Positions 1 through 64,000 are shown, counted from the stretch's first letter. The stretch is 64,000 bases of DNA from Acidimicrobiales bacterium (GCA_020846295.1 JADLEF010000088.1:6525-70524), one strand, 5' to 3'. A program made the numbers and translations. The notes: generated by a model from the sequence alone, not told the origin.

Positions 1-739
1 TTCCACATCACCGGCTGGCCCGACCGCCTGCCCTGCGGCCCGTTTCAGCGCCTACACCGACTACGTGTCGCCCCGGTTGCTGTTGCCCGCCGTGTTCGCC
101 GCCCTCGAGCACCGCCGACACACCGGCGAGGGCCAGTACATCGACCTGGCCCAGGCCGAGGCCTCGCTGCAGCTGATGGGCCAGGCGGTGCTCGACTTCA
201 CGGTGAACGGCCGGATCGCCGAGCGCCAGGGCAACGACGACGCCGTGTTCGCTCCCCACGGCACCTACCCGGCGGCCGGCCAGGACCGTTGGGTGAGCAT
301 CGCGGTGACCGGTGACGAACCGTGGCAGGCGCTGTGCGCGCTCCTCGAGCGCCCCGACCTCTCGTCGCTCGATGCCGCGGCGCGGCGCGCTCGGCGCCGC
401 GAGCTCGAGGGGGTGCTCTCGGCGTGGACGGCGCTCCGGCCGGCGGAGGAGACGGCCGAACGGCTGGTGGCCCGGGGCATCGCCGCTCATCACGTGCAGA
501 ACACCGTGGAGGCGTGGCACGACGCGCAGTTGCGCCACCGCGACCACTTCCGCAAGGTCCCGCACAGCATGATGGGCGAGACCTGGGTCGAGGGCAGCCG
601 CTACCGGCTGTCGCGCACCCCACCGGTGGTGGGATCGCCCCCTGCGCTGGGCGAGCACAACTGGTCGGTGCTGACCGAGATCCTCGGCTATGACGAGGAC
701 CGAGCCGCCGCACTGGCCGCGTCCGGGATCTTCGACTGA
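1..739 (+). CDS. Family III CoA-transferase (CaiB/BaiF-like), C-terminal part; 5' end outside window; apparent frameshift near nt 43-47
   Basis: The frame-2 ORF ending at the stop at 739 (TGEGQYIDLAQAEASL...GEHNWSVLTEILGYDEDR) parallels the C-terminal half of the paralog at 19820-22300. Nt 1-45 match that paralog only in frame 1 (FHITGWPDRLPCGPF). Confidence 0.8.
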   Translation, partial: STSPAGPTACPAARFSAYTDYVSPRLLLPAVFAALEHRRHTGEGQYIDLAQAEASLQLMGQAVLDFTVNGRIAERQGNDDAVFAPHGTYPAAGQDRWVSIAVTGDEPWQALCALLERPDLSSLDAAARRARRRELEGVLSAWTALRPAEETAERLVARGIAAHHVQNTVEAWHDAQLRHRDHFRKVPHSMMGETWVEGSRYRLSRTPPVVGSPPALGEHNWSVLTEILGYDEDRAAALAASGIFD

Positions 740-871
740 TCGGCGCGCGCCGGCCACGGGTCAACTGAGGGGTTGCCCGCCGGCTGCGGGACCTGCGAGC
801 ACCGCTCGGGTCCCGCAGCCGGCCTCGCTCCCGTGCCGGGGTGCCGGCCACCGCGGTCGATGCGCCTGCGC

Positions 872-1690
872 TCAGTGCTCCCAGGTGCGCAGCAGGGCGA
901 GCTGGCGCGTGGTCGCCACCAGGGTGCCGGTGCTGTCCCACAGCTCGCCGTCCTCGTCGAGGAACCCGCCGGCGGACAACCTGGTCCGGAACCTTCCCTG
1001 CACCCAGCCCGGCGCCGGGTGGGCGAACACGTGGGTCGTCAGCTGGACCGTCGGCGTGTGCACACCCTGGCGGCCGACCGCCTCGAACAGCGACGGCGGC
1101 ATCCCGTCGGAGAACATCAGCACCGAGTAGGCGTCCGGCTCTCGCCCCGGATGGCGCAGCCAGCCCGCCAGCTCGGCCCGACCGCCCGGCCGGCCGAACA
1201 CCCAGCCGGTGTCGGGATGCAGGCGCAGCGCCAGCCGCTCGTGCAGCGCGATCGGCTCGCCCTCCGCCGTCGAGATCAGCTCCCGGGCCAGACACGCCTC
1301 CGGCGGCGGGATCGAGGGAACCGCCACGTCGTCGGCGTAGAGGTGCGGGGGCTCGTCGCGCAGGGTGCCGAAGGTGGCCACCGCGTTCACCCGCTCGATG
1401 CCATCCTGGACCAGCCGCGCCGAGACGGTGCTCTGGCGCCGGCCGGCCCGGATCACCTCGACCAGCACCTGGGCGTCACCGAAGCGGGGCGGGGCCAGGT
1501 AGGTGGCGGACACGCTCAGCGGGTCGGGCTGGGGCACCGTGTGGCGCATGGCCCGGGTGACCAGCGCGAGCAGGTAGCCGCCGTGCGGGTTGCCCCGGAC
1601 GTCCCAGCCCTCGACGATGGTGGCGTCGAAGCGTCCCTCACCCGCGGTGCGCACCGCGATCGCGTCATCGAAGCTGGCTGCGCCGTTCAC
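872..1690 (-). CDS. Acyl-CoA thioesterase II-like (double hot-dog) protein
   Basis: 272-aa ORF with GTG start. Thioesterase-superfamily-like sequence (GNPHGGYLLALVTRA, TVQLTTHVF, FLDEDGELWDSTG). Same architecture as the paralog at 45803-46630, and it sits among CoA-thioester enzymes. Confidence 0.7.
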   Translation of the reverse strand: MNGAASFDDAIAVRTAGEGRFDATIVEGWDVRGNPHGGYLLALVTRAMRHTVPQPDPLSVSATYLAPPRFGDAQVLVEVIRAGRRQSTVSARLVQDGIERVNAVATFGTLRDEPPHLYADDVAVPSIPPPEACLARELISTAEGEPIALHERLALRLHPDTGWVFGRPGGRAELAGWLRHPGREPDAYSVLMFSDGMPPSLFEAVGRQGVHTPTVQLTTHVFAHPAPGWVQGRFRTRLSAGGFLDEDGELWDSTGTLVATTRQLALLRTWEH

Positions 1691-1729
1691 GGCGGGCGAC
1701 CGTAGCGCGCCGCGTGACGTCGAGCTCGA

Positions 1730-2788
1730 TCAGTCGGCCCACCACGCCAGCCGGGCACCGGGGAGCAGTTCGGTGCCGTACGGCGCCTCTGCGGACTGCA
1801 CCACCGCCACGGTGGACCCGTCGGCGTCGATGCCGGGGGCGACCAGCTCCGTGCTGTCGGCCGACCACACGGCATGGCTGTGGGCGTACTGCTCGAAGAA
1901 CGGCAGCACCTCGCGCAGCCAGGCCGGTGCCGGCCGGAACGGCGCCAGGCGCAGCAGCTCGTCCCCGTCGAAGACCACCCACTGCAGCTCGCCCGGTCCC
2001 GCCACCACCAGGGCGGCCAGCCGTCGGCCGTCGGGGGACCAGAAGAAGGCGGCGGTGCGCTCGGCGGTCACCGGGACCCGCTGCCCGGTGAGCAGGTCGA
2101 GCACCGTCAGGGCGGGCCCGTCCTCGCCCACGTCGATCAGCGCCACCCGTCGACCGTCGGGATCGAGCGCGAACCGACCGGATCCCGCGCCGATGCCCAG
2201 CGGGTGGGTCGTGCCGTCGGAGGAGCGGATGACCAGGTCCTGCTCGACGTAGAGCAGCGAGCCGTCCGCCGTCCACCACGGAGCGAGGAACGAGCCGGCC
2301 CGTCCGGTGATCACCTGCGGGTTCGAGCCGTCCGCGGCGACCACCAGCACGCGGTCCTCGACGTGCACCGCCAGCTGGGTGGAATCCGGCGACCACGCCC
2401 AGAACAGCGGCTGGCCGCGCTCGATGACGGCCAGCGCGCCGTCCTCGACGGTCGACACGCCCAGTTCCAGACCGAGCGGCCCGGGCGACAGGTGGCTGAG
2501 GAAGCGCCCGCACGGGCTGGCGTTGAGGTAGAACGCGGTGACCGCCGGAACCAGTTCGTGCGAGCCCGCCCCGTCGGGAGACTCCACCCGGATCTGGCGG
2601 ACCCAGTCGACATCGCCGGAATCGAAGGCCACCGCCGCCCATTGACCGGCGGTGGACCACACGGCGGTGCGGGCCTGCACCCGCACGGCCGCCATCGTCG
2701 GCTCCCCACCGACGCGGATCCGCCGACCGTCCTCCAGCGGGCACAGCACCGCCCGTCCGGCCGGGTCGAGCAGCAGCAGGCGTCGCAT
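1730..2788 (-). CDS. TolB-like / PD40 beta-propeller repeat protein
   Basis: 352-aa ORF with ATG start. Repeated PD40-type motifs: WSPDSTQLA, LDPDGRRVA, WSPDGRRLA, WSADSTELV. Confidence 0.65.
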   Translation of the reverse strand: MRRLLLLDPAGRAVLCPLEDGRRIRVGGEPTMAAVRVQARTAVWSTAGQWAAVAFDSGDVDWVRQIRVESPDGAGSHELVPAVTAFYLNASPCGRFLSHLSPGPLGLELGVSTVEDGALAVIERGQPLFWAWSPDSTQLAVHVEDRVLVVAADGSNPQVITGRAGSFLAPWWTADGSLLYVEQDLVIRSSDGTTHPLGIGAGSGRFALDPDGRRVALIDVGEDGPALTVLDLLTGQRVPVTAERTAAFFWSPDGRRLAALVVAGPGELQWVVFDGDELLRLAPFRPAPAWLREVLPFFEQYAHSHAVWSADSTELVAPGIDADGSTVAVVQSAEAPYGTELLPGARLAWWAD

Positions 2789-2830
2789 CGGGCAACTCTA
2801 AGCGGTGCCCCTGGGCTACGGTCGACGACC

Positions 2831-3748
2831 GTGCGCATCGGGATCTTCGCTGGAGACGTGACGGGGCCTCGGCCGCTGGCCGAGCTGATCGAGGGCGCGG
2901 TCCGCGCCGAGGCGGACGGCTTCGCCAGCTACTGGCTGCCGTGGATCGCCGGGCACGACCCGATGGCGGTGTTCGCCATGGCCGGTCGCGACACGTCGCG
3001 CATCGAGTTCGGCACTGCGGTGCTGCGGACCTACCCCCGTCACCCCGCCGATCTCGCCTCGGCCGCCATCACCACCGCGGTGGCGACGGGCGGCCGCTTC
3101 ACGCTGGGCATCGGGCCGAGCCACAAGCGGGTCATCGTGGACTCCTTCGGCTACGACTACCGGACGCCGGTCCGCCATACCCGCGAGTATCTCACCGTGC
3201 TGACCGGTCTGCTCCGGCAGGGCAAGAGCGTGTTCGTGGGCGACGAGCTGACGGCGCGGTTCGCGCTCCGCCACCCCGACCGCGGCCAGCACGAGGTGCC
3301 GGTGATCGTCTCCGCCCTCGGTCCCAGGATGCTGGAGGTGGCCGGCACCCTCGCCGACGGGACCTTCACCTGGATGACGGGGCCGGTCACGTTGGCCGGC
3401 CACACCGCCCCGGTCCTGGCCGCAGCGGCCGCTGCCGCCGGCCGCGCCTCGCCCCGCATCATCGCCGGTGCGCCGTGCCTGGTGACCGACGACGCCGATG
3501 CGGGCCGCGCGCTCGCCGCCCGGGTGTTCGAGCTCTACGGCGCCCTGCCGTCGTACCGGGCGATGCTCGACCGGGAGCAGTGGCCGACGCCCGCCCATGC
3601 CGCAGTGGTCGGCGACGAGGCGGCGGTCACCGCCGAACTGGCCCGCTACCGCGACGCCGGCGTCACCGACTTCGCCGCCGTCGAGTTCGACACCGACCCC
3701 ACCGCCAGCCGCCGCACCAGGGCGCTGCTCGCCTCGCTCAGCGCCTGA
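2831..3748 (+). CDS. LLM-class (luciferase-like) F420-dependent oxidoreductase
   Basis: The in-frame GTG at 2831 inside the long 1874-3748 ORF gives VRIGIFAG.... LLM-family pattern present (ADGFASYWLPW, RFTLGIGPSH, VSALGPRML, AGVTDF). The upstream part of that ORF is an antisense shadow of 1730-2788. Confidence 0.8.
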   Translation: MRIGIFAGDVTGPRPLAELIEGAVRAEADGFASYWLPWIAGHDPMAVFAMAGRDTSRIEFGTAVLRTYPRHPADLASAAITTAVATGGRFTLGIGPSHKRVIVDSFGYDYRTPVRHTREYLTVLTGLLRQGKSVFVGDELTARFALRHPDRGQHEVPVIVSALGPRMLEVAGTLADGTFTWMTGPVTLAGHTAPVLAAAAAAAGRASPRIIAGAPCLVTDDADAGRALAARVFELYGALPSYRAMLDREQWPTPAHAAVVGDEAAVTAELARYRDAGVTDFAAVEFDTDPTASRRTRALLASLSA

Positions 3749-3772
3749 GCCCTGATCGATCGAGCGATCGCC

Positions 3773-5011
3773 TTGGACCCCACCACCGGACCCGACGCCA
3801 CCGGACCCACCGCCACCGAACGGCTCGAGGACGAGTTGGCCCGCATCGACCAGCTCGAGGCCCGGGTGCGGGCCTGGGTCGCCCGGGCCGAACCGGCGTC
3901 GCTGCGCGACGCGGTGCACGCCGCTCCGGCTGGTCCGCTGCAGGGCTTCACCCTCGGCGTGAAGGACGTGATCGACACCGCCGAGCTGCCGACCGAGCGG
4001 GGCTCACCCATCTACCGTGGCCGGCGGGCCGGCGTCGACGCCGCCTGCGTGGCCCTTGCCCGCCGGGCCGGCGCGGTGGTGAGCGGGAAGACGGCCACCA
4101 CCGAGTTCGCGGTGCTAACCCCGACCCACACCACCAACCCCCACGACGAGACCCGCACGCCTGGCGGCTCATCCAGCGGCTCGGCCGCCGCGGTGGCGGC
4201 CGGCATGGTGCGCATCGCCTTCGGCACCCAGACCGCCGGTTCGGTGATCCGGCCGGCGGCGTTCTGCGGTGTGGCCGGCTTCAAGCCGACGTACCACGCA
4301 GTACCGGTCACCAACGTCAACCCGGTGGCCGCCTCGCTCGATACCGTCGGGTACTTCGCCACGACGGTGGCGGATCTCGCCGCCGTGCACCAGGCCCTGA
4401 CCGGCGTGGCCGCGCCGGCCGCCGTGGCCGCGGTGGCGCTGCGCATCGGCGTGTACCGCTCCCACGAGTGGGCGGCCGCCGACGAGGACACGGTGGCCGG
4501 CATCGAGCGCGCCGCCGCCGCGCTGCGCCGAGCGGGAGCGACCGTGCTCGACGTGCCGCTCGTCGACGCGCTGGCCGATGCGTCCCGCGACGCGACCGCC
4601 ATCATGTTGAGCGAGGCCGCCCGATCCTTCGCCTGGGAGCGCGCCGCGCACGAGGAGCAGCTGAGCCGTGGGCTGCGGTCGCTCCTGGCGCAGGGTGACC
4701 TGGTCGGCGCCGAGGCGTATGCCGACGCCCAGCGCGGCGCGGTCCTCGCCCGCAACGGGTTCGATGCGGCGATGACCGGGTTCGATGCCTGGCTCACACC
4801 CGCCGTGGTGGGGGAGGCGCCGCCCATCGCCACGACCGGGGATCCGGTGTTCTGCCGGGTGTGGACCATGCTCGGCGGACCGGCCCTCACCGTACCGAGC
4901 GGTCCGGGCCGCGGTGGCCTGCCGGTCGGCGTACAGCTCGTCGGTGCCCGCTGGGCCGACGCTCGGGTGCTGGCGGCCGGCGCTGCGCTCGATGCCGCCC
5001 TGGCCGGCTGA
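3773..5011 (+). CDS. Amidase (amidase-signature family)
   Basis: 412-aa ORF. The listed start is TTG and the true start is uncertain. Contains the amidase-signature motif GGSSSGSAAAVAAGM and KDVIDTA. Confidence 0.85.
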   Translation: MDPTTGPDATGPTATERLEDELARIDQLEARVRAWVARAEPASLRDAVHAAPAGPLQGFTLGVKDVIDTAELPTERGSPIYRGRRAGVDAACVALARRAGAVVSGKTATTEFAVLTPTHTTNPHDETRTPGGSSSGSAAAVAAGMVRIAFGTQTAGSVIRPAAFCGVAGFKPTYHAVPVTNVNPVAASLDTVGYFATTVADLAAVHQALTGVAAPAAVAAVALRIGVYRSHEWAAADEDTVAGIERAAAALRRAGATVLDVPLVDALADASRDATAIMLSEAARSFAWERAAHEEQLSRGLRSLLAQGDLVGAEAYADAQRGAVLARNGFDAAMTGFDAWLTPAVVGEAPPIATTGDPVFCRVWTMLGGPALTVPSGPGRGGLPVGVQLVGARWADARVLAAGAALDAALAG

Positions 5012-5016
5012 GCCCA

Positions 5017-6261
5017 TCAGCCGCCGGTGGCGGGGAACCACAGGGTGAAGGTGCTGCCCCGGCCGGGCCGGCTGCGCACCGACACCGAACCGCCGGCCGC
5101 GCTCATGATCTCAGCCACGACGGCGAGGCCGAGCCCGGCCCCGACCCGGCGGGTGCTGAAGGACCGTTCGAAGATGCGCGGCAGCACCGCGGGGTCGACG
5201 CCGCTGCCTTGATCGGCCACGGCCACTTGGACGACGGGCCCGGTTCGCGGGCCGGGCACGATCCGCTGCTCGCCGGCCGACGCCGCGGTCCCGTCGGGTA
5301 GGGCGCGGGCGGAGATGCGCAGCGCGCCGCCGCCGATCATCGCCTGGCGCGCGTTGCCCACCAGGTTGGCGAGCGCCTGGGTGAACTGCAACGGGTCGAT
5401 GCAAACGGTGGGTAGCTCGTCGGCGAGATCGAGCAGCACCGTGCAGCGGTCCCCGGCGAAGTCCCGCAGCAACGGTTCGAGCCGGCGTACCGTGGCGCCG
5501 ATGTCCAGCGCCTGCGCCTCGGGCGGGCGCGGCATGGCGAGCTCGTCGAGCAGCACCCGGGCGTGCAGGATCGCCCGCTCGATCGCCGCCGCCGCAGCGC
5601 GGCGGCTCCGCTCGTCCCCGCCGGACGCGAGCTGCTCGGCGCGGGCGCCGACGATGGTCAGCGTGTTGGCGATGTCATGGGCCACGGTGGCCGCGTCCAC
5701 GGTGCCGAGGCCGCGGCGGGCGGAGGGCGCCAGCAGCACGGTGGCGCCGCGAAGCTCGGCCGAAGCGCCCTCGCGGGGTGACGGGCCATAGCGGGTGGCC
5801 ACCAGGACGTCGAACCAACGTGGTTCTGCCGGACCATGGCAGGGCAGCTCGATCATTGCCGCACGGGGCAGCTCGTCGCGCAGCGCCGCCCGGATCGCCG
5901 CCGCCACGGCGGAGGCGGCCGGGTCCGCTCCGGCCGCGTCGCACGCTGCCAGGTAGTCGGCGCCGACCCCGCAACGGGTGCGGTCGCCCCCGTTGGCGGC
6001 GCAGAAGCGCTCCCACGCGTCGTTGACCGCGATGATGACCCCGCGCCGATCGAGCAGGGCGAGCTCGACGGCGGTGCCGTCGAAGAGGCCCACCCGATCC
6101 CCGCTCGCGTCCGTGACCGTCGAATCCTGCCGCACTCGTTGCTCCGGGCACGCCGCGGCCGGGCGTCCGCTCCCGGTTCCTGCGCTGTGCTTCTCCAGCA
6201 CGCTACCTGGGCCCCGAACGCAAAGCGGTGCCCGCTCCCCGGGGCGAGAGGTGGTTGCCAT
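5017..6261 (-). CDS. PAS-domain sensor histidine kinase (orphan)
   Basis: PAS-like N-terminal region (LLDRRGVIIAVNDAWERFC), H-box VAHDIANTLTIV and HATPase_c boxes (DQGSGV, GAGLGLAVV). ATG at 6261; the GTG at 6264 or downstream GTGs are also possible starts. No response regulator is adjacent. Confidence 0.8.
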   Translation of the reverse strand: MATTSRPGERAPLCVRGPGSVLEKHSAGTGSGRPAAACPEQRVRQDSTVTDASGDRVGLFDGTAVELALLDRRGVIIAVNDAWERFCAANGGDRTRCGVGADYLAACDAAGADPAASAVAAAIRAALRDELPRAAMIELPCHGPAEPRWFDVLVATRYGPSPREGASAELRGATVLLAPSARRGLGTVDAATVAHDIANTLTIVGARAEQLASGGDERSRRAAAAAIERAILHARVLLDELAMPRPPEAQALDIGATVRRLEPLLRDFAGDRCTVLLDLADELPTVCIDPLQFTQALANLVGNARQAMIGGGALRISARALPDGTAASAGEQRIVPGPRTGPVVQVAVADQGSGVDPAVLPRIFERSFSTRRVGAGLGLAVVAEIMSAAGGSVSVRSRPGRGSTFTLWFPATGG

Positions 6262-6310
6262 CACAACGATGGGATGCGTCGCGCTGCGACCATACCGGTT
6301 GGTCTGGAGC

Positions 6311-7243
6311 TCAGCCCGGACGGGGGCGGCCGGCGACGATGGTGCGCAGGAAGGCGCTCACCTCGGCCACCCAGCCGTGTCGCCCGCCGCGGCTCTCCAC
6401 CAGCTCCGGCGACCAGCCCTGCATCGCATCGAGCAGCCGGGCGGCGAGATCGGGGCGTCCCAGCAGCGCGGTGGCGGGGGCCAGCTGCACCCGGATGGCG
6501 AACAGCACGGCCCCGCTGCGGGGCAGCTTGCGCAACGTCTGACGCTCGCTGCGCAGCCAGACCAGGTCCGAGCGGTACGGCGCCGGATCACCCTCCGCCG
6601 TGTGCACCGCGTCGAGATCGGGAACGAACAGCAGCGGATGAGCGCTGAAGCCCCAGTTGCGCCGGGTCACGATCCGCTCCGGCCCGAGCCGGTCGAAGAA
6701 GCGGTTGACCTTGACCGCCAGGTCCTCGGCGAAGTGCGGGACGGGGCCGTGGACCGCCTCCTGGGCCAGGCCGGCCTTGTCGGCCAGCCGCCAGTACGTG
6801 GGGAAGCACAGCAGCGCAGCGGTCAGCACCCAAGCGCCGTCCTGCGGTTGCATGATGCAGAGGTCGTCCTGCATGGCGAGCCCGGCACGCTGCAGGGGGT
6901 GGGTGACGGCGGGGTCCCAGTCGCCGAGGAGGTCGGGTCGGTACGTGAGCAGCCAACGGTGGACGGTGTCGGCCGCCTCGGCGCAGGCGGCCTCGGAACC
7001 GTCGAGCGCCAGGAACACCTCGTCGGCTGCGTCGTTCAGCAGCCGCCGGCGCAACGCCAGCTCGGCGGTGCGGTGCTCGTCGATGCGGAACCAGTCGGCC
7101 TCGTCGATGGCACGGGTGCCCATGCGCTGGTGCGGGAGGCCGCTGTGCACGGCGAGCTGATCGAGCTCGTCGAGCCACCGCGGATCGGCTGCACGATACC
7201 GCTCGGTATCGATCGGGTAGGCCGAGGGGTCGACCGGTGCCAT
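6311..7243 (-). CDS. DUF3445 / heme-dependent oxidative N-demethylase family protein
   Basis: 310-aa ORF with ATG start. Sequence pattern I recognise as DUF3445 (LLCFPTYWRLADKAG, HGPVPHF, RRNWGF). Confidence 0.65.
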   Translation of the reverse strand: MAPVDPSAYPIDTERYRAADPRWLDELDQLAVHSGLPHQRMGTRAIDEADWFRIDEHRTAELALRRRLLNDAADEVFLALDGSEAACAEAADTVHRWLLTYRPDLLGDWDPAVTHPLQRAGLAMQDDLCIMQPQDGAWVLTAALLCFPTYWRLADKAGLAQEAVHGPVPHFAEDLAVKVNRFFDRLGPERIVTRRNWGFSAHPLLFVPDLDAVHTAEGDPAPYRSDLVWLRSERQTLRKLPRSGAVLFAIRVQLAPATALLGRPDLAARLLDAMQGWSPELVESRGGRHGWVAEVSAFLRTIVAGRPRPG

Positions 7244-7280
7244 GGCGGCACGGTAGCGCAGGCCGTGGCTTGGTCCGCCG

Positions 7281-7661
7281 GTGCGGCGGCGGTACCGTTG
7301 CCGGGTGGGTTCCGGGGCCGAGGGCGACTCGTCGATCAGCGCAAGCGCAGAGGTGGCGGTCGCGGCGTTGTCCGATGCCGCGGTCGTGCGGCGCTACCTG
7401 CTCAGCGTGACCGATCCGGATCTCGTGTTCGACGACCGGCAGCGCCGGCTCGCCTCGGAGGTGGAAGCCGCCACCGACGTGTTGGAGCGCCTTTCGCGCA
7501 CCGGGGCCCTCTTCCGTCACCAGCAGCATTGGCGCGACGCGCTCGAGGCCGCCTTCGTGGCCCGGGGCGGTCGCTGGGCGCGCGATGCCGGGGGGTGTGC
7601 GGACAGCATGGCCCGGCTCGGGGTCCCGGCCGACACCCTCGAAGCGGCCGGCCTGCGCTGA
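7281..7661 (+). CDS. Hypothetical protein
   Basis: 126-aa ORF with strong G/C third-position bias, lying between 6311-7243 (minus strand) and 7712-10237 (plus strand). No recognisable domain. GTG start is uncertain. Confidence 0.35.
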   Translation: MRRRYRCRVGSGAEGDSSISASAEVAVAALSDAAVVRRYLLSVTDPDLVFDDRQRRLASEVEAATDVLERLSRTGALFRHQQHWRDALEAAFVARGGRWARDAGGCADSMARLGVPADTLEAAGLR

Positions 7662-7711
7662 AGTCGCCGTCTCGGCCGTGCCACAGGGCCGCGGCCGGTA
7701 CTGTCGGGTCG

Positions 7712-10237
7712 ATGGGGGAGAACGAACCGACGCAACCCTTGGACGGCGTTCGCGTCGTGGAGCTGACCACCGGCGTCGCCGGTGCCTACGCCGGGCGCCT
7801 GCTGGCCGTGCTCGGGGCCGACGTGATCAAGGTGGAGCCACCGGGCGGTGACATCGTTCGGCACTGGGGCCCGTTCCCGGGGGAGGATCCGGGCGAGGTC
7901 ATCGCCGAGCAGGGCGCACTGCACCTGCACCTCGACGCCGACAAGCGCTCGATCGTCGCCGACCTCGAGACCGCGGAGGACCGCGCCCTCGTCGCCCGCC
8001 TGGCGGCGCGGGCCGACATCGTGCTCGAGTCCTTCGCCCCCGGTCGCGCCGCCGCCCTCGGGCTCGACGCCGCCACCCTGCGGGCCGCCAACCCGGCGTT
8101 GGTGGTCACCAGCGTCACCGCCTTCGGTCAGGACGGGCCGTACGCCGAGGCCGGGTTCCGCGGCGCGGAGATCGTGCAGTACGCCATGGGCGGTCCGATG
8201 CACGCCACCGGCGTGGCCGAGCGTGAACCGCTCAAGCTGGCCGGCCACCTCGTCAGCTACCAGTGCGGCACGATGGCGGCGACCGCCACCATGGCGGCCC
8301 TGCTCCTCGCCGAGCAGAGCGGGCGGGGCGTGCACGTCGACATCGCCAACTTCGAGACCCAGGCGGGTTCGATCGACCGGCGGATGGTCTTCCTCCAGCA
8401 GCGGATCTACAACGGCCGGGTGGTGGGGCGCGACCCCGCCGCCGCGCAGGGCCTGCTTCCCACCGGCATCTACCCCGCCCTCGACGGCTGGGTGCAGATC
8501 GGCCCCCCGCCGCCCTACGCCTCCCGGCTCCTGGCCACGATGGGGGACCCGGAGCTGGCCGAGCTGCTCGCCGATCCCGGCTGGGTCACCAACCCCGAGG
8601 TGCCCGGCCTGGTGGAGGCTGCGCTGTACGGCTGGCTCGCCGATCGCACCACGGCGCAGGCCATGGCCGAGGCCCAGCCGCACCACTGGCCGCTGACCGC
8701 GGTCCGCACCCCGCTCGAGGTCGTGCACGACGAGCACTTCGGCGGTCGCGGGGCCTTCGTCGAGGTCGACCACCCGGTGGCGGGACGGATCCGCCAGCCC
8801 TCGGCGCCGGTCCGCTTCGAGGGAGCCCGCCCGCTGCGCCGGCCGGCCCCACTGCTCGGTCAGCACGACGCCGAGGTCCGCGCCGAGCTCGCCACCGCCG
8901 CGGCGCCGAGCTCGCCCCCGGGCGTTTCCGATGGGGAGCGGAACCTGCCGTTGGCGGGCGTCCGGGTGATCGACCTGACGATGGTGTGGGCCGGGCCGTA
9001 CACGACGATGCTGCTCGGTGACCTCGGCGCCGACGTGATCCGGGTGGAGGATCCCCGCCTCTACAACGGCACCCGGGGCGCGGTGGCCCGCCCGCCGAAG
9101 AGCCACCTCGACAACCTCGGCTGGCTGTGCGCCTACCCCGATGACGAGCCGGGCCTGTGGCCGTGGAACCGCAACGCCTTCTTCAACATCCACGCCCGCA
9201 ACAAGCGCTCGGCCACGGTGGACCTGCTGCGCCCGGAGGGGATGGAGGCCTTCCTGCGCCTCGTCGAGCAGGCCGACGTGGTGGTGGAGAACAACGCGGT
9301 CGGGGTGATGGACAAGCTCGGCCTGGGCTGGGAGCAGCTGCACCGGCGCAACCCGCGCCTGATCGTGGTGCGCATGCCGGCGTTGGGCCTCGACGGGCCG
9401 ATGGCGCCGTTTGTGGGCTTCGGTGCCAACTTCGAGGCGTTGTGCGGCCTGACGCGGCTGCGCGGCTACGCCGATGGCGACCCGTCGGTCAACCGACCCG
9501 TCTACTACATGGACGCAGCGAGCGGCGCGGCCGGCGCCTTCGCCGCGCTGGTGGCGATCCGGCGTCGGGCCCGCACCGGCGTGGGGGAGCTGGTGGAGCT
9601 CGCCCAGGGCGAGAACATGCTGAACCTCATCGGCGAGTACCTCATCGATGCCGCTCGAACCGGTCGCACCCTCGCTCCGCCCGGCAACCGCCACCTCACC
9701 GACGCGCCACAGGGCGCCTACCGGTGCGCCGGCGATGACCGGTGGGTGGTCCTGACCGTCGACGGCGACGCGGCCTGGGCCGCGCTGCGACGGGCGATGG
9801 ACGACCCGCCGTGGGCCGCCGACGAGCGCTTCGCCACCGCTGCGGGTCGCCGCCGCCACCATGACGAGCTCGACGAGCGCATCGGCGCCTGGACCGCGCC
9901 GCTCGACCGGTGGGACGTGACGCGCCGCTGCCAGTCGGCGGGGGTGGCGGCGGGACCGGTGCTCGATGACGCCGACGCCGTCGACGATGCTCACCTGCGC
10001 GCCCGCGGCTTCTTCCGGCGCAACGGGTCCGAGGAGGTGGGATGGCACGACTACCCGAGCCACCTGTGGCGCTGGGACGGACCGCCGATGCGCCATGAGG
10101 GCCTCTGCCCCTTCGGTGGCGCCAACGATGCGGTGTGGCGCGATGTCGCCGGGCTCGACGACACGGCCATGGAGGTGCTGCGCGCCGGCGGTCACCTCCT
10201 CGATCACTTCGTCGATGCGGCGGGCAACCCGCTGTAG
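7712..10237 (+). CDS. Tandem-domain family III CoA-transferase (two CaiB/BaiF modules fused)
   Basis: ATG at 7712 inside the 5978-10237 ORF. N-terminal module starts VRVVELTTGVAGAYAGRLLAVLGADVIKVEPPGGD. Second module starts VRVIDLTMVWAGPYTTMLLGDLGADVIRVEDP about 400 aa later. The upstream 1.7 kb of the ORF is an antisense shadow. Confidence 0.85.
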   Translation: MGENEPTQPLDGVRVVELTTGVAGAYAGRLLAVLGADVIKVEPPGGDIVRHWGPFPGEDPGEVIAEQGALHLHLDADKRSIVADLETAEDRALVARLAARADIVLESFAPGRAAALGLDAATLRAANPALVVTSVTAFGQDGPYAEAGFRGAEIVQYAMGGPMHATGVAEREPLKLAGHLVSYQCGTMAATATMAALLLAEQSGRGVHVDIANFETQAGSIDRRMVFLQQRIYNGRVVGRDPAAAQGLLPTGIYPALDGWVQIGPPPPYASRLLATMGDPELAELLADPGWVTNPEVPGLVEAALYGWLADRTTAQAMAEAQPHHWPLTAVRTPLEVVHDEHFGGRGAFVEVDHPVAGRIRQPSAPVRFEGARPLRRPAPLLGQHDAEVRAELATAAAPSSPPGVSDGERNLPLAGVRVIDLTMVWAGPYTTMLLGDLGADVIRVEDPRLYNGTRGAVARPPKSHLDNLGWLCAYPDDEPGLWPWNRNAFFNIHARNKRSATVDLLRPEGMEAFLRLVEQADVVVENNAVGVMDKLGLGWEQLHRRNPRLIVVRMPALGLDGPMAPFVGFGANFEALCGLTRLRGYADGDPSVNRPVYYMDAASGAAGAFAALVAIRRRARTGVGELVELAQGENMLNLIGEYLIDAARTGRTLAPPGNRHLTDAPQGAYRCAGDDRWVVLTVDGDAAWAALRRAMDDPPWAADERFATAAGRRRHHDELDERIGAWTAPLDRWDVTRRCQSAGVAAGPVLDDADAVDDAHLRARGFFRRNGSEEVGWHDYPSHLWRWDGPPMRHEGLCPFGGANDAVWRDVAGLDDTAMEVLRAGGHLLDHFVDAAGNPL

Positions 10238-10290
10238 CGCAGAGCGCGCCGCGGCGGATCGGCCGACCGCCGCGGCGCAGGGCCGGTACC

Positions 10291-11187
10291 ATGCGTGACG
10301 TGCAACTGGAGATCACCGCCCTCGAAGATCAGCCCTTCGGCGCCCTGGTGCGCGGCTGGGATCCGTCCGCCGCGCTCGACGAGGCCGCCCGTGACGACAT
10401 CACCAAGGCGCTGGCCGACCACGTCGTGCTGGTGTTCCGCGGACACCGCCAGCCGGCCGACGAGGAGCTGGTCGCCTTCGCCGAGAGCTTCGGTCCGCTG
10501 ATCAAGGGATCGGAGTGGCTGCGCGACGCCGGCTCCAAGCCCGAGATCCTGCCCGTCACCAACGCCCGGGACGACATGGGCATACCGAAAGGTACGGGTG
10601 GAGCGGGCGAGCTGGAGTGGCACGCCGACTACTCCTACGTGCCGCAGCCGGCCAAGCAGAGCTTCCTCAACGCGGTGGAGCTGCCCGAGGCGGGGCCCCG
10701 CACCTGCTTCGCCAGCCAGTACCGGACGCTGGAGACGCTGCCCGACGAGCTGGTCGAACGCCTGCGCACGCTGCGGGCCCGCCACAGCGTGGCCGAGTAC
10801 GTCGAGGGCGGCAAGGACCCGAACCGCCAGCAGCTCTACAAGGGCTTCGAGGCCAAGCGGAAGCGGGACGAGGAGGCCGGCGTGCAGCGCCCGCCGATCC
10901 CCGAGGCGGAGCACCCCGTCGTCCTGCGCCATCCCGACACCGGCCGGGAGCTGGTCTACGTGAGCAAGGGGCTCACCAGGGAGATCATCGGGCTCGAGCG
11001 CAGCGAGAGCAACGCGCTGCTCAAGCAGCTGCACCAGCACGCCACGCGCCCCGACGCGGTGTACGCGCACGAGTGGGAGGTCGGCGACCTCGTCGTGTTC
11101 GATGCCCTCGCCGGCTTGCACCGCCGCGACAGCTGGGATCCCCACCAGCAGCGGGTGATGCGTCAGCTGTCGACCATGGTGGGTTGA
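10291..11187 (+). CDS. TauD/TfdA-family Fe(II)/2-oxoglutarate dioxygenase
   Basis: The ATG at 10291 gives MRDVQLEITALEDQPFGALV.... HxD iron motif in ELEWHADYSY and the typical C-terminal VVFDALAGLHRR. Confidence 0.85.
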   Translation: MRDVQLEITALEDQPFGALVRGWDPSAALDEAARDDITKALADHVVLVFRGHRQPADEELVAFAESFGPLIKGSEWLRDAGSKPEILPVTNARDDMGIPKGTGGAGELEWHADYSYVPQPAKQSFLNAVELPEAGPRTCFASQYRTLETLPDELVERLRTLRARHSVAEYVEGGKDPNRQQLYKGFEAKRKRDEEAGVQRPPIPEAEHPVVLRHPDTGRELVYVSKGLTREIIGLERSESNALLKQLHQHATRPDAVYAHEWEVGDLVVFDALAGLHRRDSWDPHQQRVMRQLSTMVG

Positions 11188-12281
11188 GCTCGAGCCCCGG
11201 CGGCGGGTTCGACCCCCGTTCGTCCGGCGCGGCGGCGCCTGGCGAACACGAGCTCCTTCTGCAGCCGGTAGCTGGCGACGAACAGGCCGATCTCGGTGAG
11301 GAGCTTCGCCGGGGCCAGTGGCAGTCCGAGCCGGTCGTGCAACGCGGCCAGCACGAGGTAGTTCGCCGCCAGGATCGTCGACGCGAGCCCGGCGTACCGG
11401 GCCCAGGATCTGGCCAGACCCACGTCGCCCCGCCCGAACACGTAGCGCCGGTTGGCGAGGAAGTTCACCGTCGCGCTGCACAGCCGCGCCGTCGCCACGG
11501 CCACGAGCAGCGAGCCGCTCAGACCGTCGAGCGCCAGGACCAGCGCGAAGTCCAGACCGAAGGCGGCGAGGGACGACACGCTGAAGCGGAGCAGCGGTGC
11601 GTACACCCGGGCCGAATCGGCGAACGTGCGGAAGTGGGTGGACGAGTTGCCGTCCAGATAGATCGTACTGATCGGTATCTCGCGCAGGCGGTAGCCGGCC
11701 TCCTCCGCCTGGAGCAGCACCGACAGCTCGTACTCGAAGCGTTCGCCGGGGACCCGGCCCAGCCAGGCCAGCATGTCCGCCGGGTAGGCGCGCAACCCGG
11801 TCTGGGTGTCCTGCAGCGGCACGCCGGTCGATCGAGCGAACAGCACACGGGTGACGGTGTTGCCGAAGCGGCTTCGGGCCGGCACGTCGCCGGCGAAGCG
11901 GCGGGCGCCGAGGACGATCGTGCCCGGCTGGCAGCGCAGCGCGGCGCCCACTCGGACGATATCGGCCACGGCATGTTGACCGTCGCAGTCGGCGCACACC
12001 ACGTCGAAACCGGGATGGGCGCGCTGGATGTGGGAGAAGCCGGCCTTGAGCGCGTAGCCCTTCCCGCGGTTCGGGTGGTGGCCGATGATGTCGCAGCCCA
12101 ACGCGGACGCTTCCTCGAAGATCGGCGCGTACACCTCGCCGCTGCCGTCGTCCACGATGACGATGGGGCCACCGTGCCCGGCGGAGCGGATGTCGTGGAT
12201 CAGCGCGATGAGGGCGCCTCCCGGCTCGTAGGCGGGGATGAGGATCGCGAAGCGGGCCGGCGTGGTCAGGTCGTTCTCCAT
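11163..12281 (-). CDS. Glycosyltransferase family 2 fused to GtrA-like membrane domain
   Basis: The ATG at 12281 gives MENDLTTPARFAILIPAYEP.... DxD-like CADCDGQH is present. The C-terminal part is four hydrophobic helices ending RLQKELVF (GtrA-like). The 3' end overlaps the TauD 3' end by 25 nt (convergent genes). Confidence 0.85.
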   Translation of the reverse strand: MENDLTTPARFAILIPAYEPGGALIALIHDIRSAGHGGPIVIVDDGSGEVYAPIFEEASALGCDIIGHHPNRGKGYALKAGFSHIQRAHPGFDVVCADCDGQHAVADIVRVGAALRCQPGTIVLGARRFAGDVPARSRFGNTVTRVLFARSTGVPLQDTQTGLRAYPADMLAWLGRVPGERFEYELSVLLQAEEAGYRLREIPISTIYLDGNSSTHFRTFADSARVYAPLLRFSVSSLAAFGLDFALVLALDGLSGSLLVAVATARLCSATVNFLANRRYVFGRGDVGLARSWARYAGLASTILAANYLVLAALHDRLGLPLAPAKLLTEIGLFVASYRLQKELVFARRRRAGRTGVEPAAGARAQPTMVDS

Positions 12282-12282
12282 G

Positions 12283-13380
12283 TCACGCTCGCCCGATGTA
12301 GAGGATGTCGCTGGTACCGCGCTCGTCGCCCCTGCCGAGCGGGTTGTTGACCACCTCGCCGTTGAACCACATGGTGGTGGAGCCGCCGCCGTCGAGGTTG
12401 TAGGCGACGGTGCAGCCGCGATCCCGCAGGATCCCGGCCAGCTCGGTGAGGGTGACGCCGCGGCTGTAGCCGGTGCTGCGCCCGTCGACGGCGATGAAGA
12501 CGAAGTGGTTGGCGTCGACCATGCCGATGGCGGTGCGGGGCTGGTCGCCCTGCATGGAGTGGTTGCCGAAGTTGGTGTCGACCTGGACGGTCTCCACACC
12601 CTCGACCAGTTCGCCGTCGGCGAGCAGGCCGGGTCCGACCGACAGCGTGTTCCACACGCCGCCGGCCACCAGTTGCTCGGCGGTGGTGGTGGTCTCGTCG
12701 TAGAGGGCCATCGTGCCGTCGCGGTAGAGCGCGAGGCCGGTGCGGGCGCCCTCGTCGCGAGAGATCACGCCGTTGCGGATCACGATGCCGGTCTCCCGGA
12801 AGCCGTAGTAGTCGCCGTTGATGGCGAACACCGCACCCTGCTCCGCAGCGATGGTGGAGGTGTCGGCCACGATGTTGGTGCCGAACTTGTTCTCGGCGAA
12901 CGCGGAGCGGACCTCGGTGGCGTCGCCCACGACGACATCGGCGACGTAGTAGGTCACGGTGTCAGCGCCGCTGCCGGTCACCACCTTCTCGATGGTGATC
13001 GTCGTGGCGCCGTTGGTATAGCTCGTGTCCGTGATGGTCGGCGTGGCGGCCGCCGCGGTGGTCATGGCGGTGGAGGCGCTTGGCGCGGTGGGAGCGGTGG
13101 ACGCGGTCGTGGCGCCGGTGGTGGTGCTCGACGCCCACTGGGCGTTGAACTGCGCTTCGTAGGCGGCGACATCGCCGATCTCGACGTGGTCGATGACATA
13201 GCGGTTCAGCGCCCAGCCGCCGATACCGCCGGCGGCGACGACGACCAGGACTGCGCCGCCGACGAGGACGCGACGGCGGCGGGGGCGGGACCGGCGCGGG
13301 GCGGCCGGCGGGACGGGGTGCAGGGTTGTTGATGCCACGGGTGCCGTTCTACGGAGGTGGGTTGTGGGCCCGGTGGGCAC
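12283..13380 (-). CDS. Phosphodiester glycosidase family protein (NAGPA/DUF2233-like), membrane-anchored
   Basis: 365-aa ORF with an N-terminal Arg-rich segment plus TM helix (VLVGGAVLVVVAAGGIGGWAL), a Thr/Ala-rich linker, and a catalytic-domain pattern (FAINGDYYGF, PRTAIGMVD, AYNLDGGGSTTMWF). Its stop is 2 nt from the next gene's ATG. Confidence 0.8.
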   Translation of the reverse strand: MPTGPTTHLRRTAPVASTTLHPVPPAAPRRSRPRRRRVLVGGAVLVVVAAGGIGGWALNRYVIDHVEIGDVAAYEAQFNAQWASSTTTGATTASTAPTAPSASTAMTTAAAATPTITDTSYTNGATTITIEKVVTGSGADTVTYYVADVVVGDATEVRSAFAENKFGTNIVADTSTIAAEQGAVFAINGDYYGFRETGIVIRNGVISRDEGARTGLALYRDGTMALYDETTTTAEQLVAGGVWNTLSVGPGLLADGELVEGVETVQVDTNFGNHSMQGDQPRTAIGMVDANHFVFIAVDGRSTGYSRGVTLTELAGILRDRGCTVAYNLDGGGSTTMWFNGEVVNNPLGRGDERGTSDILYIGRA

Positions 13381-13445
13381 ACGCTTGGAAGCGCCTTGGA
13401 ATCGGACGCCGGGCCCGGGGCAGGGCGCGTGGCCGGCCGCGCGCC

Positions 13446-13476
13446 GAGGCCCGCGAGCACTGCGCTCGCGGGCCTC
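13446..13476 (-). terminator. Strong GC-rich hairpin downstream of the lipoprotein gene
   Basis: Perfect 13-bp inverted repeat GAGGCCCGCGAGC / GCTCGCGGGCCTC with a 5-nt loop, about 30 nt after the stop at 13508. There is no U-tract. Confidence 0.5.
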
Positions 13477-13507
13477 GACGGGCGGGGGAGAACGGGACGC
13501 GGGATGC

Positions 13508-15259
13508 TCAGCGGGCGCCGGGCCCCCCGCCGGGGCCCATGGTGCGACTCACCGCCTCGGCGGTGGTGGTGGTGAGGGCCACGGAACCGCCGCTGTGGTC
13601 CGCCGCCGCGTACAGCCCGAAGTCCGCCGAGCCGGCCGCGGTGCCGCCCAGCACCACCTGGTAGGTCAGGCCGTCGGCGACGGCGGGGGTGGACACCGCC
13701 AGGGACTGGTAGGCCTTGGACGGGGCGAACGTGACGATCGGCGTGCCGTCGGCGGCCACCACGTGGACCAGCGTCCCGGCCTGTTGGGTGCCGAAGGTGC
13801 CGAGCAGCGACCGCTGCGCGGAGCTGCTGCCGGGAGCCATGGCCATGCCCGAGCTGCCGGTCGCCACCACGACGCCACCGCTGATGTCGAAGGTGCCGTC
13901 GTAGTCGAGCGCGCCGTTCATGTTGGCCGTCGGTCCGTCGACGAGCAGCGTCCCCCCGGTCATGGTGATCGATCCGTTGACGTCGACCCCGTCCCCGCCG
14001 GCGTCGATGCGGGTGGTGCCGCCGCTGATGCGCAGCGTCGGGTCGGCGCCGCTGGCGTTGATGCCGTCGTCGCTCGAACGCACCGTCACCGATCCGCCGG
14101 CGATGTCGAGCGTGTTGGCCTCGAGACCCTCGAAGGACGCCGTGATGTCCACCGTGGCGTCCTCGATGGCGAGGCGGGCGTCGGCGTGCAGCGCGTCGTC
14201 GCCGGCGTCAACGGTGAGCGTCCCGCTGTCCGCGAGCACCGTGTCGTTGCTGTGGACGCCATCGTCGGCGGCCGTCAGCGTGATGGTGGCACCGGCGAGC
14301 ACGACGTCGGTGATGGCGTCGATGCCGTCCGCTCCCGCGGTGAGGTCGATGGTGCCGCCGTTGACGAGGACGTACCCCCGGGTCGGGTCCTCCTCGTCGT
14401 CGGACTTGAGGGCGTCGCCTCCCGCGTCGACCCGCACGGTGGCGCCGATCAGGACGAGCGCGTCCTTGCCCCGCACACCGTCGTCGACTGCCTCCACGAC
14501 GACGGAGGCGCCGGAGACGATGACGTCGTCCTTGCCGCCGATGCCGTCCCGGTAGGTCCCGTGGACCTCGAGGGTTCCCGTCCCGGCGATGGCGAGGTCG
14601 GCCATGCTGAACAGCGCGGCGCTGCGTTCGTCGCTGCCGTCGGTGACCGGGGTGCGGCCGGGCGCATCGGTGAGCACGCTGGTGGTGCCGGCCTCGGCCA
14701 CCACGACCACCCGTTCTGCGGCCTGCACATCGATGGCCGCGCCGGTGGCGCTGGCGATGGTGGCACCGTCGAGGACGAGGCGCACCACGCCCTCGCCATC
14801 GGCGGCCACCACGAGTTGGCCGGTGAGCGAGCCGTCGATGCGGTACGTGCCCGCCTGGGTGATGGTCACGGTGCTGCCGTTCACCTGCACGCCTGCTCCG
14901 TCGGCGGTGGCGGTGCCGCCCTGCAGCGTGACCGCCACCTCGTCCTCGGGGGCCCAGACGAGATCGGCGCCGACGTCGTGGTAGGTGGCGTGCTCGGCGA
15001 GCACCGCCGCGGCGGCGTCGGACAGCGCGACGGTGCGGGAGCCGGTGGATGCGGTCGTGGCGGTGGACGCGGTCACCGAGGTGGAGCGGGCGGCGGTCGT
15101 CGCGGTCGCGGCGGCCTCGGCGGACGAGGTCTGCTGGGTGGAGGCGGCGAGCTCGACGGTGGTGTCCGCGGAATCCGACGGGGAGCAGGCGGCCAGGGCG
15201 AGCGCGGCGACGCCGGGCACGACGAGGACGGAGCGAAGCAGACGGGGGGTTCGGAACAT
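13508..15259 (-). CDS. Carbohydrate-binding beta-helix lipoprotein (Cthe_2159-like family)
   Basis: The ATG at 15259 gives MFRTPRLLRSVLVVPGVAALALAACSP (signal peptide plus lipobox). This is followed by a Thr/Ala-rich linker and many short repeats of the type DDGINA / GDGVDVNG / DDALHA / ADGIDA, typical of this right-handed beta-helix family. Confidence 0.75.
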   Translation of the reverse strand: MFRTPRLLRSVLVVPGVAALALAACSPSDSADTTVELAASTQQTSSAEAAATATTAARSTSVTASTATTASTGSRTVALSDAAAAVLAEHATYHDVGADLVWAPEDEVAVTLQGGTATADGAGVQVNGSTVTITQAGTYRIDGSLTGQLVVAADGEGVVRLVLDGATIASATGAAIDVQAAERVVVVAEAGTTSVLTDAPGRTPVTDGSDERSAALFSMADLAIAGTGTLEVHGTYRDGIGGKDDVIVSGASVVVEAVDDGVRGKDALVLIGATVRVDAGGDALKSDDEEDPTRGYVLVNGGTIDLTAGADGIDAITDVVLAGATITLTAADDGVHSNDTVLADSGTLTVDAGDDALHADARLAIEDATVDITASFEGLEANTLDIAGGSVTVRSSDDGINASGADPTLRISGGTTRIDAGGDGVDVNGSITMTGGTLLVDGPTANMNGALDYDGTFDISGGVVVATGSSGMAMAPGSSSAQRSLLGTFGTQQAGTLVHVVAADGTPIVTFAPSKAYQSLAVSTPAVADGLTYQVVLGGTAAGSADFGLYAAADHSGGSVALTTTTAEAVSRTMGPGGGPGAR

Positions 15260-15356
15260 GGGTCCAGCGTCGGCGGCGCGGCTGTGCCCGGTCTCGGCTG
15301 CAGCTGGGAAGTCCCTGGGAGGTGGCACGCCGCGGGGGTGGCCGGGCGCGCTCGCC

Positions 15357-16013
15357 GGCCAGGCCGTTGACCGGCCGACCACGGCGCCACGCCTCGTCGG
15401 GCAACCGCTCGAATCCAGCGCGCACCAGTTTGGCGATGCGTAGGCTCGGTCGTGGGGGTGCGAGCGAGCGGACCACGACGCCTTCGGCCGGCATGTCCGA
15501 CCACGCCGAGGTCTGCGCCAGGGTTTCGAGCTTCGCCAGCGTCAGCGTTCCGGTGCCGTACTGCGGCGGCATGACCAGCCCTGATTCGGTCAGTCGCGTT
15601 GCTCGCTCGCGGCTGTCGAGGAACGTGCCATCGGCGAGACGAAGGTCGAGCGCGACGAACCAAGACGGAAGTTCGCGGTAGGGAATGGTGTGGCAGAGGT
15701 ACAACCACTCGCCGTAGAGCACCTGACCTCCGTGGAGCAGCGGTTCCAATCGATGCGCGTTGGCAGCCACCCAGGCCCGCAGTGCGCCGAACTGGCCCGC
15801 CCGGTCCGTGCTACCCGGCCCCGCCCTGCCGGACGAGCGCAGGATCCCATCCTCCAGCCACACCATGACGTTGGCGCCGTCGAGCTTCTCCTCGACCGTG
15901 ACAGCGGCACTCAGCAGTTCGTCCACGTCTTGCTGCGTGAGTACGAGGTCGTCGGCGGTCCCACGCCCTGGAACCAGGTGTGGGATCCGTGGATACCGCT
16001 CGGGTGCGATCAC
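15357..16013 (-). CDS. RNA ligase family protein (homology-supported part; the formal ORF continues to 14208)
   Basis: GTG start overlapping the upstream stop (GTGA at 16010-16013). Begins YPRIPHL and carries nucleotidyltransferase motif I KxDG in VEEKLDGANV. Ligase-like sequence ends near ...RRGRPVNGLA, but there is no in-frame stop until 14208. Confidence 0.65.
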
Positions 16014-16480
16014 GCGTACGCAGCCATGGTGGCCTCGAGTGTCCAGATCCGCACGCTGCGAAAGCTCGTGCGAGCCTCGAACGCGTCGCGCTCGCAGAGG
16101 ATCGCGAGGTCGCCCGTGCCCATCGTGCCGTTACCCAGATGATCGAGAAGACGCACACCCGTGCGGCCGCCAGCCCGCAGCGCGTCGAGGAACCCGGCGT
16201 CCCATGTGACCGCGTGCAGCTGCCATGGCACGTCCTCGTTGGCGGCCGCCTCGAGGAACTCCTCCAGACGACGGGCTGCGCCGCGACGGTCACCCGCCCC
16301 GTTCGCGATGTGGTTGCCGGTCTCGATGATCGTCGTGACCGGGATCACGAAGCGAGTGCGGCCCTCCCTCACCAGCTGGTTGAACTCGTCGCGTACTGCT
16401 GATCGCTGTTGGTTCCGTCCGGGCACATCGATGAGGTTGCACAGCACGGACGTGTCGATGAAGCGGACGTCGAGGTCCAT
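16010..16480 (-). CDS. PIN-like putative nuclease
   Basis: The ATG at 16480 lies 2 nt after the ATPase stop. 156 aa with PIN-type spaced acidic positions (RFIDTSVL, FVIPVTTIIETGNH, GTGDLAIL, WTLE). Confidence 0.55.
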   Translation of the reverse strand: MDLDVRFIDTSVLCNLIDVPGRNQQRSAVRDEFNQLVREGRTRFVIPVTTIIETGNHIANGAGDRRGAARRLEEFLEAAANEDVPWQLHAVTWDAGFLDALRAGGRTGVRLLDHLGNGTMGTGDLAILCERDAFEARTSFRSVRIWTLEATMAAYA

Positions 16481-16482
16481 GG

Positions 16483-17799
16483 TCAGCCGGTCTCGAACAG
16501 CCGATCGAGGAAGTCGGACGGCGCGGGACGCGCCGCCCGGGGCCGCAGCCGGTCGCCGGTCGCCGCATCGCCCAGCGTCCCGCTCGTCACGAGGTTGAAG
16601 TAGTTGGGGAGCTCGGTGAGTTGGTGCAACCGCGTCCATCCATCACGATCCCGAACGCAGACGACGACGCCGTCATGGTCGGCACCCGGCAACGCATCCA
16701 ACATGGCCGGGCTGTGCGTCGTCGCCAGCGTCCTGATGTGCTGGCCCCGGGATTCGGTGAGGATCCGGAGCACCATCGCCGCCGCCTGTGACGGGTGGAG
16801 GCCGTTCTCGATCTCCTCGATGACGAGCGTCGTCGCCGCGCCCTCGATGAGGGCGGCCGATGGGGCGGACTCCGTTGAGGTCTCGAGCAGCGCGGCGAGG
16901 ATGGCAAGGACTCGCAACGTGCCATCGGACATCAAGCGCGCCGGGACGGTGGCCTCGTGCTCGCCGACCAGCTCGCGCTGGACGAGCATCAGGTCGCCGA
17001 GTGGTGATTGCTCGGTCGTCATGTCCACGATCCGACTCTCCGAAAGGCTTCGGACCATCTCGAGCAATCGAGCGTGCACGTCGCGGTGTTCGAGCAGCCG
17101 TCCGAGTACTGCCGAGAGGTTGTCGGCCTGCCTCCGGAGCCGGTTGTCACGCTCCGGCACGTACTGGCGCATGGCGTGGGGGATCGGATCGAGCACGAAC
17201 ACACCGCTCAAGGCTTGAGTCACGGCTTCGGCCGCATCGTGGACCTCGCGGCCCGCCAGGGTCGTGGCCGGCACTCGGGTGGTGACCTGGCTCGTGAGCA
17301 GGTGGGACGCCCGAAAGGCGACCGGTGGGTTCAGTCCCCGCTTGCGGTTGTTCCAGCGAGCACTGATGTCTGCAGAGGAGAGATCCGCCGCGTCGCTCTC
17401 CAACAACGTGCGGCGCTTGGCGCTGCGTGTCCTCGGCTCATAGGTGAGCCGTTCGTGCTGGACCTGCACCACCGGCCGCACGCAAACCGTCAGGTCCAGG
17501 TGGACTCGGGCATCTTGGGTGGCGACGGTACAGCCGAGCTCGAAGGAATCACTGCCCAACGGCGCACACCCCTCCGCCCCGCCGCGCACTGCGGGGCCGT
17601 CCCGTCCACCGTCGAGCAACTCGCGGATCTCGCCGCCGCTCGCCAGGCGGGAAAGGACCCACAAGCCGTCCAGCACGTTGGACTTCCCGCTGCCGTTCCT
17701 GCCGACCAGGAGGGTCAGGTCACGCAGTGACAGCGTCGCGGCCCGAACGCTCTTGAACGCCGGGAGGCGGATCTCCTCGAGCACAGCTGACGGCGGCAC
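16483..17799 (-). CDS. ABC/SMC-type AAA ATPase (AAA_15/AAA_21-like)
   Basis: Walker A LLVGRNGSGKSN, signature-like MSDGTLRVLAIL, Walker B TLVIEEIENGLHP and H-loop ATTHSP. Start is the GTG at 17799 or 17784; the upstream part of the 498-aa ORF is Arg-rich and unlikely to be coding. Confidence 0.8.
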   Translation of the reverse strand: MPPSAVLEEIRLPAFKSVRAATLSLRDLTLLVGRNGSGKSNVLDGLWVLSRLASGGEIRELLDGGRDGPAVRGGAEGCAPLGSDSFELGCTVATQDARVHLDLTVCVRPVVQVQHERLTYEPRTRSAKRRTLLESDAADLSSADISARWNNRKRGLNPPVAFRASHLLTSQVTTRVPATTLAGREVHDAAEAVTQALSGVFVLDPIPHAMRQYVPERDNRLRRQADNLSAVLGRLLEHRDVHARLLEMVRSLSESRIVDMTTEQSPLGDLMLVQRELVGEHEATVPARLMSDGTLRVLAILAALLETSTESAPSAALIEGAATTLVIEEIENGLHPSQAAAMVLRILTESRGQHIRTLATTHSPAMLDALPGADHDGVVVCVRDRDGWTRLHQLTELPNYFNLVTSGTLGDAATGDRLRPRAARPAPSDFLDRLFETG

Positions 17800-17993
17800 C
17801 GGACCATCGTAGGTCCTGGGCGTCGGCCTGCTGTGGCAAGGGATCTGCTCTCGATCGGCGTTGGGCGGTGTCTCGAACGCTCGCCCGAGGCATGCGGTTC
17901 GAGCACGGTCGCATCGTCGCACCGACAGATGTCGCGGTACCGCTCGTCGACGCCGGTACGGTGCGCTCGATGCGCGCAACGGGAGGGCACGGG

Positions 17994-19805
17994 ATGGGTG
18001 CGATGCGGGAGATCGATGGTGGCCGCTGTCTCGGGGCCATGGTGCCGATGCGTGACGGCGTCCGGCTCAACACGTTCGTCTACCTGCCACCCGGTTCAGG
18101 GACCCGCTTCCCCGTCATCGTGCAGCGCACGCCCTACGGGATCACCAGCCCGCAGGGCGTCGACGTCACCGATCCCACCAAGGGTTGGCTCCCTGACCCC
18201 GCGGCGCCGCTGCGGGGCTCGATCAAGCACGGTTGGCGGGCGATCGTCGAGCGCGGGTACGCCGCGGTGTACCAGGACTGCCGGGGTCGCTACGGCTCGG
18301 AGGGCGAGGACCACGTCTACGGTGACGACGCCGCCGACGGGTACGACCTGCTCGAGTGGATCGCCGATCAACCATGGAGCGACGGCAACGTCGGGCTGGC
18401 CGGCTCATCCGCCGGGTCGACCACCGCGCTGGCCGCCGCATCGCAGGGCCACCGCAGCGTGCGGGCCGTCTTCGCCCAGGTCGGCGGGTCGAGCATCTAC
18501 GACGACGTCGTGTACGAGGGCCAGTCGATCGAGCTCGAACGGCTGTGGTTGTGGGTGGCCAACAACATCCCCGGCCTGTCCGCCACCCACCGGGCCGCGG
18601 TGGCCGAGCGCACCGGCCTGTCCGCCGAGCAGCTCGATGCCCACGCCGCGGCGGCCCGGGCCCGCTACCTCGCCCTCGACGGGGCCCGGACGCAGCGCCC
18701 GCCGTACGTGCACACGCCGGAGTGGATGCACCTGCCGCTGCGCGGGTACCCGGACTTCTCGGTGTGGCAGCCGTACCTGGACGAGCTGATCAGCCACCCG
18801 GCGCCCGATGCGTTCCGCGCCGCGCACGACTTCCGCTCGACCATCGAGGTCCCCGTCTTCCACGTCACCACCTGGTTCGACATCTTCCTCACCAGCGTCC
18901 TCGCCGCCTTCCGCTCGATCCAGGCTCGGGTGGGAGACCAGCGGCTGTGGATCGGGCCCAACGACCACTACTTCGTCTACGAGCGCCAGTACTGGCCGCG
19001 CGATCCCTTCTTCGAGTGGTTCGATCACTGGTGCAAGGGCCTGGACACGCCGATCGTGCACGAGCCACCGGTGTTCTACTCGCCCCGCTGCTGGGTGGCT
19101 GATACCGAACAGTACGTCGCGTCGGACTGGCGGCAGGCGCCGAGCTGGCCCCCGCCAGGGGTGCGGCCGCTCCGGCTCCACCTCCACGGCGACGGAAGGC
19201 TCGGCCCCGACCTGCCCGAGGTCGGGCCCACACCGGCCGGTACGGTGCGGACGTTCACCTACGATCCACGCCGTCCGGTGCCGACCCTGGGCGGCCGCAA
19301 CATGCTGATCACCGCCGGCGCCCGTGACCAGCGTCCCGTGCAACAGACCGACGGGTACGGCCTGATCTACGTGGGCGCCCCGCTGGCTGCGCCGCTGACG
19401 GTGGCCGGCTCCGCCGAGGTGACCGTGCAGCTGTCCTCGGACTGCCCGGACACCGACGTGGTGGCCAAGCTCATCGAACGGCGGGCCGACGGTGCCGCCG
19501 TGCTGCTCATGGACGGCGTGCAGCGCGCCCTGTTCCGGGACGGCGCCGAACCGCGGCCGCTGTCGCCGGGCGAGCCCGTCACCGTACGGGTCGGTCTGGG
19601 GGAGCTGCACCACACCTTCGATGCGGGCAGCTGCATCGAGGTCGACATCACCAGCAGCAACTTCCCGCGCCGGGCGCGCAACACCAACAGCGGGCACCCG
19701 TTGCTGGCCGCGGACACCGACGCGGACATCCGCATCGCCACCAACACCATCCACCACGACGGCGACCGCCCGTCCTTCGTGGAGCTCCAGGTGCTCGACG
19801 GCTGA
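17994..19805 (+). CDS. CocE/NonD-family hydrolase (S15 X-Pro dipeptidyl-peptidase-like)
   Basis: VPMRDGVRLNTFVYLP, QDCRGRYGSEG, nucleophile elbow GLAGSSAGS, and the C-terminal beta-sandwich pattern DITSSNFPRRARNTNSG. Start is the ATG at 17994 or 18003 and is uncertain. Confidence 0.85.
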   Translation: MGAMREIDGGRCLGAMVPMRDGVRLNTFVYLPPGSGTRFPVIVQRTPYGITSPQGVDVTDPTKGWLPDPAAPLRGSIKHGWRAIVERGYAAVYQDCRGRYGSEGEDHVYGDDAADGYDLLEWIADQPWSDGNVGLAGSSAGSTTALAAASQGHRSVRAVFAQVGGSSIYDDVVYEGQSIELERLWLWVANNIPGLSATHRAAVAERTGLSAEQLDAHAAAARARYLALDGARTQRPPYVHTPEWMHLPLRGYPDFSVWQPYLDELISHPAPDAFRAAHDFRSTIEVPVFHVTTWFDIFLTSVLAAFRSIQARVGDQRLWIGPNDHYFVYERQYWPRDPFFEWFDHWCKGLDTPIVHEPPVFYSPRCWVADTEQYVASDWRQAPSWPPPGVRPLRLHLHGDGRLGPDLPEVGPTPAGTVRTFTYDPRRPVPTLGGRNMLITAGARDQRPVQQTDGYGLIYVGAPLAAPLTVAGSAEVTVQLSSDCPDTDVVAKLIERRADGAAVLLMDGVQRALFRDGAEPRPLSPGEPVTVRVGLGELHHTFDAGSCIEVDITSSNFPRRARNTNSGHPLLAADTDADIRIATNTIHHDGDRPSFVELQVLDG

Positions 19806-19825
19806 CCCGGTGGGGGCCGTCAGCC
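19800..19825. terminator. Hairpin spanning both stop codons of convergent genes
   Basis: GGCTGAC (19800-19806) pairs with GTCAGCC (19819-19825), loop 12 nt. The arms contain the TGA of 17994-19805 and the TGA (minus strand) of 19820-22300. Confidence 0.3.
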
Positions 19826-22300
19826 GAGCGCGCCGGCGGCGGCGATGTCGGCGATGCGCTCCGCGTCGTAGCCGAGCAGATCGCTGAGGATCTCGAAGGC
19901 GTGCTGGCCGTAGCCGGGCCCGGGACCGTTCACCCGGCCCGGGGTCCGGGACAACCGCATGCGGGGCCCTTCGACCGGCACCGGGCCGACGAAGGGGTGC
20001 TCCACCAGCACGTAGTGGCCGCGGTGGGCGAGCTGCGGGTCGGTCAGGCACTCGGCGCTGTTCTGCACGACGTGGGAGGCCACCCCGATGTCCTGCAGGC
20101 GCCGCACCGCCTCCTCCTCGCCGTGCCGCGCGGTCCACTGCGCCACCAAGCCGTCGAGCTCGGTGCGTCGGTCGAGCCGCTCCGCCGTGCTCGGCGTGGC
20201 CAGCTGTGGCTGCCCGAGCTCCTCGGCGAGCGCCTTCCACGCCGTGTCGTGCTCGCAGGCGAGCGCGACCCAGCGGTCCTCGCCCCGGACCGGGTAGACC
20301 CCGTGGGGCGCCATGGTGGCGTCGCTGTTGCCCAGCGGCTCCCAGTCGTGACCGTTGATCTCGGCGTCGAGCAGCGCAGGGGCGAGGAAGTGCAGCGACG
20401 CCTCGGCCTGGGACAGATCGAGGTACTGGCCCTCCCCGGTGCGGCGACGGTGGTCCAGCGCGGCCAGCAGCGCGCTCAGCCCGAAGCGAGGTGACACGGT
20501 GTCGGTGTACGCGCCGAAGGGGCCTGCGGCCGGGCGGTCCGGCCAGCGGGTGGTGGCGTGGAACCCGAACAGCGCCGAGGCGAGGTTGCCGTACCCGGGC
20601 AGATCGAGGGAGCCGGTCTGGCCGGGCAAGCAGCTCGACAACACGATCACCGACGGGTTCACCTCGGCGATGCGCTCGTAGCCGAAGCCCATGCGCCCGA
20701 AGGCGCCGGCCGAGAAGCTCTCCAGCACGACGTCGGCCCAGCGCAGCAGGTCCCACAGCACGGCGCGACCGGCATCGGTCCCGAGGTCGAGCTCGATGCC
20801 GAGCTTGCCGGCGTTGGTGTTGGCGAACAGGCCGCCGCACTCGAGTGGGTGTTGGGCGTCGAGCGGGTGCAGCGGCATCACCGTGCGGGTGACGTCGATG
20901 CGCTGCTGCGTCTCGACCCGCACCACGGTGGCACCCATGTCGGCCAGGCCCCGGCCGACGTACGGCCCGGCGATCGACCAGGTGAGATCGACGACCTTCA
21001 GCCCGTCGAGCGGTCGACGGCCCGCCGCTGCGTCGCTCGGTGCGTCGCTCGGTGCGTCGCTCGGTGCGGGGGCCGGTGCTGTCCCGGTGCGCGTGGACGC
21101 CGGCCCGGCGGCGTCGATCGGTTCGCGTGGCACCTCACGAAGCACCTCCTCGGTGTGGGCTCCGAGGGCGGGCGCCGGCCCGAGCCGGCGCAGCGGTGTG
21201 CGGGAGGCGATGAGGAACCGACCCGGCCGCCGGTAGGCCGGACCGCCCGGAACGAGGGGGCCGACATCCCACAGGCCCCGCTCGGCGAGGTGCTCGTTGT
21301 CCATCACCTCCAGCGGTGTGGCCACGGGGGCGAGCAGCACGCGCCGGCGCCGGGCCTCGGCCAGCAGCTCCGCCTTCGTGCGCGTCGCGGTGAAGCGGGC
21401 GACGATGTCGGCCAGCCGGGTCAGCTCGTCGGCCGGCTCCCGACCGTCGAGCAGGCGCACGATGAGCTCCTCGAAGGGCTTGTCCCGCGTCGCCTCGTCG
21501 CAGCCGCCCTCCTCCCAGATCCACCGGAACAGGTTGGGGGTGAACTCCTTGAACGCGGCGCCGAACAGAAACGTGATGCTGACCTCGCCGTCGGCCGCGG
21601 GGTAGCCCCACCGCAGCATGAACGGGCCCACGTTGATGCCCTCGCCCGAACGCCCGAGCGGCGCGTTCGCCCACGCCTGGTTGAGCGCATAGGCGAAGGA
21701 CGACTGCAGGTAGGACGCCTGGGCGGACACGTCGACCACCTGGCCGAGCGCGGAGCCGGCCCGCTCGTTCAGCGCGTACAGCACGCCGACGGCGAGATCG
21801 GCGGCCCCATGTGCGTAGCCCTGGGGTACCCCGCAGCGCAGCGGCGGGCGATCCGTGTCACCGGTGAGGGCGAGCTGGCAACCGGCGGCGCACACCGTGA
21901 GATCGCTCTCGTGCCAGTCCGCCTTCGGTCCGTCCATACCGAACGGTGTGAGCAGCCCGACGATCAGCGCCGGGTTGCGGGTGGTGAGCGCGTCGAGGTC
22001 GAAGGGCAACTCGGCGGGCCGCCCCGACCACAGCACGATGTCCGCGTTGGCTGCGAGCGCGTCGAACGCACGGTGACCGACGGGGTCGTGGAGGTCCAGC
22101 TCCACGGAGCGCTTGCCCCGGTTGTACGCCACATGCCAAAGCGACGGCCCGTCGGCGCCGGCGAAGGGCGGCAGTCGCCTGGCCGGCGAGCCGCCGTGTG
22201 GTTCCACCAGGACCACATCGGCGCCGAGCTGGGCGAGCAGGAACCCGGCGAGGTGACCGCGGTGATCGGTGCAATCGAGCACGCGGTAGGGGGCCAGCAT
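19820..22300 (-). CDS. Tandem-domain family III CoA-transferase (two CaiB/BaiF modules fused)
   Basis: ATG at 22300 (GTG at 22303 also possible). Module 1 starts YRVLDCTDHRGHLAGFLLAQLGADVVLVEPHGG. Module 2 starts LKVVDLTWSIAGPYVGRGLADMGATVVRVETQQ. An Ala/Pro/Ser/Asp-rich linker (APSDAPSDAPSDAAAG) lies between them. Confidence 0.85.
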   Translation of the reverse strand: MLAPYRVLDCTDHRGHLAGFLLAQLGADVVLVEPHGGSPARRLPPFAGADGPSLWHVAYNRGKRSVELDLHDPVGHRAFDALAANADIVLWSGRPAELPFDLDALTTRNPALIVGLLTPFGMDGPKADWHESDLTVCAAGCQLALTGDTDRPPLRCGVPQGYAHGAADLAVGVLYALNERAGSALGQVVDVSAQASYLQSSFAYALNQAWANAPLGRSGEGINVGPFMLRWGYPAADGEVSITFLFGAAFKEFTPNLFRWIWEEGGCDEATRDKPFEELIVRLLDGREPADELTRLADIVARFTATRTKAELLAEARRRRVLLAPVATPLEVMDNEHLAERGLWDVGPLVPGGPAYRRPGRFLIASRTPLRRLGPAPALGAHTEEVLREVPREPIDAAGPASTRTGTAPAPAPSDAPSDAPSDAAAGRRPLDGLKVVDLTWSIAGPYVGRGLADMGATVVRVETQQRIDVTRTVMPLHPLDAQHPLECGGLFANTNAGKLGIELDLGTDAGRAVLWDLLRWADVVLESFSAGAFGRMGFGYERIAEVNPSVIVLSSCLPGQTGSLDLPGYGNLASALFGFHATTRWPDRPAAGPFGAYTDTVSPRFGLSALLAALDHRRRTGEGQYLDLSQAEASLHFLAPALLDAEINGHDWEPLGNSDATMAPHGVYPVRGEDRWVALACEHDTAWKALAEELGQPQLATPSTAERLDRRTELDGLVAQWTARHGEEEAVRRLQDIGVASHVVQNSAECLTDPQLAHRGHYVLVEHPFVGPVPVEGPRMRLSRTPGRVNGPGPGYGQHAFEILSDLLGYDAERIADIAAAGALG

Positions 22301-22326
22301 CACGGTGATCTCCCGTCTGCAACGGC

Positions 22327-22349
22327 ACGCCCGGCAACGTGACGGGCGT
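22327..22349 (-). terminator. Possible hairpin after cvnD
   Basis: ACGCCCG / CGGGCGT 7-bp stem with a 9-nt loop, in the 116-nt gap between the cvnD stop (22420) and the CoA-transferase start. Confidence 0.3.
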
Positions 22350-22419
22350 CACATCACCAGTGTGGCACAGCACCGTTTCGCCGTGCGCCGGTTTCGATCA
22401 CCGATCGCGACCGGTGGCG

Positions 22420-23016
22420 TCAACGCTGTTTGCGACGGATCGCGTAGCGCACCAGCTCGACCAGCACGGCCTTGGTGTCGGCCCGGCTACGGGCGTCGAC
22501 CGACAGCACTGGGATCGACGCCTCGATGGTGAGGGCCTCCCGCACCGCCTCCGCGCTGTGGGCGAGGCTGCCGTCGAAGGCGTTCAGGGCCACGACATAG
22601 GGCAGCTGCTTCGCCTCGAAGTAGTCGAGCGCGGCGAAGCAGTCCTGCAGGCGGCGGGTGTCCACCAGCACCACCGCTCCCACGGCGCCCTTGGACAGCT
22701 CGTCCCACATGAACCAGAACCGGTCCTGGCCCGGCGTGCCGAACAGGTAGAGCATCGTGGCCGCGGACAGGGTGATGCGCCCGAAGTCCATCGCCACGGT
22801 CGTCGTGGTCTTGGAGGTGACCTCGCCCCGGTCGTCGATGCCGACGGACAGGTTGGTCATCGGGGCTTCGGTGGTCAGCGGCGTGATCTCCGAGATGGAG
22901 TCCACGAACGTGGTCTTGCCCGCCGCGAAGCCGCCGGCGATCACGATCTTCAACGGCTTGGTGGCGGGTCCGGCGACGGCCGGCTCCCGCTCCGCCTCAG
23001 AGAGCCTGGAGGTCAT
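22420..23016 (-). CDS. cvnD: Conservon GTPase (Ras-like, ATP/GTP-binding protein)
   Basis: The ATG at 23016 gives MTSRLSEAER.... P-loop GGFAAGKTTF, switch II FGTPGQDRF. Overlaps the cvnC 3' end by 20 nt. Confidence 0.85.
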   Translation of the reverse strand: MTSRLSEAEREPAVAGPATKPLKIVIAGGFAAGKTTFVDSISEITPLTTEAPMTNLSVGIDDRGEVTSKTTTTVAMDFGRITLSAATMLYLFGTPGQDRFWFMWDELSKGAVGAVVLVDTRRLQDCFAALDYFEAKQLPYVVALNAFDGSLAHSAEAVREALTIEASIPVLSVDARSRADTKAVLVELVRYAIRRKQR

Positions 23017-23347
23017 CGAGCAACCTTTCGAGCGTGCCGAGATCCGGACCGGACTCGTCGAAATCCGATGCGCTGACTGCTGCGACCCCGGCGGCGACGA
23101 GATCGCTGACCAACACCCGGGCGATACCGAGGTGGACACCGAGGTGGGCGCCGATCTCCGCCACCGAGAGCGGGCCGTCGAGCAGGCGGGCGATCTGCGC
23201 CGCCTCGGCCAGCAGCTCGCCGCCGGCCGCCCGCCGCCGGCCGAGCTCGGTGAGCGTCACCAGCGTGTCGAGCGCGAGGTCCGCGCCCACCGACCGGGAA
23301 CGCCCCCGGGTGAGCACGAACTGCCGAACGAAGCGAGGGTTGTTCAT
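22997..23347 (-). CDS. cvnC: Conservon DUF742 protein
   Basis: 116 aa. MNNPRFVRQFVLTRGR... with an HTH-like SVAEIGAHLGVHLGIARVLVSDL. It occupies the third position of the four-gene operon. Confidence 0.8.
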   Translation of the reverse strand: MNNPRFVRQFVLTRGRSRSVGADLALDTLVTLTELGRRRAAGGELLAEAAQIARLLDGPLSVAEIGAHLGVHLGIARVLVSDLVAAGVAAVSASDFDESGPDLGTLERLLDDLQAL

Positions 23348-23360
23348 CCGACGGCCGGCC

Positions 23361-23786
23361 TCACACCCGCGACAGCGAGCCCTGCAGCTCGCTGACCAAC
23401 GCCGGTGTGAGGACCCCGCCCATGCGCTTCACCAGCATCGACATCTCGTACCCGACGACCCCGACGTCGCTGTTGCGGGCGCACAGCACGGCAAGGCTCG
23501 AGCCGTCGCTGATCGACATGAACAGCATGTACCCGCCCTTCAGCTCGACCACGATCTGCTCCACATCGCCGCCTCCGAAGCACCGGGCGGCCCCCTGGGT
23601 GAGGCTGTTGAGCCCGGAGGCGACGGCGGCGAGCTGGTCCCCGCCGGCGCGACCGATGCCGGGGGACATGGCCATCAGCAGGCCGTCGGAGGACACGACC
23701 ACCGCATCGACGACGCCGCTCACCTGGTTGACGAAGTTGTCCAGCAGCCAGTTGAGGTTGGCGGCTTCGCTGCTCAGATCGTTCAT
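23361..23786 (-). CDS. cvnB: Conservon roadblock/LC7-domain protein
   Basis: 141 aa with LNWLLDNFV and VVVSSDGLLMA motifs. RBS GGAAGGAGAGG. ATGA overlap with the cvnA stop. Confidence 0.85.
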   Translation of the reverse strand: MNDLSSEAANLNWLLDNFVNQVSGVVDAVVVSSDGLLMAMSPGIGRAGGDQLAAVASGLNSLTQGAARCFGGGDVEQIVVELKGGYMLFMSISDGSSLAVLCARNSDVGVVGYEMSMLVKRMGGVLTPALVSELQGSLSRV

Positions 23787-26542
23787 GCCTCTCCTTCCGG
23801 ATCGCTGTCCTGTTCCCGTGCCGCGGCGACGGCGCTCTGCAACCGGGACAGGTCGGCGAACCGCCGTCGGCCCCGGGTCTCCTCGCCGTCCGCCTCGGTG
23901 GGGTCGGGCAGGCGCCGGAAGGCACCCGCGTCGGCCTCGGCGGCGCGGCTGTTGCCTGCCATCGTGCCGCCCGGGCGCCGCTTGACCAACCCATCGGCGG
24001 TCACCCAGGTGGCGGGCTCGCTGCCCTGCTCGCCGGCCGTACCGGATGGTTCGACGACCGTACCGTTCGGGATGCGGTCGGCGTCGCGGTCGGCGAGCCT
24101 GTCCGTGGTGCTGCGACGCCCGTCGAGCGCATCAGGTGCATCGAGCGCATCGAGCGCATCGCGGGCGGGCTCCTGATTGGGCCCGTCCTCGCCGCGGTAG
24201 CGGCCGAAGGTCGCAGGCGGCTCCGGGGCGTCGCGCAGGTCGATGACCGGCACGTCGTCGGCGATGCCCGGTTCGAACTGGAACAGCATGGGGGTACGGA
24301 CGGGCAGCCCCTCGGGCGGTGCGACGCGCCGCAGCGGCACGCGGCGGAACCCGTTGCGGCCCGACTCGTCGTCGACGGCCTCGACACCGCGGCCCCCGGC
24401 GAAGGGCAGCTCGACGTCGTCGCCGTCCCGGTCGTCGGGGAGCGGGTCCTGGTGGGTCGCGGCCTCGTGGAAGGCGTCGCCGCGCCCGTCGTGGTCGTTC
24501 GTGCCGATGCGCTCGATGCCCTCGAGGTCGATCACGTCGTCGTCGTCGATGTGCACGGCGGTGCCGTAGCGGAAGTCGTGGTCGCCGCCGCCACCGCCGC
24601 TGTGCGCGCTGCTGCTGAAGGCGACGGCACCGGCGAGCGCCGGGGCGTCGCGGCGGGGCAGCTCGAACAAGGCGCTGGGCAGGGTCACCGCGGCGGCCAC
24701 CCCACCACCGGGGTTGGCCTGCAGCTGCACCTCGACGCCGAGCTGGCGGGCGAGGCGCCCCACCACCTGGAACCCGATCCGGTCGGTGGTCAGCACGTCG
24801 ATGTCGGGGGGGCTGGCGAGGCGCTCGTTGGCCTCCTGGACCTCCCAGTCCTCCATGCCGAGCCCGTTGTCGACCACCCACACCCGCAGCTCGCCGCGGA
24901 CCCGATCGGTGCTCAACGCCACCTTGGTCGACGGCGGGGAGAAGGACATCGCGTTCTCCACCAACTCGGCCAGCAGGTGCGACAGGGTCACCGCGTGCGG
25001 CCCGGCGACCTCGATGTCGTCGCCCTGGCCGACGGCGATGTCGATGCGCTCGAGGTCGGGCACCTCACCGGTGGCGGCGCGCAGCACATCGAGCAGCGGG
25101 ACGGCCTCCGTCCAGGAACGGGGTTGGTGCTCGCCGGCGAGCACCACCAGGTTCTCGGCGTTGCGTCGCATGCGGGTGACCAGGTGATCGATGCGGAACA
25201 ACCGCTCGAGCAGGTCTGGATCGTCGTGGGTGGACTCGAGCTCGTCCATGATGGAGAGCTGCCGGTCGATGAGCGACTGGTTGCGGCGGCCCAGGTTCAA
25301 CAACATGTTGGTCACCGTGCGAGCCCGCTCCTCGGCGTGGTTCAGCGAGGTCTCGACCGACGTGCGCAGCACGACGTTGAAGGCGTCGGCCATGGTGCCG
25401 ATCTCATCGGTGGCGTCGGTCTGCACCTGGGGCAGTGCCTCGGCCAGCGCCTCCGGGGTCGGGTGGCGCAGCGCCTCGAGCACCTCGGGCAGGCGGTCGT
25501 GGGAGATGGTCCGGGCCTGGGCGGCGATGGAGGCGAGCCGGCGGTTCAACGAGCGGCCGAGCAGCAGCGCACCGGCCATGCTGCCCAGTACGGCGGCCAC
25601 CGTGACGACGGTGTACAGCAGCGCCTGGTTCCGCTGGCTGGTGGCGATGTCGGAGGCGGTGGTGACGTAGTCGTCGAAGTTCTTGTCGTCGAGGGTGTCG
25701 AGCGCGTTGAACTCGACCGACACGTTGTTCCACCACTCCGCTGCGGTGACGTCGGGTGCGTCGTTGTCCCGGGCCGCCCGGCGCACCCGCTCGATGAGCT
25801 CGTCGGAGGTGCGCACCACCGGTGCGTCCTCGATGGCCTCGAGCCGCCTGACGGTCTCTGCGTCGGACGCCCGGGTGAAGGCGTCGACGTGGGCGTCCTC
25901 GGCGGCGAGCTGGGCGTCGATGTAGGCGAGGTCGTCCACCGTGAGCGACCCGGTCTGCAGGCGGCGGACCACCGTACCCAGCAGCAGGCCGTGCTGCTCC
26001 TTGGCCGCGAGGAACTCGGTGATGGCGGTGCCGCGCTGGATCAGGCGGGCGTCGGACGCTTCGCCGAGGAGCTCGGCGTTGAACTCGATGAGACGATCCA
26101 CCACCTCGGTGTAGCGGTCGAACAGCGCATCGGGCGCGCTGGTGGCGGCGTCCACCTCGGAGCGCAGCGTCGGCAGGGTCTCCATCGCGGCGAGACCGGT
26201 GGCGCCGGCGGGGCTGCCGGCGAGGTGCCGGCTGTCGCCGGACATCAGTGCGCTGAAGGCGTTGCGCGCCGCATCGGTCTCGGCGCGGGCGTTGGCCATC
26301 AGCTCCCGGACGTCGCGCCCGCCGCCGACCATCACCCAGCTCGCCAGCCCGCGCTCGGCCTGCAGGGCGTCGATGACGTTCATCGCACTCCGGGCGACGA
26401 TGGCGTGCTCACGGGCGTGTTCGGCCTCGCGGGCCTCCTGCGCCCGTGGCTGCACGACCAGCACCGAGAAGGCGAGCAGCACCGCGAGCTGTGGCAGCAC
26501 GATCAGCGCGAGCTTCGCTCGGAACGACAGGTTCTTCCACAC
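23783..26542 (-). CDS. cvnA: Conservon membrane sensor kinase-like protein (NIT-like sensing region, HAMP, HATPase_c, long disordered tail)
   Basis: GTG start at 26542 with a GGGGAAG RBS. N-terminal TM helix, a HAMP-like segment, and an ATPase region (VVDNGLGMEDWE, GFQVVGRLARQLGV). About 330 aa of acidic/Pro/Gly-rich C-terminal tail. Confidence 0.85.
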   Translation of the reverse strand: MWKNLSFRAKLALIVLPQLAVLLAFSVLVVQPRAQEAREAEHAREHAIVARSAMNVIDALQAERGLASWVMVGGGRDVRELMANARAETDAARNAFSALMSGDSRHLAGSPAGATGLAAMETLPTLRSEVDAATSAPDALFDRYTEVVDRLIEFNAELLGEASDARLIQRGTAITEFLAAKEQHGLLLGTVVRRLQTGSLTVDDLAYIDAQLAAEDAHVDAFTRASDAETVRRLEAIEDAPVVRTSDELIERVRRAARDNDAPDVTAAEWWNNVSVEFNALDTLDDKNFDDYVTTASDIATSQRNQALLYTVVTVAAVLGSMAGALLLGRSLNRRLASIAAQARTISHDRLPEVLEALRHPTPEALAEALPQVQTDATDEIGTMADAFNVVLRTSVETSLNHAEERARTVTNMLLNLGRRNQSLIDRQLSIMDELESTHDDPDLLERLFRIDHLVTRMRRNAENLVVLAGEHQPRSWTEAVPLLDVLRAATGEVPDLERIDIAVGQGDDIEVAGPHAVTLSHLLAELVENAMSFSPPSTKVALSTDRVRGELRVWVVDNGLGMEDWEVQEANERLASPPDIDVLTTDRIGFQVVGRLARQLGVEVQLQANPGGGVAAAVTLPSALFELPRRDAPALAGAVAFSSSAHSGGGGGDHDFRYGTAVHIDDDDVIDLEGIERIGTNDHDGRGDAFHEAATHQDPLPDDRDGDDVELPFAGGRGVEAVDDESGRNGFRRVPLRRVAPPEGLPVRTPMLFQFEPGIADDVPVIDLRDAPEPPATFGRYRGEDGPNQEPARDALDALDAPDALDGRRSTTDRLADRDADRIPNGTVVEPSGTAGEQGSEPATWVTADGLVKRRPGGTMAGNSRAAEADAGAFRRLPDPTEADGEETRGRRRFADLSRLQSAVAAAREQDSDPEGEA

Positions 26543-26958
26543 GCTGTACTTCCCCGTTGCTCTGCAGCGTCATCCACTGCTTCCGACCGTGGCACGGGTC
26601 GCGACGTCAGCGGTTCGCTGACTGCACTCGCGGCGCGCCGAAGCAGAGCGCAACAGTCGTGTTCCCGCCGAACACCCGATGGATCGGGCCACCAAACCCA
26701 TTCGCAGACTAGCGCGAACAATGCTGAATCAGTGCCTTGCGATCAGGTTGTTTGCATGTTGGTCGCAATCGCCATTGCACCTTCGTCGTAGCACGCCGTT
26801 CGGCGCGCTCGCGATTGACACGGATGGTTCATGACGCGACATCCGCCGTACCGCCAAGGTGCGGAACGGTCCGCGTCCCGACCGGTCCTCGCCGCCACCG
26901 GGGCGCCGGTCCGCGCCGGGGCGTAGGATGTGGCCCTCTCGAAGCTGTGGGGGCTGGT

Positions 26959-28674
<1,716 letters not shown>

Positions 28675-28800
28675 CGCCGATCGGGAACGGACGTGCCGTG
28701 ACGCTGCGGTTCGGGGACGGCTTCGAGATCGGTGAGCTGGTCGCAGGCTGGTTGAGCCCAGCCCGGCGGCGAGCGCTCAAGCTCCGCGCCCCCGGGAGGT

Positions 28801-28817
28801 GACTCCCCCGGGGAGTC
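28801..28817 (+). terminator. Dyad / hairpin after the D-aminoacylase gene
   Basis: GACTCCCC c GGGGAGTC perfect 8-bp dyad. An alternative fold uses CCCCGGGAG (28790-28798). It lies 125 nt after the stop and immediately before the ArsR promoter. Confidence 0.3.
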
Positions 28818-28818
28818 C

Positions 28819-28849
28819 TTGACGACCTACAACTCATTGGTTGTAGATT
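28819..28849 (+). promoter_or_regulatory. Putative leaderless promoter with ArsR-type operator
   Basis: TTGACG (28819-28824), 19-nt spacer, TAGATT (28844-28849). The ATG at 28856 is 7 nt after the -10 element. A perfect inverted repeat CTACAAC-N6-GTTGTAG (28827-28846) sits in the spacer. Confidence 0.35.
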
Positions 28850-28855
28850 GGCGGC

Positions 28856-29218
28856 ATGGTCGAAGCACACGCGGCGGTGGACCCCGCTGAAGCGCACATC
28901 GATCGGCTGCTCCACGCCCTCTCCGACGCAACCCGGCGAGACATCGTCCGGCACACGTTGCGGGGGGAGCACTCGGTCTCCTCGCTCGCCCGTCGGTACC
29001 CGATGAGCTTCGCTGCGGTGCAGAAGCACGTCGCGGTGCTGCACCGGGCCGGGATCGTGAGCAAGCAGGCCAAGGGCCGCGAGCAGCTGGTGCGCGCCGA
29101 CATCGACGCGGTTCGAACCGTGGCGCGCCTGCTCGACCAGTACGAGGCGATCTGGCGCGGCCGCATGGACCGCATCGACGCGCTGCTCGCCGAACCGGAA
29201 CAAGGAGCCGACCCATGA
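28856..29218 (+). CDS. ArsR/SmtB-family transcriptional regulator
   Basis: 120 aa with winged-HTH pattern LSDATRRDIVRHTL...SVSSLARRYPMSFAAVQKHVAVLHRAGIV. Confidence 0.85.
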   Translation: MVEAHAAVDPAEAHIDRLLHALSDATRRDIVRHTLRGEHSVSSLARRYPMSFAAVQKHVAVLHRAGIVSKQAKGREQLVRADIDAVRTVARLLDQYEAIWRGRMDRIDALLAEPEQGADP

Positions 29219-29706
29219 CCGTGACCGACGTCCGCAAGGACATCGATGCCCTCACCCTCACCATCACCGCGGTGTTCGCCGCCCCCGCCGAGCGGGTGTG
29301 GACGGTCTGGTCCGATCCCCGCCGGCTCGAGCGCTGGTGGGGGCCGCCGACGCACCCCGCCACGGTGACCGATCACGACCTGCGCCCCGGCGGGGTGGTG
29401 CGGTACTTCATGACCAGCCCCGAGGGCGACAAGTACCACGGGTTCTGGACCATCGCCACCGTGGATGCGCCGCACCACCTGAGCTTCGAGGACGCCTTCG
29501 CCGACGACGCCGGCAACGCCGCACCGAACATGCCGGTGACCCGGGCGGAGGTCACCCTGCGGGAGCTGGGCGACGGGCGCACCGAGATGATCGTCGCCTC
29601 GACGTTCCCGTCCGCCGAGGCGATGGAGCAGCTCATCGAGATGGGCATGCTGGCCGGTATCGTCCTGTGCATCACCCAGATCACGCCGCTGCTCGCCGAG
29701 GCCTGA
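29215..29706 (+). CDS. SRPBCC (AHSA1/Aha1-like) domain protein
   Basis: ATGA overlap with the ArsR stop and RBS AAGGAG. Contains the ERVWTVWSDPRRLERWWGPP motif typical of this family. ArsR plus SRPBCC is a classic pairing. Confidence 0.85.
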   Translation: MTVTDVRKDIDALTLTITAVFAAPAERVWTVWSDPRRLERWWGPPTHPATVTDHDLRPGGVVRYFMTSPEGDKYHGFWTIATVDAPHHLSFEDAFADDAGNAAPNMPVTRAEVTLRELGDGRTEMIVASTFPSAEAMEQLIEMGMLAGIVLCITQITPLLAEA

Positions 29707-29729
29707 CCGGGCTGGTCGAGCGCTGACGA

Positions 29730-30161
29730 TCAGCGCAACGTCGTGGTCGACAGCTCGGCGACGACCTTGATGCCGAGCCGGCCGTCCTGACGGCTCAGCA
29801 GGTACAGCGCCTGGATCCGTTGGTACGGCCGGTCTTCGGTGTCGCGGCGCGTCACCGTGGCCACGAGGGCCTCGCGGGGCCCGCGCACCGTTCGGGCGAC
29901 GTCCCGTGGAGGCGGGGGCGCGAGCTCGCCGAGGGCGCGGACATCGTCGATGGTGGAGCGCGACCAGTGCGCGGGCAGGTGGGCGAGCAGCGAGGACGGC
30001 TCGACGATGGTCGGCAGCGTCATCCCGACGCCCGCCTCGTCGGGCCTGGGTGCCGGCACCGAGGTGACCGGTGGGTGGAAGTGCCGGGCGAACGCCTCGC
30101 CGTCGAGCGCGTTGAACGCGTCGATGTAGGACTCGAAGAAGCGGACCAGCTCGGCGCTCAC
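29730..30161 (-). CDS. NTF2/SnoaL-like fold hypothetical protein
   Basis: 143 aa. GTG start in a GTGA overlap with the upstream gene. The N-terminus FFESYIDAFNALDGEAFARHF is NTF2-like. Confidence 0.5.
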   Translation of the reverse strand: MSAELVRFFESYIDAFNALDGEAFARHFHPPVTSVPAPRPDEAGVGMTLPTIVEPSSLLAHLPAHWSRSTIDDVRALGELAPPPPRDVARTVRGPREALVATVTRRDTEDRPYQRIQALYLLSRQDGRLGIKVVAELSTTTLR

Positions 30162-30718
30162 GTCCTGCCCAGCGCCGGGGCGCCGTCCTCCGGGGTGACG
30201 CCGATCGAGTTCAGGGCGTAGGCCAGCATCGTGTACTGCCCCACCGTGAAGCAGACCTCGATCAGCTGCTGCGGGTCGTAGCGCTCGGCGAGCGCGGCCC
30301 AGGTGGCGTCCTCCAGGCGGGCCCCGGCGAACAGCTCGTCGGCGGCACGGACCAGCAGCCGGCCCCAGGCGTCGAGCTTGTCGGAGCCTGCGCCCTCGCC
30401 GATGCCGGTGAGCTCGTCGTCGGTGAGGCCCTCACGCCGGCCCCAGCCGACGTGCTGGCCCCACTCGTAGTCGGCCCGGCAGTTGTGAGCGGCGCGCAGG
30501 ATGAGCGTCTCCCGATCCCGGCCGGGCAGGGTGCCCGTGTACAGGATCGCCGTACCGAAGCGCATCCACGGGGTGGCGAGAGCGGTGTGGTTGGCCAACG
30601 TGGCGTACACCTTCGGCACGTAGGGCCGGCCGGCGCGGCCGAGGTCCATCAGCTCGCGCTGCGCATCGGTGGCCTCGGACGGATCGACGAGCGGGATCTT
30701 CTGCGGTGCGGCGCTCAC
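30158..30718 (-). CDS. Carboxymuconolactone decarboxylase (AhpD-like) family protein
   Basis: 186 aa with GTG start and the motif RAAHNCRADYEWGQH. Collinear with the interrupted paralog at 41904-42533. Confidence 0.8.
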   Translation of the reverse strand: MSAAPQKIPLVDPSEATDAQRELMDLGRAGRPYVPKVYATLANHTALATPWMRFGTAILYTGTLPGRDRETLILRAAHNCRADYEWGQHVGWGRREGLTDDELTGIGEGAGSDKLDAWGRLLVRAADELFAGARLEDATWAALAERYDPQQLIEVCFTVGQYTMLAYALNSIGVTPEDGAPALGRT

Positions 30719-30788
30719 GGCCGGAACCCTAGTGCTGCGGCGCGGGAGTCCTGCGCGTGTTGTGGAGGACTCGTGGGTGCGGATGGGC

Positions 30789-31796
30789 TCAGCCCAGTCT
30801 GGCCGCCTTGACCAGGTTGCGGTTCAGGGTGATCGCCTCGTCGTGGGGCATGCGGCCGCACCCGCACGAGGCCGAAACCGAGAGCCGCTCCTCGGGGAGC
30901 ACGGCGAGCAGGGCGTCGAGCTGCGCCCGGTAGTGGTCGAGCGGCGCAGGCGGTGCCTTCACATCGCCGACACCGGCAACGACCCGCAGCGACGGCGGCA
31001 CGTCGGCCAGCAACCGGCGTTCCTCCCACTGCCCGGCGTAGGAGCATTCGAGCAGCACCCGGTCCACCCGACCCTCCAGCGCCTGCAGCAGGGGCAGCAG
31101 CGAGCGCAGGTTCTGCACCTGGGTGGAGGGCTTGCGGGCGATGTCACCGAGGCAGAAGTGCACGCTGCGCAGCACACCGCTCGGTACGGACTCGAACCCG
31201 CCGGCGATCCACTCGGCCAGCTGGGCCACGGGTCGACGGCCGTGGGCGCAGGCGATCGACTCCGCCGGGGCGTCGAGCTGCACCTCCGTCGCACCGCCGG
31301 CCACCACGTCGGCCACCTCGGCGCGCACCACCGCCACGAGGTCGGCCATCGCCTGCTCCAGCCGCGGATCGTCGGGGAAGGAGAGCGCGATGGTGAACGG
31401 CGAGGGGATCGCCACCCGCTGGAGGGACGGCTCGATGGCCCGCTCCCGCCGAAACGCCTTGGCATGGCCGAGTCCGTCGGGCGCGGTGATCGACCCGACG
31501 ATGCGGTACCGGCCGATGCCCGCCTGGCCGGCGGCGATGTCGCGCCGGGCCATCGCCTCGAGGCCGCGCAGACGGGGCGGCACGGTGTGCACGAAATCCG
31601 GCGCGAACACCTCGCCGCCGGCGATCTCGTCGAGCTCGCAGGCGATCATCTCGTCCATGGCGATGCGGGCGGCGGCGACGAGGGCGGCGCGCACCGCCGG
31701 ATCGTCCTCGGTGCGCTCGCCCCGCCAGAACGGCCGCAGCCGGGGTCGGAGCCCGAACGGCGGCGGCCAGCTGCCCACGGCCACGGTGCTGATCAT
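30789..31796 (-). CDS. Cobalamin-independent methionine synthase II (MetE C-terminal-like) family protein
   Basis: 335 aa with ATG start. Family-like pattern including VHFCLGD and a C-terminal SASCGCG (putative Zn ligands). The assignment is by resemblance only. Confidence 0.55.
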   Translation of the reverse strand: MISTVAVGSWPPPFGLRPRLRPFWRGERTEDDPAVRAALVAAARIAMDEMIACELDEIAGGEVFAPDFVHTVPPRLRGLEAMARRDIAAGQAGIGRYRIVGSITAPDGLGHAKAFRRERAIEPSLQRVAIPSPFTIALSFPDDPRLEQAMADLVAVVRAEVADVVAGGATEVQLDAPAESIACAHGRRPVAQLAEWIAGGFESVPSGVLRSVHFCLGDIARKPSTQVQNLRSLLPLLQALEGRVDRVLLECSYAGQWEERRLLADVPPSLRVVAGVGDVKAPPAPLDHYRAQLDALLAVLPEERLSVSASCGCGRMPHDEAITLNRNLVKAARLG

Positions 31797-31837
31797 GGTC
31801 GCACGCTACCGCCCGGCGGTTGTCGGGCGGGCGTCGT

Positions 31838-32257
31838 TCAGAGGCCGCAGGAGCCCCGGTCGAGGTGGAACCAGCGCTCGTTGGCGCGCCGGCAGGCCGC
31901 CATGCCGACGACGACCCCGGCGATGGTGGCCACACCGGGCACCGCCCCCGAAGCGACCTGGACGATCGGGATCGCCGGGCAGCCCCCCGAGATCGCCCAG
32001 CCCGTACCGAAGAGCATGGCCCCAGGTACCAGCCCGGCGTGGAGCCGGGCGCGCGGCGGCGGTCGACCGACCACCGCGAAGGCGGCCGCGGCCCGCGCCA
32101 CCCCGCCGCCGAACGCGCCCAGCATGCGCAGATCGCCGAAGGTGAACATCCGGTTCAGCTCCCCGAAATCCCCGAAGCCGATGTTGGCGATGGCGAAGCC
32201 GAACAGGAGCCCGAACGCGATGTTGCCGGCGAGGATCCGGCGCCCGGGCGCCTTCAC
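31838..32257 (-). CDS. YeeE/YedE-type sulfur transporter, second half (DUF6691-like)
   Basis: GTG at 32257 in a GTGA overlap with the upstream stop. Hydrophobic, with the conserved GTGWAISGGCP motif. Confidence 0.7.
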   Translation of the reverse strand: MKAPGRRILAGNIAFGLLFGFAIANIGFGDFGELNRMFTFGDLRMLGAFGGGVARAAAAFAVVGRPPPRARLHAGLVPGAMLFGTGWAISGGCPAIPIVQVASGAVPGVATIAGVVVGMAACRRANERWFHLDRGSCGL

Positions 32258-32916
32258 AGCACGTCCCACAACAGGAACGACACGGCCACGGCCGTACCGA
32301 AGAACGCCGCGGTGGCCACCAGGGAGGCCGGCTGCAGGCGGCTGCACCCGCTCAGTCCGTGGCCGGATGAGCAGCCGCCGGCCAGCCGGGTCCCGAAGCC
32401 CGCCAGCACCCCGCCGAGGAACAGCGTGGGCCACATGCGCCAGCCGCCGGCGACGAGGGAGGCGAAGTCCGGTCCCATGTCCAGGCGCACCTCGAAGCGT
32501 CCCGACACCACGGCGGCGATCAGGCCGCCCACGAAGATCGACGCGAGGAGCGCGGCGTGGGCCGCGACGGGCACCGGTGGCGCCGGTGCCGGAGCGGCAT
32601 CGGCGTCCGTCGCAGGCGCGGCCGCCGCGGCGGGCGCGTCCGGTGCTGCCTCGATCCCCGATGGGGCGACGGCTCGCGTCGCGACCGCGACGGTGGCGCT
32701 TCCGAACGCCTCGGCGGTGGCTGCGGAGAGCGCCGCCTCGAAGCCAGCGTCGTCGAAGGCGGCGTCGAGCTGCTCGACGGCGCGCTCCTCGCGCCAGTGC
32801 AGCACCCGGTCCCAAGCGGTGGACGCTCCGAGGGTCCGGCCCACGGTACGCCAGTACCCGAACGTCACCGTGGCCAGCGCAGGCGCTCCCACCCACCAGG
32901 GCCAGTAGCCGCTCAT
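32254..32916 (-). CDS. YeeE/YedE-family sulfur-compound transporter, first half
   Basis: The ATG at 32916 gives MSGYWPWWVGAP.... Conserved GTRLAGGCSSGHGLSG. Ala/Pro-rich insert loop. ATGA overlap with the upstream Cys-rich gene. Confidence 0.75.
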   Translation of the reverse strand: MSGYWPWWVGAPALATVTFGYWRTVGRTLGASTAWDRVLHWREERAVEQLDAAFDDAGFEAALSAATAEAFGSATVAVATRAVAPSGIEAAPDAPAAAAAPATDADAAPAPAPPVPVAAHAALLASIFVGGLIAAVVSGRFEVRLDMGPDFASLVAGGWRMWPTLFLGGVLAGFGTRLAGGCSSGHGLSGCSRLQPASLVATAAFFGTAVAVSFLLWDVL

Positions 32917-33311
32917 CGCGACCCCCTCAGCAGGGCGAACAGGCGGCCCCACCACGGCAGCAGCGGTGGTGCGTGCCCGATGGAAGCCACCCGGGGCATC
33001 GGTTCCGCCCGGATCGCCGGCGGTGCCGCCGCCGGCGGTGCCGCCGTCGCCGTGGCCGCCCACGCCGTGGGTGCCACGGCGCCCGGTGCGCTCGTCGTGC
33101 CCGACGGGCGCGCCGTCTGGACGTCGAGCGCCTGTACGAACTTGCCGTTGGGCAGCAGCGCCAGTGGCACGGGCCGTCCCGCGGCTGCGTTGTTGTAGCG
33201 GGCACAGCTCATCCACTCGTGCTCGGTGTCGCAATAGTGGACTCGCCAGCGCTCCAGGCTCGCCTTGAGCTTTGGGAACAGCGGGCAGTCCGCTGCGTGT
33301 GAGCAGGCCAT
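32913..33311 (-). CDS. Small Cys/His-rich protein (4-Cys N-terminal domain, Ala/Pro linker, hydrophobic tail)
   Basis: ATG at 33311 preceded by a GGAGG RBS (GTG at 33317 also in frame). Sequence MACSHAADCPLFPKLKASLERWRVHYCDTEHEWMSCARY...LLPNGKF. Good G/C third-position bias. Translationally coupled to YeeE. Confidence 0.55.
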   Translation of the reverse strand: MACSHAADCPLFPKLKASLERWRVHYCDTEHEWMSCARYNNAAAGRPVPLALLPNGKFVQALDVQTARPSGTTSAPGAVAPTAWAATATAAPPAAAPPAIRAEPMPRVASIGHAPPLLPWWGRLFALLRGSR

Positions 33312-33676
33312 CGACACCTCCGCCGGGTCGATCGGAGCGGCCGGCTCGCTCGGGTTCGGCCGCTGGACGCAGCCACCGTTCGGTTGCTGCTCTTCCGTAG
33401 CGTAGCGCTGCGAAGTGCCTCAATTCGGTGACATCTGCACGCTTTTCCATAACTGCATTGGACGTATTCGTCGCGCGTCAACTGGTGTCGGTCGTGGCGG
33501 TCACGGCGCGGTCGGCGATCGATGTGGAGTGGAGCAATCCAGGTGCATGGCGCGATCGTCGTGCGCCCGATCGCTTCCGAACCGAGCGGTACGGTCGAGG
33601 GCGTCGGGGCCGAGGCCCTACGATGCGTGCGTTCGATCGCCGGTACGGCCGGCGGGCAGGCCGAAGGGGGAACGCC

Positions 33677-34531
33677 ATGAGCGACGGGGTCGCGACCACG
33701 AGGAACTGGGCCGAGCGTCACGACGATGCCATGGAGGTGCTGCGCACCATGGCCGGCGTCGACGGTGACACGGCGGAGCGGATCGCCGCCGGGATGGAGC
33801 GGCGCTTCGGTGCGCTGGGCACCTTCGCCATGCACGCGGTGATGGGGGACTTGTGGTGCCGGCCGGAGCTGTCGCGCCGCGACCGCAGCCTGGTCGTGGT
33901 GTCGGTGTTGATGGCGCAGGCCCGCGACGAGGAGCTCGAGTTGCACGTGGCCAACGCGGTGCGCCACGGGATGGCCCGTGAGGAGATCGACGAGCTGCTG
34001 CTGCACGTCGCCGCCTACGCGGGGTTCCCCGCCGCCATGAGCTCGGTGCGCAAGGTGGATGCCGCCTTCAACAAGTTGGACGGTCTGCCTGCCGACGCCC
34101 GCCGCGAACGCCCGGCGGCCGAGCACATCGACGATGCCGAGCGCGACCGCCGCGCCGCCGACGTTCGCCGAACCCTGACCGCCGGCCGGGCCGCCGCCGA
34201 CCCCGCGACCGACATGGCGAACATGGTCGGGTTGCTCGGTGACGTGGGCGCCCTCGCGTTCCGCTTCGCCTTCGGGGAGATCTGGTCCCGGCCCCAGCTG
34301 AGCCGCCGCGACCGCTCCCTGTGCGTGATCGCCGTCCTCGCCGCCCTGGGCCAGGACCATGAGCTGGCCATCCACGTGCCCGGCGGGCTGCACCACGGCC
34401 TGAGCCGGACCGAGATCGAGGAGGTCATGGTGCAGATGGCCCTCTACGCCGGGTTCCCCCGGGCGGTTGACGGGATGCTCGCCACCCGCGCCGCGTTCGC
34501 CAAGATCGACGCCCGGGCGGCGAAGGGGTGA
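33677..34531 (+). CDS. Two-domain carboxymuconolactone decarboxylase family protein
   Basis: ATG at 33677 with RBS GAAGGGGG. Duplicated pattern W.RPELSRRDRSL..V..L ... EL.LHV ... G....EI.E.L.H...YAGFP in both halves. Confidence 0.8.
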   Translation: MSDGVATTRNWAERHDDAMEVLRTMAGVDGDTAERIAAGMERRFGALGTFAMHAVMGDLWCRPELSRRDRSLVVVSVLMAQARDEELELHVANAVRHGMAREEIDELLLHVAAYAGFPAAMSSVRKVDAAFNKLDGLPADARRERPAAEHIDDAERDRRAADVRRTLTAGRAAADPATDMANMVGLLGDVGALAFRFAFGEIWSRPQLSRRDRSLCVIAVLAALGQDHELAIHVPGGLHHGLSRTEIEEVMVQMALYAGFPRAVDGMLATRAAFAKIDARAAKG

Positions 34532-34654
34532 CCGCTCGGGCGGGCGCGGCCCCCGCCGGCCACGCCCGCCCCGGTGTCGGCGGCGTGCCCACAAGCTCGG
34601 ATTCAGCATCGAACCGCTCACGGTCTAGCGTTTCCGGCCGGAGGTTTTCGACAC

Positions 34655-36118
34655 ATGGGTGCACGCACTGGGGCGCAGTTCCTCGAAGGTCTGCGTTCGA
34701 CGAATCGAACGCTGTGGGTTGACGGGGAGCAGGTGAGCGACCCCACCAGCCACCCCGCCACCCGGGGCGGTGCGGCGTCGCTGGCGGCCATCTTCGACCG
34801 GCAGCACACCTACGCCGACGAGTGCCTCGTTCCGGACCCCGAGACGGGCGAAGCCATCAACATCAGCCACATGTTCCCCCGTTCGAAGGACGACCTGTTC
34901 CGGCGTCACGCCGGGCTGACCCGGCTCTCCGAGGGCACCATGGGCCTGATGGGCCGCACGCCCGACTACATGAACATGAAGTTCAGCGGGTTCGCCTCCG
35001 CCCCGTGGGTGTGGGCGGGGGCGGACAACCGCAACGAGCGCGGCGCGGCGAACATGGTGGACTACCAGAAGGAGCTCCGCCGCAAGGACATCTCCCTCAC
35101 CCACACGATCATCCAGCCAACCGTCGACAAGCGCACCGACACCCAGGTGCTCGGCAACAAGGTCACCATCCGCAAGGTGGGCGAGACGGCGGACGGCATC
35201 GTGGTGCGCGGCGGCCGGGTGCTCGCCACGCTGGCCCCCTTCGCCGATGAGACCACCGTCTACCCGGCGCTGCCCCTCCCGCCCGGCGCCGGCGAGTACG
35301 CCCTCGCCTTCGCCATCCCGCTCGACACCCCGGGCCTCAAGTTCCTCTGCCGGGATTCGGCCTCCTCCACCGCCGATCCGTTCGACAAGCCGCTGTCCAG
35401 CCACTTCGACGAGCAGGACGCGTTCTGCATCTTCGACGACGTCGTGGTGCCATGGAACCGCATCTTCCTCGACGGTGACGTCGACATCTACAACTCGACG
35501 CGGGAGACCGGCTTCGCCATCCACATGACGGCGCAGTCCACCACCCGGGCGCTCACCAAGCTCGAGTTCGCCTACGGGCTGGCCAGCCGCATGGCCGCCA
35601 TGATCGGAGACCACACACCCGGCACCGTCGAGATGCTCGGCGAGCTCGCCTGCTACACACAGGTCACCCGCAACGCCCTCGAGCTGTCGCTCGAGCACGG
35701 CTGGGAGCGTGAGCGGGACGGCATGTGGTTCCCCAACAGCGCGGCGCTCGACCCGATGCGGGCCCTGCTGGCCATGTGGATGCCGCGGGTGGCGGAGATC
35801 ATCACCTTGATCGGCAGCCACAACCTGCTCACCACGCCGACCCGGCGCCAGCTCGACGATCCGGCGGTGCGGCCGCTGATCGACGAGATGCTGCACGGGG
35901 CGGACGGCACCACCGCCGACGAGCGGTCCGCGGTGTTCCGCATGGCCTGGGACTTCGTCGGTTCCGCCCTCGCCGGGCGCGGCTTCCTCTACGAGCGCTT
36001 CTACCTGACCTCCGCCGCACGCAACAAGCAGATGATGCACATGGGCCTGTTCGACCGCAGCCGGGCCAACGCCCTCGTCGACGACATGCTCGCCCGGGCC
36101 CGGGCCACCACCGCCTGA
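34655..36118 (+). CDS. 4-hydroxyphenylacetate 3-hydroxylase (HpaB) family flavin monooxygenase, oxygenase component
   Basis: ATG at 34655 with RBS GGAGG. Begins MGARTGAQFLEGLRSTNRTLWVDGE... and shows LMGRTPDYMN and FYLTSAARN, patterns typical of the HpaB family. Confidence 0.85.
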   Translation: MGARTGAQFLEGLRSTNRTLWVDGEQVSDPTSHPATRGGAASLAAIFDRQHTYADECLVPDPETGEAINISHMFPRSKDDLFRRHAGLTRLSEGTMGLMGRTPDYMNMKFSGFASAPWVWAGADNRNERGAANMVDYQKELRRKDISLTHTIIQPTVDKRTDTQVLGNKVTIRKVGETADGIVVRGGRVLATLAPFADETTVYPALPLPPGAGEYALAFAIPLDTPGLKFLCRDSASSTADPFDKPLSSHFDEQDAFCIFDDVVVPWNRIFLDGDVDIYNSTRETGFAIHMTAQSTTRALTKLEFAYGLASRMAAMIGDHTPGTVEMLGELACYTQVTRNALELSLEHGWERERDGMWFPNSAALDPMRALLAMWMPRVAEIITLIGSHNLLTTPTRRQLDDPAVRPLIDEMLHGADGTTADERSAVFRMAWDFVGSALAGRGFLYERFYLTSAARNKQMMHMGLFDRSRANALVDDMLARARATTA

Positions 36119-36158
36119 TCGGACGGACGCGTCGGGAACCGCCGCCTACGATGCGGCG

Positions 36159-37502
36159 ATGTACCCCGACGCGTCCTCCCGGTCCGCCGAGCTGTACGAA
36201 CGGGCCCGACGGGTGCTGCCCGACGGTGTATCCCGCGGGACGGTGTTGGTCAACCCGTACCCGATCTACGTGGCGTCGGGCGCCGGGGCGTGGGTGACCG
36301 ACGTCGACGGCAACCGCTACCTCGACGCCAACAACAACTACACCGCCATCATCTTGGGTCATGCCCATCCGACCGTCATCGATGCGGTGGCGTCGCAGCT
36401 GAGCCGGGGAAGCGCCTTCTCCTTCGCCACCGAGGCGGAGGTGGCGCTGGCCGAGTTGCTCTGCGCCCGGGTGCCGCACTTCGAGCGCATCCGCTTCTGC
36501 AACTCCGGCACGGAGGCGGTGATGACCGCGGTCAAGGCGGCGCGCGCCTTCACCGGCCGGCCGCTCATCGCCAAGATCGAGGGCGGCTATCACGGCGCCT
36601 ACGACCACGTCGAGGTGTCCCTGGACGCGGGGCCGGACACGTGGGGGCCGGCCTCAGCCCCCACCGGGGTGCCCTACGCCGCCGGCGTACCGGACAGTGT
36701 GCTGGCCGAGACGGTCGTGCTGCCCTTCAACGACGCGGCGGCGGCCACCGCGCTGATCGAGGCCCATGGCGAGCGCCTCGCCGCCGTGTTGTTGGACACG
36801 CTGCCCTCCCGGGTGGGCATGCCCGCTCCCGATCCGGCCTTCCTCGATGCGATCTGGACGAGCGCCCGCAAGGCGGGCGCGCTGATCGTGGCCGACGAGG
36901 TGATCTCCTTCCGGCTCGGGCCCGCCGGCAACCTCCACCGTCTGGGTCGCACCCCCGATCTCACCGCCCTGGCCAAGATCATCGGCGGTGGGTTCCCCGT
37001 CGGCGCGGTGGCGGGCCGCAGCGAGGTGATGGACGTGTTCGCCGCCCTCGACGGTGCTCGGCCCCGGGTGCCAGCCGGCGGCACGTTCTCGGCCAACTCG
37101 GTGACCATGGTCGCCGGGCGGGCCTGTCTGGAACTGCTCGACGCCGCCGCCTTCGAGCGTCTCGCCACCATGGGCGAGCGGGTCCGTCGCGGCTTTCGGG
37201 CCATGTTCGACCAGCTCTCCCAGCCGGGCCAGGTCACCGGTGACGGATCGCTGTTCCGCCTGCACCCGCACGACCGCCCGCTGCGCGGCTACCGCGACGC
37301 CCGCCCGCAGGGTGAGGAGTCGGCGATGATGGGCCGGGTGCACCGCGAGCTGCTCAACCGGGGCGTGTACCTCACCACCTACGGGATGGGCTGTCTCTCG
37401 TTGGCCATGACCGACGAGGACCTCGACCACCTCCTCGATGCCGGGCAGGCTGCGTTCGCCGCGGCCCGCGCCGCGGGTCGAGGATCGGGCGCCGGGCGCT
37501 GA
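36159..37502 (+). CDS. Class III aminotransferase (glutamate-1-semialdehyde aminomutase-like)
   Basis: 447 aa. FCNSGTEAVM, VADEVISFR and the PLP-lysine context PDLTALAKIIGGGFPVGAVAGR. Confidence 0.85.
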   Translation: MYPDASSRSAELYERARRVLPDGVSRGTVLVNPYPIYVASGAGAWVTDVDGNRYLDANNNYTAIILGHAHPTVIDAVASQLSRGSAFSFATEAEVALAELLCARVPHFERIRFCNSGTEAVMTAVKAARAFTGRPLIAKIEGGYHGAYDHVEVSLDAGPDTWGPASAPTGVPYAAGVPDSVLAETVVLPFNDAAAATALIEAHGERLAAVLLDTLPSRVGMPAPDPAFLDAIWTSARKAGALIVADEVISFRLGPAGNLHRLGRTPDLTALAKIIGGGFPVGAVAGRSEVMDVFAALDGARPRVPAGGTFSANSVTMVAGRACLELLDAAAFERLATMGERVRRGFRAMFDQLSQPGQVTGDGSLFRLHPHDRPLRGYRDARPQGEESAMMGRVHRELLNRGVYLTTYGMGCLSLAMTDEDLDHLLDAGQAAFAAARAAGRGSGAGR

Positions 37503-37556
37503 GCGTTTCGCACACGTCGGCAGGTCGGCCGCGGCGCGATCGGTGGGCGACGCGGC

Positions 37557-38186
37557 GTGGCTGCTCCTACGCTGCCCCGCATGGAAGACGACGAACAGCA
37601 GGCGCCCGGTCCGGTCGACCTGCGCCGCATCGAGGCGGCGGTCCGAGAGATCCTCGCCGCCATCGGCGAGGACCCGGACCGGGACGGGCTGGTGCTGACC
37701 CCGGCGCGGGTCGCCCGCATGTACGCGGAGGTGTGCGGAGGGCTGCACCAGGACCCGGCCGCCCACCTGCAGGTGACCTTCGAGGAGGGTCACGACGAGA
37801 TGGTGATGGTGCGGGACATCCCCTTCGCTTCGCTTTGCGAGCACCACCTCGTCCCCTTCATCGGCAAGGCCCACGTCGCCTACATACCAGGTGGTACGGG
37901 AAGGGTCATCGGGCTGTCGAAGCTGGCCCGTCTCGTCGAGGGCTACGCCCGACGCCCGCAGGTGCAGGAGCGCCTGTCCACCCAGGTGGCGGACTCACTG
38001 GTCGACGCGCTGGACCCGCGCGGTGTGCTGGTGGTGATCGAGGCCGAGCACCTCTGCATGGCGATGCGCGGGGTGAACAAGCCGGGCGCCTCCACCGTGA
38101 CCTCCGTGGTGCGCGGCCACTTCCGCACCGACGCCCGGGCGCGGGCCGAGGCGATGGGCTTCATCATCGGCAACCGGGCGCGCTGA
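37557..38186 (+). CDS. folE: GTP cyclohydrolase I
   Basis: [46 protein letters not shown]-like and [12 protein letters not shown] motifs. Start is the GTG at 37557 or the ATG at 37581. Confidence 0.9.
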
Positions 38187-38728
38187 TGGGCCATCCACCT
38201 GGGGCGGTGACGGTGCCGCTGGCAGCGCCAGACGCCGAGCTGGCCGATGCGGTCGCCGCGGTCCCCGCGGTCGACGCCGGGATGCAGCGCGAACGTGACG
38301 AGCTGGCATCGCTGCTGCGGGCCGGGGCGGGCCGGGCCGGCCAGCTGTGCGCCCTCGCCTGGGTGGTCGATGCCGCCGCCGAGCACGTGCTGCTCGTGGA
38401 GCACCGCACGCTGGGCTGGGCCTGTCCCGGCGGGCATGTCGAGGTGGGGGAGCACCCGCGCCAGGCGGCGCAGCGCGAGCTGCTCGAGGAGACCGGCCTG
38501 GGCTCGGTGCCGGTCGCGCCGTACGGGCCCGTCACCGTCAGTTGCGCGGCGATGCCGGCATCGGCCGGCGGCCCGCCGCACCTGCACTGGAGCATCGGCT
38601 ACCGCCTGGCCGTGGTGGACGGTGCGGCCCTGCCGGCCGGCGCTCGCTGGTTCCCGCGGGACGCGCTGCCCGAGCGTCGCCCGGCGGATCTCGCCCCCAC
38701 GCTGGCCTGGCTCGGTCTGCTGGGCTGA
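38186..38728 (+). CDS. NUDIX hydrolase
   Basis: The ATG at 38186 overlaps the folE TGA by 1 nt. Nudix box GGHVEVGEHPRQAAQRELLEETG. Confidence 0.75.
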   Translation: MGHPPGAVTVPLAAPDAELADAVAAVPAVDAGMQRERDELASLLRAGAGRAGQLCALAWVVDAAAEHVLLVEHRTLGWACPGGHVEVGEHPRQAAQRELLEETGLGSVPVAPYGPVTVSCAAMPASAGGPPHLHWSIGYRLAVVDGAALPAGARWFPRDALPERRPADLAPTLAWLGLLG

Positions 38729-38950
38729 CGGGACGGCCGTCGGTCGGCGGAGCGGGTCGAGGCGGGCGGTGCCCCGGGGGAGAGCGCCGGGGCGCATTGA
38801 CGTCCCGCCGGCCCGTTGTCTGTGCACCTGGGTCGCGAACCGCTCGCCGCGGTCGATCGCGCACCGCTGTGACCAGGTCGTTCGCCGGGCATGCTGAGCG
38901 GTACGGTCGCCGCGCCGACCTCCGGTGCACCGACACCGCGCCCGCTGCGG

Positions 38951-40129
38951 TCAGAACAGCGGGTCGGTGGCGTCGAGGCCGAGCAACACCCGGCCCGCGT
39001 CGAGGTCGTTGTAGGCGCCGACCATGACGTGTTGCGGCACGGCGCGCACGTCGGCCAGGTGTCGGTGCAGCGGTGAGGACGTGAAGTTGGCCGTGGTGCC
39101 GGCCGCGGTGCACAGGACCTGCACCGCCTCGACGCAGTTGGCCACTGCGTGGGTGCAGGCCAGGCGGGTGCGAGCGTGGGTCTCGGCGGGTACGGGGACA
39201 CCGGCCTCCGCCAGCGCCCAGACGGTCTGCACCATCTCGGCGGCGAAGGCCCATCCGGCGCCGACCAGCGCCTCGGCGCGCGCCATGGCCAGCTGTGCGT
39301 CGGGACGATCCCGCAACAGGGTGCGGCTCACCCGGGCCTTCTTGCCCTGGGCCAGGTCGGAGAACTCGGCGATGGCGGCGCGGGCGATGCCGGTGGCGAC
39401 ACCGACCTTGGGGAACGGGAAGCGCAGCGACGGCGGCAGCCGGAACAACGCGGTCTCCGGCACGGTGTCCCGTCCGTCTCGCACCACGCCCATGCGGCCG
39501 TCGGGGACGAAGGCGTCGTCCAAGGTCACGTCATGGGAGCCGGTGCCGCGCAGCCCGACGGTGTCCCACGTGTCGAGGATCGTGACCGCTTCGGCGGGCA
39601 GCAGCGCAAAGCAGAGCGGGCGCGGCTTGGGGCCCTCCACGGTGGCGCCGACCACGATCTCGTCCGCCGCCGGGCCACCGGTGACGAACGGCCAGCGGCC
39701 GCTGAGCCGCCAGCCTCCCTCCACCCGGCGGGCGCGGCCCAGCGCGGCGCCGGAGCCGGCCACGATGATGGCGGGGGATGAGGTGCACACCCGGCGCATC
39801 GTCTCCGCCGGGAGGTAGCCGGCGGAGATCTCGATCTCCTCGTTGAGGGTCATCGCCGCCCAGCCGGCCGAGCCGTCGACGCGGGCGATGCGCTCGACGA
39901 GCTCCATGAAGGCCAGGCCCGACGCTTCCTCGCCGCCGTAGGCCCGCGGTGCGAGCACGCGCAGCAGCCCGGCGTCGGCCAGCGCCCGCATCACCGCCTG
40001 GGCCGGACGGCGGGTGCGTTGGGTCTCCTCCACGTGCGCGGCGATGAGGGTGGCGAACTCGCCGGCGCGCTCGGCCGGGGACCGCGGGACCGGGGTGGCG
40101 AGTTCGACGGGCGCCGCATCGTGCTGCAT
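38951..40129 (-). CDS. Acyl-CoA dehydrogenase family protein
   Basis: 392 aa with ATG start. ACAD three-domain layout (LLRVLAPRAYGGEE, WRLSGRWPFVTG, a C-terminal helical domain). Confidence 0.8.
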   Translation of the reverse strand: MQHDAAPVELATPVPRSPAERAGEFATLIAAHVEETQRTRRPAQAVMRALADAGLLRVLAPRAYGGEEASGLAFMELVERIARVDGSAGWAAMTLNEEIEISAGYLPAETMRRVCTSSPAIIVAGSGAALGRARRVEGGWRLSGRWPFVTGGPAADEIVVGATVEGPKPRPLCFALLPAEAVTILDTWDTVGLRGTGSHDVTLDDAFVPDGRMGVVRDGRDTVPETALFRLPPSLRFPFPKVGVATGIARAAIAEFSDLAQGKKARVSRTLLRDRPDAQLAMARAEALVGAGWAFAAEMVQTVWALAEAGVPVPAETHARTRLACTHAVANCVEAVQVLCTAAGTTANFTSSPLHRHLADVRAVPQHVMVGAYNDLDAGRVLLGLDATDPLF

Positions 40130-40406
40130 GGGCCAGGACGCTACCCCGACCGGCGGAGCGCCACCCCGCCATACCTACCAGTACAGGCGGCATGCCACCG
40201 GGTATGAGGGATGAGCTGCCCACGCCGAATGGAGGACTTCGACGAACGGCCAAGGCGGTTGTCGCGCAGCGAAGCGTGTGGTGTGAACACCGCATTCGGT
40301 CCTCGAAGCCCGCTGGGTGGTGCTCAGACCGCGCGTTGGCGGTTCTTGCGCGCTGCAAGCGATCGGTGATTGACATCGTCGCCCAGGTCAGGTGGGGTAG
40401 CGCTAC

Positions 40407-40432
40407 GAACAGCGTTGAGAAAAACGCTGTTC
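40407..40432 (+). promoter_or_regulatory. Perfect 10-bp inverted repeat (candidate operator)
   Basis: GAACAGCGTT-gagaaa-AACGCTGTTC in a lower-GC stretch, 63 nt upstream of the ATG at 40495. Confidence 0.3.
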
Positions 40433-40494
40433 GCAATGACCATGCCGCCTGGCTTGGTCCGGCGCGCCCGCAAGGGCGCAACGAGGAGGGGTAC

Positions 40495-41517
40495 ATGATG
40501 GTTCGAGGCTCGCTCCGGGCAGGGGTCGCCGCGATCCTGCTCGGTCTGCTCGCAGCGCTAGGGCTCGCTTCGCAGGGCGCCGGTGCGCAGACCGCGCCCG
40601 GTCCGGCGGCACCGGAGGCACTGTTGTGGACGACGGTGGCGCCCGCGGTGACGGGTTGCGATTCGTCCAACACCACCGTCAGCGTGGCCGGTGGCGCGTT
40701 CGCACCCGCCAAGCTGGTCAACGTCGCGCCGGATACCTGGGCCAGTGGGGTGTGGTTGGCGGCGGAGCCGGGGGTGTCGCTCGGTGGCGCAGCACCCGCG
40801 TCGCCCTGCGGCTACGCCCGCTGGGATGGTCCGGGGCCCGAGGTGCAGCTCATCCCGCAACCGGTGCGCCGGTACGTCTACCGGATCGACGTCGGCTCGT
40901 TCTCGGCGGCGGCCGCGCGGCGCGGCCTCGAGCTCGAGCTGCGGGTGGACAACGTGGCCCGGGTGCGGGTGAACGGCGAGGCGGTCGGTGCCACCGCCCT
41001 CTGCGACGATGACGGCGAGGACTTCGCCACGCCGATCTCCTGTCCGCTGTCGGCCTTCCAGGGGCCGGCGGCCGCCTTCAGCGTCCCGGAGGCGGTGCTG
41101 GCCAAGCAGCAGACCCCCCTCGTCGAGATCGAGGTGCTCGATTACGGCTCCTACACCGGGCTGTCCTACACGATCCGCCGCGGGGAGGCCAGCACCCCGC
41201 CCCCGCCCCCGCCCACGTCCGCAGCGTGCGCGCCGACGGACAACGCGTCCTGTTCGCTGACCGTGACGGTGCCGAAGGGCGTCGCGGCGGGTACCGCCCG
41301 GTACTGCTACGCCCCGCCGGACGGCGAGGCACGGCAGCTGATCATCCCCACCGCCGGTGGCATGGTCTCGATCACGATGAAGGCCAACAGCTGGGTGGAC
41401 GCACCGGTGTCCTCGACGGGCACGATCTACTACCCCAACGAGTTCTGGTCGCTGGCGGTCGACGAGATCGGCGACCCGGAGCTGACCCGATGCCCGGGCG
41501 CGATCCCCGCCGGGTGA
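40495..41517 (+). CDS. Secreted hypothetical protein
   Basis: ATG at 40495 with RBS GAGGAGGGG. Signal peptide MMVRGSLRAGVAAILLGLLAALGLASQGAGA. Ten cysteines in the mature part, a poly-Pro linker (TPPPPPPT), and no recognisable domain. Confidence 0.65.
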   Translation: MMVRGSLRAGVAAILLGLLAALGLASQGAGAQTAPGPAAPEALLWTTVAPAVTGCDSSNTTVSVAGGAFAPAKLVNVAPDTWASGVWLAAEPGVSLGGAAPASPCGYARWDGPGPEVQLIPQPVRRYVYRIDVGSFSAAAARRGLELELRVDNVARVRVNGEAVGATALCDDDGEDFATPISCPLSAFQGPAAAFSVPEAVLAKQQTPLVEIEVLDYGSYTGLSYTIRRGEASTPPPPPPTSAACAPTDNASCSLTVTVPKGVAAGTARYCYAPPDGEARQLIIPTAGGMVSITMKANSWVDAPVSSTGTIYYPNEFWSLAVDEIGDPELTRCPGAIPAG

Positions 41518-41553
41518 TCAAGGCGGGCCGACGGCGCATCGGAGCGGGTTGAG

Positions 41554-41589
41554 GCGGCCATGCGGTGGGTAGTTCCGCCGCATGGCCGC
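41554..41589 (+). terminator. Strong hairpin after the secreted-protein gene
   Basis: Perfect 12-bp inverted repeat GCGGCCATGCGG / CCGCATGGCCGC with a 12-nt loop that can extend by 3 more pairs. It lies 36 nt after the stop at 41517. No U-tract. Confidence 0.45.
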
Positions 41590-41857
41590 AGAGCGAAGCG
41601 ACGATGAGCGAAGCGACGATGAGCGAGGCGACAGCGAGCAGGGGCCGTCCGCGCGCCAGTTGTTGCACTGGGCCACCGGTGACCGCGATGCGGAGGCGGA
41701 GGCCCTCGCCGACGACGCGGGGGTCGAGCCCGAAGCGGCGGAGGCGGCCGTCAAACGTGCCCACGGTGATCTCGGGACGGACCGCAGCGACACCGCCTCG
41801 GCTTCGGATGTGGCCGGCGTCGGCGACGCCCGAGCCGAGGCCCGCCGCCGCCGGTGA
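41582..41857 (+). CDS. Small acidic hypothetical protein
   Basis: 91-aa ORF with strong G/C third-position bias (LLHWATGDRDAEAEALADDAGVEPEAAEAAVKRAHGDLG). Its start codon lies inside the right arm of the upstream hairpin. Confidence 0.4.
   Translation: MAAERSDDERSDDERGDSEQGPSARQLLHWATGDRDAEAEALADDAGVEPEAAEAAVKRAHGDLGTDRSDTASASDVAGVGDARAEARRRR
41591..41635 (+). repeat. 15-bp tandem repeat, about 3 copies
   Basis: GAGCGAAGCGACGAT x2 (perfect) followed by GAGCGAGGCGACAGC. It encodes ERSDD-ERSDD-ERGDS in the 41582 frame. Confidence 0.8.
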
Positions 41858-41903
41858 CCACCCCCCCTCGAGCGGATCCCGCTGCGATGGGTAGGGTGAC
41901 GGC

Positions 41904-42533
41904 ATGGCTCGCCTGCCGCTCGTGGACCCCGACGATCCCAACGCCGACGAGGCGGCCCGCACCCAGCTGCTGCGGGCCCGGGCGGCCAACGAGAAGAACC
42001 CGGACCTGCCGTGGCGCGACATCAACGTCGTGCAGGCGCTGGCCAACCATCCCCGGCTGTTGGAGGGCTTCACCGCGTTGTCGCGCGTCGCCTACGCCGG
42101 CAACAGCCTCACGCCCGGGCAGCGCGAGCTCGCCTGGTTGGGCACCTCGGCGCTGAACGACTGCCACTATTGACTTCCCACCCACACGGTGCTCGGTCGG
42201 AACGCCGGATTGTCCGAAGCCCAGATCGCCCACGTCGGTGACGAGTCACCGCCGGAGGGCACCTACGATGCCGCCTGCACCGCCCTGTTGCGCTACGTGC
42301 GGGCGTCGACCCGCATGGAACGCATCGACGACACGCTGTACGGCGCGTTGCTCGAGCACTTCAGCGAGCAGCAGATCATGGAGCTGTGCTTCGAGGTCGG
42401 CCTGGCGGGCACCATCAACCGGTTCCACGCCACCTTCCTGACCGACGTGGACGGCGAGACCCGCGCCTGCCCGCTGCCGCAACCCGTGCGCGACGCCGCC
42501 GAGCGTGGCTGGGAGCGTTCGGCCGGGACCTGA
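41904..42533 (+). CDS. AhpD-like / carboxymuconolactone decarboxylase family protein interrupted by in-frame TGA (selenocysteine candidate or pseudogene)
   Basis: ORFs 41904-42173 and 42189-42533 are in the same frame and together are collinear with the paralog at 30158-30718. The TGA at 42171-42173 falls in SALNDCHY[TGA]LPTHT, where the family has a Cys. Confidence 0.7.
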
Positions 42534-42542
42534 ACCGGGGTG

Positions 42543-43442
42543 TCAGCCCCGCCCGCCGTGGGTGACCCCGACGAAGGCATCGGCCCCGCTCTGGTAGCGG
42601 AAGATGTTCTGCGCCGCGTTGCGGTTGACCAGCTCGCGGCCGAACATGGGGTGGCGCATGCTGCGCACCTCGTGTTCGATGGTGAACAGCACCGCCCCGC
42701 GGTCGAGGTCCACGATGTCCTGGAAGCGGTACTCGCTCTCGTTGGTCTCCATCGAGATCAGCCCACGCTCGGCCAGCACCCGGTAGGGCCGCGAGAAGTT
42801 GGCCAGGTAGACCGCGATGTGGTGTCCGTCGTAGGGCGCGATCGGGCCATCGGTCTCCACGAACCGCAGCGCCTGCGCCGTACCGACCCGTACGTCGGCG
42901 GCGGCGCGGCCGCCGAGGTCGAGCGTCGTGGCCGGCGCGTCGAGCACCTCGCGATAGAAGCGGGCGATGCCGGGCGCCGCGCCCGGGGAGACGTCGAACT
43001 CGACGTAGGGCAGGCCGAGGCGGAGACCGCCGAAGTCCTGTCCCGCCTCGTGGACCCGCAGTCGGTTGCCCCACGGGCAGGTGAGGGTCACGGTGCCGCC
43101 CTCGCCTTCCGCGCAGGTGTAGCGCGTCCCGGCCAGCCGGGCGCCGTCGTGCTTCTCCAGGCGCTGCAGCCGCTTGCGCAACTCCGCCAGGCTGGGCACG
43201 ACGACACCGATCGTGCCCCGAAGCACCTGGGCCTCCCGCTTGGGCAGGTGGAACTGTTGGGAGCCCAGGTTGACCCACATGTTGGCGGTGCCGAAGTCGA
43301 TGTAGGGGTCCCGGGTGAAGCCGAGACCGGTCACGTAGAACAGGGCGGCCAGCTCCTGGTCGGGCACGGTCACGTTGACGTGTTCCAGGGCGACGATGTT
43401 GCCCACGTCCTGCGTCGAGCGGTCGTACGGTGCATCGGCCAT
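42543..43442 (-). CDS. VOC (glyoxalase/bleomycin-resistance/dioxygenase) superfamily protein, two modules
   Basis: ATG at 43442 with a GGAGG RBS 7 nt upstream. Contains ALEHVNVTVPDQELAALFYVTGLGF and a second module LPYVEFDVSPGAAPGIARFYREVL. Confidence 0.6.
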   Translation of the reverse strand: MADAPYDRSTQDVGNIVALEHVNVTVPDQELAALFYVTGLGFTRDPYIDFGTANMWVNLGSQQFHLPKREAQVLRGTIGVVVPSLAELRKRLQRLEKHDGARLAGTRYTCAEGEGGTVTLTCPWGNRLRVHEAGQDFGGLRLGLPYVEFDVSPGAAPGIARFYREVLDAPATTLDLGGRAAADVRVGTAQALRFVETDGPIAPYDGHHIAVYLANFSRPYRVLAERGLISMETNESEYRFQDIVDLDRGAVLFTIEHEVRSMRHPMFGRELVNRNAAQNIFRYQSGADAFVGVTHGGRG

Positions 43443-43526
43443 GTTCAACCTCCAGACGGTGGAGGCCAGCGTAGGGCACAGGGCGGTCGCCGGGCCCGGG
43501 TCTCGCCCGGCGGGCTACGGTCGGGC

Positions 43527-44462
43527 ATGCGCATCGGTATCAACGGAACCGCCCTCGTGGCCAAGGCGTCGGTCGCCGCCGTCGTGGAGCACGCTCGCCA
43601 GGCCGAAGCCGACGGCTTCGACGCCTATTGGCTGGCCGAGCACCCCAGCGGCGGGTTCGACGCCCTCACGGTGCTGGGCATGGTCGGCCAGTCGGTCAGC
43701 CGCCTGGCCCTGGGCACCGCCGTCATCCCGACCTACCCGCGGCACCCGCTGGTGCTGGCCGGCCAGGCCCGCACGGTGGCATCGACCATGAGCGTGCCGC
43801 TCACCCTGGGCATCGGCCTGTCCCACCAGCCGATGCTGGCCGCGCTCGGCCTGCGCGACGACAAGCCGATCCGCCATCTGCGTGACTACCTCTCGGTGCT
43901 GCAACCGCTGCTCGAGCGGGGCGAGGTCGACCACGCGGGCCCGACGATCGAGTGCCGGGCCAAGCTGTTCGCGCCGCCCGAACCGGCGGTGCCCGTGGTC
44001 GTCGCCGCGCTCGGTCCCCAGATGCTGCGCCTGGCCGGCGCGCGCACCGCCGGCACCAGCCTGGCCTGGGTCGGCGTCAACACCATCCGCGACCACATCG
44101 TGCCCACCATCTCCGATGCGGCCGCGGCTGCGGGCCGGCCTGCGCCGCGCATCATCGCCACCCTGCCGATCTGCGTCACGGAGGACCCTGCGTCGGTGCG
44201 GGCCCGGATCAGCGCCGGGGCGGCGTGGTATGCCGAGCTGCCCTCCTACAAGGCGATGTTCGCCCGGGAGGGTGTGCAATCGCCGGGTGAGGTCGGCCTG
44301 GTCGGCTCGGAGTCGGAGGTCGAGGATCGCCTCGGCGAGCTGGCTGAGGCCGGTGTGACGGACTACTCCGCCTCGGAGTTCACGACGTCCCCGCAGGAGC
44401 AGGAGCAGACCAGGGCGCTGCTGCGCCGGGTGGCGAGGGCCACCGCCGGCCGCGTCGGCTGA
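43527..44462 (+). CDS. LLM-class F420-dependent oxidoreductase
   Basis: The ATG at 43527 gives MRIGINGTALV.... Clear paralog of 2831-3748 (ADGFDAYWLAEH, LTLGIGLSHQP, VAALGPQMLRLAG, AGVTDY). Confidence 0.85.
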   Translation: MRIGINGTALVAKASVAAVVEHARQAEADGFDAYWLAEHPSGGFDALTVLGMVGQSVSRLALGTAVIPTYPRHPLVLAGQARTVASTMSVPLTLGIGLSHQPMLAALGLRDDKPIRHLRDYLSVLQPLLERGEVDHAGPTIECRAKLFAPPEPAVPVVVAALGPQMLRLAGARTAGTSLAWVGVNTIRDHIVPTISDAAAAAGRPAPRIIATLPICVTEDPASVRARISAGAAWYAELPSYKAMFAREGVQSPGEVGLVGSESEVEDRLGELAEAGVTDYSASEFTTSPQEQEQTRALLRRVARATAGRVG

Positions 44463-44591
44463 ACCAGGTGATCGGGCGCTTCGTTCCCGGACCGCGCGGT
44501 ACGGTGGGGCGTGCGGGCCCCGCGGGGTCGGGTCGGGGCGCCGGTGGCCATCCTGCTCGGACGCAGAGCGTGGTCGAAGGAGGGGGTGTCA

Positions 44592-44615
44592 CAGCGAATC
44601 GACATCGATTCGCTG
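44592..44615 (+). promoter_or_regulatory. Perfect 11-bp inverted repeat (candidate operator or hairpin)
   Basis: CAGCGAATCGA-ca-TCGATTCGCTG, 112 nt upstream of the ATG at 44727. Confidence 0.35.
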
Positions 44616-44726
44616 CGAGGGGTCCCGCGCGCTCCTCGTCGCCCCGACTGCTCCACCGAGTGCCATACCGAATAGTACGGCCGAGGGGGATCGGCCCCTC
44701 GGGCCGGTGCCATAGGCTGCGCCCCC

Positions 44727-45806
44727 ATGGAATTCGGGATGTGCGTGATCACCAAGTTGGACCAGGCCGGCTTCGCCAAGCAGTGCGAGGACCTCGGCTT
44801 CGACATGGTGTGGGTGCCGGACAGCCAGATGATCTGGGGCGACTGCTACGCCTACCTCGCGCTCGCCGCCGAGCGCACCTCGAAGATCAAGCTCGCCACC
44901 GGGGTCGCCGTCGCCGGTACCCGGGCCGCGCCGGTGATCGCCCACTCCATCGCCTCGGTGGCCACGCTGGCGCCCGGGCGCGTGTCGCTCGGCATCGGGT
45001 CGGGCAACTCCGCCTACCGGTTCATGAACCTCAAGCCGTTGCCCATCAAGAAGTACGGCGACGAGATCCGCGCCATCCGCGGCCTGCTCGCCGGTGAGGA
45101 GGTCGAGTACACCTTCCGGGGGGTGACCGCGCCGATCCGTCTGCTCATGGCCGACCGGGGCTTCGTCAACCTCGAGCAGCCCATCCCGATGATCGTGTCG
45201 GGCTTCGGGCCCAAGGCCCAGGCGCTCGCGGGGCAGCTCGGCGACGGGCTCTTCTTCTCGCTGCCCAACGAGGAGCGCTCCATCCAGCGTTCGGTGGAGA
45301 CGGTGCGCCGGGCCGCGGCGGACGCCGGACGAACCGACGTGCAGGTCGACTCGCCCAGCTTCCCGATCGTCAACCTGCTCAACGTGATCATGCTCGACAA
45401 GGGCGAGGACATGCTCTCCGAACGGGTGATCGCCGAGCACGGCCCGTTCATCATCGCCGGGATGCACTACCTGTTCGACAGCGTGCGCCAGTACAACCGC
45501 ACGCCGCCCCGCCACCTGCTCGACGTGTGGGACGAGTACACCGCCATGATCGAGCGCACGCCCGAGCACCTGCGCCACATCCGCATCCACGACGGCCACT
45601 GCACGTACCTGCACCCCGACGAGGTGAAGCTCATCACCGAGAACCTGATCAAGGCGACCTGCGTGATCGGCCGGCCCGAGGAATGCCGTGAGCAGCTGCA
45701 CGAGATGCACCGCGCCGGCGTCGACCAGCTCGTCGTGCTGCCGTCGATGGGCTATCAGGAGGCGTATGCAGAGCGCTTCGCCCAGGAGATCATCGCCAAG
45801 TTCTAG
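44727..45806 (+). CDS. LLM-class flavin/F420-dependent oxidoreductase
   Basis: 359 aa. CEDLGFDMVWVPDSQ, RVSLGIGSGNS, VSGFGPKAQALAG. Confidence 0.85.
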   Translation: MEFGMCVITKLDQAGFAKQCEDLGFDMVWVPDSQMIWGDCYAYLALAAERTSKIKLATGVAVAGTRAAPVIAHSIASVATLAPGRVSLGIGSGNSAYRFMNLKPLPIKKYGDEIRAIRGLLAGEEVEYTFRGVTAPIRLLMADRGFVNLEQPIPMIVSGFGPKAQALAGQLGDGLFFSLPNEERSIQRSVETVRRAAADAGRTDVQVDSPSFPIVNLLNVIMLDKGEDMLSERVIAEHGPFIIAGMHYLFDSVRQYNRTPPRHLLDVWDEYTAMIERTPEHLRHIRIHDGHCTYLHPDEVKLITENLIKATCVIGRPEECREQLHEMHRAGVDQLVVLPSMGYQEAYAERFAQEIIAKF

Positions 45807-46630
45807 ACGCTGAACATGAACGACTGGCTGGCCATGCCGACGAGCAGGCCGGACTGGGTCCAGGCGCGCAGGTCGCCGTGCGCGGCCCCGTCGGTCACCG
45901 TGCCGAGCCGTATGTCGAGCAGGAGCCACTCGCTCGGCTCGAGCCCGGTGATGCGCACCGTGTTGTCGAGGCTCGACGCCGGCTTCTCGGTCTCCGACAG
46001 CACGAGGCGGAACCCGGCCGGCACGTAGTCGCCGAGCATGGCGATCCCGGCGGAGGTCTCGTGCACGCCGTCGGGCATGCGGACCCAGAACGCTGCCGTC
46101 CCGCGGTCGCGGTCGAAGCCGGCGACGCGAAGTTCCACCGTGCGATGGAACGACCCGTCGGGCTCCCAGGTCAGCTCGTAACCGCCGGACTCGTCGGGCC
46201 CCGGCACCACCGGCGGTTCGCCCCAGCGGTGGGCGTTCGCTCCCGGGCGCTGCCCGCAGGCGGCCAGGAACCGAGCCACGACGCGATCGCCGACGCTCGC
46301 CACCGCCGAGACCTGGCTCACCCGGTTGCCGGCCGAGCCCACGGTGACGGCATAGGAGACGACCTCGTCCTGCGCGGCGCGGCTCAGGTACTGCGCGGTG
46401 GCCCAGATCAGCGGTCGCCCGGTGGCCTGCTCCATGGCGGTGGTCGCCGCGGCGAGCGAGCAGCCGCCGTGCAGGTAGCCGGTGCGGCCGCAGATGCGGG
46501 GTCGAACGGTGAGCTCCCACCGGTCGGCGGCCTCGTCGGGCCGTCGCAGGCCGAGCCAGCCTCGATCGCCCAGCGGTCGTGATCCATCGGTCATCGCAGC
46601 ATGGTGCCCGATGGCGTCGGCCCCCGTCAT
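45803..46630 (-). CDS. Acyl-CoA thioesterase II-like (double hot-dog) protein
   Basis: 275 aa. The ATG at 46630 is in an ATGA overlap with the upstream gene. Contains GYLHGGCSLAAATTAME and a C-terminal LDNTVRI...DGAAHGDLRAWTQSG. Confidence 0.75.
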   Translation of the reverse strand: MTGADAIGHHAAMTDGSRPLGDRGWLGLRRPDEAADRWELTVRPRICGRTGYLHGGCSLAAATTAMEQATGRPLIWATAQYLSRAAQDEVVSYAVTVGSAGNRVSQVSAVASVGDRVVARFLAACGQRPGANAHRWGEPPVVPGPDESGGYELTWEPDGSFHRTVELRVAGFDRDRGTAAFWVRMPDGVHETSAGIAMLGDYVPAGFRLVLSETEKPASSLDNTVRITGLEPSEWLLLDIRLGTVTDGAAHGDLRAWTQSGLLVGMASQSFMFSV

Positions 46631-47643
46631 GAGCCGGTCATGGCCGCGAGTGAGAACAGCTCGTCGTAGGCGGCCAGGCCGGTCGGTTCACCCCGCTGCG
46701 CCACCCGCAGGAACACGATCTCGTCGGCCAAGCCCTCGTAGGCGGCGATGCGGGCGGCGCATTGCTGCGCGGTGCCGGTGATGGTCATGGTGTCGATGAC
46801 CTCGTCGGGCACCAGGTCCATCGCCTCGCGGGTTCGGCCGGCCGGCATCAGCGCCGAGGCCTGGTCGGCGAACTCGGCGAAGCCCAACTGGCGCAGCTGT
46901 GAGTCGTAGTACGGGTGGGGGACGGGGTGGAAGAGCCCGCAGATCGACAGCCGCACCGCATCTCGGGCCGCTTCCTCGTCGCCGTTGACGCTGAGCAGCG
47001 CGCCGATGGGGAACGCCAGCGCGTCGGGATCGCGCCCGGCCGAGACGGCGCCCGCCCGGGCGTTGGGCCGTACCAGGTCGGCCAGGAACGCCGTCGAGGT
47101 CATGATGCCCACGCCGACGCCGTCGGCCACCTCGCCGGCCAGCCGCACCATCTTGGGGCCGGAGGCGGAGAGGTAGACCGGCACGGCGGGCCGGGCGGGC
47201 TCCCACGAGGCGCGCCAGCGGATGCGGTGGACCGGCCCCTCGTAGCGCACCGGCTCGCCGGCCCCGGCCGCCACGACGCGCCGAACGATCTCCACGTAGT
47301 CGCGCATCTTGGCCAGCGGTCGCGACGAGTCGACGCCCATGTACCACTCGTTCAGGTGGCGGTTCCCGGTGCCGATGCCCAACGCGAAGCGGCCCCCGCT
47401 GATCTCGTCGAGATCACGGGCGGCGACCCCGGTGATCCACGGATCCCGGGCGTAGGCGTTCACCACGTAGGTACCGACCCGTATGGTGCGGGTGGCACCG
47501 ACGATGGCGGTGGCGGGCACCAGCGCGCTGCGCCCCGCCTCCACGGTGTGCACCGAGGAGAACCCGGCGGCCTCGGCGGCACGGGCCAGCGCCACCATCG
47601 TGGCGATCGAATCCTCGAAGCCGAGCAACAGTCCCAGTCGCAT
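46627..47643 (-). CDS. LLM-class flavin-dependent oxidoreductase
   Basis: 338 aa with ATG start. AEAAGFSSVHTVE, RFALGIGTGN, LSASGPKMVRLAGEVADG. Confidence 0.85.
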   Translation of the reverse strand: MRLGLLLGFEDSIATMVALARAAEAAGFSSVHTVEAGRSALVPATAIVGATRTIRVGTYVVNAYARDPWITGVAARDLDEISGGRFALGIGTGNRHLNEWYMGVDSSRPLAKMRDYVEIVRRVVAAGAGEPVRYEGPVHRIRWRASWEPARPAVPVYLSASGPKMVRLAGEVADGVGVGIMTSTAFLADLVRPNARAGAVSAGRDPDALAFPIGALLSVNGDEEAARDAVRLSICGLFHPVPHPYYDSQLRQLGFAEFADQASALMPAGRTREAMDLVPDEVIDTMTITGTAQQCAARIAAYEGLADEIVFLRVAQRGEPTGLAAYDELFSLAAMTGS

Positions 47644-47646
47644 GGT

Positions 47647-48435
47647 TCAGCGTCCCTTGAAGTCGGGGGTGCGCTTCTCGCGGAACGCCGCGACACCCTC
47701 TTTGAAGTCCTCGGTGGCCCGGCCCTGGGTGATGCCCCAGTGCTCGATCATCGCTGCGTCCATCGGCTCGCGGAGCAGGTTGCGCAGCACCGCCTGCTTG
47801 GCCATGGCCAGGTGCGCGGTGGGCCCGGTGGCGAGGCGGCCGGCGAGCGCGTGGGCGGTGGGCAGCAGCTGGTCGGGCTCGGTGACCTCGGCGATGAGCC
47901 CGGCGGTCACGGCCTCGTCGAGGGGGATGTCCTCGGCCAGGTAGAGCCAGCGCAGCGCCCGCCCGTACCCGACCAGCTGGGGAAGGGTCCAGGTGACGAG
48001 GTCGTCGGGGTGGATGGCGCGCTTGAGCCAGATCGGCAACAGGCGCGCGTCGGCGGCGCAGAGGCGGATGTCGCACAACAGGGCGAGGCCGAGCCCGCCA
48101 CCGGCCGCCACGCCGTTGACCGCGGCGATCGTCGGCTTGGGCACCTCGAGCAGCTCCACGCACCAGGTGAACAGCGGCTCCGCCCCCTTGGTCGGCCAGG
48201 GTCGCTGATCGGGGTCGGCCAGGTCGGCCCCCGAGCAGAAGGCCCGGCCGGTGCCGGTCATCACCATCGCCCGGCCCGCGTCGTCGGTGGCGAACTCGTT
48301 GATGAAGCGGCGGATCTCGTAGCGCATCCGGCCGTTGAAGGCGTTCAGCCGTTCGGGCCGGTTGAACCGCAGCTGCACCACGCCGCGCTCGTCCGCCTCG
48401 ATGGCGAGCGTCTCGTAGCCCTCGTAGCGTCCCAT
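47647..48435 (-). CDS. Enoyl-CoA hydratase/isomerase (crotonase) family protein
   Basis: The ATG at 48435 gives MGRYEGYETLAIE.... Contains RPERLNAF, GRAFCSGADL, AAVNGVAAGGG and EGVAAFREKR. Confidence 0.85.
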   Translation of the reverse strand: MGRYEGYETLAIEADERGVVQLRFNRPERLNAFNGRMRYEIRRFINEFATDDAGRAMVMTGTGRAFCSGADLADPDQRPWPTKGAEPLFTWCVELLEVPKPTIAAVNGVAAGGGLGLALLCDIRLCAADARLLPIWLKRAIHPDDLVTWTLPQLVGYGRALRWLYLAEDIPLDEAVTAGLIAEVTEPDQLLPTAHALAGRLATGPTAHLAMAKQAVLRNLLREPMDAAMIEHWGITQGRATEDFKEGVAAFREKRTPDFKGR

Positions 48436-48599
48436 GGCGGCGCATCGTAGGGCCGGGCGGCCCACCCTGCGCCAGGGAACGGCGGCGCCGACCCGCGTCG
48501 CCCACCCGACGCCGTCGTGCTCGCACGGCGTGGCGGTATGCTCACTCAAGGCATCGTGTCGACCGCCCGACCGCGGTGCATGCGAGAGGAACGACAACG

Positions 48600-50273
48600 A
48601 TGAAGTCCCGTGCGCGGAGCCGCCGCAGCGAGGCCGACACGAAACCCACCCGAGCCGCGGTCACCGCGTGGTTGGCGGCGCTGGTGGCCGCCCTCGGGCT
48701 GTCGATGGTCCCGGCCCGAACCGCCGCAGCGGACGCAGCGACGGTCAACAGCCTGCTCGACTGCCGCTTCGGTTCGGGCCAGGTGTTCGACATCGCGTTC
48801 GCCAAGAGCGGCACCCTGGGCGTGAACCGGACCCTGAACGTCACCGTCAGCGGGGTCCCGTACCAGAGCGCCACCAACCCGTTCGGGCCGCTGAACGGCG
48901 TGATCGCCCCGACGGACTTCTTCCAGTTCCACCCCAGCCAGACCAACCCGGGGAGCTACGCGCTGCACCTGCACGAGGCCGGCGGCGCGCTCAAGCGGGT
49001 GGTGGACGCCACCGGCAGCTTCGAGGTGGCCGGCCCCGACGTGCTGCTCTACCACGGCGGTGGGCAGACCGACACCCTGTTCACCACCCGTCAGGTGTGG
49101 CGCTACGGGCAGACCGGCTCCTTCGCGGTGACCCAGGAGAACCTGATCAACAACGAGGCGCTGCAATACACCTCGTGCGTCGGGCCCCTGCGCATGCCGA
49201 GCCCCGAGCGCTTCGAACCGCTGAGCCCCATCCGCGTGCTCGACACCCGGGAGGGTGCCGCCCTCGGCCCGTCGGTGGAACGCTCCCTCGTGCTCGCCGG
49301 GCAGCACGGCGTGCCCGCAACCGCGTCAGCGGTGGCGCTGAACATCACCGTCGACGCCCCGGCCGCCGACGGTTGGGTGGCGGCCTACCCGTGCGGCTCG
49401 ACCCCGGGCACCTCGACGCTCAACTTCGGTGCCCAGGAGACGGTGGCCAACCTCGCCATGGTGGCGCCTGGTGCGGGCGGCGCGGTGTGCTTCCGGTCCA
49501 CCGCGGCCACCCAGCTGGTGGTCGATCTCAACGGCTACCTCGATCCGAACGGCAGCGACGCCTACACCCCGGTCGTCCCGGCCCGGGTGTACGACAGCAG
49601 GGTGCCGGCGGTGGCGGTGCCCGCCGGTGGGGCCATCGCCATGCGGGTGGCGGGCTGGTACGGCACGCCGAACAGCAGCACGGCGGCCATGTTGAACGTG
49701 ACGGTCACCAACCCTGCCGCCGCCGGGTACGCCACGGTCTACCCGTGCGGTTCGGCCCGCCCGCTCGCCTCGAACGTCAACTTCCGGGCAGGTCAGACCG
49801 TGGCCAACGCCGCCGTCGGGCGCATCGGTGAGGGCGGGGCGGTGTGCATCTACGCGTCGGCGAGCGTCGACCTGGTCATCGACGTGACCGGCGCGTTCGG
49901 GCCCACCGGCGAGACCGTCCCGATGGCGGTCGCGCCGTTCCGGGCCGCGGACACCCGGGAGAGCGGGCGGCTGGCGGCGGGGGAGGTGCTGGTGGTGGAC
50001 CTCGCCGATCGGGACGGGCTGTACGGCGTGGTCCCGTCCGGTGCACTGCTCAACGTGACGGTCACCGAGCCGGTCGAGGCGGGGTTCCTGACCGTGTACG
50101 CCTGTGACAGCGAACGCCCGTGGGCCTCGAACCTGAACTTCCTGCCCGGTGAGACCGCGGCGAACTTCGCCATCGGCGCGGTGTCGGCCGGCGACCAGCG
50201 GGTGTGCCTGTTCAGCACGGCGACGACCCACGTGGTCGTCGACGTGAGCGGGGCGCTCGTCGCCTACGACTGA
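48600..50273 (+). CDS. Secreted protein with three tandem ~105-aa uncharacterised domains
   Basis: ATG at 48600 with RBS GAGAGGA. Basic N-terminus plus TM/signal segment (AAVTAWLAALVAALGLSMVPARTAAA), then a unique ~165-aa region, then three repeats. Confidence 0.7.
   Translation: MKSRARSRRSEADTKPTRAAVTAWLAALVAALGLSMVPARTAAADAATVNSLLDCRFGSGQVFDIAFAKSGTLGVNRTLNVTVSGVPYQSATNPFGPLNGVIAPTDFFQFHPSQTNPGSYALHLHEAGGALKRVVDATGSFEVAGPDVLLYHGGGQTDTLFTTRQVWRYGQTGSFAVTQENLINNEALQYTSCVGPLRMPSPERFEPLSPIRVLDTREGAALGPSVERSLVLAGQHGVPATASAVALNITVDAPAADGWVAAYPCGSTPGTSTLNFGAQETVANLAMVAPGAGGAVCFRSTAATQLVVDLNGYLDPNGSDAYTPVVPARVYDSRVPAVAVPAGGAIAMRVAGWYGTPNSSTAAMLNVTVTNPAAAGYATVYPCGSARPLASNVNFRAGQTVANAAVGRIGEGGAVCIYASASVDLVIDVTGAFGPTGETVPMAVAPFRAADTRESGRLAAGEVLVVDLADRDGLYGVVPSGALLNVTVTEPVEAGFLTVYACDSERPWASNLNFLPGETAANFAIGAVSAGDQRVCLFSTATTHVVVDVSGALVAYD
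49227..50270 (+). repeat. Three tandem protein-domain repeats inside CDS 48600-50273
   Basis: Units start near 49227, 49578 and 49935. Shared pattern: R(V/A).D(T/S)R ... LN(I/V)TV(T) ... G(W/Y/F)..(V/A)Y(P/A)C ... P..S(T/N)(L/V)NF..G(E/Q)T.AN ... VC ... VVD(L/V).G. Confidence 0.75.
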
Positions 50274-50363
50274 GGGCGGGGTGGGCCGGGTGGGCCGGGC
50301 CCCGGGTGGGTGCGTCGGGCTAGGTTCCTTGGCGCAGGGTCGACGTTCCCGGGGGAGATTGCC

Positions 50364-51527
50364 ATGCCGTACGCCGAAGGTCGCACGTTCTTCGATGCCG
50401 ACAGCCACATCATGGAGCTGCCGGACTGGTTGGTCAGCCACGCCGACCCCGCCATGCGCGATCGCATCCCACCGCTGTCGGTCAGCTCCGGCGGGCCGAT
50501 GGCCGAGAAGATGCAGCGCTACGCCGAGGCGGGCGGTCACCCGGCCGACAAGGTCGAGGAGCTGCTGCGCAACGTCATCGCCGGCCCGAAGAACTACGAG
50601 GCCCTGGGCGCCTTCAACGCCGCGGAGCGCACCCGCGCCCTCGACGAGCTCGGGTTCCGGGCGCAGTGGGTGTTCGCCTCGTTCTCCCCGGCCCAGGTGT
50701 TCTGGATCCGGGACCTCGAGGCCCGCTACGCCGCCTGCCGGGCCCACAACCGGGCGATGAGCGAGTTCTGCGGCGACGACCCGCGGCTGCTGCCCGTCGC
50801 GCTGCTCTCGCTCGACGATCCCGCCCTCGCCGCGGTCGAGCTCGACGCCGCGCTGGCGGAAGGGGCCAAGGGCATCTGGGTGCCGGCCGGGCCGTGCGGC
50901 GGACGCTCGCCCGGCCACGACGAGCTCGACCCGATCTGGGCGCGCATGGCCGAAGCCGGCGTGCCGTTCCTGCTGCACGTGGGCGGCCAGGCCATCCAGA
51001 TCCGCAGCGAGTACATGAACACCGGTCGCCCGCAGCCCACCGACTGGCTCGGCGGTGCGGAGAACGTGCGCTCGAAGGATCTCACCGTGCTGCACCAGAG
51101 CGCCGAGGAGTTCCTGTCGGTCATGGTGCTCGACGGCGTGCTCGAGCGCCACCGTGGCCTGCGCGGTGCGGCGGTGGAGCTGGGGGCGACGTGGGTGCCG
51201 GGCATGCTGCGCCGCCTCGATCATGCGGCGGAGATCTGGGCCCGCTCCGAACCCGAGCTGCGCACGTTCACCCGCATCCCGTCGGAGCAGGTGCGCGCCC
51301 AGCTCGCCTTCACGCCCTACCCGTTCGAGGACGTGGGGGCCCTGATCCGCGACTCGTCACCGGAGCTGTACCTGTTCTCCTCGGACTACCCACACACCGA
51401 GGGCGGCCGCAACCCGATCGGCCGCTTCGAGTCCAGCCTCGGAGACCTCGACGAAGCGGTCCGCCGGGCGTTCTACTGCGACAACTTCCTCAGGTTGCTG
51501 CCCTCGGCCTCCGCGCTGGCGGACTGA
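50364..51527 (+). CDS. Amidohydrolase_2 (ACMSD-like) family metal-dependent hydrolase/decarboxylase
   Basis: The ATG at 50364 gives MPYAEGRTFFDADSHIME.... Contains VPFLLHVG and the C-terminal FSSDYPHTEG. Confidence 0.8.
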   Translation: MPYAEGRTFFDADSHIMELPDWLVSHADPAMRDRIPPLSVSSGGPMAEKMQRYAEAGGHPADKVEELLRNVIAGPKNYEALGAFNAAERTRALDELGFRAQWVFASFSPAQVFWIRDLEARYAACRAHNRAMSEFCGDDPRLLPVALLSLDDPALAAVELDAALAEGAKGIWVPAGPCGGRSPGHDELDPIWARMAEAGVPFLLHVGGQAIQIRSEYMNTGRPQPTDWLGGAENVRSKDLTVLHQSAEEFLSVMVLDGVLERHRGLRGAAVELGATWVPGMLRRLDHAAEIWARSEPELRTFTRIPSEQVRAQLAFTPYPFEDVGALIRDSSPELYLFSSDYPHTEGGRNPIGRFESSLGDLDEAVRRAFYCDNFLRLLPSASALAD

Positions 51528-51546
51528 CCGATCGCACCCGACCGGC

Positions 51547-52767
51547 TCACAGCACGCCGGCGGCGCGCAGCTTCGCCCGCTGCTCGGCGTCGATGCCGGC
51601 CTCCTCGAGGACTTCGTCGGTGTGATCGCCGGCCCGCGGCGCCGGGCGACGGACGGCGGTCGGGGTGCGGGAGAACTTCGCCGCCGGGCCGGTGAGCGGC
51701 ACCTCCTGACCGTCGGTGATGACCGTCGGCTGCAGCATGTCGCGCTCCTGCACGTGCGGTTCGGCGGCGGCATCGGTGAAGCTGTTGACCCGGGCGGCGG
51801 CGATGCCGGCGTCCTGGATGGCGCCGAGCCGCTCGGCCACCGTGCCCGTGGCGCACCACGACGCCACCGCCTCGTTGACGGCGTCGCGGTTGGCGACGCG
51901 CTCGAGGTTGGTGGCGAAGCCCGGTGCCTCCGCCAGCTCCGGACGGCCCATCAGCTGGCAAAGGGTGCGCCAGTGCCGATCCAGGATGATGGCGAGGTAC
52001 AGATGGCCGTCGGTGCAGGCGTAGCTGTTGGTGGGCGACGAGGCCACCACCTCGCCGCCCATGCGCGGGATGTTCTGGCCCAGTGCGCCCATCGTCAGCA
52101 GGCCGTTGCACTGGAACAACAGCGAGTCGAGCAGCGCGATGTCCACGTGCTGGCCCTCGCCGGTGGCGTTGCGGTGGTGCAGCGCGGCGAGGGCGCCCAG
52201 GGCGGCGTGCAGGCCGGCGAGGTCGTCGGCGAGGAAGGTGGGCGCATTGGTTGGTGCGCCGTCGGGGGCGCCGTTGAGCGACATCCATCCGCCGGCGGCC
52301 AGCGCCGCGGGGTCGTACCCTGCCCGTTCGGACCACGGCCCGAACTGGCCCCAGCCCGACACCGACACGTAGACGATGTCGTCCTTCACCGCCTTGCAGT
52401 GTTCGTAGCCCACCCCCCAACCGGCCAGCGTGCCCGGCTTGAAGTTCTCGACCACGATGTCCGCCCCGGCCACGAGCTGCAGGAACACATCCCGCCCCTC
52501 GGTCTTGTGCAGATCGATGGAAACGCTGCGCTTGTTGCGGTTGACCGTCTGGTGCGACACCGCCACATCGGTGCCGGGCAGGAACGGCGGCCAGCTGGAC
52601 CCGGCGCTGCCCGGTAGATCGACGCGCACGACGTCGCAGCCCAGGTCGGCGAGCACGCAGCCCACCATGGGCCCGGCCCAGGCGGTGGTCGCCTCGATGA
52701 CCCGCACGCCGTGCATGGGCCCGGTCCGATCGGTGCGGGCGTTGCGGTAGAACTCCGACTTCTCCAT
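51547..52767 (-). CDS. Family III CoA-transferase (single module)
   Basis: The ATG at 52767 gives MEKSEFYRNARTDRTGPMHGVRVIEATTAWAGPMVGCVLADLGCDVVRVD.... Contains GEGQHVDIALLDS. Confidence 0.85.
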   Translation of the reverse strand: MEKSEFYRNARTDRTGPMHGVRVIEATTAWAGPMVGCVLADLGCDVVRVDLPGSAGSSWPPFLPGTDVAVSHQTVNRNKRSVSIDLHKTEGRDVFLQLVAGADIVVENFKPGTLAGWGVGYEHCKAVKDDIVYVSVSGWGQFGPWSERAGYDPAALAAGGWMSLNGAPDGAPTNAPTFLADDLAGLHAALGALAALHHRNATGEGQHVDIALLDSLLFQCNGLLTMGALGQNIPRMGGEVVASSPTNSYACTDGHLYLAIILDRHWRTLCQLMGRPELAEAPGFATNLERVANRDAVNEAVASWCATGTVAERLGAIQDAGIAAARVNSFTDAAAEPHVQERDMLQPTVITDGQEVPLTGPAAKFSRTPTAVRRPAPRAGDHTDEVLEEAGIDAEQRAKLRAAGVL

Positions 52768-52780
52768 ACCGATCGGAACC

Positions 52781-53635
52781 TCAGTACTTGCCGGCCAGCT
52801 CGGCGAAGCGGTCGAGCAACGGCAGCACCTTGTCCGCACCGGCGGAGGGCAGGGCGAACACCACGCGGGACAGACCGACCTCGATCATCTGCTCGACGAT
52901 CTCGGCCTTGGCCGGCGTGGCGAACTGGCCGAACTCGATGGACGCCGGGTCCCGGCCGGCCTCGGTGGCCATCTGGCGGATCTGGGCGATCTGGGTGGCG
53001 AGGTCGTAGCGGCCGCTGACCGGCATGAACCCGTCGCAGTACTCGACGATGTGGGCCATGGTCTTGGGCCCGGCCGAGCCACCGAGGATCACCGGCGGGT
53101 GCGGCTTGGTGGCCGGCTTGGGCCACGACCAGCTGGAGGAGAAGTCCACGTGCTGGCCGTGGTACTCGGCCTCGTCCTTGGTCCACAGCTCCTTCATGGC
53201 GAGGATCTTCTCCCGAACGATGGCGCGCCGCTCGGTGTAGCGCACGCCGTGGTGGGCGAGCTCCTCCTTGTTCCACCCGTAGCCGATGCCGAACAGCAGC
53301 CGGCCGCCGGACAGTGCGTCGACGGTGGCCACCTCCTTGGCAAGCCAGAACGGGTCGCGCTGGGCGACCAGCGTGATGCCGGTGCCGAGCTTGATCGTCT
53401 TGGTCACCGCGGCGGCCATGCCGAGCGCCACGAACTGGTCGTACGTGCGCCAGTACTCCTCCGGCAGCGGCGGCGCCTTCGGGTTGCCGCCCCACGGCGT
53501 CACCCGGCTGGTCGGTATGTGGCTGTGCTCGGGGAACCACAGCGACTCGAACCCTCGAGACTCCGCCTCCCGGGCCACCGTCAGCGGATCGATGGACTTG
53601 TCCGTCGGGAAGATGCTCACTCCGAAGCTCACCAT
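52781..53635 (-). CDS. LLM-class F420-dependent oxidoreductase
   Basis: 284 aa with ATG start. GFESLWFPEHSHIP, GGRLLFGIGYGWN, VILGGSAGPKT. Confidence 0.85.
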   Translation of the reverse strand: MVSFGVSIFPTDKSIDPLTVAREAESRGFESLWFPEHSHIPTSRVTPWGGNPKAPPLPEEYWRTYDQFVALGMAAAVTKTIKLGTGITLVAQRDPFWLAKEVATVDALSGGRLLFGIGYGWNKEELAHHGVRYTERRAIVREKILAMKELWTKDEAEYHGQHVDFSSSWSWPKPATKPHPPVILGGSAGPKTMAHIVEYCDGFMPVSGRYDLATQIAQIRQMATEAGRDPASIEFGQFATPAKAEIVEQMIEVGLSRVVFALPSAGADKVLPLLDRFAELAGKY

Positions 53636-53723
53636 GGGGCGGCACTGTAGCGAAGTCGGTCACCCGGCGCGCCGAGCGCACCGCCGCTAGGTTGGGGCCT
53701 CAGGCAACTCGGGGGAGGCCGTC

Positions 53724-54089
53724 ATGGGCAACGACACAACCGGCCACGCAGCGTTGGTGCAGCGCTGGGCGGAGACGTTCAACACCGACATCGAGGCGAT
53801 GGTGCGGGAGCTGTACGCGCCCGAAGCGCTGCTCGGTGGCGTGGTGATGGGCCCGGAGAAGCTGCTCAAGTTCGAGCGCCGGGTGCTGCAGGCGGCGCCC
53901 AACCGGCGCATCCGCGTCGAGCGCACCCACCCCAGCGGGGCTGTGGTGACCGTCGAGGGCACGCTGCTCGACCCCGATCAGGGCGAGGACTGGGCGCTGC
54001 CGTTCTGCGCGGTGCTGACCTTCGCCGACGGCAAGGTCGTGCGCGACGACACCTACGCCGACTACTCGCGCTGGCCCGGCATGCACTGA
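53724..54089 (+). CDS. SnoaL-like / NTF2-family protein
   Basis: 121 aa with RBS GGGGGAGG. LVQRWAETFNTDIEAMVRELYAPEA and a C-terminal FADGKVVRDDTYADY. Confidence 0.6.
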   Translation: MGNDTTGHAALVQRWAETFNTDIEAMVRELYAPEALLGGVVMGPEKLLKFERRVLQAAPNRRIRVERTHPSGAVVTVEGTLLDPDQGEDWALPFCAVLTFADGKVVRDDTYADYSRWPGMH

Positions 54090-54118
54090 TCGTCGTCCGT
54101 ACCGATCGGTACGTCGGG

Positions 54119-55243
54119 TCAGGCGAGCGCGGCGTCGAGCCGCTGGTGGAACGCGGCCAGCACCGGTTCGAAGCCCCCGTGCAGCACCCGCTCGGTGGCC
54201 GCCATGGTGCGCTGCGCCGAGGCGGCCATCGCCATGTCCTCCCGTCCGGTCTCCACGATGTAGTCGAAGTTCCGGTCGAAGTAGCGCGCCGCCTTCGAGT
54301 CCGGCTCGATCGCCTCGGGGGTGAGCATCGTGAAGTGCCACACGCAGCGGTCCGCCCGATCGCCGGGCAGGATGCGGTACACCGCGACGTGGTCGCCGTG
54401 GACGTTGACCGCGAGGTTCGGGAGGATGTCGTAGCTCACCACGGCGTGGTCCAACACGTTCCAGCGGGCCGGATCATCGTCGAGCACGGTCCGCAGCGAC
54501 TGCTTGGCGGCGGCCATGCGCCAGTGCTCGCCCAGCCGGTCGAAGTGCACCAGGTTGCGCTGCATGAGGTGGGCGAGCGTCGCCCGGTGCAGGTACACCC
54601 CGTGGTAGAACTCGAGGAACGTCTCGTAGAACAGCTTCCAGTTGGCGGGCACGTCGATGGCCACCGATCGGAACGCCCGCCAGCTGTCCAGGCCGTACGA
54701 GGCGAGTTCGTCGTCCAGTGCGGCGCCGAGGTAGCCGGTGAGATCGCCGGGCCGCAGCCACACGAAGCCATGGCGCTCGAGCGACGGCAGTTCGACCAGC
54801 CCGAGCGTGGACGGGTCGAGATCGGCGAAGCCCTCGGCGTCGGGGATGGCAGCGAGGCTGCCGTCGCTGCGATACGACCAGGCGTGGAACGGGCAGACCA
54901 GCACACGGCCGGCGTGGCCGCACGCCTCCTCGGTGAGCTGCACGCCACGGTGACGGCAGGCGTTGACGAACACCCGGGCGACGCCGTCCTCGCCTCGCAC
55001 GGTGAGCGTCGGCAACCGGGGCAGGTCGAAGGTGGCGAAGTCCCCCGGGTGGGCCAACTGGCCCGAGAGCGCCACCACCACGGGGACGCTCCCGGCGAGC
55101 AGGGACCGCTCCGCCTGCCAGCGCGCCTCGTCGTGGTACGCGGCGGCGGGCCGGGCGACGGTCACGCCGGTGTTGTACGTGCTGCCGGCCCGCAGGTGGG
55201 CGGCCAGGGTGGCGCCCAACACCATTCGCTGCTGTTCACGCAC
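54119..55243 (-). CDS. Rieske [2Fe-2S] aromatic-ring-hydroxylating oxygenase, alpha subunit
   Basis: Rieske motif CRHRGVQL...CPFHAWSY and a catalytic-domain pattern (NWKLFYETFLEFYHGVYLH). Start is the GTG at 55243 or the ATG at 55225. Confidence 0.85.
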   Translation of the reverse strand: MREQQRMVLGATLAAHLRAGSTYNTGVTVARPAAAYHDEARWQAERSLLAGSVPVVVALSGQLAHPGDFATFDLPRLPTLTVRGEDGVARVFVNACRHRGVQLTEEACGHAGRVLVCPFHAWSYRSDGSLAAIPDAEGFADLDPSTLGLVELPSLERHGFVWLRPGDLTGYLGAALDDELASYGLDSWRAFRSVAIDVPANWKLFYETFLEFYHGVYLHRATLAHLMQRNLVHFDRLGEHWRMAAAKQSLRTVLDDDPARWNVLDHAVVSYDILPNLAVNVHGDHVAVYRILPGDRADRCVWHFTMLTPEAIEPDSKAARYFDRNFDYIVETGREDMAMAASAQRTMAATERVLHGGFEPVLAAFHQRLDAALA

Positions 55244-55351
55244 CGGCGCCCCCTTCGTGTGCTCGTCGGCCGGACGCTACCTCGTCGGCCGGCCGGCGGG
55301 CCGCGGTAAGGTCCCGCCCGTTCGGACGCGACGGGGAGCAGGAGCGCGGCG

Positions 55352-56518
55352 ATGGCCTACATTCGATTGACCGACCAGCAGCAGCGGTGGCAAGAGCGAG
55401 CCGCCACCATCGCCGCCGACGTGCTGGCCCCAGCCGCAGCCGAGGCCGACCGTACCGCGCGGTTTCCCCGGGCCCAGCTCGATGCGCTCCGCGACGGTGG
55501 CCTGCTGGGGCTCCGGGGCGACGCCGCCCACGGCGGCGCCGGCGAGGGGCTGCTCACCACCTGCCTGGTCACCGAGACCCTGGCCAAGGCCTGCCCGTCG
55601 ACCGCGCTGATCTACAAGATGCACCTCGAGAGCATCGAGATGATCTCCCGCGCCCCGACCGCCGCACAGGCCGCCGAGGTGCTGCCCCGACTGGTGTCGG
55701 GCGAGTGGCTGTCGACGGTGGCCGGCAGCGAGGCGGGCCACCAGGGCGGGGCATGGGCGGGTGGACCCAAGTCCACCGTGGAGCGGGTGGAGGGCGGCTA
55801 CCGGGTGGCGAACATCCGCAAGTCCTTCGTCACCGGCGCCGGCCTGGCCGACGCGTACTTCTTCATGTGCCGTTACGAGCCGGAGGGTGCCAAGCCGCAG
55901 CAGCTGATGTTCCAGGTGTTGCGCGACGACCTCGCCTGGTCGGTGGACGAGCCGTGGGACGGGCTCGGCATGCGGGCGAACAACAGCTCGCCGATGACCT
56001 TCAACGGGTTCATCCCCGACGCCCGGCTGCTCAACCCCGACAACCAGCGGGTGGACCTCATGCCGGTCGTGCTCGGCACGTACGCAGCGACGTACCTCGG
56101 CATCGCCGCGGGGTGCTACGAGCACCTCCACGCCCATGTGGCCGGTACCACGCTGGCCGACGGCCGCCGGATGGGCGACGTCGAGACGGTGCAGGCCCGC
56201 ATGGCCACGGCGAGGATCGAGCTCGAACGCAGCCGTGCCCTGCTCTACGCCGCCTGCGCTGCGTTCGACGACGGCGCCCACGGTGGCCCGCAGGCGTTCT
56301 TCGAGGCGAAGGTCGCCTGCGATGCGGTGGGCACGTTCATCACCCAGGAGGCGATGACGCTCGGCGGCGGGACCGCGTTCGCCAAACGGCTGCCCTTCGA
56401 GCGGTACTTCCGCGACGCGCGCGCCGGTATGGTCATGGGCATCGCCCACGACATCGCGCTGCTCAACGTGGGCCGGATGCTGTTCCCGAAGCCGAAGGTC
56501 GAGCGCACCCCCGCCTGA
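55352..56518 (+). CDS. Acyl-CoA dehydrogenase family protein
   Basis: 388 aa with an ATG start and a GGGGAGCAGGAG RBS region. ACAD layout (YRVANIRKSFVTGAG, MTLGGGTAFAKRLPFERYFRDARAG). Confidence 0.85.
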   Translation: MAYIRLTDQQQRWQERAATIAADVLAPAAAEADRTARFPRAQLDALRDGGLLGLRGDAAHGGAGEGLLTTCLVTETLAKACPSTALIYKMHLESIEMISRAPTAAQAAEVLPRLVSGEWLSTVAGSEAGHQGGAWAGGPKSTVERVEGGYRVANIRKSFVTGAGLADAYFFMCRYEPEGAKPQQLMFQVLRDDLAWSVDEPWDGLGMRANNSSPMTFNGFIPDARLLNPDNQRVDLMPVVLGTYAATYLGIAAGCYEHLHAHVAGTTLADGRRMGDVETVQARMATARIELERSRALLYAACAAFDDGAHGGPQAFFEAKVACDAVGTFITQEAMTLGGGTAFAKRLPFERYFRDARAGMVMGIAHDIALLNVGRMLFPKPKVERTPA

Positions 56519-56537
56519 GCCCCGCGGCCGCCCCGGC

Positions 56538-57458
56538 TCAGTCCGCCGGTAGCCGGCGGCGCAGGAACGAGTCGGTCAGCGCCACCACGTCGTCGGGGGC
56601 GTCGAAGTGGACCATGTGGCCGGCATCGAGCACATGGTGCTCCACATCGTTGAACAGGCCGAGCCGCCGGGCCTCCTCCTGGGCGCGCATCGGCCCGTCG
56701 AAGCCCGGACCGGGGCGCGCCGCCATCGTCGGCTTCCACCAGCGCTCCCACGCCGCGCCACCGGTGAGCACCAACGTGGGACAGCGCACCTGCGTCCAGC
56801 ACTCCTCGTAGCGCTCGCGGTCGAAGACCGCGGTCCACTCCCGCACGAACGGATCCCACTTCCACACCAGGCCGCCGTCGGGCCCTGGTCGGGTGCCGGC
56901 CGCGGCGAGCTCGGCGGCGAGCGCGTCGTCGAGGCCGGGGTGGGCCCGCTGCAGCCGTTGGGTCGCCACCGTCAGGTCCGCCATCGGCGGGCGGGTCGGA
57001 TCCTCGTTGAGGGCCTCGATCGCGGCCCGGGCGATGGCGCGGCGGCCGGCGGGGTCGGTTTCACCGAAGCGGGGCGGTGGCCCGAGCCCTTCCACCATGA
57101 CCAGCGCCGCCGGCTCGTCGGGCCACGTGCCGGCGTAGGTGCTGGTGACGATGGAGCCCATGCTGTGGCCGAACAGCACCGGCCGCTCGAGGCCGAGGCG
57201 ATCGAGCACGGCGCGAAGGTCGGCGACGAAGTGCGACACCGTGTAGGCGCGTCCGCGGCTCGAATCGCCGTGTCCGCGCAGGTCGAGGTTCACCACGTGG
57301 AACCGCTCGGCGAAGCGCGCCGCCACCGGGTGCAAGGACCAGGCGAGGTCGGTCAGCCCGTGCAGGAGGACCATGGGCCGTGCCGTCTGGTTGCCGTAGT
57401 CCCAACCGGCGATGGTCACGGTGGCGGTCTCGATGTGGATCTGACGGGGTGCGGCCAC
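56538..57458 (-). CDS. Alpha/beta hydrolase
   Basis: 306 aa with GTG start. HGLTD oxyanion region, nucleophile elbow GHSMGS, and a C-terminal AGHMVHFD. Confidence 0.85.
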   Translation of the reverse strand: MAAPRQIHIETATVTIAGWDYGNQTARPMVLLHGLTDLAWSLHPVAARFAERFHVVNLDLRGHGDSSRGRAYTVSHFVADLRAVLDRLGLERPVLFGHSMGSIVTSTYAGTWPDEPAALVMVEGLGPPPRFGETDPAGRRAIARAAIEALNEDPTRPPMADLTVATQRLQRAHPGLDDALAAELAAAGTRPGPDGGLVWKWDPFVREWTAVFDRERYEECWTQVRCPTLVLTGGAAWERWWKPTMAARPGPGFDGPMRAQEEARRLGLFNDVEHHVLDAGHMVHFDAPDDVVALTDSFLRRRLPAD

Positions 57459-57516
57459 ATGGGGAACCTAGCCGGGCATAGGCTGCGTCGCGCTGGACGA
57501 TCCTGGGGGGACAGCC

Positions 57517-58716
57517 ATGCCGACCGAACTGTTCATCGACGTCGACACCCACATCACCGAGCCGCCCGATGTGTGGACGGCCCGGGTGCCGGCCAAGTAC
57601 CGGGATCTGGTGCCGCACGTCGAGCGGGACGCGCAGAGCGGCAAGGACAACTGGGTGCTGCAGGGCCGCCGCATCTCCTCGGTGGGACTGTCCGCCGTGG
57701 CCGGGTTCGAGGGCGGGCCGTTCCCCGAGTCCCCCAAGGGCTTCGACGACGCCCATCCCGGTTCGTACGACGCGCACAAACGGCTCGAGTACATGGATTC
57801 GGTGGGGATCTGGGCGCAGGTGCTCTACCCGAACGTGGGCGGCTTCGGCAGCCAGGTGTTCCTCAAGCTGGAAGACCCCGAGCTCATGCTGGCCTGTGTC
57901 GAGGCGTACAACGACTTCCAGACCGATTGGGCCTCGGCCGACTCGCGCCGTCTCATCCCGGTGACCGCCATCCCGTTCTGGGACGTGCAGGCCTCGGTAC
58001 GGGAGATCCAGCGCTGCGCAGACAAGGGCCACAAGGGCGTGCTGTTCACCGGCGAACCGCAGGTGCACGGCATGCCGTTCCTCGGCGACGAGCACTGGGA
58101 CCCGATCTGGTCCGCCGCCCAGGAGGCCGATCTACCGGTGAGCTTCCACATCGGCTCGGGTGACATGTCGACCATCTTCGACCGCAACCGGGTGCGGGCC
58201 CACGGCTCGGCCGCCACCTACGCCCGCAGCACCGTGGCGTTGACCATGGGCAACGGCGTGCAGGTGGCGGATCTGCTGCTGTCGGGGGTGCTGCCGCGCT
58301 TCCCGCAGCTGAAGGTGGTGTCCGTCGAGTCCGGCATCGGGTGGGTGCCGTTCGTGCTCGAGGCGTGCGACTACGCCTTCATCGACGGCAAGGTGCGTGA
58401 CCAGCGGCCGATCTTCGAGCTGCTGCCCTCGGAGTACTTCAAGCGGCAGGTGTTCGTCTGCTCCTGGTTCGAGCAGTTCGCCCCGCAGGGCCTGCTGGAG
58501 CGGATCGGCACCGACAACGTGCTGTTCGAGACGGACTTCCCCCACCCCACCTCGCTGTACGCCGGTGACGTGCACGAGCGCATCGACGGCGCGCTCGGCG
58601 GCCAGCCGGCCGAGGTGCGGCGGAAGATCCTGTGGGACAACCCGGCCGCGCTGTACAAGGTCGCCGCTCCCACCACCTCAGACCTCCAGCGCCTCGACGC
58701 CGTCGCCCGGGTCTGA
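57517..58716 (+). CDS. Amidohydrolase_2 (ACMSD-like) family metal-dependent hydrolase
   Basis: The ATG at 57517 gives MPTELFIDVDTHITEP.... Contains LPVSFHIG and ETDFPHPTS. Confidence 0.85.
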   Translation: MPTELFIDVDTHITEPPDVWTARVPAKYRDLVPHVERDAQSGKDNWVLQGRRISSVGLSAVAGFEGGPFPESPKGFDDAHPGSYDAHKRLEYMDSVGIWAQVLYPNVGGFGSQVFLKLEDPELMLACVEAYNDFQTDWASADSRRLIPVTAIPFWDVQASVREIQRCADKGHKGVLFTGEPQVHGMPFLGDEHWDPIWSAAQEADLPVSFHIGSGDMSTIFDRNRVRAHGSAATYARSTVALTMGNGVQVADLLLSGVLPRFPQLKVVSVESGIGWVPFVLEACDYAFIDGKVRDQRPIFELLPSEYFKRQVFVCSWFEQFAPQGLLERIGTDNVLFETDFPHPTSLYAGDVHERIDGALGGQPAEVRRKILWDNPAALYKVAAPTTSDLQRLDAVARV

Positions 58717-58800
58717 TCGGGCCGGCGCCGTCCCCGCCGACCCGCGATCCCGCTCGCTCGCCTTCCGTACTCTTGGGTATGTCTGTAGCATCGCAGTCGC

Positions 58801-60255
58801 ATGGCAGCGGGCGTGGTGGTCGGTGTCGATTTCGGGACGAGCTTCACCGTGGCAGCGCTGCGTCGGGGGAGTGATCCGCCCCGGGTGATCGAGGTGGCCG
58901 GCTCGAGGCGTACCCCCTCGGTGGTGTTCGCCGAAGAGGACGGTTCGCTCGTGGTCGGTACGGCGGCGGAGGCACTGACCGACGGCCGTCCTGCCCGTGG
59001 CCTGCGGGCGCCGAAGCAGCTGCTCGGGCGGTCCGAGATCGTGGTGCTGGGGGGGACGCAGCAACCGCTCAGCACGGTGATCGGGGGGCTGCTCGGTCAG
59101 GTGCTCCGCCATGCCGACCGGGAGGCCCAGCAGCCGACACAGCTGGTGTTCACCCATCCCGCCGATTGGACCGAGCGGCAGCTGGTGCCGTTCCGAGAAG
59201 CGCTCGCTCAAGCCGGGGCAAGCGCCCCGCAGCTGGTGACCGAGCCAGTAGCGGGGGCCTGGGCGCAGGCTGCCGGTCACGGCCACCGACCCGGTGACCA
59301 CCTCCTGGTGTACGACCTCGGCGGTGGCACGCTGGACATCGCAGTGCTTGAGGCGCAGCCGTCCGGTTTCACCGTGGTCGGCAATCCCTCCGGCAACCGG
59401 GCGCTGGGCGGCGACCTCTTCGATGAGGTGCTGATGGCGCATGTGGCCGAGCAGCACCTCGACCAGGCCGCCCAGGACGAGCTACAGCTGTCGGACGATC
59501 CGGCGTGGACTTCGTGCGCGGTGCGACTGCGTGGCGCGGTGCGCCGGGCCAAGGAGTTGCTGTCGCTGCACCCTCGAGCCGACCTCGCCATCAGCCTGCC
59601 TCACCGCACGTTCGTGGTCACGCTGTCCCGCACGGAACTGGCCGGGATACTCCGGCCCATGGTGGAGGAATCGGTGCAGCTCTGCGAGGACGCAGTACGC
59701 GCCGCCGGGCTGCCGCTCTCCTCGATCGCAGCGGTGCACCTGATCGGAGGCGGTAGCCAGCTGCCCTCGGTCGGCGAGGCCATCGGCGCCCGCTTCCCGC
59801 TCAGCGAGTTGGTGCTCGCCGCCGACCCGAAGGCGGTCGTCGCGCTCGGGGCAACCCTGTTGGCCGCCCCGCACCCACCGACCGGACCGCCTGCCACGTC
59901 GGTGCCGGCCGCGTCGATCCCGACGTGGAAGGCGGCGGGCACTCCGGTGGTAGCCCCACCAGAGTCGGCGTCAACGCTCCCCTCGCCGGTCGGAGCGGTT
60001 CCCCCGAGCGCAACGGCGCCGGTCACGGTGCCGTCGATGGCCGTTCCCTCGCGCCAGGCGGGGATATCTCCAGACGATCGTCGTGTGGTGCCTGACGTGT
60101 TGGCGTCGGCTGACACCATGGGGCCGTCACCAGCCGCGTTTCGCGTGCACGAGGGCGCACAACTCGGTGCGCAACGTCGGCATGCACTGCTCGTGCTTTC
60201 GATAGCGGTTGCGTGTATCTTCGTCGCCGTGTTCGCTCTCATAGTGCTCATGTGA
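58801..60255 (+). CDS. Hsp70/actin-fold ATPase lacking a substrate-binding domain, C-terminally membrane-anchored
   Basis: VGVDFGTS (phosphate 1), VYDLGGGTLD (phosphate 2), LIGGGSQLP (adenosine motif), then about 100 aa of Pro/Ala/Ser-rich linker and a terminal TM helix ALLVLSIAVACIFVAVFALIVLM. Confidence 0.8.
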   Translation: MAAGVVVGVDFGTSFTVAALRRGSDPPRVIEVAGSRRTPSVVFAEEDGSLVVGTAAEALTDGRPARGLRAPKQLLGRSEIVVLGGTQQPLSTVIGGLLGQVLRHADREAQQPTQLVFTHPADWTERQLVPFREALAQAGASAPQLVTEPVAGAWAQAAGHGHRPGDHLLVYDLGGGTLDIAVLEAQPSGFTVVGNPSGNRALGGDLFDEVLMAHVAEQHLDQAAQDELQLSDDPAWTSCAVRLRGAVRRAKELLSLHPRADLAISLPHRTFVVTLSRTELAGILRPMVEESVQLCEDAVRAAGLPLSSIAAVHLIGGGSQLPSVGEAIGARFPLSELVLAADPKAVVALGATLLAAPHPPTGPPATSVPAASIPTWKAAGTPVVAPPESASTLPSPVGAVPPSATAPVTVPSMAVPSRQAGISPDDRRVVPDVLASADTMGPSPAAFRVHEGAQLGAQRRHALLVLSIAVACIFVAVFALIVLM

Positions 60256-60318
60256 GCGACGCGGCGTTGCTTTGACCTCTCCCAGCTGGGGTCCGCGCCG
60301 AAAACGGAGGGGAAGCAG

Positions 60319-61293
60319 ATGACCGAGGCGACCGCCGAACAGGTCCAATGGTTCGCGGATCAGTTCCGCGTGCTCCAGTCCAACGTGGAACAGTTCATCC
60401 GCGGGAAGACGAGCGTCGTCCAAATGGCGCTGGTGGCGTTGCTGTCGGAGGGTCACCTGCTGATCGACGACATTCCCGGAGTCGGCAAGACATCGCTCGC
60501 CAAGGCGATCGCCAACTCGATCGAAGGCACCATGAGCCGCGTGCAGTTCACTCCGGACCTGCTGCCCAGCGATCTCACCGGGACGCAGATCTGGAACATG
60601 AACACCCGGAACTTCGAGTTCCGGGCCGGGCCCGTGTTCGCCAACATCGTCGTCGGCGATGAGATCAACCGAGCATCGCCCAAGACGCAGTCCGCCATGC
60701 TCGAAGTGATGGAGGAGCGGCAGGTCTCGGTGGAGGGCAACCCGGTGATGGTGCCTCGACCGTTCATGGTGATCGCCACCCAGAACCCGGTGGAGTTCGA
60801 CGGCACCTACCACCTGCCCGAAGCCCAGATCGATCGGTTCATGATGAAGCTCTCGATCGGCTATCCCGACCACGAGTCGGAGATCGAGATCATACGCGGC
60901 CGCTCGAGCGGGATCACCGTGGAGCAACTGAGGCCGGTCTCCACGCTCGCTTTGGTGGCCAACCTGATCGAGATCGCCCGCGGTGTGCACGTGGCACCGG
61001 CGTGGCACAGCTACATCGTGAGTCTGTGCTCCTCCACCCGACAGATGGGTGAGCTGCGCCTCGGCGTCTCGCCGCGGGGGAGCCTGGCGCTGCTGACCGC
61101 CGCCCAGACCCAGGCCGCGTCACGGGGCCGCACGTTCGTCACCGCCGATGATGTCAAGCAGCTGCTGCCCTACGTGCTGGGCCACCGGATGCTGCTCACC
61201 GCCGAGGCGGAGCTGCAAGGTCATACTGCGACCACGTTGCTCAACCACATCGCCGCCGCCATCCCCACCCCCGAGATCCGTCTGGGGGTCTGA
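60319..61293 (+). CDS. MoxR-family AAA+ ATPase
   Basis: RBS GGAGGGGA. Walker A DIPGVGKTSLAKA, Walker B VVGDEINRASPKTQSAMLEVMEE, and ATQNPVEFDGTY. Confidence 0.9.
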   Translation: MTEATAEQVQWFADQFRVLQSNVEQFIRGKTSVVQMALVALLSEGHLLIDDIPGVGKTSLAKAIANSIEGTMSRVQFTPDLLPSDLTGTQIWNMNTRNFEFRAGPVFANIVVGDEINRASPKTQSAMLEVMEERQVSVEGNPVMVPRPFMVIATQNPVEFDGTYHLPEAQIDRFMMKLSIGYPDHESEIEIIRGRSSGITVEQLRPVSTLALVANLIEIARGVHVAPAWHSYIVSLCSSTRQMGELRLGVSPRGSLALLTAAQTQAASRGRTFVTADDVKQLLPYVLGHRMLLTAEAELQGHTATTLLNHIAAAIPTPEIRLGV

Positions 61294-61323
61294 GCCGGAC
61301 GACGACGGAGGAGGGGACACGCG

Positions 61324-62469
61324 ATGTTGACCAGGAACGGGTGGGCCACGGCGGCGCTCTGCGTCGCATGCCTCGCCGTCGGAACGCTTGCCGACCTGCG
61401 GGAGCTGCTCGCGATCGGTGTCGCCCTGCTGGTGGCGCTCATCGTCGCCGCCGCGTGGCTGTTCATCCGGCCGTCGCTTGAGGTACGCCGTGATGTGGTG
61501 CCGGCGCGCGTGGCGGAGGGCGAGGGCGCCGTCGGGGTGCTCACCGTCACCAACCAGGGCGCCCGCCGCTCACCGCCGCTGCTCGCCCATGAGCGTTTCG
61601 GCGAGCGTCGGCTGCGCCTGCAGCTGCGCGGACTCGCTTCGCAAGCCGCGCAGCGGGTCAGCTACGACCTGCCGACCGGTCGTCGGGGCATCTTGCCGGT
61701 AGGGCCGCTCGAGATCAGTCACGCCGACGCCCTCGGCCTGGTCGGGGTGGGTTACGGCGAGGGCGCGGAGACCCGGCTGATCGTGCATCCCCGGCAGGTG
61801 CGGGTTGCGCCGCTACCTACCGGCCGCTCCCAGGACTTCGACGGGCCGACCCGCTCGGTGGCACCGCGAGGGGGCATAGCGTTCCACTCGCTGCGCGAGT
61901 ACGTGTCGGGTGACGACCTGCGCTTGGTGCACTGGCCCACGACCGCTCGTACCGGACAGCTGATGGTCAAGCACACCGTGGTGACCAACGAGCCGAGGCT
62001 GGTCATCGTGCTCGACACCCAGTCCGGGTCCTACGGTGACCAGCGGTCCTTTGAGGAGGCCGTGCGGGTGACCGCCTCCCTGGTGAGCGCGGGAGCGAAC
62101 CAGCGCTTCCCCACGACGCTGCACACCAGCGGCGGCGCCACCGTAGCGGTCGACGCCACCGGCAGCGGGCTCACCGATGCCCTCGACACGCTCGCCGCCG
62201 TCACCACCGAGGTCGATGATCCCGGCCTGCGCAGCCTCGTGCGGTTGGCCGGGCGCCGCCACCACGGCGCATCCCTCGGTGTGATCACCGGCTCGCTGTG
62301 CACCCAGGTAGCGGTCGTCTCCTCGGTGCGGCAGCGCTACGAGATGGTCACCCTGGTGCAGATGGGGCCCAACTACGGCCGCACCATCGCCGCAGTGGAG
62401 GGCGTGCTGGGTCTCGCCTGCAGCGATCTGGCGGAGTTCACCCGGGTCTGGAAGGCGCGGGTGGGCTGA
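61324..62469 (+). CDS. DUF58 domain protein (vWA-like, MoxR partner)
   Basis: N-terminal TM helices and the DUF58 core motif HSLREYVSGDDLRLVHWPTTARTGQLMVK. Confidence 0.85.
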   Translation: MLTRNGWATAALCVACLAVGTLADLRELLAIGVALLVALIVAAAWLFIRPSLEVRRDVVPARVAEGEGAVGVLTVTNQGARRSPPLLAHERFGERRLRLQLRGLASQAAQRVSYDLPTGRRGILPVGPLEISHADALGLVGVGYGEGAETRLIVHPRQVRVAPLPTGRSQDFDGPTRSVAPRGGIAFHSLREYVSGDDLRLVHWPTTARTGQLMVKHTVVTNEPRLVIVLDTQSGSYGDQRSFEEAVRVTASLVSAGANQRFPTTLHTSGGATVAVDATGSGLTDALDTLAAVTTEVDDPGLRSLVRLAGRRHHGASLGVITGSLCTQVAVVSSVRQRYEMVTLVQMGPNYGRTIAAVEGVLGLACSDLAEFTRVWKARVG

Positions 62470-62472
62470 GCC

Positions 62473-64000
62473 ATGTCCTTCGCATCGTTGCTCACCACCC
62501 GCCCAGAACCGGGAGCGGCGCCGTCTGGCCCGACGGCCGGATCGCCTTCCCCGAACGCAGCACCGCCCGACGCTGGTGCCCAGCGGCGTCCGCTGATGCG
62601 CTGGCCCGCTGACGGCGGCGCCTCAGCGGCCGAGCTCGCGGCGCTCGGCGCCTCCTGCGCGCTCGCCTTCGTGCCGCTGTCACCGCTGTTCGCTGATTGG
62701 GGCGAGCTCGCCTTCTGTGCCGGTGCCGTTGTGGTTGCGTTCGCGGCCCATGGCGCGGCGCGCCGGCTGTGGCGCCGGGATGCGGCCGCCGCTGCCGTGG
62801 CTGTTGCCGCGGTGGCGGTGTGGACCACCATCACCGCCTGTCGCAATGAGGCGACCGCCCGGCTGCCGGGCCCGGCCGCGTGGGCGGAGCTGTGGCGGGG
62901 ACTCACCGGCGGCTGGTCCCTGATGCTGACCGCGGGGGTGCCGTTCAACGACACCGGCGCGGTGGCCGTACCACCTGTTCTTGGCGCAGGCCTGGTAGCG
63001 GTAGCTGCTCTCCAACTGCGACGAACTCAGCGGGCGCTGTGGCCGGTGCTGCCGCCGCTGGTGGCCCTGGTGGTGACCTGTGGCTACGCGGGCCACCTCG
63101 GGTTGCCCAGCCACCCTCTGGTCATGGCGGCCTTGGTTGCCAGCGTCCTGACGGTGCTGGCGATGCGCGGTAGCCGCCAGGAGGAAGCGGCGTCGGCCAC
63201 CGCTGCCCAGCCGGCAGGCGATCAGCGACACCCCGTCAGGCCTCGGATCGGTTCCACGCCCGTGCTGATCGCTGCGATGACCGCGACCGGGGTGGCGGCC
63301 GCTCTGGCCGTGCCGCTTGCCGCCGACGACGATCGCCTGTCGCTGCGCGAGCTCTATGCCGCACCGGTGCAAATCAACGACGCGGTCAGTCCGCTGACGC
63401 AGGTCTCCGCCGAGCTCGGTGCGTTGAGCGGGGGTGATCGCACTGCGTTCCGCGTCACCTTCGAGAGCATGCCTGCCGGAGTGATCGTCGACCGGGTGTC
63501 GATCGCCGTTCTCGACCGCTACGACGGCAGCGTGTGGACGAACCCGGCCCGATTCGATCGCGCCGGCTCCGCGCTACCGCTCGGATGGGTCGACGAGCCG
63601 ACGGGGCCCACCGTACGGCAACGCTTTGAGCTTTCTGAGAGCTGGTCCTCGTCGTTCGTGCCCGTGGCCGGCCACCCCCGCCGCCTCGACGGCACCGACA
63701 CGGCTCGCTTCGGCTTCGACGGCGACACCGCCACGCTCGTGTCGGATCGCGCCCCCGGCGCCAGCTATGAGGTGTCCTCGGTGCTGCCGGTGGTCGAACG
63801 AGATGCGCTGCTCGACGAGCCGGTCTCATCCGACCAGCGGGCGACCGCGTCGGCCGCGCTGCCGTCGGCGTTGCCGCCCGAACTGACCGCGTTCCTGGCC
63901 GAGGTCGGCGGACCGGGTGATCCGGCCGGCAGCCGGCTGGCCGCCCTGGAGGAGGCGTTCCGATCAGCGCGGTTCGGAGTCTCCCCCCAGGCCGCACCCG
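62473..64000 (+). CDS. Polytopic membrane protein, N-terminal ~509 aa (3' end outside window); by position the transglutaminase-like/DUF3488-type third gene of MoxR-DUF58 operons
   Basis: The ATG at 62473 lies 3 nt after the DUF58 stop. My hand translation found no stop through nt 64000; this ORF is absent from the supplied track. Several hydrophobic helices are followed by a soluble region. The family call is from operon context only, because no catalytic core is visible yet. Confidence 0.55.
   Translation, partial: MSFASLLTTRPEPGAAPSGPTAGSPSPNAAPPDAGAQRRPLMRWPADGGASAAELAALGASCALAFVPLSPLFADWGELAFCAGAVVVAFAAHGAARRLWRRDAAAAAVAVAAVAVWTTITACRNEATARLPGPAAWAELWRGLTGGWSLMLTAGVPFNDTGAVAVPPVLGAGLVAVAALQLRRTQRALWPVLPPLVALVVTCGYAGHLGLPSHPLVMAALVASVLTVLAMRGSRQEEAASATAAQPAGDQRHPVRPRIGSTPVLIAAMTATGVAAALAVPLAADDDRLSLRELYAAPVQINDAVSPLTQVSAELGALSGGDRTAFRVTFESMPAGVIVDRVSIAVLDRYDGSVWTNPARFDRAGSALPLGWVDEPTGPTVRQRFELSESWSSSFVPVAGHPRRLDGTDTARFGFDGDTATLVSDRAPGASYEVSSVLPVVERDALLDEPVSSDQRATASAALPSALPPELTAFLAEVGGPGDPAGSRLAALEEAFRSARFGVSPQAAP

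What the first reader, a model, noticed from the sequence alone, without database searches (positions are those of the whole stretch)
41904..42533. In-frame TGA at the second Cys position of the CxxC redox motif of an AhpD-like protein: selenocysteine candidate
ORFs 41904-42173 and 42189-42533 share one frame. Joined, they align end-to-end with the intact paralog at 30158-30718: LPLVDP.. matches IPLVDP.., ALANHP.. matches TLANHT.., and ..QQIMELCFEVG matches ..QQLIEVCFTVG. The only interruption is the TGA at 42171-42173 in SALNDCHY[TGA]LPTHT.

AhpD/CMD proteins typically read N.C.YC...H at this point, so the TGA sits where the resolving or catalytic Cys is expected, giving CxxU. AhpD-like proteins are among the reported bacterial selenoprotein families.

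A hand-folded stem-loop starts 17 nt after the TGA, at 42191-42220 (GCT[cgg]TCGGA-acgccggattg-TCCGAAGC). It has 8 bp with a 3-nt bulge, and its loop contains GG and U, so it is in the range expected for a bacterial SECIS. The alternative is a recent TGC/TGT-to-TGA nonsense mutation, which would make it a pseudogene.
Basis: partly seen in the sequence, partly recalled or inferred. Interest (0 to 1): 0.7.

Follow-up and report, generated by a model that had tools for sequence, protein, structure and literature searches.

The report
Selenocysteine-containing AhpD-like redox protein gene
The apparent stop codon in the middle of this small antioxidant-type gene is almost certainly read as the rare amino acid selenocysteine, so this is one intact gene of an already known kind of selenoprotein that automatic annotation splits in two.

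Summary
Window 41904-42533 (+) is one reading frame with a single in-frame TGA at 42171-42173. The TGA sits at the second Cys of the AhpD/CMD signature: E75-x11-C87-H-Y-[TGA]90-x3-H94.

It is not a nonsense mutation.
- In 59 related loci (about 42-60% identical; Acidimicrobiia, Pseudonocardia, a Myxococcota MAG, soil metagenomes) the codon is TGA 57 times, TAG twice, and never Cys.
- Rare, more distant full-length homologues carry TGT or TGC there.
- dN/dS against a 95%-identical relative is 0.07 upstream and 0.065 downstream of the TGA.

A conserved hairpin follows the TGA: 42187-42207, an 8-bp stem with apical loop GGUCG, 21 nt downstream.
- It is 95% paired across the family, with compensatory changes at 4-5 of 8 pairs.
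- Its Gly codon is GGT in 58 of 58 genes.
- It meets the published bacterial SECIS constraints.
- It is absent from the Cys forms.

In Pseudonocardia hydrocarbonoxydans, tRNA-Sec lies about 40 nt upstream of the orthologue.

The window contains no selA, selB, selC or selD, so Sec machinery in this organism is inferred, not shown. The window's stem also has one C·A mismatch, shared across its clade.

Verdict: a real selenoprotein gene, and a new member of the known AhpD-like (CxxU) selenoprotein kind.

The parts
41904..42533 (+). Complete selenoprotein gene: 209 codons (Sec at codon 90) plus the terminating TGA at 42531-42533. AhpD-like/CMD family.
   Evidence: Single frame with one internal TGA. 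Pfam CMD E 5e-12 and TIGR00778 above cutoff. GC3 is 0.94 before and 0.90 after the TGA. dN/dS is 0.072 and 0.065 on the two sides. The N-terminus MARLPLVDPDDP is conserved in orthologues.
42171..42173 (+). In-frame TGA read as selenocysteine (U90), at the second position of C87-H-Y-U90.
   Evidence: TGA in 57 and TAG in 2 of 59 related loci, never Cys. Cys codons occur at the aligned position in more distant homologues. It aligns with the second Cys of CxxC in solved AhpD/CMD structures.
42126..42128 (+). Glu75 codon (GAG), the E of the E-x11-C-x2-C-x3-H proton-relay signature.
   Evidence: Invariant in the 12-sequence alignment. The signature is defined in PMC3141380.
42162..42164 (+). Cys87 codon (TGC), the first residue of the CxxU redox motif.
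   Evidence: Invariant.
42183..42185 (+). His94 codon (CAC), the H of CxxU-x3-H. It lies between the TGA and the first possible restart codon (GTG at 42189).
   Evidence: P92-T93-H94 are invariant as amino acids, while the third codon positions vary among relatives. These codons are therefore translated in this frame, which requires read-through of the TGA.
42187..42207 (+). Bacterial SECIS-type hairpin. 5' arm CGGUGCUC (42187-42194), apical loop GGUCG (42195-42199), 3' arm GAACGCCG (42200-42207). There is one C·A mismatch at 42192/42202. The loop starts 21 nt after the TGA.
   Evidence: - 38 of 59 relatives have a perfect 8-bp stem.
- 95.3% and 95.0% of cells are paired, against 21-65% when partners are slid. 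Pairs with changes on both sides number 5 of 8 and 4 of 8. Covariation score and percent paired: 0 of 500 shuffles reach the observed value.
- The Gly codon in the loop is GGT in 58 of 58 genes, against 13% GGT elsewhere in the same genes.
- There are no nucleotide differences at 42156-42241 against L073, which shows 69 differences over the whole gene.
- The local fold is -9.1 kcal/mol.
- It meets the bSECIS constraints in PMC13188914.
- It is absent from the Cys-form homologues.

Best explanation
41904-42533 (+) is one gene for a 209-residue AhpD-like/CMD-family thiol-selenol oxidoreductase. The UGA at 42171-42173 is recoded to selenocysteine.

Mechanism (inferred from the established bacterial Sec pathway):
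1. While the ribosome is at the UGA, the mRNA hairpin at 42187-42207 (apical loop GGUCG, 21 nt downstream) binds the Sec-specific elongation factor SelB carrying Sec-tRNA(Sec).
2. This delivers Sec in competition with release factor 2.
3. Translation then continues through LPTH... to the true stop at 42531-42533.

In the protein, Sec90 replaces the second residue of the CxxC redox pair (C87-H-Y-U90). It sits with Glu75, Tyr89 and His94 in the arrangement that forms the AhpD proton relay. The protein most likely cycles between a selenol/thiol form and a selenenylsulfide form, either to reduce a peroxiredoxin partner or a peroxide/disulfide substrate.

Shown here:
- conservation of the stop codon;
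- translation of both halves under purifying selection;
- a covarying hairpin that is tied to the stop codon;
- selC adjacent to the gene in relatives.

Inferred:
- SelB binding;
- actual Se incorporation;
- the redox substrate;
- the presence of selA/B/C/D in this organism.
For: 1. The stop is conserved. 57 TGA, 2 TAG and 0 Cys codons occur at this codon in 59 related loci across Acidimicrobiia, Pseudonocardia, a Myxococcota MAG and many soil metagenomes. Gene callers truncate nearly all database homologues at this point.
2. There is a Sec/Cys pair. Full-length homologues P0063 (CHYC, TGT), P0070 (CRYC, TGC) and L013 (TGC) carry Cys at the aligned site.
3. Both halves are translated. dN/dS is 0.072 (N part) and 0.065 (C part) against L073. 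P-T-H, between the TGA and any restart codon, is invariant while its third codon positions vary.
4. The RNA element is supported.
   - The hairpin is 95% paired, with compensatory changes at 4-5 of 8 pairs; percent paired and covariation score beat all 500 shuffles, and every measure exceeds all slid controls.
   - GGT occurs in 58 of 58 genes, against a 13% background.
   - dS is 0.05 in codons 85-113, against 0.54 elsewhere.
   - The hairpin is lost in the Cys forms.
   - It satisfies the published bSECIS loop, stem, spacing and energy constraints.
5. Sec decoding is shown in relatives.
   - tRNA-Sec (RF01852, 73.4 and 68.4 bits) lies about 40 nt upstream of the orthologue in P. hydrocarbonoxydans NBRC 14498 and in a Pseudonocardiales MAG.
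   - The L001 contig also carries a formate dehydrogenase with 'ARI*HS'. Its TGA is followed by a GUCCCC-GGUCU-GGGGAC hairpin.
6. TGA is the normal stop in this window: 40 of 42 genes. Recoding must therefore be site-specific.
7. The active-site signature E-x11-C-x-Y-U-x3-H matches the AhpD/PA0269 proton relay.
8. AhpD-like and CMD-like CxxU proteins are established selenoprotein families.
Against: - No selA, selB, selD or tRNA-Sec lies in the 64-kb window. The rest of the genome could not be searched, so Sec decoding in this organism is inferred.
- The window's hairpin has an internal C·A mismatch (42192/42202), because AGC (Ser) became AAC (Asn). It is not the minimum-energy fold of the 45-nt segment. 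The same mismatch is kept in L073 (95% aa identity) and L074 (75%), both with an intact TGA and ORF.
- Folding energies are not better than shuffled GC-rich sequence (z-scores -1.7 to +1.2). The case for structure rests on covariation.
- Each sequence was assigned to the 4-nt or 5-nt loop register by its better stem. This slightly favours pairing counts.
- There is no experimental evidence of selenium incorporation.
Confidence: 0.88

Rival explanations
1. Relic in a lineage that recently lost Sec decoding. The family is a true selenoprotein family, but this organism no longer has functional selA/B/C/D, or its weakened hairpin no longer works. The gene then terminates at 42173 and is on its way to decay.
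For: No Sec machinery lies in the window. The window clade's stem has a C·A mismatch and folds less stably: -9.1 kcal/mol locally, and it is not the MFE of the 45-nt segment.
Against: - The window and L073 differ at 69 of 630 nt, yet dN/dS downstream of the TGA is 0.065. The 86 nt around the TGA and hairpin show no change at all. Selection has therefore acted on both the C-terminal half and the RNA element throughout that divergence.
- The mismatch is shared with L074 at 75% aa identity, which has an intact TGA and ORF.
- Six population variants (L067-L072) show no disruptions.
Confidence: 0.06
2. Recent TGC/TGT-to-TGA nonsense mutation, making this a pseudogene.
For: A single substitution from TGC or TGT gives TGA. 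Gene callers report two ORFs.
Against: - The stop is present in 59 of 59 related loci down to about 42% identity, with no Cys codon among them.
- Purifying selection is equal on both sides.
- A covarying hairpin is tied to the stop.
Confidence: 0.01
3. A genuinely split gene. UGA terminates an 89-residue N-terminal peptide, and a separate 114-residue C-terminal protein starts at GTG 42189. The two associate non-covalently.
For: A GTG lies 16 nt after the TGA. Databases list the two halves as separate proteins.
Against: - The two parts are always in the same frame, separated by exactly one stop codon.
- The invariant P-T-H codons, including proton-relay His94, lie between the stop and the nearest start. 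They evolve like translated codons.
- The position of the nearest start codon varies among relatives.
- Cys-form homologues are single full-length proteins.
- A split would break the CxxC-x3-H motif across two chains.
Confidence: 0.03
4. Read-through of the UGA by a standard amino acid (Trp, Cys or Gly through near-cognate or suppressor tRNA) rather than selenocysteine.
For: Read-through alone would explain the conserved frame and the selection on both halves.
Against: - TGA ends 40 of 42 genes in this window, so there is no general reassignment.
- The downstream hairpin has the bSECIS form with a GGUC loop, like the hairpin after the formate dehydrogenase Sec codon on contig L001.
- tRNA-Sec is adjacent to the orthologue in two genomes.
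- The site is the redox Cys position, where Sec/Cys exchange is the known pattern.
Confidence: 0.02

Closest known systems
AhpD-like / CMD-like selenoproteins with a CxxU motif (AhpD-like 1 COG2128 and AhpD-like 2 pfam02627 of the Sargasso Sea and GOS selenoproteomes; 'CMD-like protein PF02627 CxxU' in the 2026 review)
   Same: Same Pfam domain (PF02627). Sec replaces the second Cys of CxxC. The UGA is followed immediately by a small hairpin inside the coding region. Cys-containing homologues exist.
   Different: - This subfamily (NDCHYU[IVL]PTH, about 200-225 residues, with the C-terminal motif NRFHATF) matches no selenoprotein-specific NCBIfam model above cutoff: NF041238 scores 20.5 of 175 bits, NF053654 20.4 of 310, TIGR01926 37.3 of 81.8.
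- It comes mainly from high-GC soil Actinomycetota rather than marine or deltaproteobacterial sources.
- It is almost exclusively in the Sec form in the data searched: 59 stop-codon forms against a handful of Cys forms.
Mycobacterium tuberculosis AhpD and Pseudomonas aeruginosa PA0269 (PDB 2o4d), the characterised Cys-form AhpD-like proteins
   Same: The E-x11-C-x2-C-x3-H proton-relay signature is kept. PA0269 also has Tyr before the second Cys (C-A-Y-C against C-H-Y-U). The profile-to-PDB match to 2o4d has E 1.6e-14, with the Sec column on the second Cys.
   Different: Sec stands in place of Cys. Overall identity is low. No ahpC lies nearby: the neighbours are acyl-CoA dehydrogenase, glyoxalase-like and luciferase-like genes. 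The physiological partner or substrate is therefore unknown.
Bacterial SECIS elements (E. coli fdhF type; the bSECIS consensus model)
   Same: The hairpin is in the coding sequence just after the UGA. The apical loop begins GGU. Loop length is 4-5 nt, the stem is 8 bp, spacing is 21 nt and the local fold is at most -7.5 kcal/mol; all are within the published constraints. A GGUC loop also follows the formate dehydrogenase Sec codon on contig L001. From my own recollection, not checked here, the E. coli fdhF minihelix also has a GGUC loop.
   Different: The loop starts one codon further from the UGA than in the L001 formate dehydrogenase (nt 25 against nt 22, counted from the U). No bulged U is evident. 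The window's copy has a C·A mismatch inside the stem.
Natural recoding of codons other than UGA to Sec (Mukai et al. 2016, as cited in PMC10778597 and PMC8124441)
   Same: Two orthologues (L021, L022) carry TAG at the Sec codon. Their hairpin is intact, they are under purifying selection, and a TGA is the true terminator.
   Different: This does not concern the window gene itself, which uses TGA. No tRNA-Sec with a CUA anticodon could be looked for in those short contigs.

Membership tests
AhpD-like / carboxymuconolactone decarboxylase (CMD) superfamily | Significant match to Pfam PF02627 (CMD) or the TIGR00778 AhpD core domain above the curated cutoff | tested here: met
   PF02627 scores 46 bits (cutoff 23), E 5.4e-12. 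TIGR00778 scores 36.5 bits (cutoff 27.8). The profile hits solved AhpD/CMD structures at E 1e-15 to 1e-11.
AhpD-like / carboxymuconolactone decarboxylase (CMD) superfamily | Proton-relay signature Glu-x11-Cys-x-x-Cys-x3-His | tested here: met
   E75, C87, U90 (in place of Cys) and H94 are present, all invariant in 12 orthologues. The signature is as described in PMC3141380.
AhpD-like / carboxymuconolactone decarboxylase (CMD) superfamily | All-helical AhpD fold with the two-helix catalytic hairpin | not tested
The fold is inferred only from sequence matches to solved structures.
AhpD-like / carboxymuconolactone decarboxylase (CMD) superfamily | Peroxidase or AhpC-reductase activity | not testable with these tools
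   This needs an enzyme assay. No ahpC lies next to the gene.
Bacterial selenoprotein (UGA-Sec with bSECIS) | In-frame UGA conserved among orthologues, with Cys in some homologues at the same position | tested here: met
   57 TGA and 2 TAG in 59 loci. Cys codons are in L076 (TGT), L077/L078 (TGC) and L013 (TGC).
Bacterial selenoprotein (UGA-Sec with bSECIS) | Sequence downstream of the UGA is translated and under purifying selection | tested here: met
   dN/dS is 0.065 downstream and 0.072 upstream. GC3 is 0.90 downstream.
Bacterial selenoprotein (UGA-Sec with bSECIS) | [quoted passage not shown] | tested here: met
   Loop GGUCG; 8-position stem with one C·A mismatch; 21-nt spacing; -9.1 kcal/mol. 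The constraints are from PMC13188914. Covariation supports the stem family-wide.
Bacterial selenoprotein (UGA-Sec with bSECIS) | Sec machinery (selA, selB, selC, selD) in the same genome | not testable with these tools
   None lies in the 64-kb window, and the rest of the genome is not available. In relatives, tRNA-Sec is adjacent to the orthologue in L008 and L009, and a Sec-type formate dehydrogenase is on L001.
Bacterial selenoprotein (UGA-Sec with bSECIS) | Selenium actually incorporated at the UGA position | not testable with these tools
   This requires 75Se labelling or mass spectrometry.
Curated selenoprotein subfamilies NF041238 (AhpD_rel_CFYUT), NF053654 (YciW-related) and TIGR01926 (peroxidase-related enzyme) | Whole-protein score above the model's curated cutoff | tested here: not met
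   Scores are 20.5 against 175, 20.4 against 310 and 37.3 against 81.8 bits. The protein is related to these curated subfamilies but is not a member of any of them.

The most novel reading that the evidence does not exclude
This gene may belong to a distinct, essentially Sec-only clade of AhpD-like proteins in aerobic, high-GC soil Actinomycetota (Acidimicrobiia, Pseudonocardiales) and a few other bacteria. No curated model recognises the clade.

The clade may be one of the genes that keeps the Sec-decoding trait alive in these lineages. selC sits immediately upstream of it in Pseudonocardia.

Two members have switched the Sec codon from UGA to UAG while keeping the same hairpin. That would be a natural case of SECIS-directed UAG-to-Sec recoding within one orthologous family.
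Probability: 0.4. Interest if true: 0.55.

Novelty: new member of a known kind. Interest (0 to 1): 0.38.

Why it matters
**Annotation.** The gene and about 60 relatives found here are split or truncated in public protein sets. Joining them recovers a complete redox enzyme and marks these Actinomycetota as Sec users.

**A defined SECIS.** The family gives a compact hairpin for high-GC Actinomycetota: CUC-GGUC(G)-GAG core, 8-bp stem, 21 nt after the UGA. It is well supported by covariation and could improve selenoprotein prediction in these genomes.

**Biology.**
- Sec in place of the second Cys of the AhpD redox pair suggests selection for a more reactive peroxide or disulfide reductase in aerobic soil bacteria.
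- The selC linkage in Pseudonocardia and the two TAG variants offer small natural experiments on how Sec decoding is kept and how it is recoded.

None of this changes current understanding of selenoproteins. It extends a known family.

Tried and rejected
1. On 32 relatives it is 66% paired with covariation 0.073, against 95% and 0.391 for the 42187-42207 hairpin. The two compete for the same bases. Rejected.
2. Rfam scan of the window at gathering thresholds found nothing. No Rfam family matched this hairpin at gathering threshold.
3. Sec machinery in the window. ARAGORN found no tRNA-Sec. Pfam scans of about 50 ORFs found no SelA, SelB or SelD.
4. A second selenoprotein gene in the window. 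A screen of all TGA codons flanked by coding-like frames found only true gene junctions apart from this gene.
5. sel genes next to selC in L008 and L009. The flanking ORFs gave only AOX, STAS and PALP hits.
6. Thermodynamic significance of the hairpin. z-scores were not significant in this GC-rich sequence, so I relied on covariation and synonymous-site constraint.
The C-terminal 119 residues were used instead.
8. Structure prediction of the joined protein was not attempted, because the tool states the same input restriction.
9. The original paper on natural UAG/sense-codon Sec recoding is not held. Secondary citations were used.
10. The exact taxon of the window could not be determined.

Full report
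**1. The observation**

Window 41904-42533 (+) translates in one frame to 209 codons. There is a single internal stop, TGA at 42171-42173, in the context ...GTSALNDCHY*LPTHTVLGRN....

- With Cys substituted at the stop, the protein matches Pfam CMD (PF02627, E 5.4e-12) and the AhpD core domain TIGR00778 above its cutoff.
- A profile of the family hits solved AhpD/CMD structures: Atu0492 2gmy at E 1e-15, PA0269 2o4d at 1.6e-14 and AhpD 6e8l at 1.9e-11. The stop column falls on the second Cys of CxxC, with NDCHY[*]IPTH aligned to NGCAFCVDMH.
- The full signature is E75-x11-C87-H-Y-U90-x3-H94. This is the Glu/Cys/Cys/His proton relay described for M. tuberculosis AhpD and PA0269, and PA0269 likewise has Tyr before the second Cys.

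Two details of the finding need correction.

- The paralog at 30158-30718 is on the minus strand. It is a distant relative (29% identity, E 1e-12) that lacks the second Cys.
- The hand-folded hairpin is dealt with in section 3.

**2. Not a nonsense mutation**

A first protein search gave a striking pattern. Of 61 hits, 60 are 114-137 residues long and cover only the part after the TGA, so gene callers truncate the whole family at this point.

I fetched DNA for related loci from a genome collection and from metagenomes.

- All 59 loci with the motif C-x-Y-[stop]-x-P-[T/A]-H carry a stop at the same codon: 57 TGA, 2 TAG, no Cys codon.
- They come from Acidimicrobiia/Acidimicrobiales MAGs, Pseudonocardia hydrocarbonoxydans NBRC 14498 (a cultured isolate), Pseudonocardia MAGs, a Myxococcota MAG and many soil metagenomes. 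Their identity to the window protein is about 42-60%.

An exhaustive phmmer search with the C-terminal 119 residues again found mostly truncated fragments. It also found two full-length homologues with Cys at the site: P0063 (CHYC, codon TGT) and P0070 (CRYC, TGC). A more distant homologue, L013, has TGC. This is the Sec/Cys pairing typical of selenoprotein families.

Both halves are under the same selection. Against L073 (95% aa identity, 69 nt differences), dN/dS is 0.072 for codons 1-89 and 0.065 for codons 91-209. GC3 is 0.94 before and 0.90 after the TGA.

The codons for P92-T93-H94 lie between the TGA and the first possible restart (GTG at 42189). They are invariant as amino acids, while their third positions vary among relatives. 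They are therefore translated in this frame, which requires read-through.

TGA terminates 40 of 42 Pfam-supported genes in the window, including this gene itself. The read-through is therefore site-specific.

**3. The recoding signal**

All relatives share a hairpin that begins 16 nt after the stop codon. In the window it is:

- 5' arm CGGUGCUC (42187-42194);
- loop GGUCG (42195-42199);
- 3' arm GAACGCCG (42200-42207).

The core CUC-GGU-CG (the Leu-Gly-Arg codons) is nearly invariant at the nucleotide level. The Gly codon is GGT in 58 of 58 genes, although GGT makes up only 13% of the other Gly codons in the same genes.

The outer stem varies with compensation:

| Loci | 5' arm | 3' arm |
|---|---|---|
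| most | GGUGCUC | GAGCGCC |
| L008, L009, L012 | GGUGGCC | GGCCACC |
| L010, L011 | ACGUCUC | GAGACGU |
| many | GCUGCUC | GAGCAGC |
| L003 | GGUGCUG | CAGCGCC |

These changes often come through coordinated amino-acid replacements in both arms. There are two registers: loop GGUCG with Arg CGG (34 sequences) and loop GGUC with Arg CGA (25 sequences). A perfect 8-bp stem is present in 38 of 59 sequences.

On codon-aligned, ungapped alignments the counts are as follows:

| Register | Cells paired | Paired when partners are slid | Pairs with changes on both sides | Shuffles reaching observed covariation |
|---|---|---|---|---|
| 5-nt loop | 95.3% | 37-50% | 5 of 8 | 0 of 500 |
| 4-nt loop | 95.0% | 21-65% | 4 of 8 | 0 of 500 |

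One caveat applies: each sequence was placed in the register with the better stem, which slightly favours pairing.

Further evidence for nucleotide-level constraint and function:

- Between the window and L073 there is no difference at all in 42156-42241, while the rest of the gene differs at 11% of sites. dS is 0.05 in codons 85-113 against 0.54 elsewhere.
- The Cys-form homologues lack the hairpin. They have 0-1 contiguous pairs in the same register, and the GGT is lost in L077.
[quoted passage not shown] The window's values are a 5-nt loop, 21-nt spacing and -9.1 kcal/mol for the local fold.

It competes for the same bases. I reject it as the SECIS.

Folding-energy z-scores are uninformative in this GC-rich context.

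**4. Sec decoding in the lineage**

The window contains no tRNA-Sec and no SelA, SelB or SelD. It has no other selenoprotein candidate. This is the main gap.

In relatives the evidence is direct.

- A tRNA-Sec gene (anticodon TCA; Rfam RF01852, 73.4 and 68.4 bits) lies about 40 nt upstream of the orthologue in P. hydrocarbonoxydans (L008 2868-2959; gene starts at 3001) and in a Pseudonocardiales MAG (L009 880-971).
- Contig L001 carries the orthologue and a formate dehydrogenase alpha subunit with an in-frame TGA at the canonical Sec site (ENQARI*HSATV). That TGA is followed by a GUCCCC-GGUCU-GGGGAC hairpin, the same GGUC loop type.

**5. The window's own copy**

Its stem has one C·A mismatch (42192/42202), because the usual AGC (Ser) is AAC (Asn).

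- The same state is found in L073 (95% aa identity) and L074 (75%).
- L075 (75%) has the perfect stem.
- All of them keep the TGA and an intact frame.
- Six near-identical population variants from other samples (L067-L072) show 1-5 substitutions and no disruption.

The mismatch therefore looks tolerated rather than a sign of decay. It could still lower efficiency.

**6. Context**

The neighbours are ordinary metabolic genes:

- class-III aminotransferase at 36159-37502;
- GTP cyclohydrolase I at 37557-38186;
- acyl-CoA dehydrogenase at 38951-40129 (-);
- two ORFs without Pfam hits at 40192-41857;
- a glyoxalase-like gene at 42543-43448 (-);
- luciferase-like monooxygenases at 43515-44462 and 44727-45806.

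No ahpC or peroxiredoxin is adjacent, so the redox partner is unknown. The window has 72% GC and a conservon-like operon, so it is most likely from Actinomycetota.

**7. Comparison with what is known**

AhpD-like (COG2128) and CMD-like (PF02627) proteins with a CxxU motif are long-established bacterial selenoprotein families. This gene works like them and meets the tested family criteria.

It does not reach the cutoffs of the curated selenoprotein-specific models NF041238, NF053654 or TIGR01926. It is therefore a separate subfamily that appears to lack a dedicated model. I could not check RefSeq or BSepDB for existing annotation.

I rate it a new member of a known kind. It is a solid annotation correction with a nicely documented SECIS, but it will not surprise a specialist.

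**8. Verdict**

The SECIS location and the paralog strand are corrected.

- Confidence that the family is a selenoprotein family with this SECIS: about 0.95.
- Confidence that the window's copy is a functional Sec gene: about 0.88. It is limited by the unseen Sec machinery and the stem mismatch.

Noticed in passing
L021 1753-1755 and L022 1753-1755 (metagenome contigs Ga0308175_100036107 and Ga0136846_1116033): Two orthologues have TAG instead of TGA at the Sec codon. Their hairpin (GCUGCUC-GGUC-GAGCAGC) is intact and the gene ends with TGA. They differ from each other by 34 synonymous and 7 non-synonymous changes (dN/dS 0.014 and 0.12). The TAG form is therefore maintained by selection, which is consistent with natural UAG-to-Sec recoding as cited in PMC10778597 and PMC8124441.
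   Followed up: partly
L008 2868-2959 (Pseudonocardia hydrocarbonoxydans NBRC 14498, NZ_BJNG01000010.1) and L009 880-971: The tRNA-Sec gene (selC, anticodon TCA; Rfam 73.4 and 68.4 bits) lies about 40 nt upstream of the AhpD-like selenoprotein gene on the same strand. This is a tight selC-selenoprotein linkage. No selA, selB or selD was found in the few kb of flank available.
   Followed up: partly
L001 1-701 (-), TGA at 134-132: A formate dehydrogenase alpha subunit is called as two genes (189 aa and 848 aa). They are joined by an in-frame TGA at the canonical Sec site (ENQARI*HSATV). The TGA is followed by a GUCCCC-GGUCU-GGGGAC hairpin. The gene is on the same contig as an orthologue of the AhpD-like gene.
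   Followed up: yes
L076 1446-2030; L077 460-999; L078 223-762: These are rare full-length Cys forms of the family (CHYC with TGT; CRYC with TGC). They have lost the downstream hairpin and, in L077 and L078, the GGT codon. They serve as a natural control for the SECIS assignment.
   Followed up: yes
window 27348-27426 (-): ARAGORN calls a 79-nt tRNA-Ile (GAT) here. It lies inside a well-supported amidohydrolase gene on the opposite strand (26737-28674 +, Amidohydro_3 E 1.4e-55). Rfam finds no tRNA in the window at gathering score. It is probably a false positive.
   Followed up: partly
window 22420-26542 (-): A conservon-like operon: a sensor kinase with a NIT domain (23783-26542), a Roadblock/LC7 protein (23361-23786) and an ATP_bind_1 GTPase-like protein (22420-23139). 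To my knowledge this arrangement is typical of Actinomycetota, which helps place the window taxonomically.
   Followed up: no
window 29730-34531: Other CMD-family genes cluster near the paralog. The Cys-poor paralog is at 30158-30718 (-), next to a MetE-like gene (30789-31796 -). A 367-aa protein with two CMD domains resembling PcaC is at 33428-34531 (+) (TIGR02425, 150 bits, just under the 155.7 cutoff). There is also a weak Sulf_transp (YeeE/YedE-like) match at 31838-32896 (-), below the Pfam cutoff.
   Followed up: partly
window 43515-58716: A dense run of catabolic-type genes: four luciferase-like monooxygenases, family III CoA-transferases, acyl-CoA dehydrogenase, enoyl-CoA hydratase, a Rieske ring-hydroxylating oxygenase, amidohydrolases and a thioesterase. 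It looks like a degradation island. No link to the selenoprotein was established.
   Followed up: no
L060 about 240-778: One metagenomic relative appears frameshifted upstream of the motif; the N-terminal part reads out of frame. It is either a pseudogene or an assembly error.
   Followed up: no
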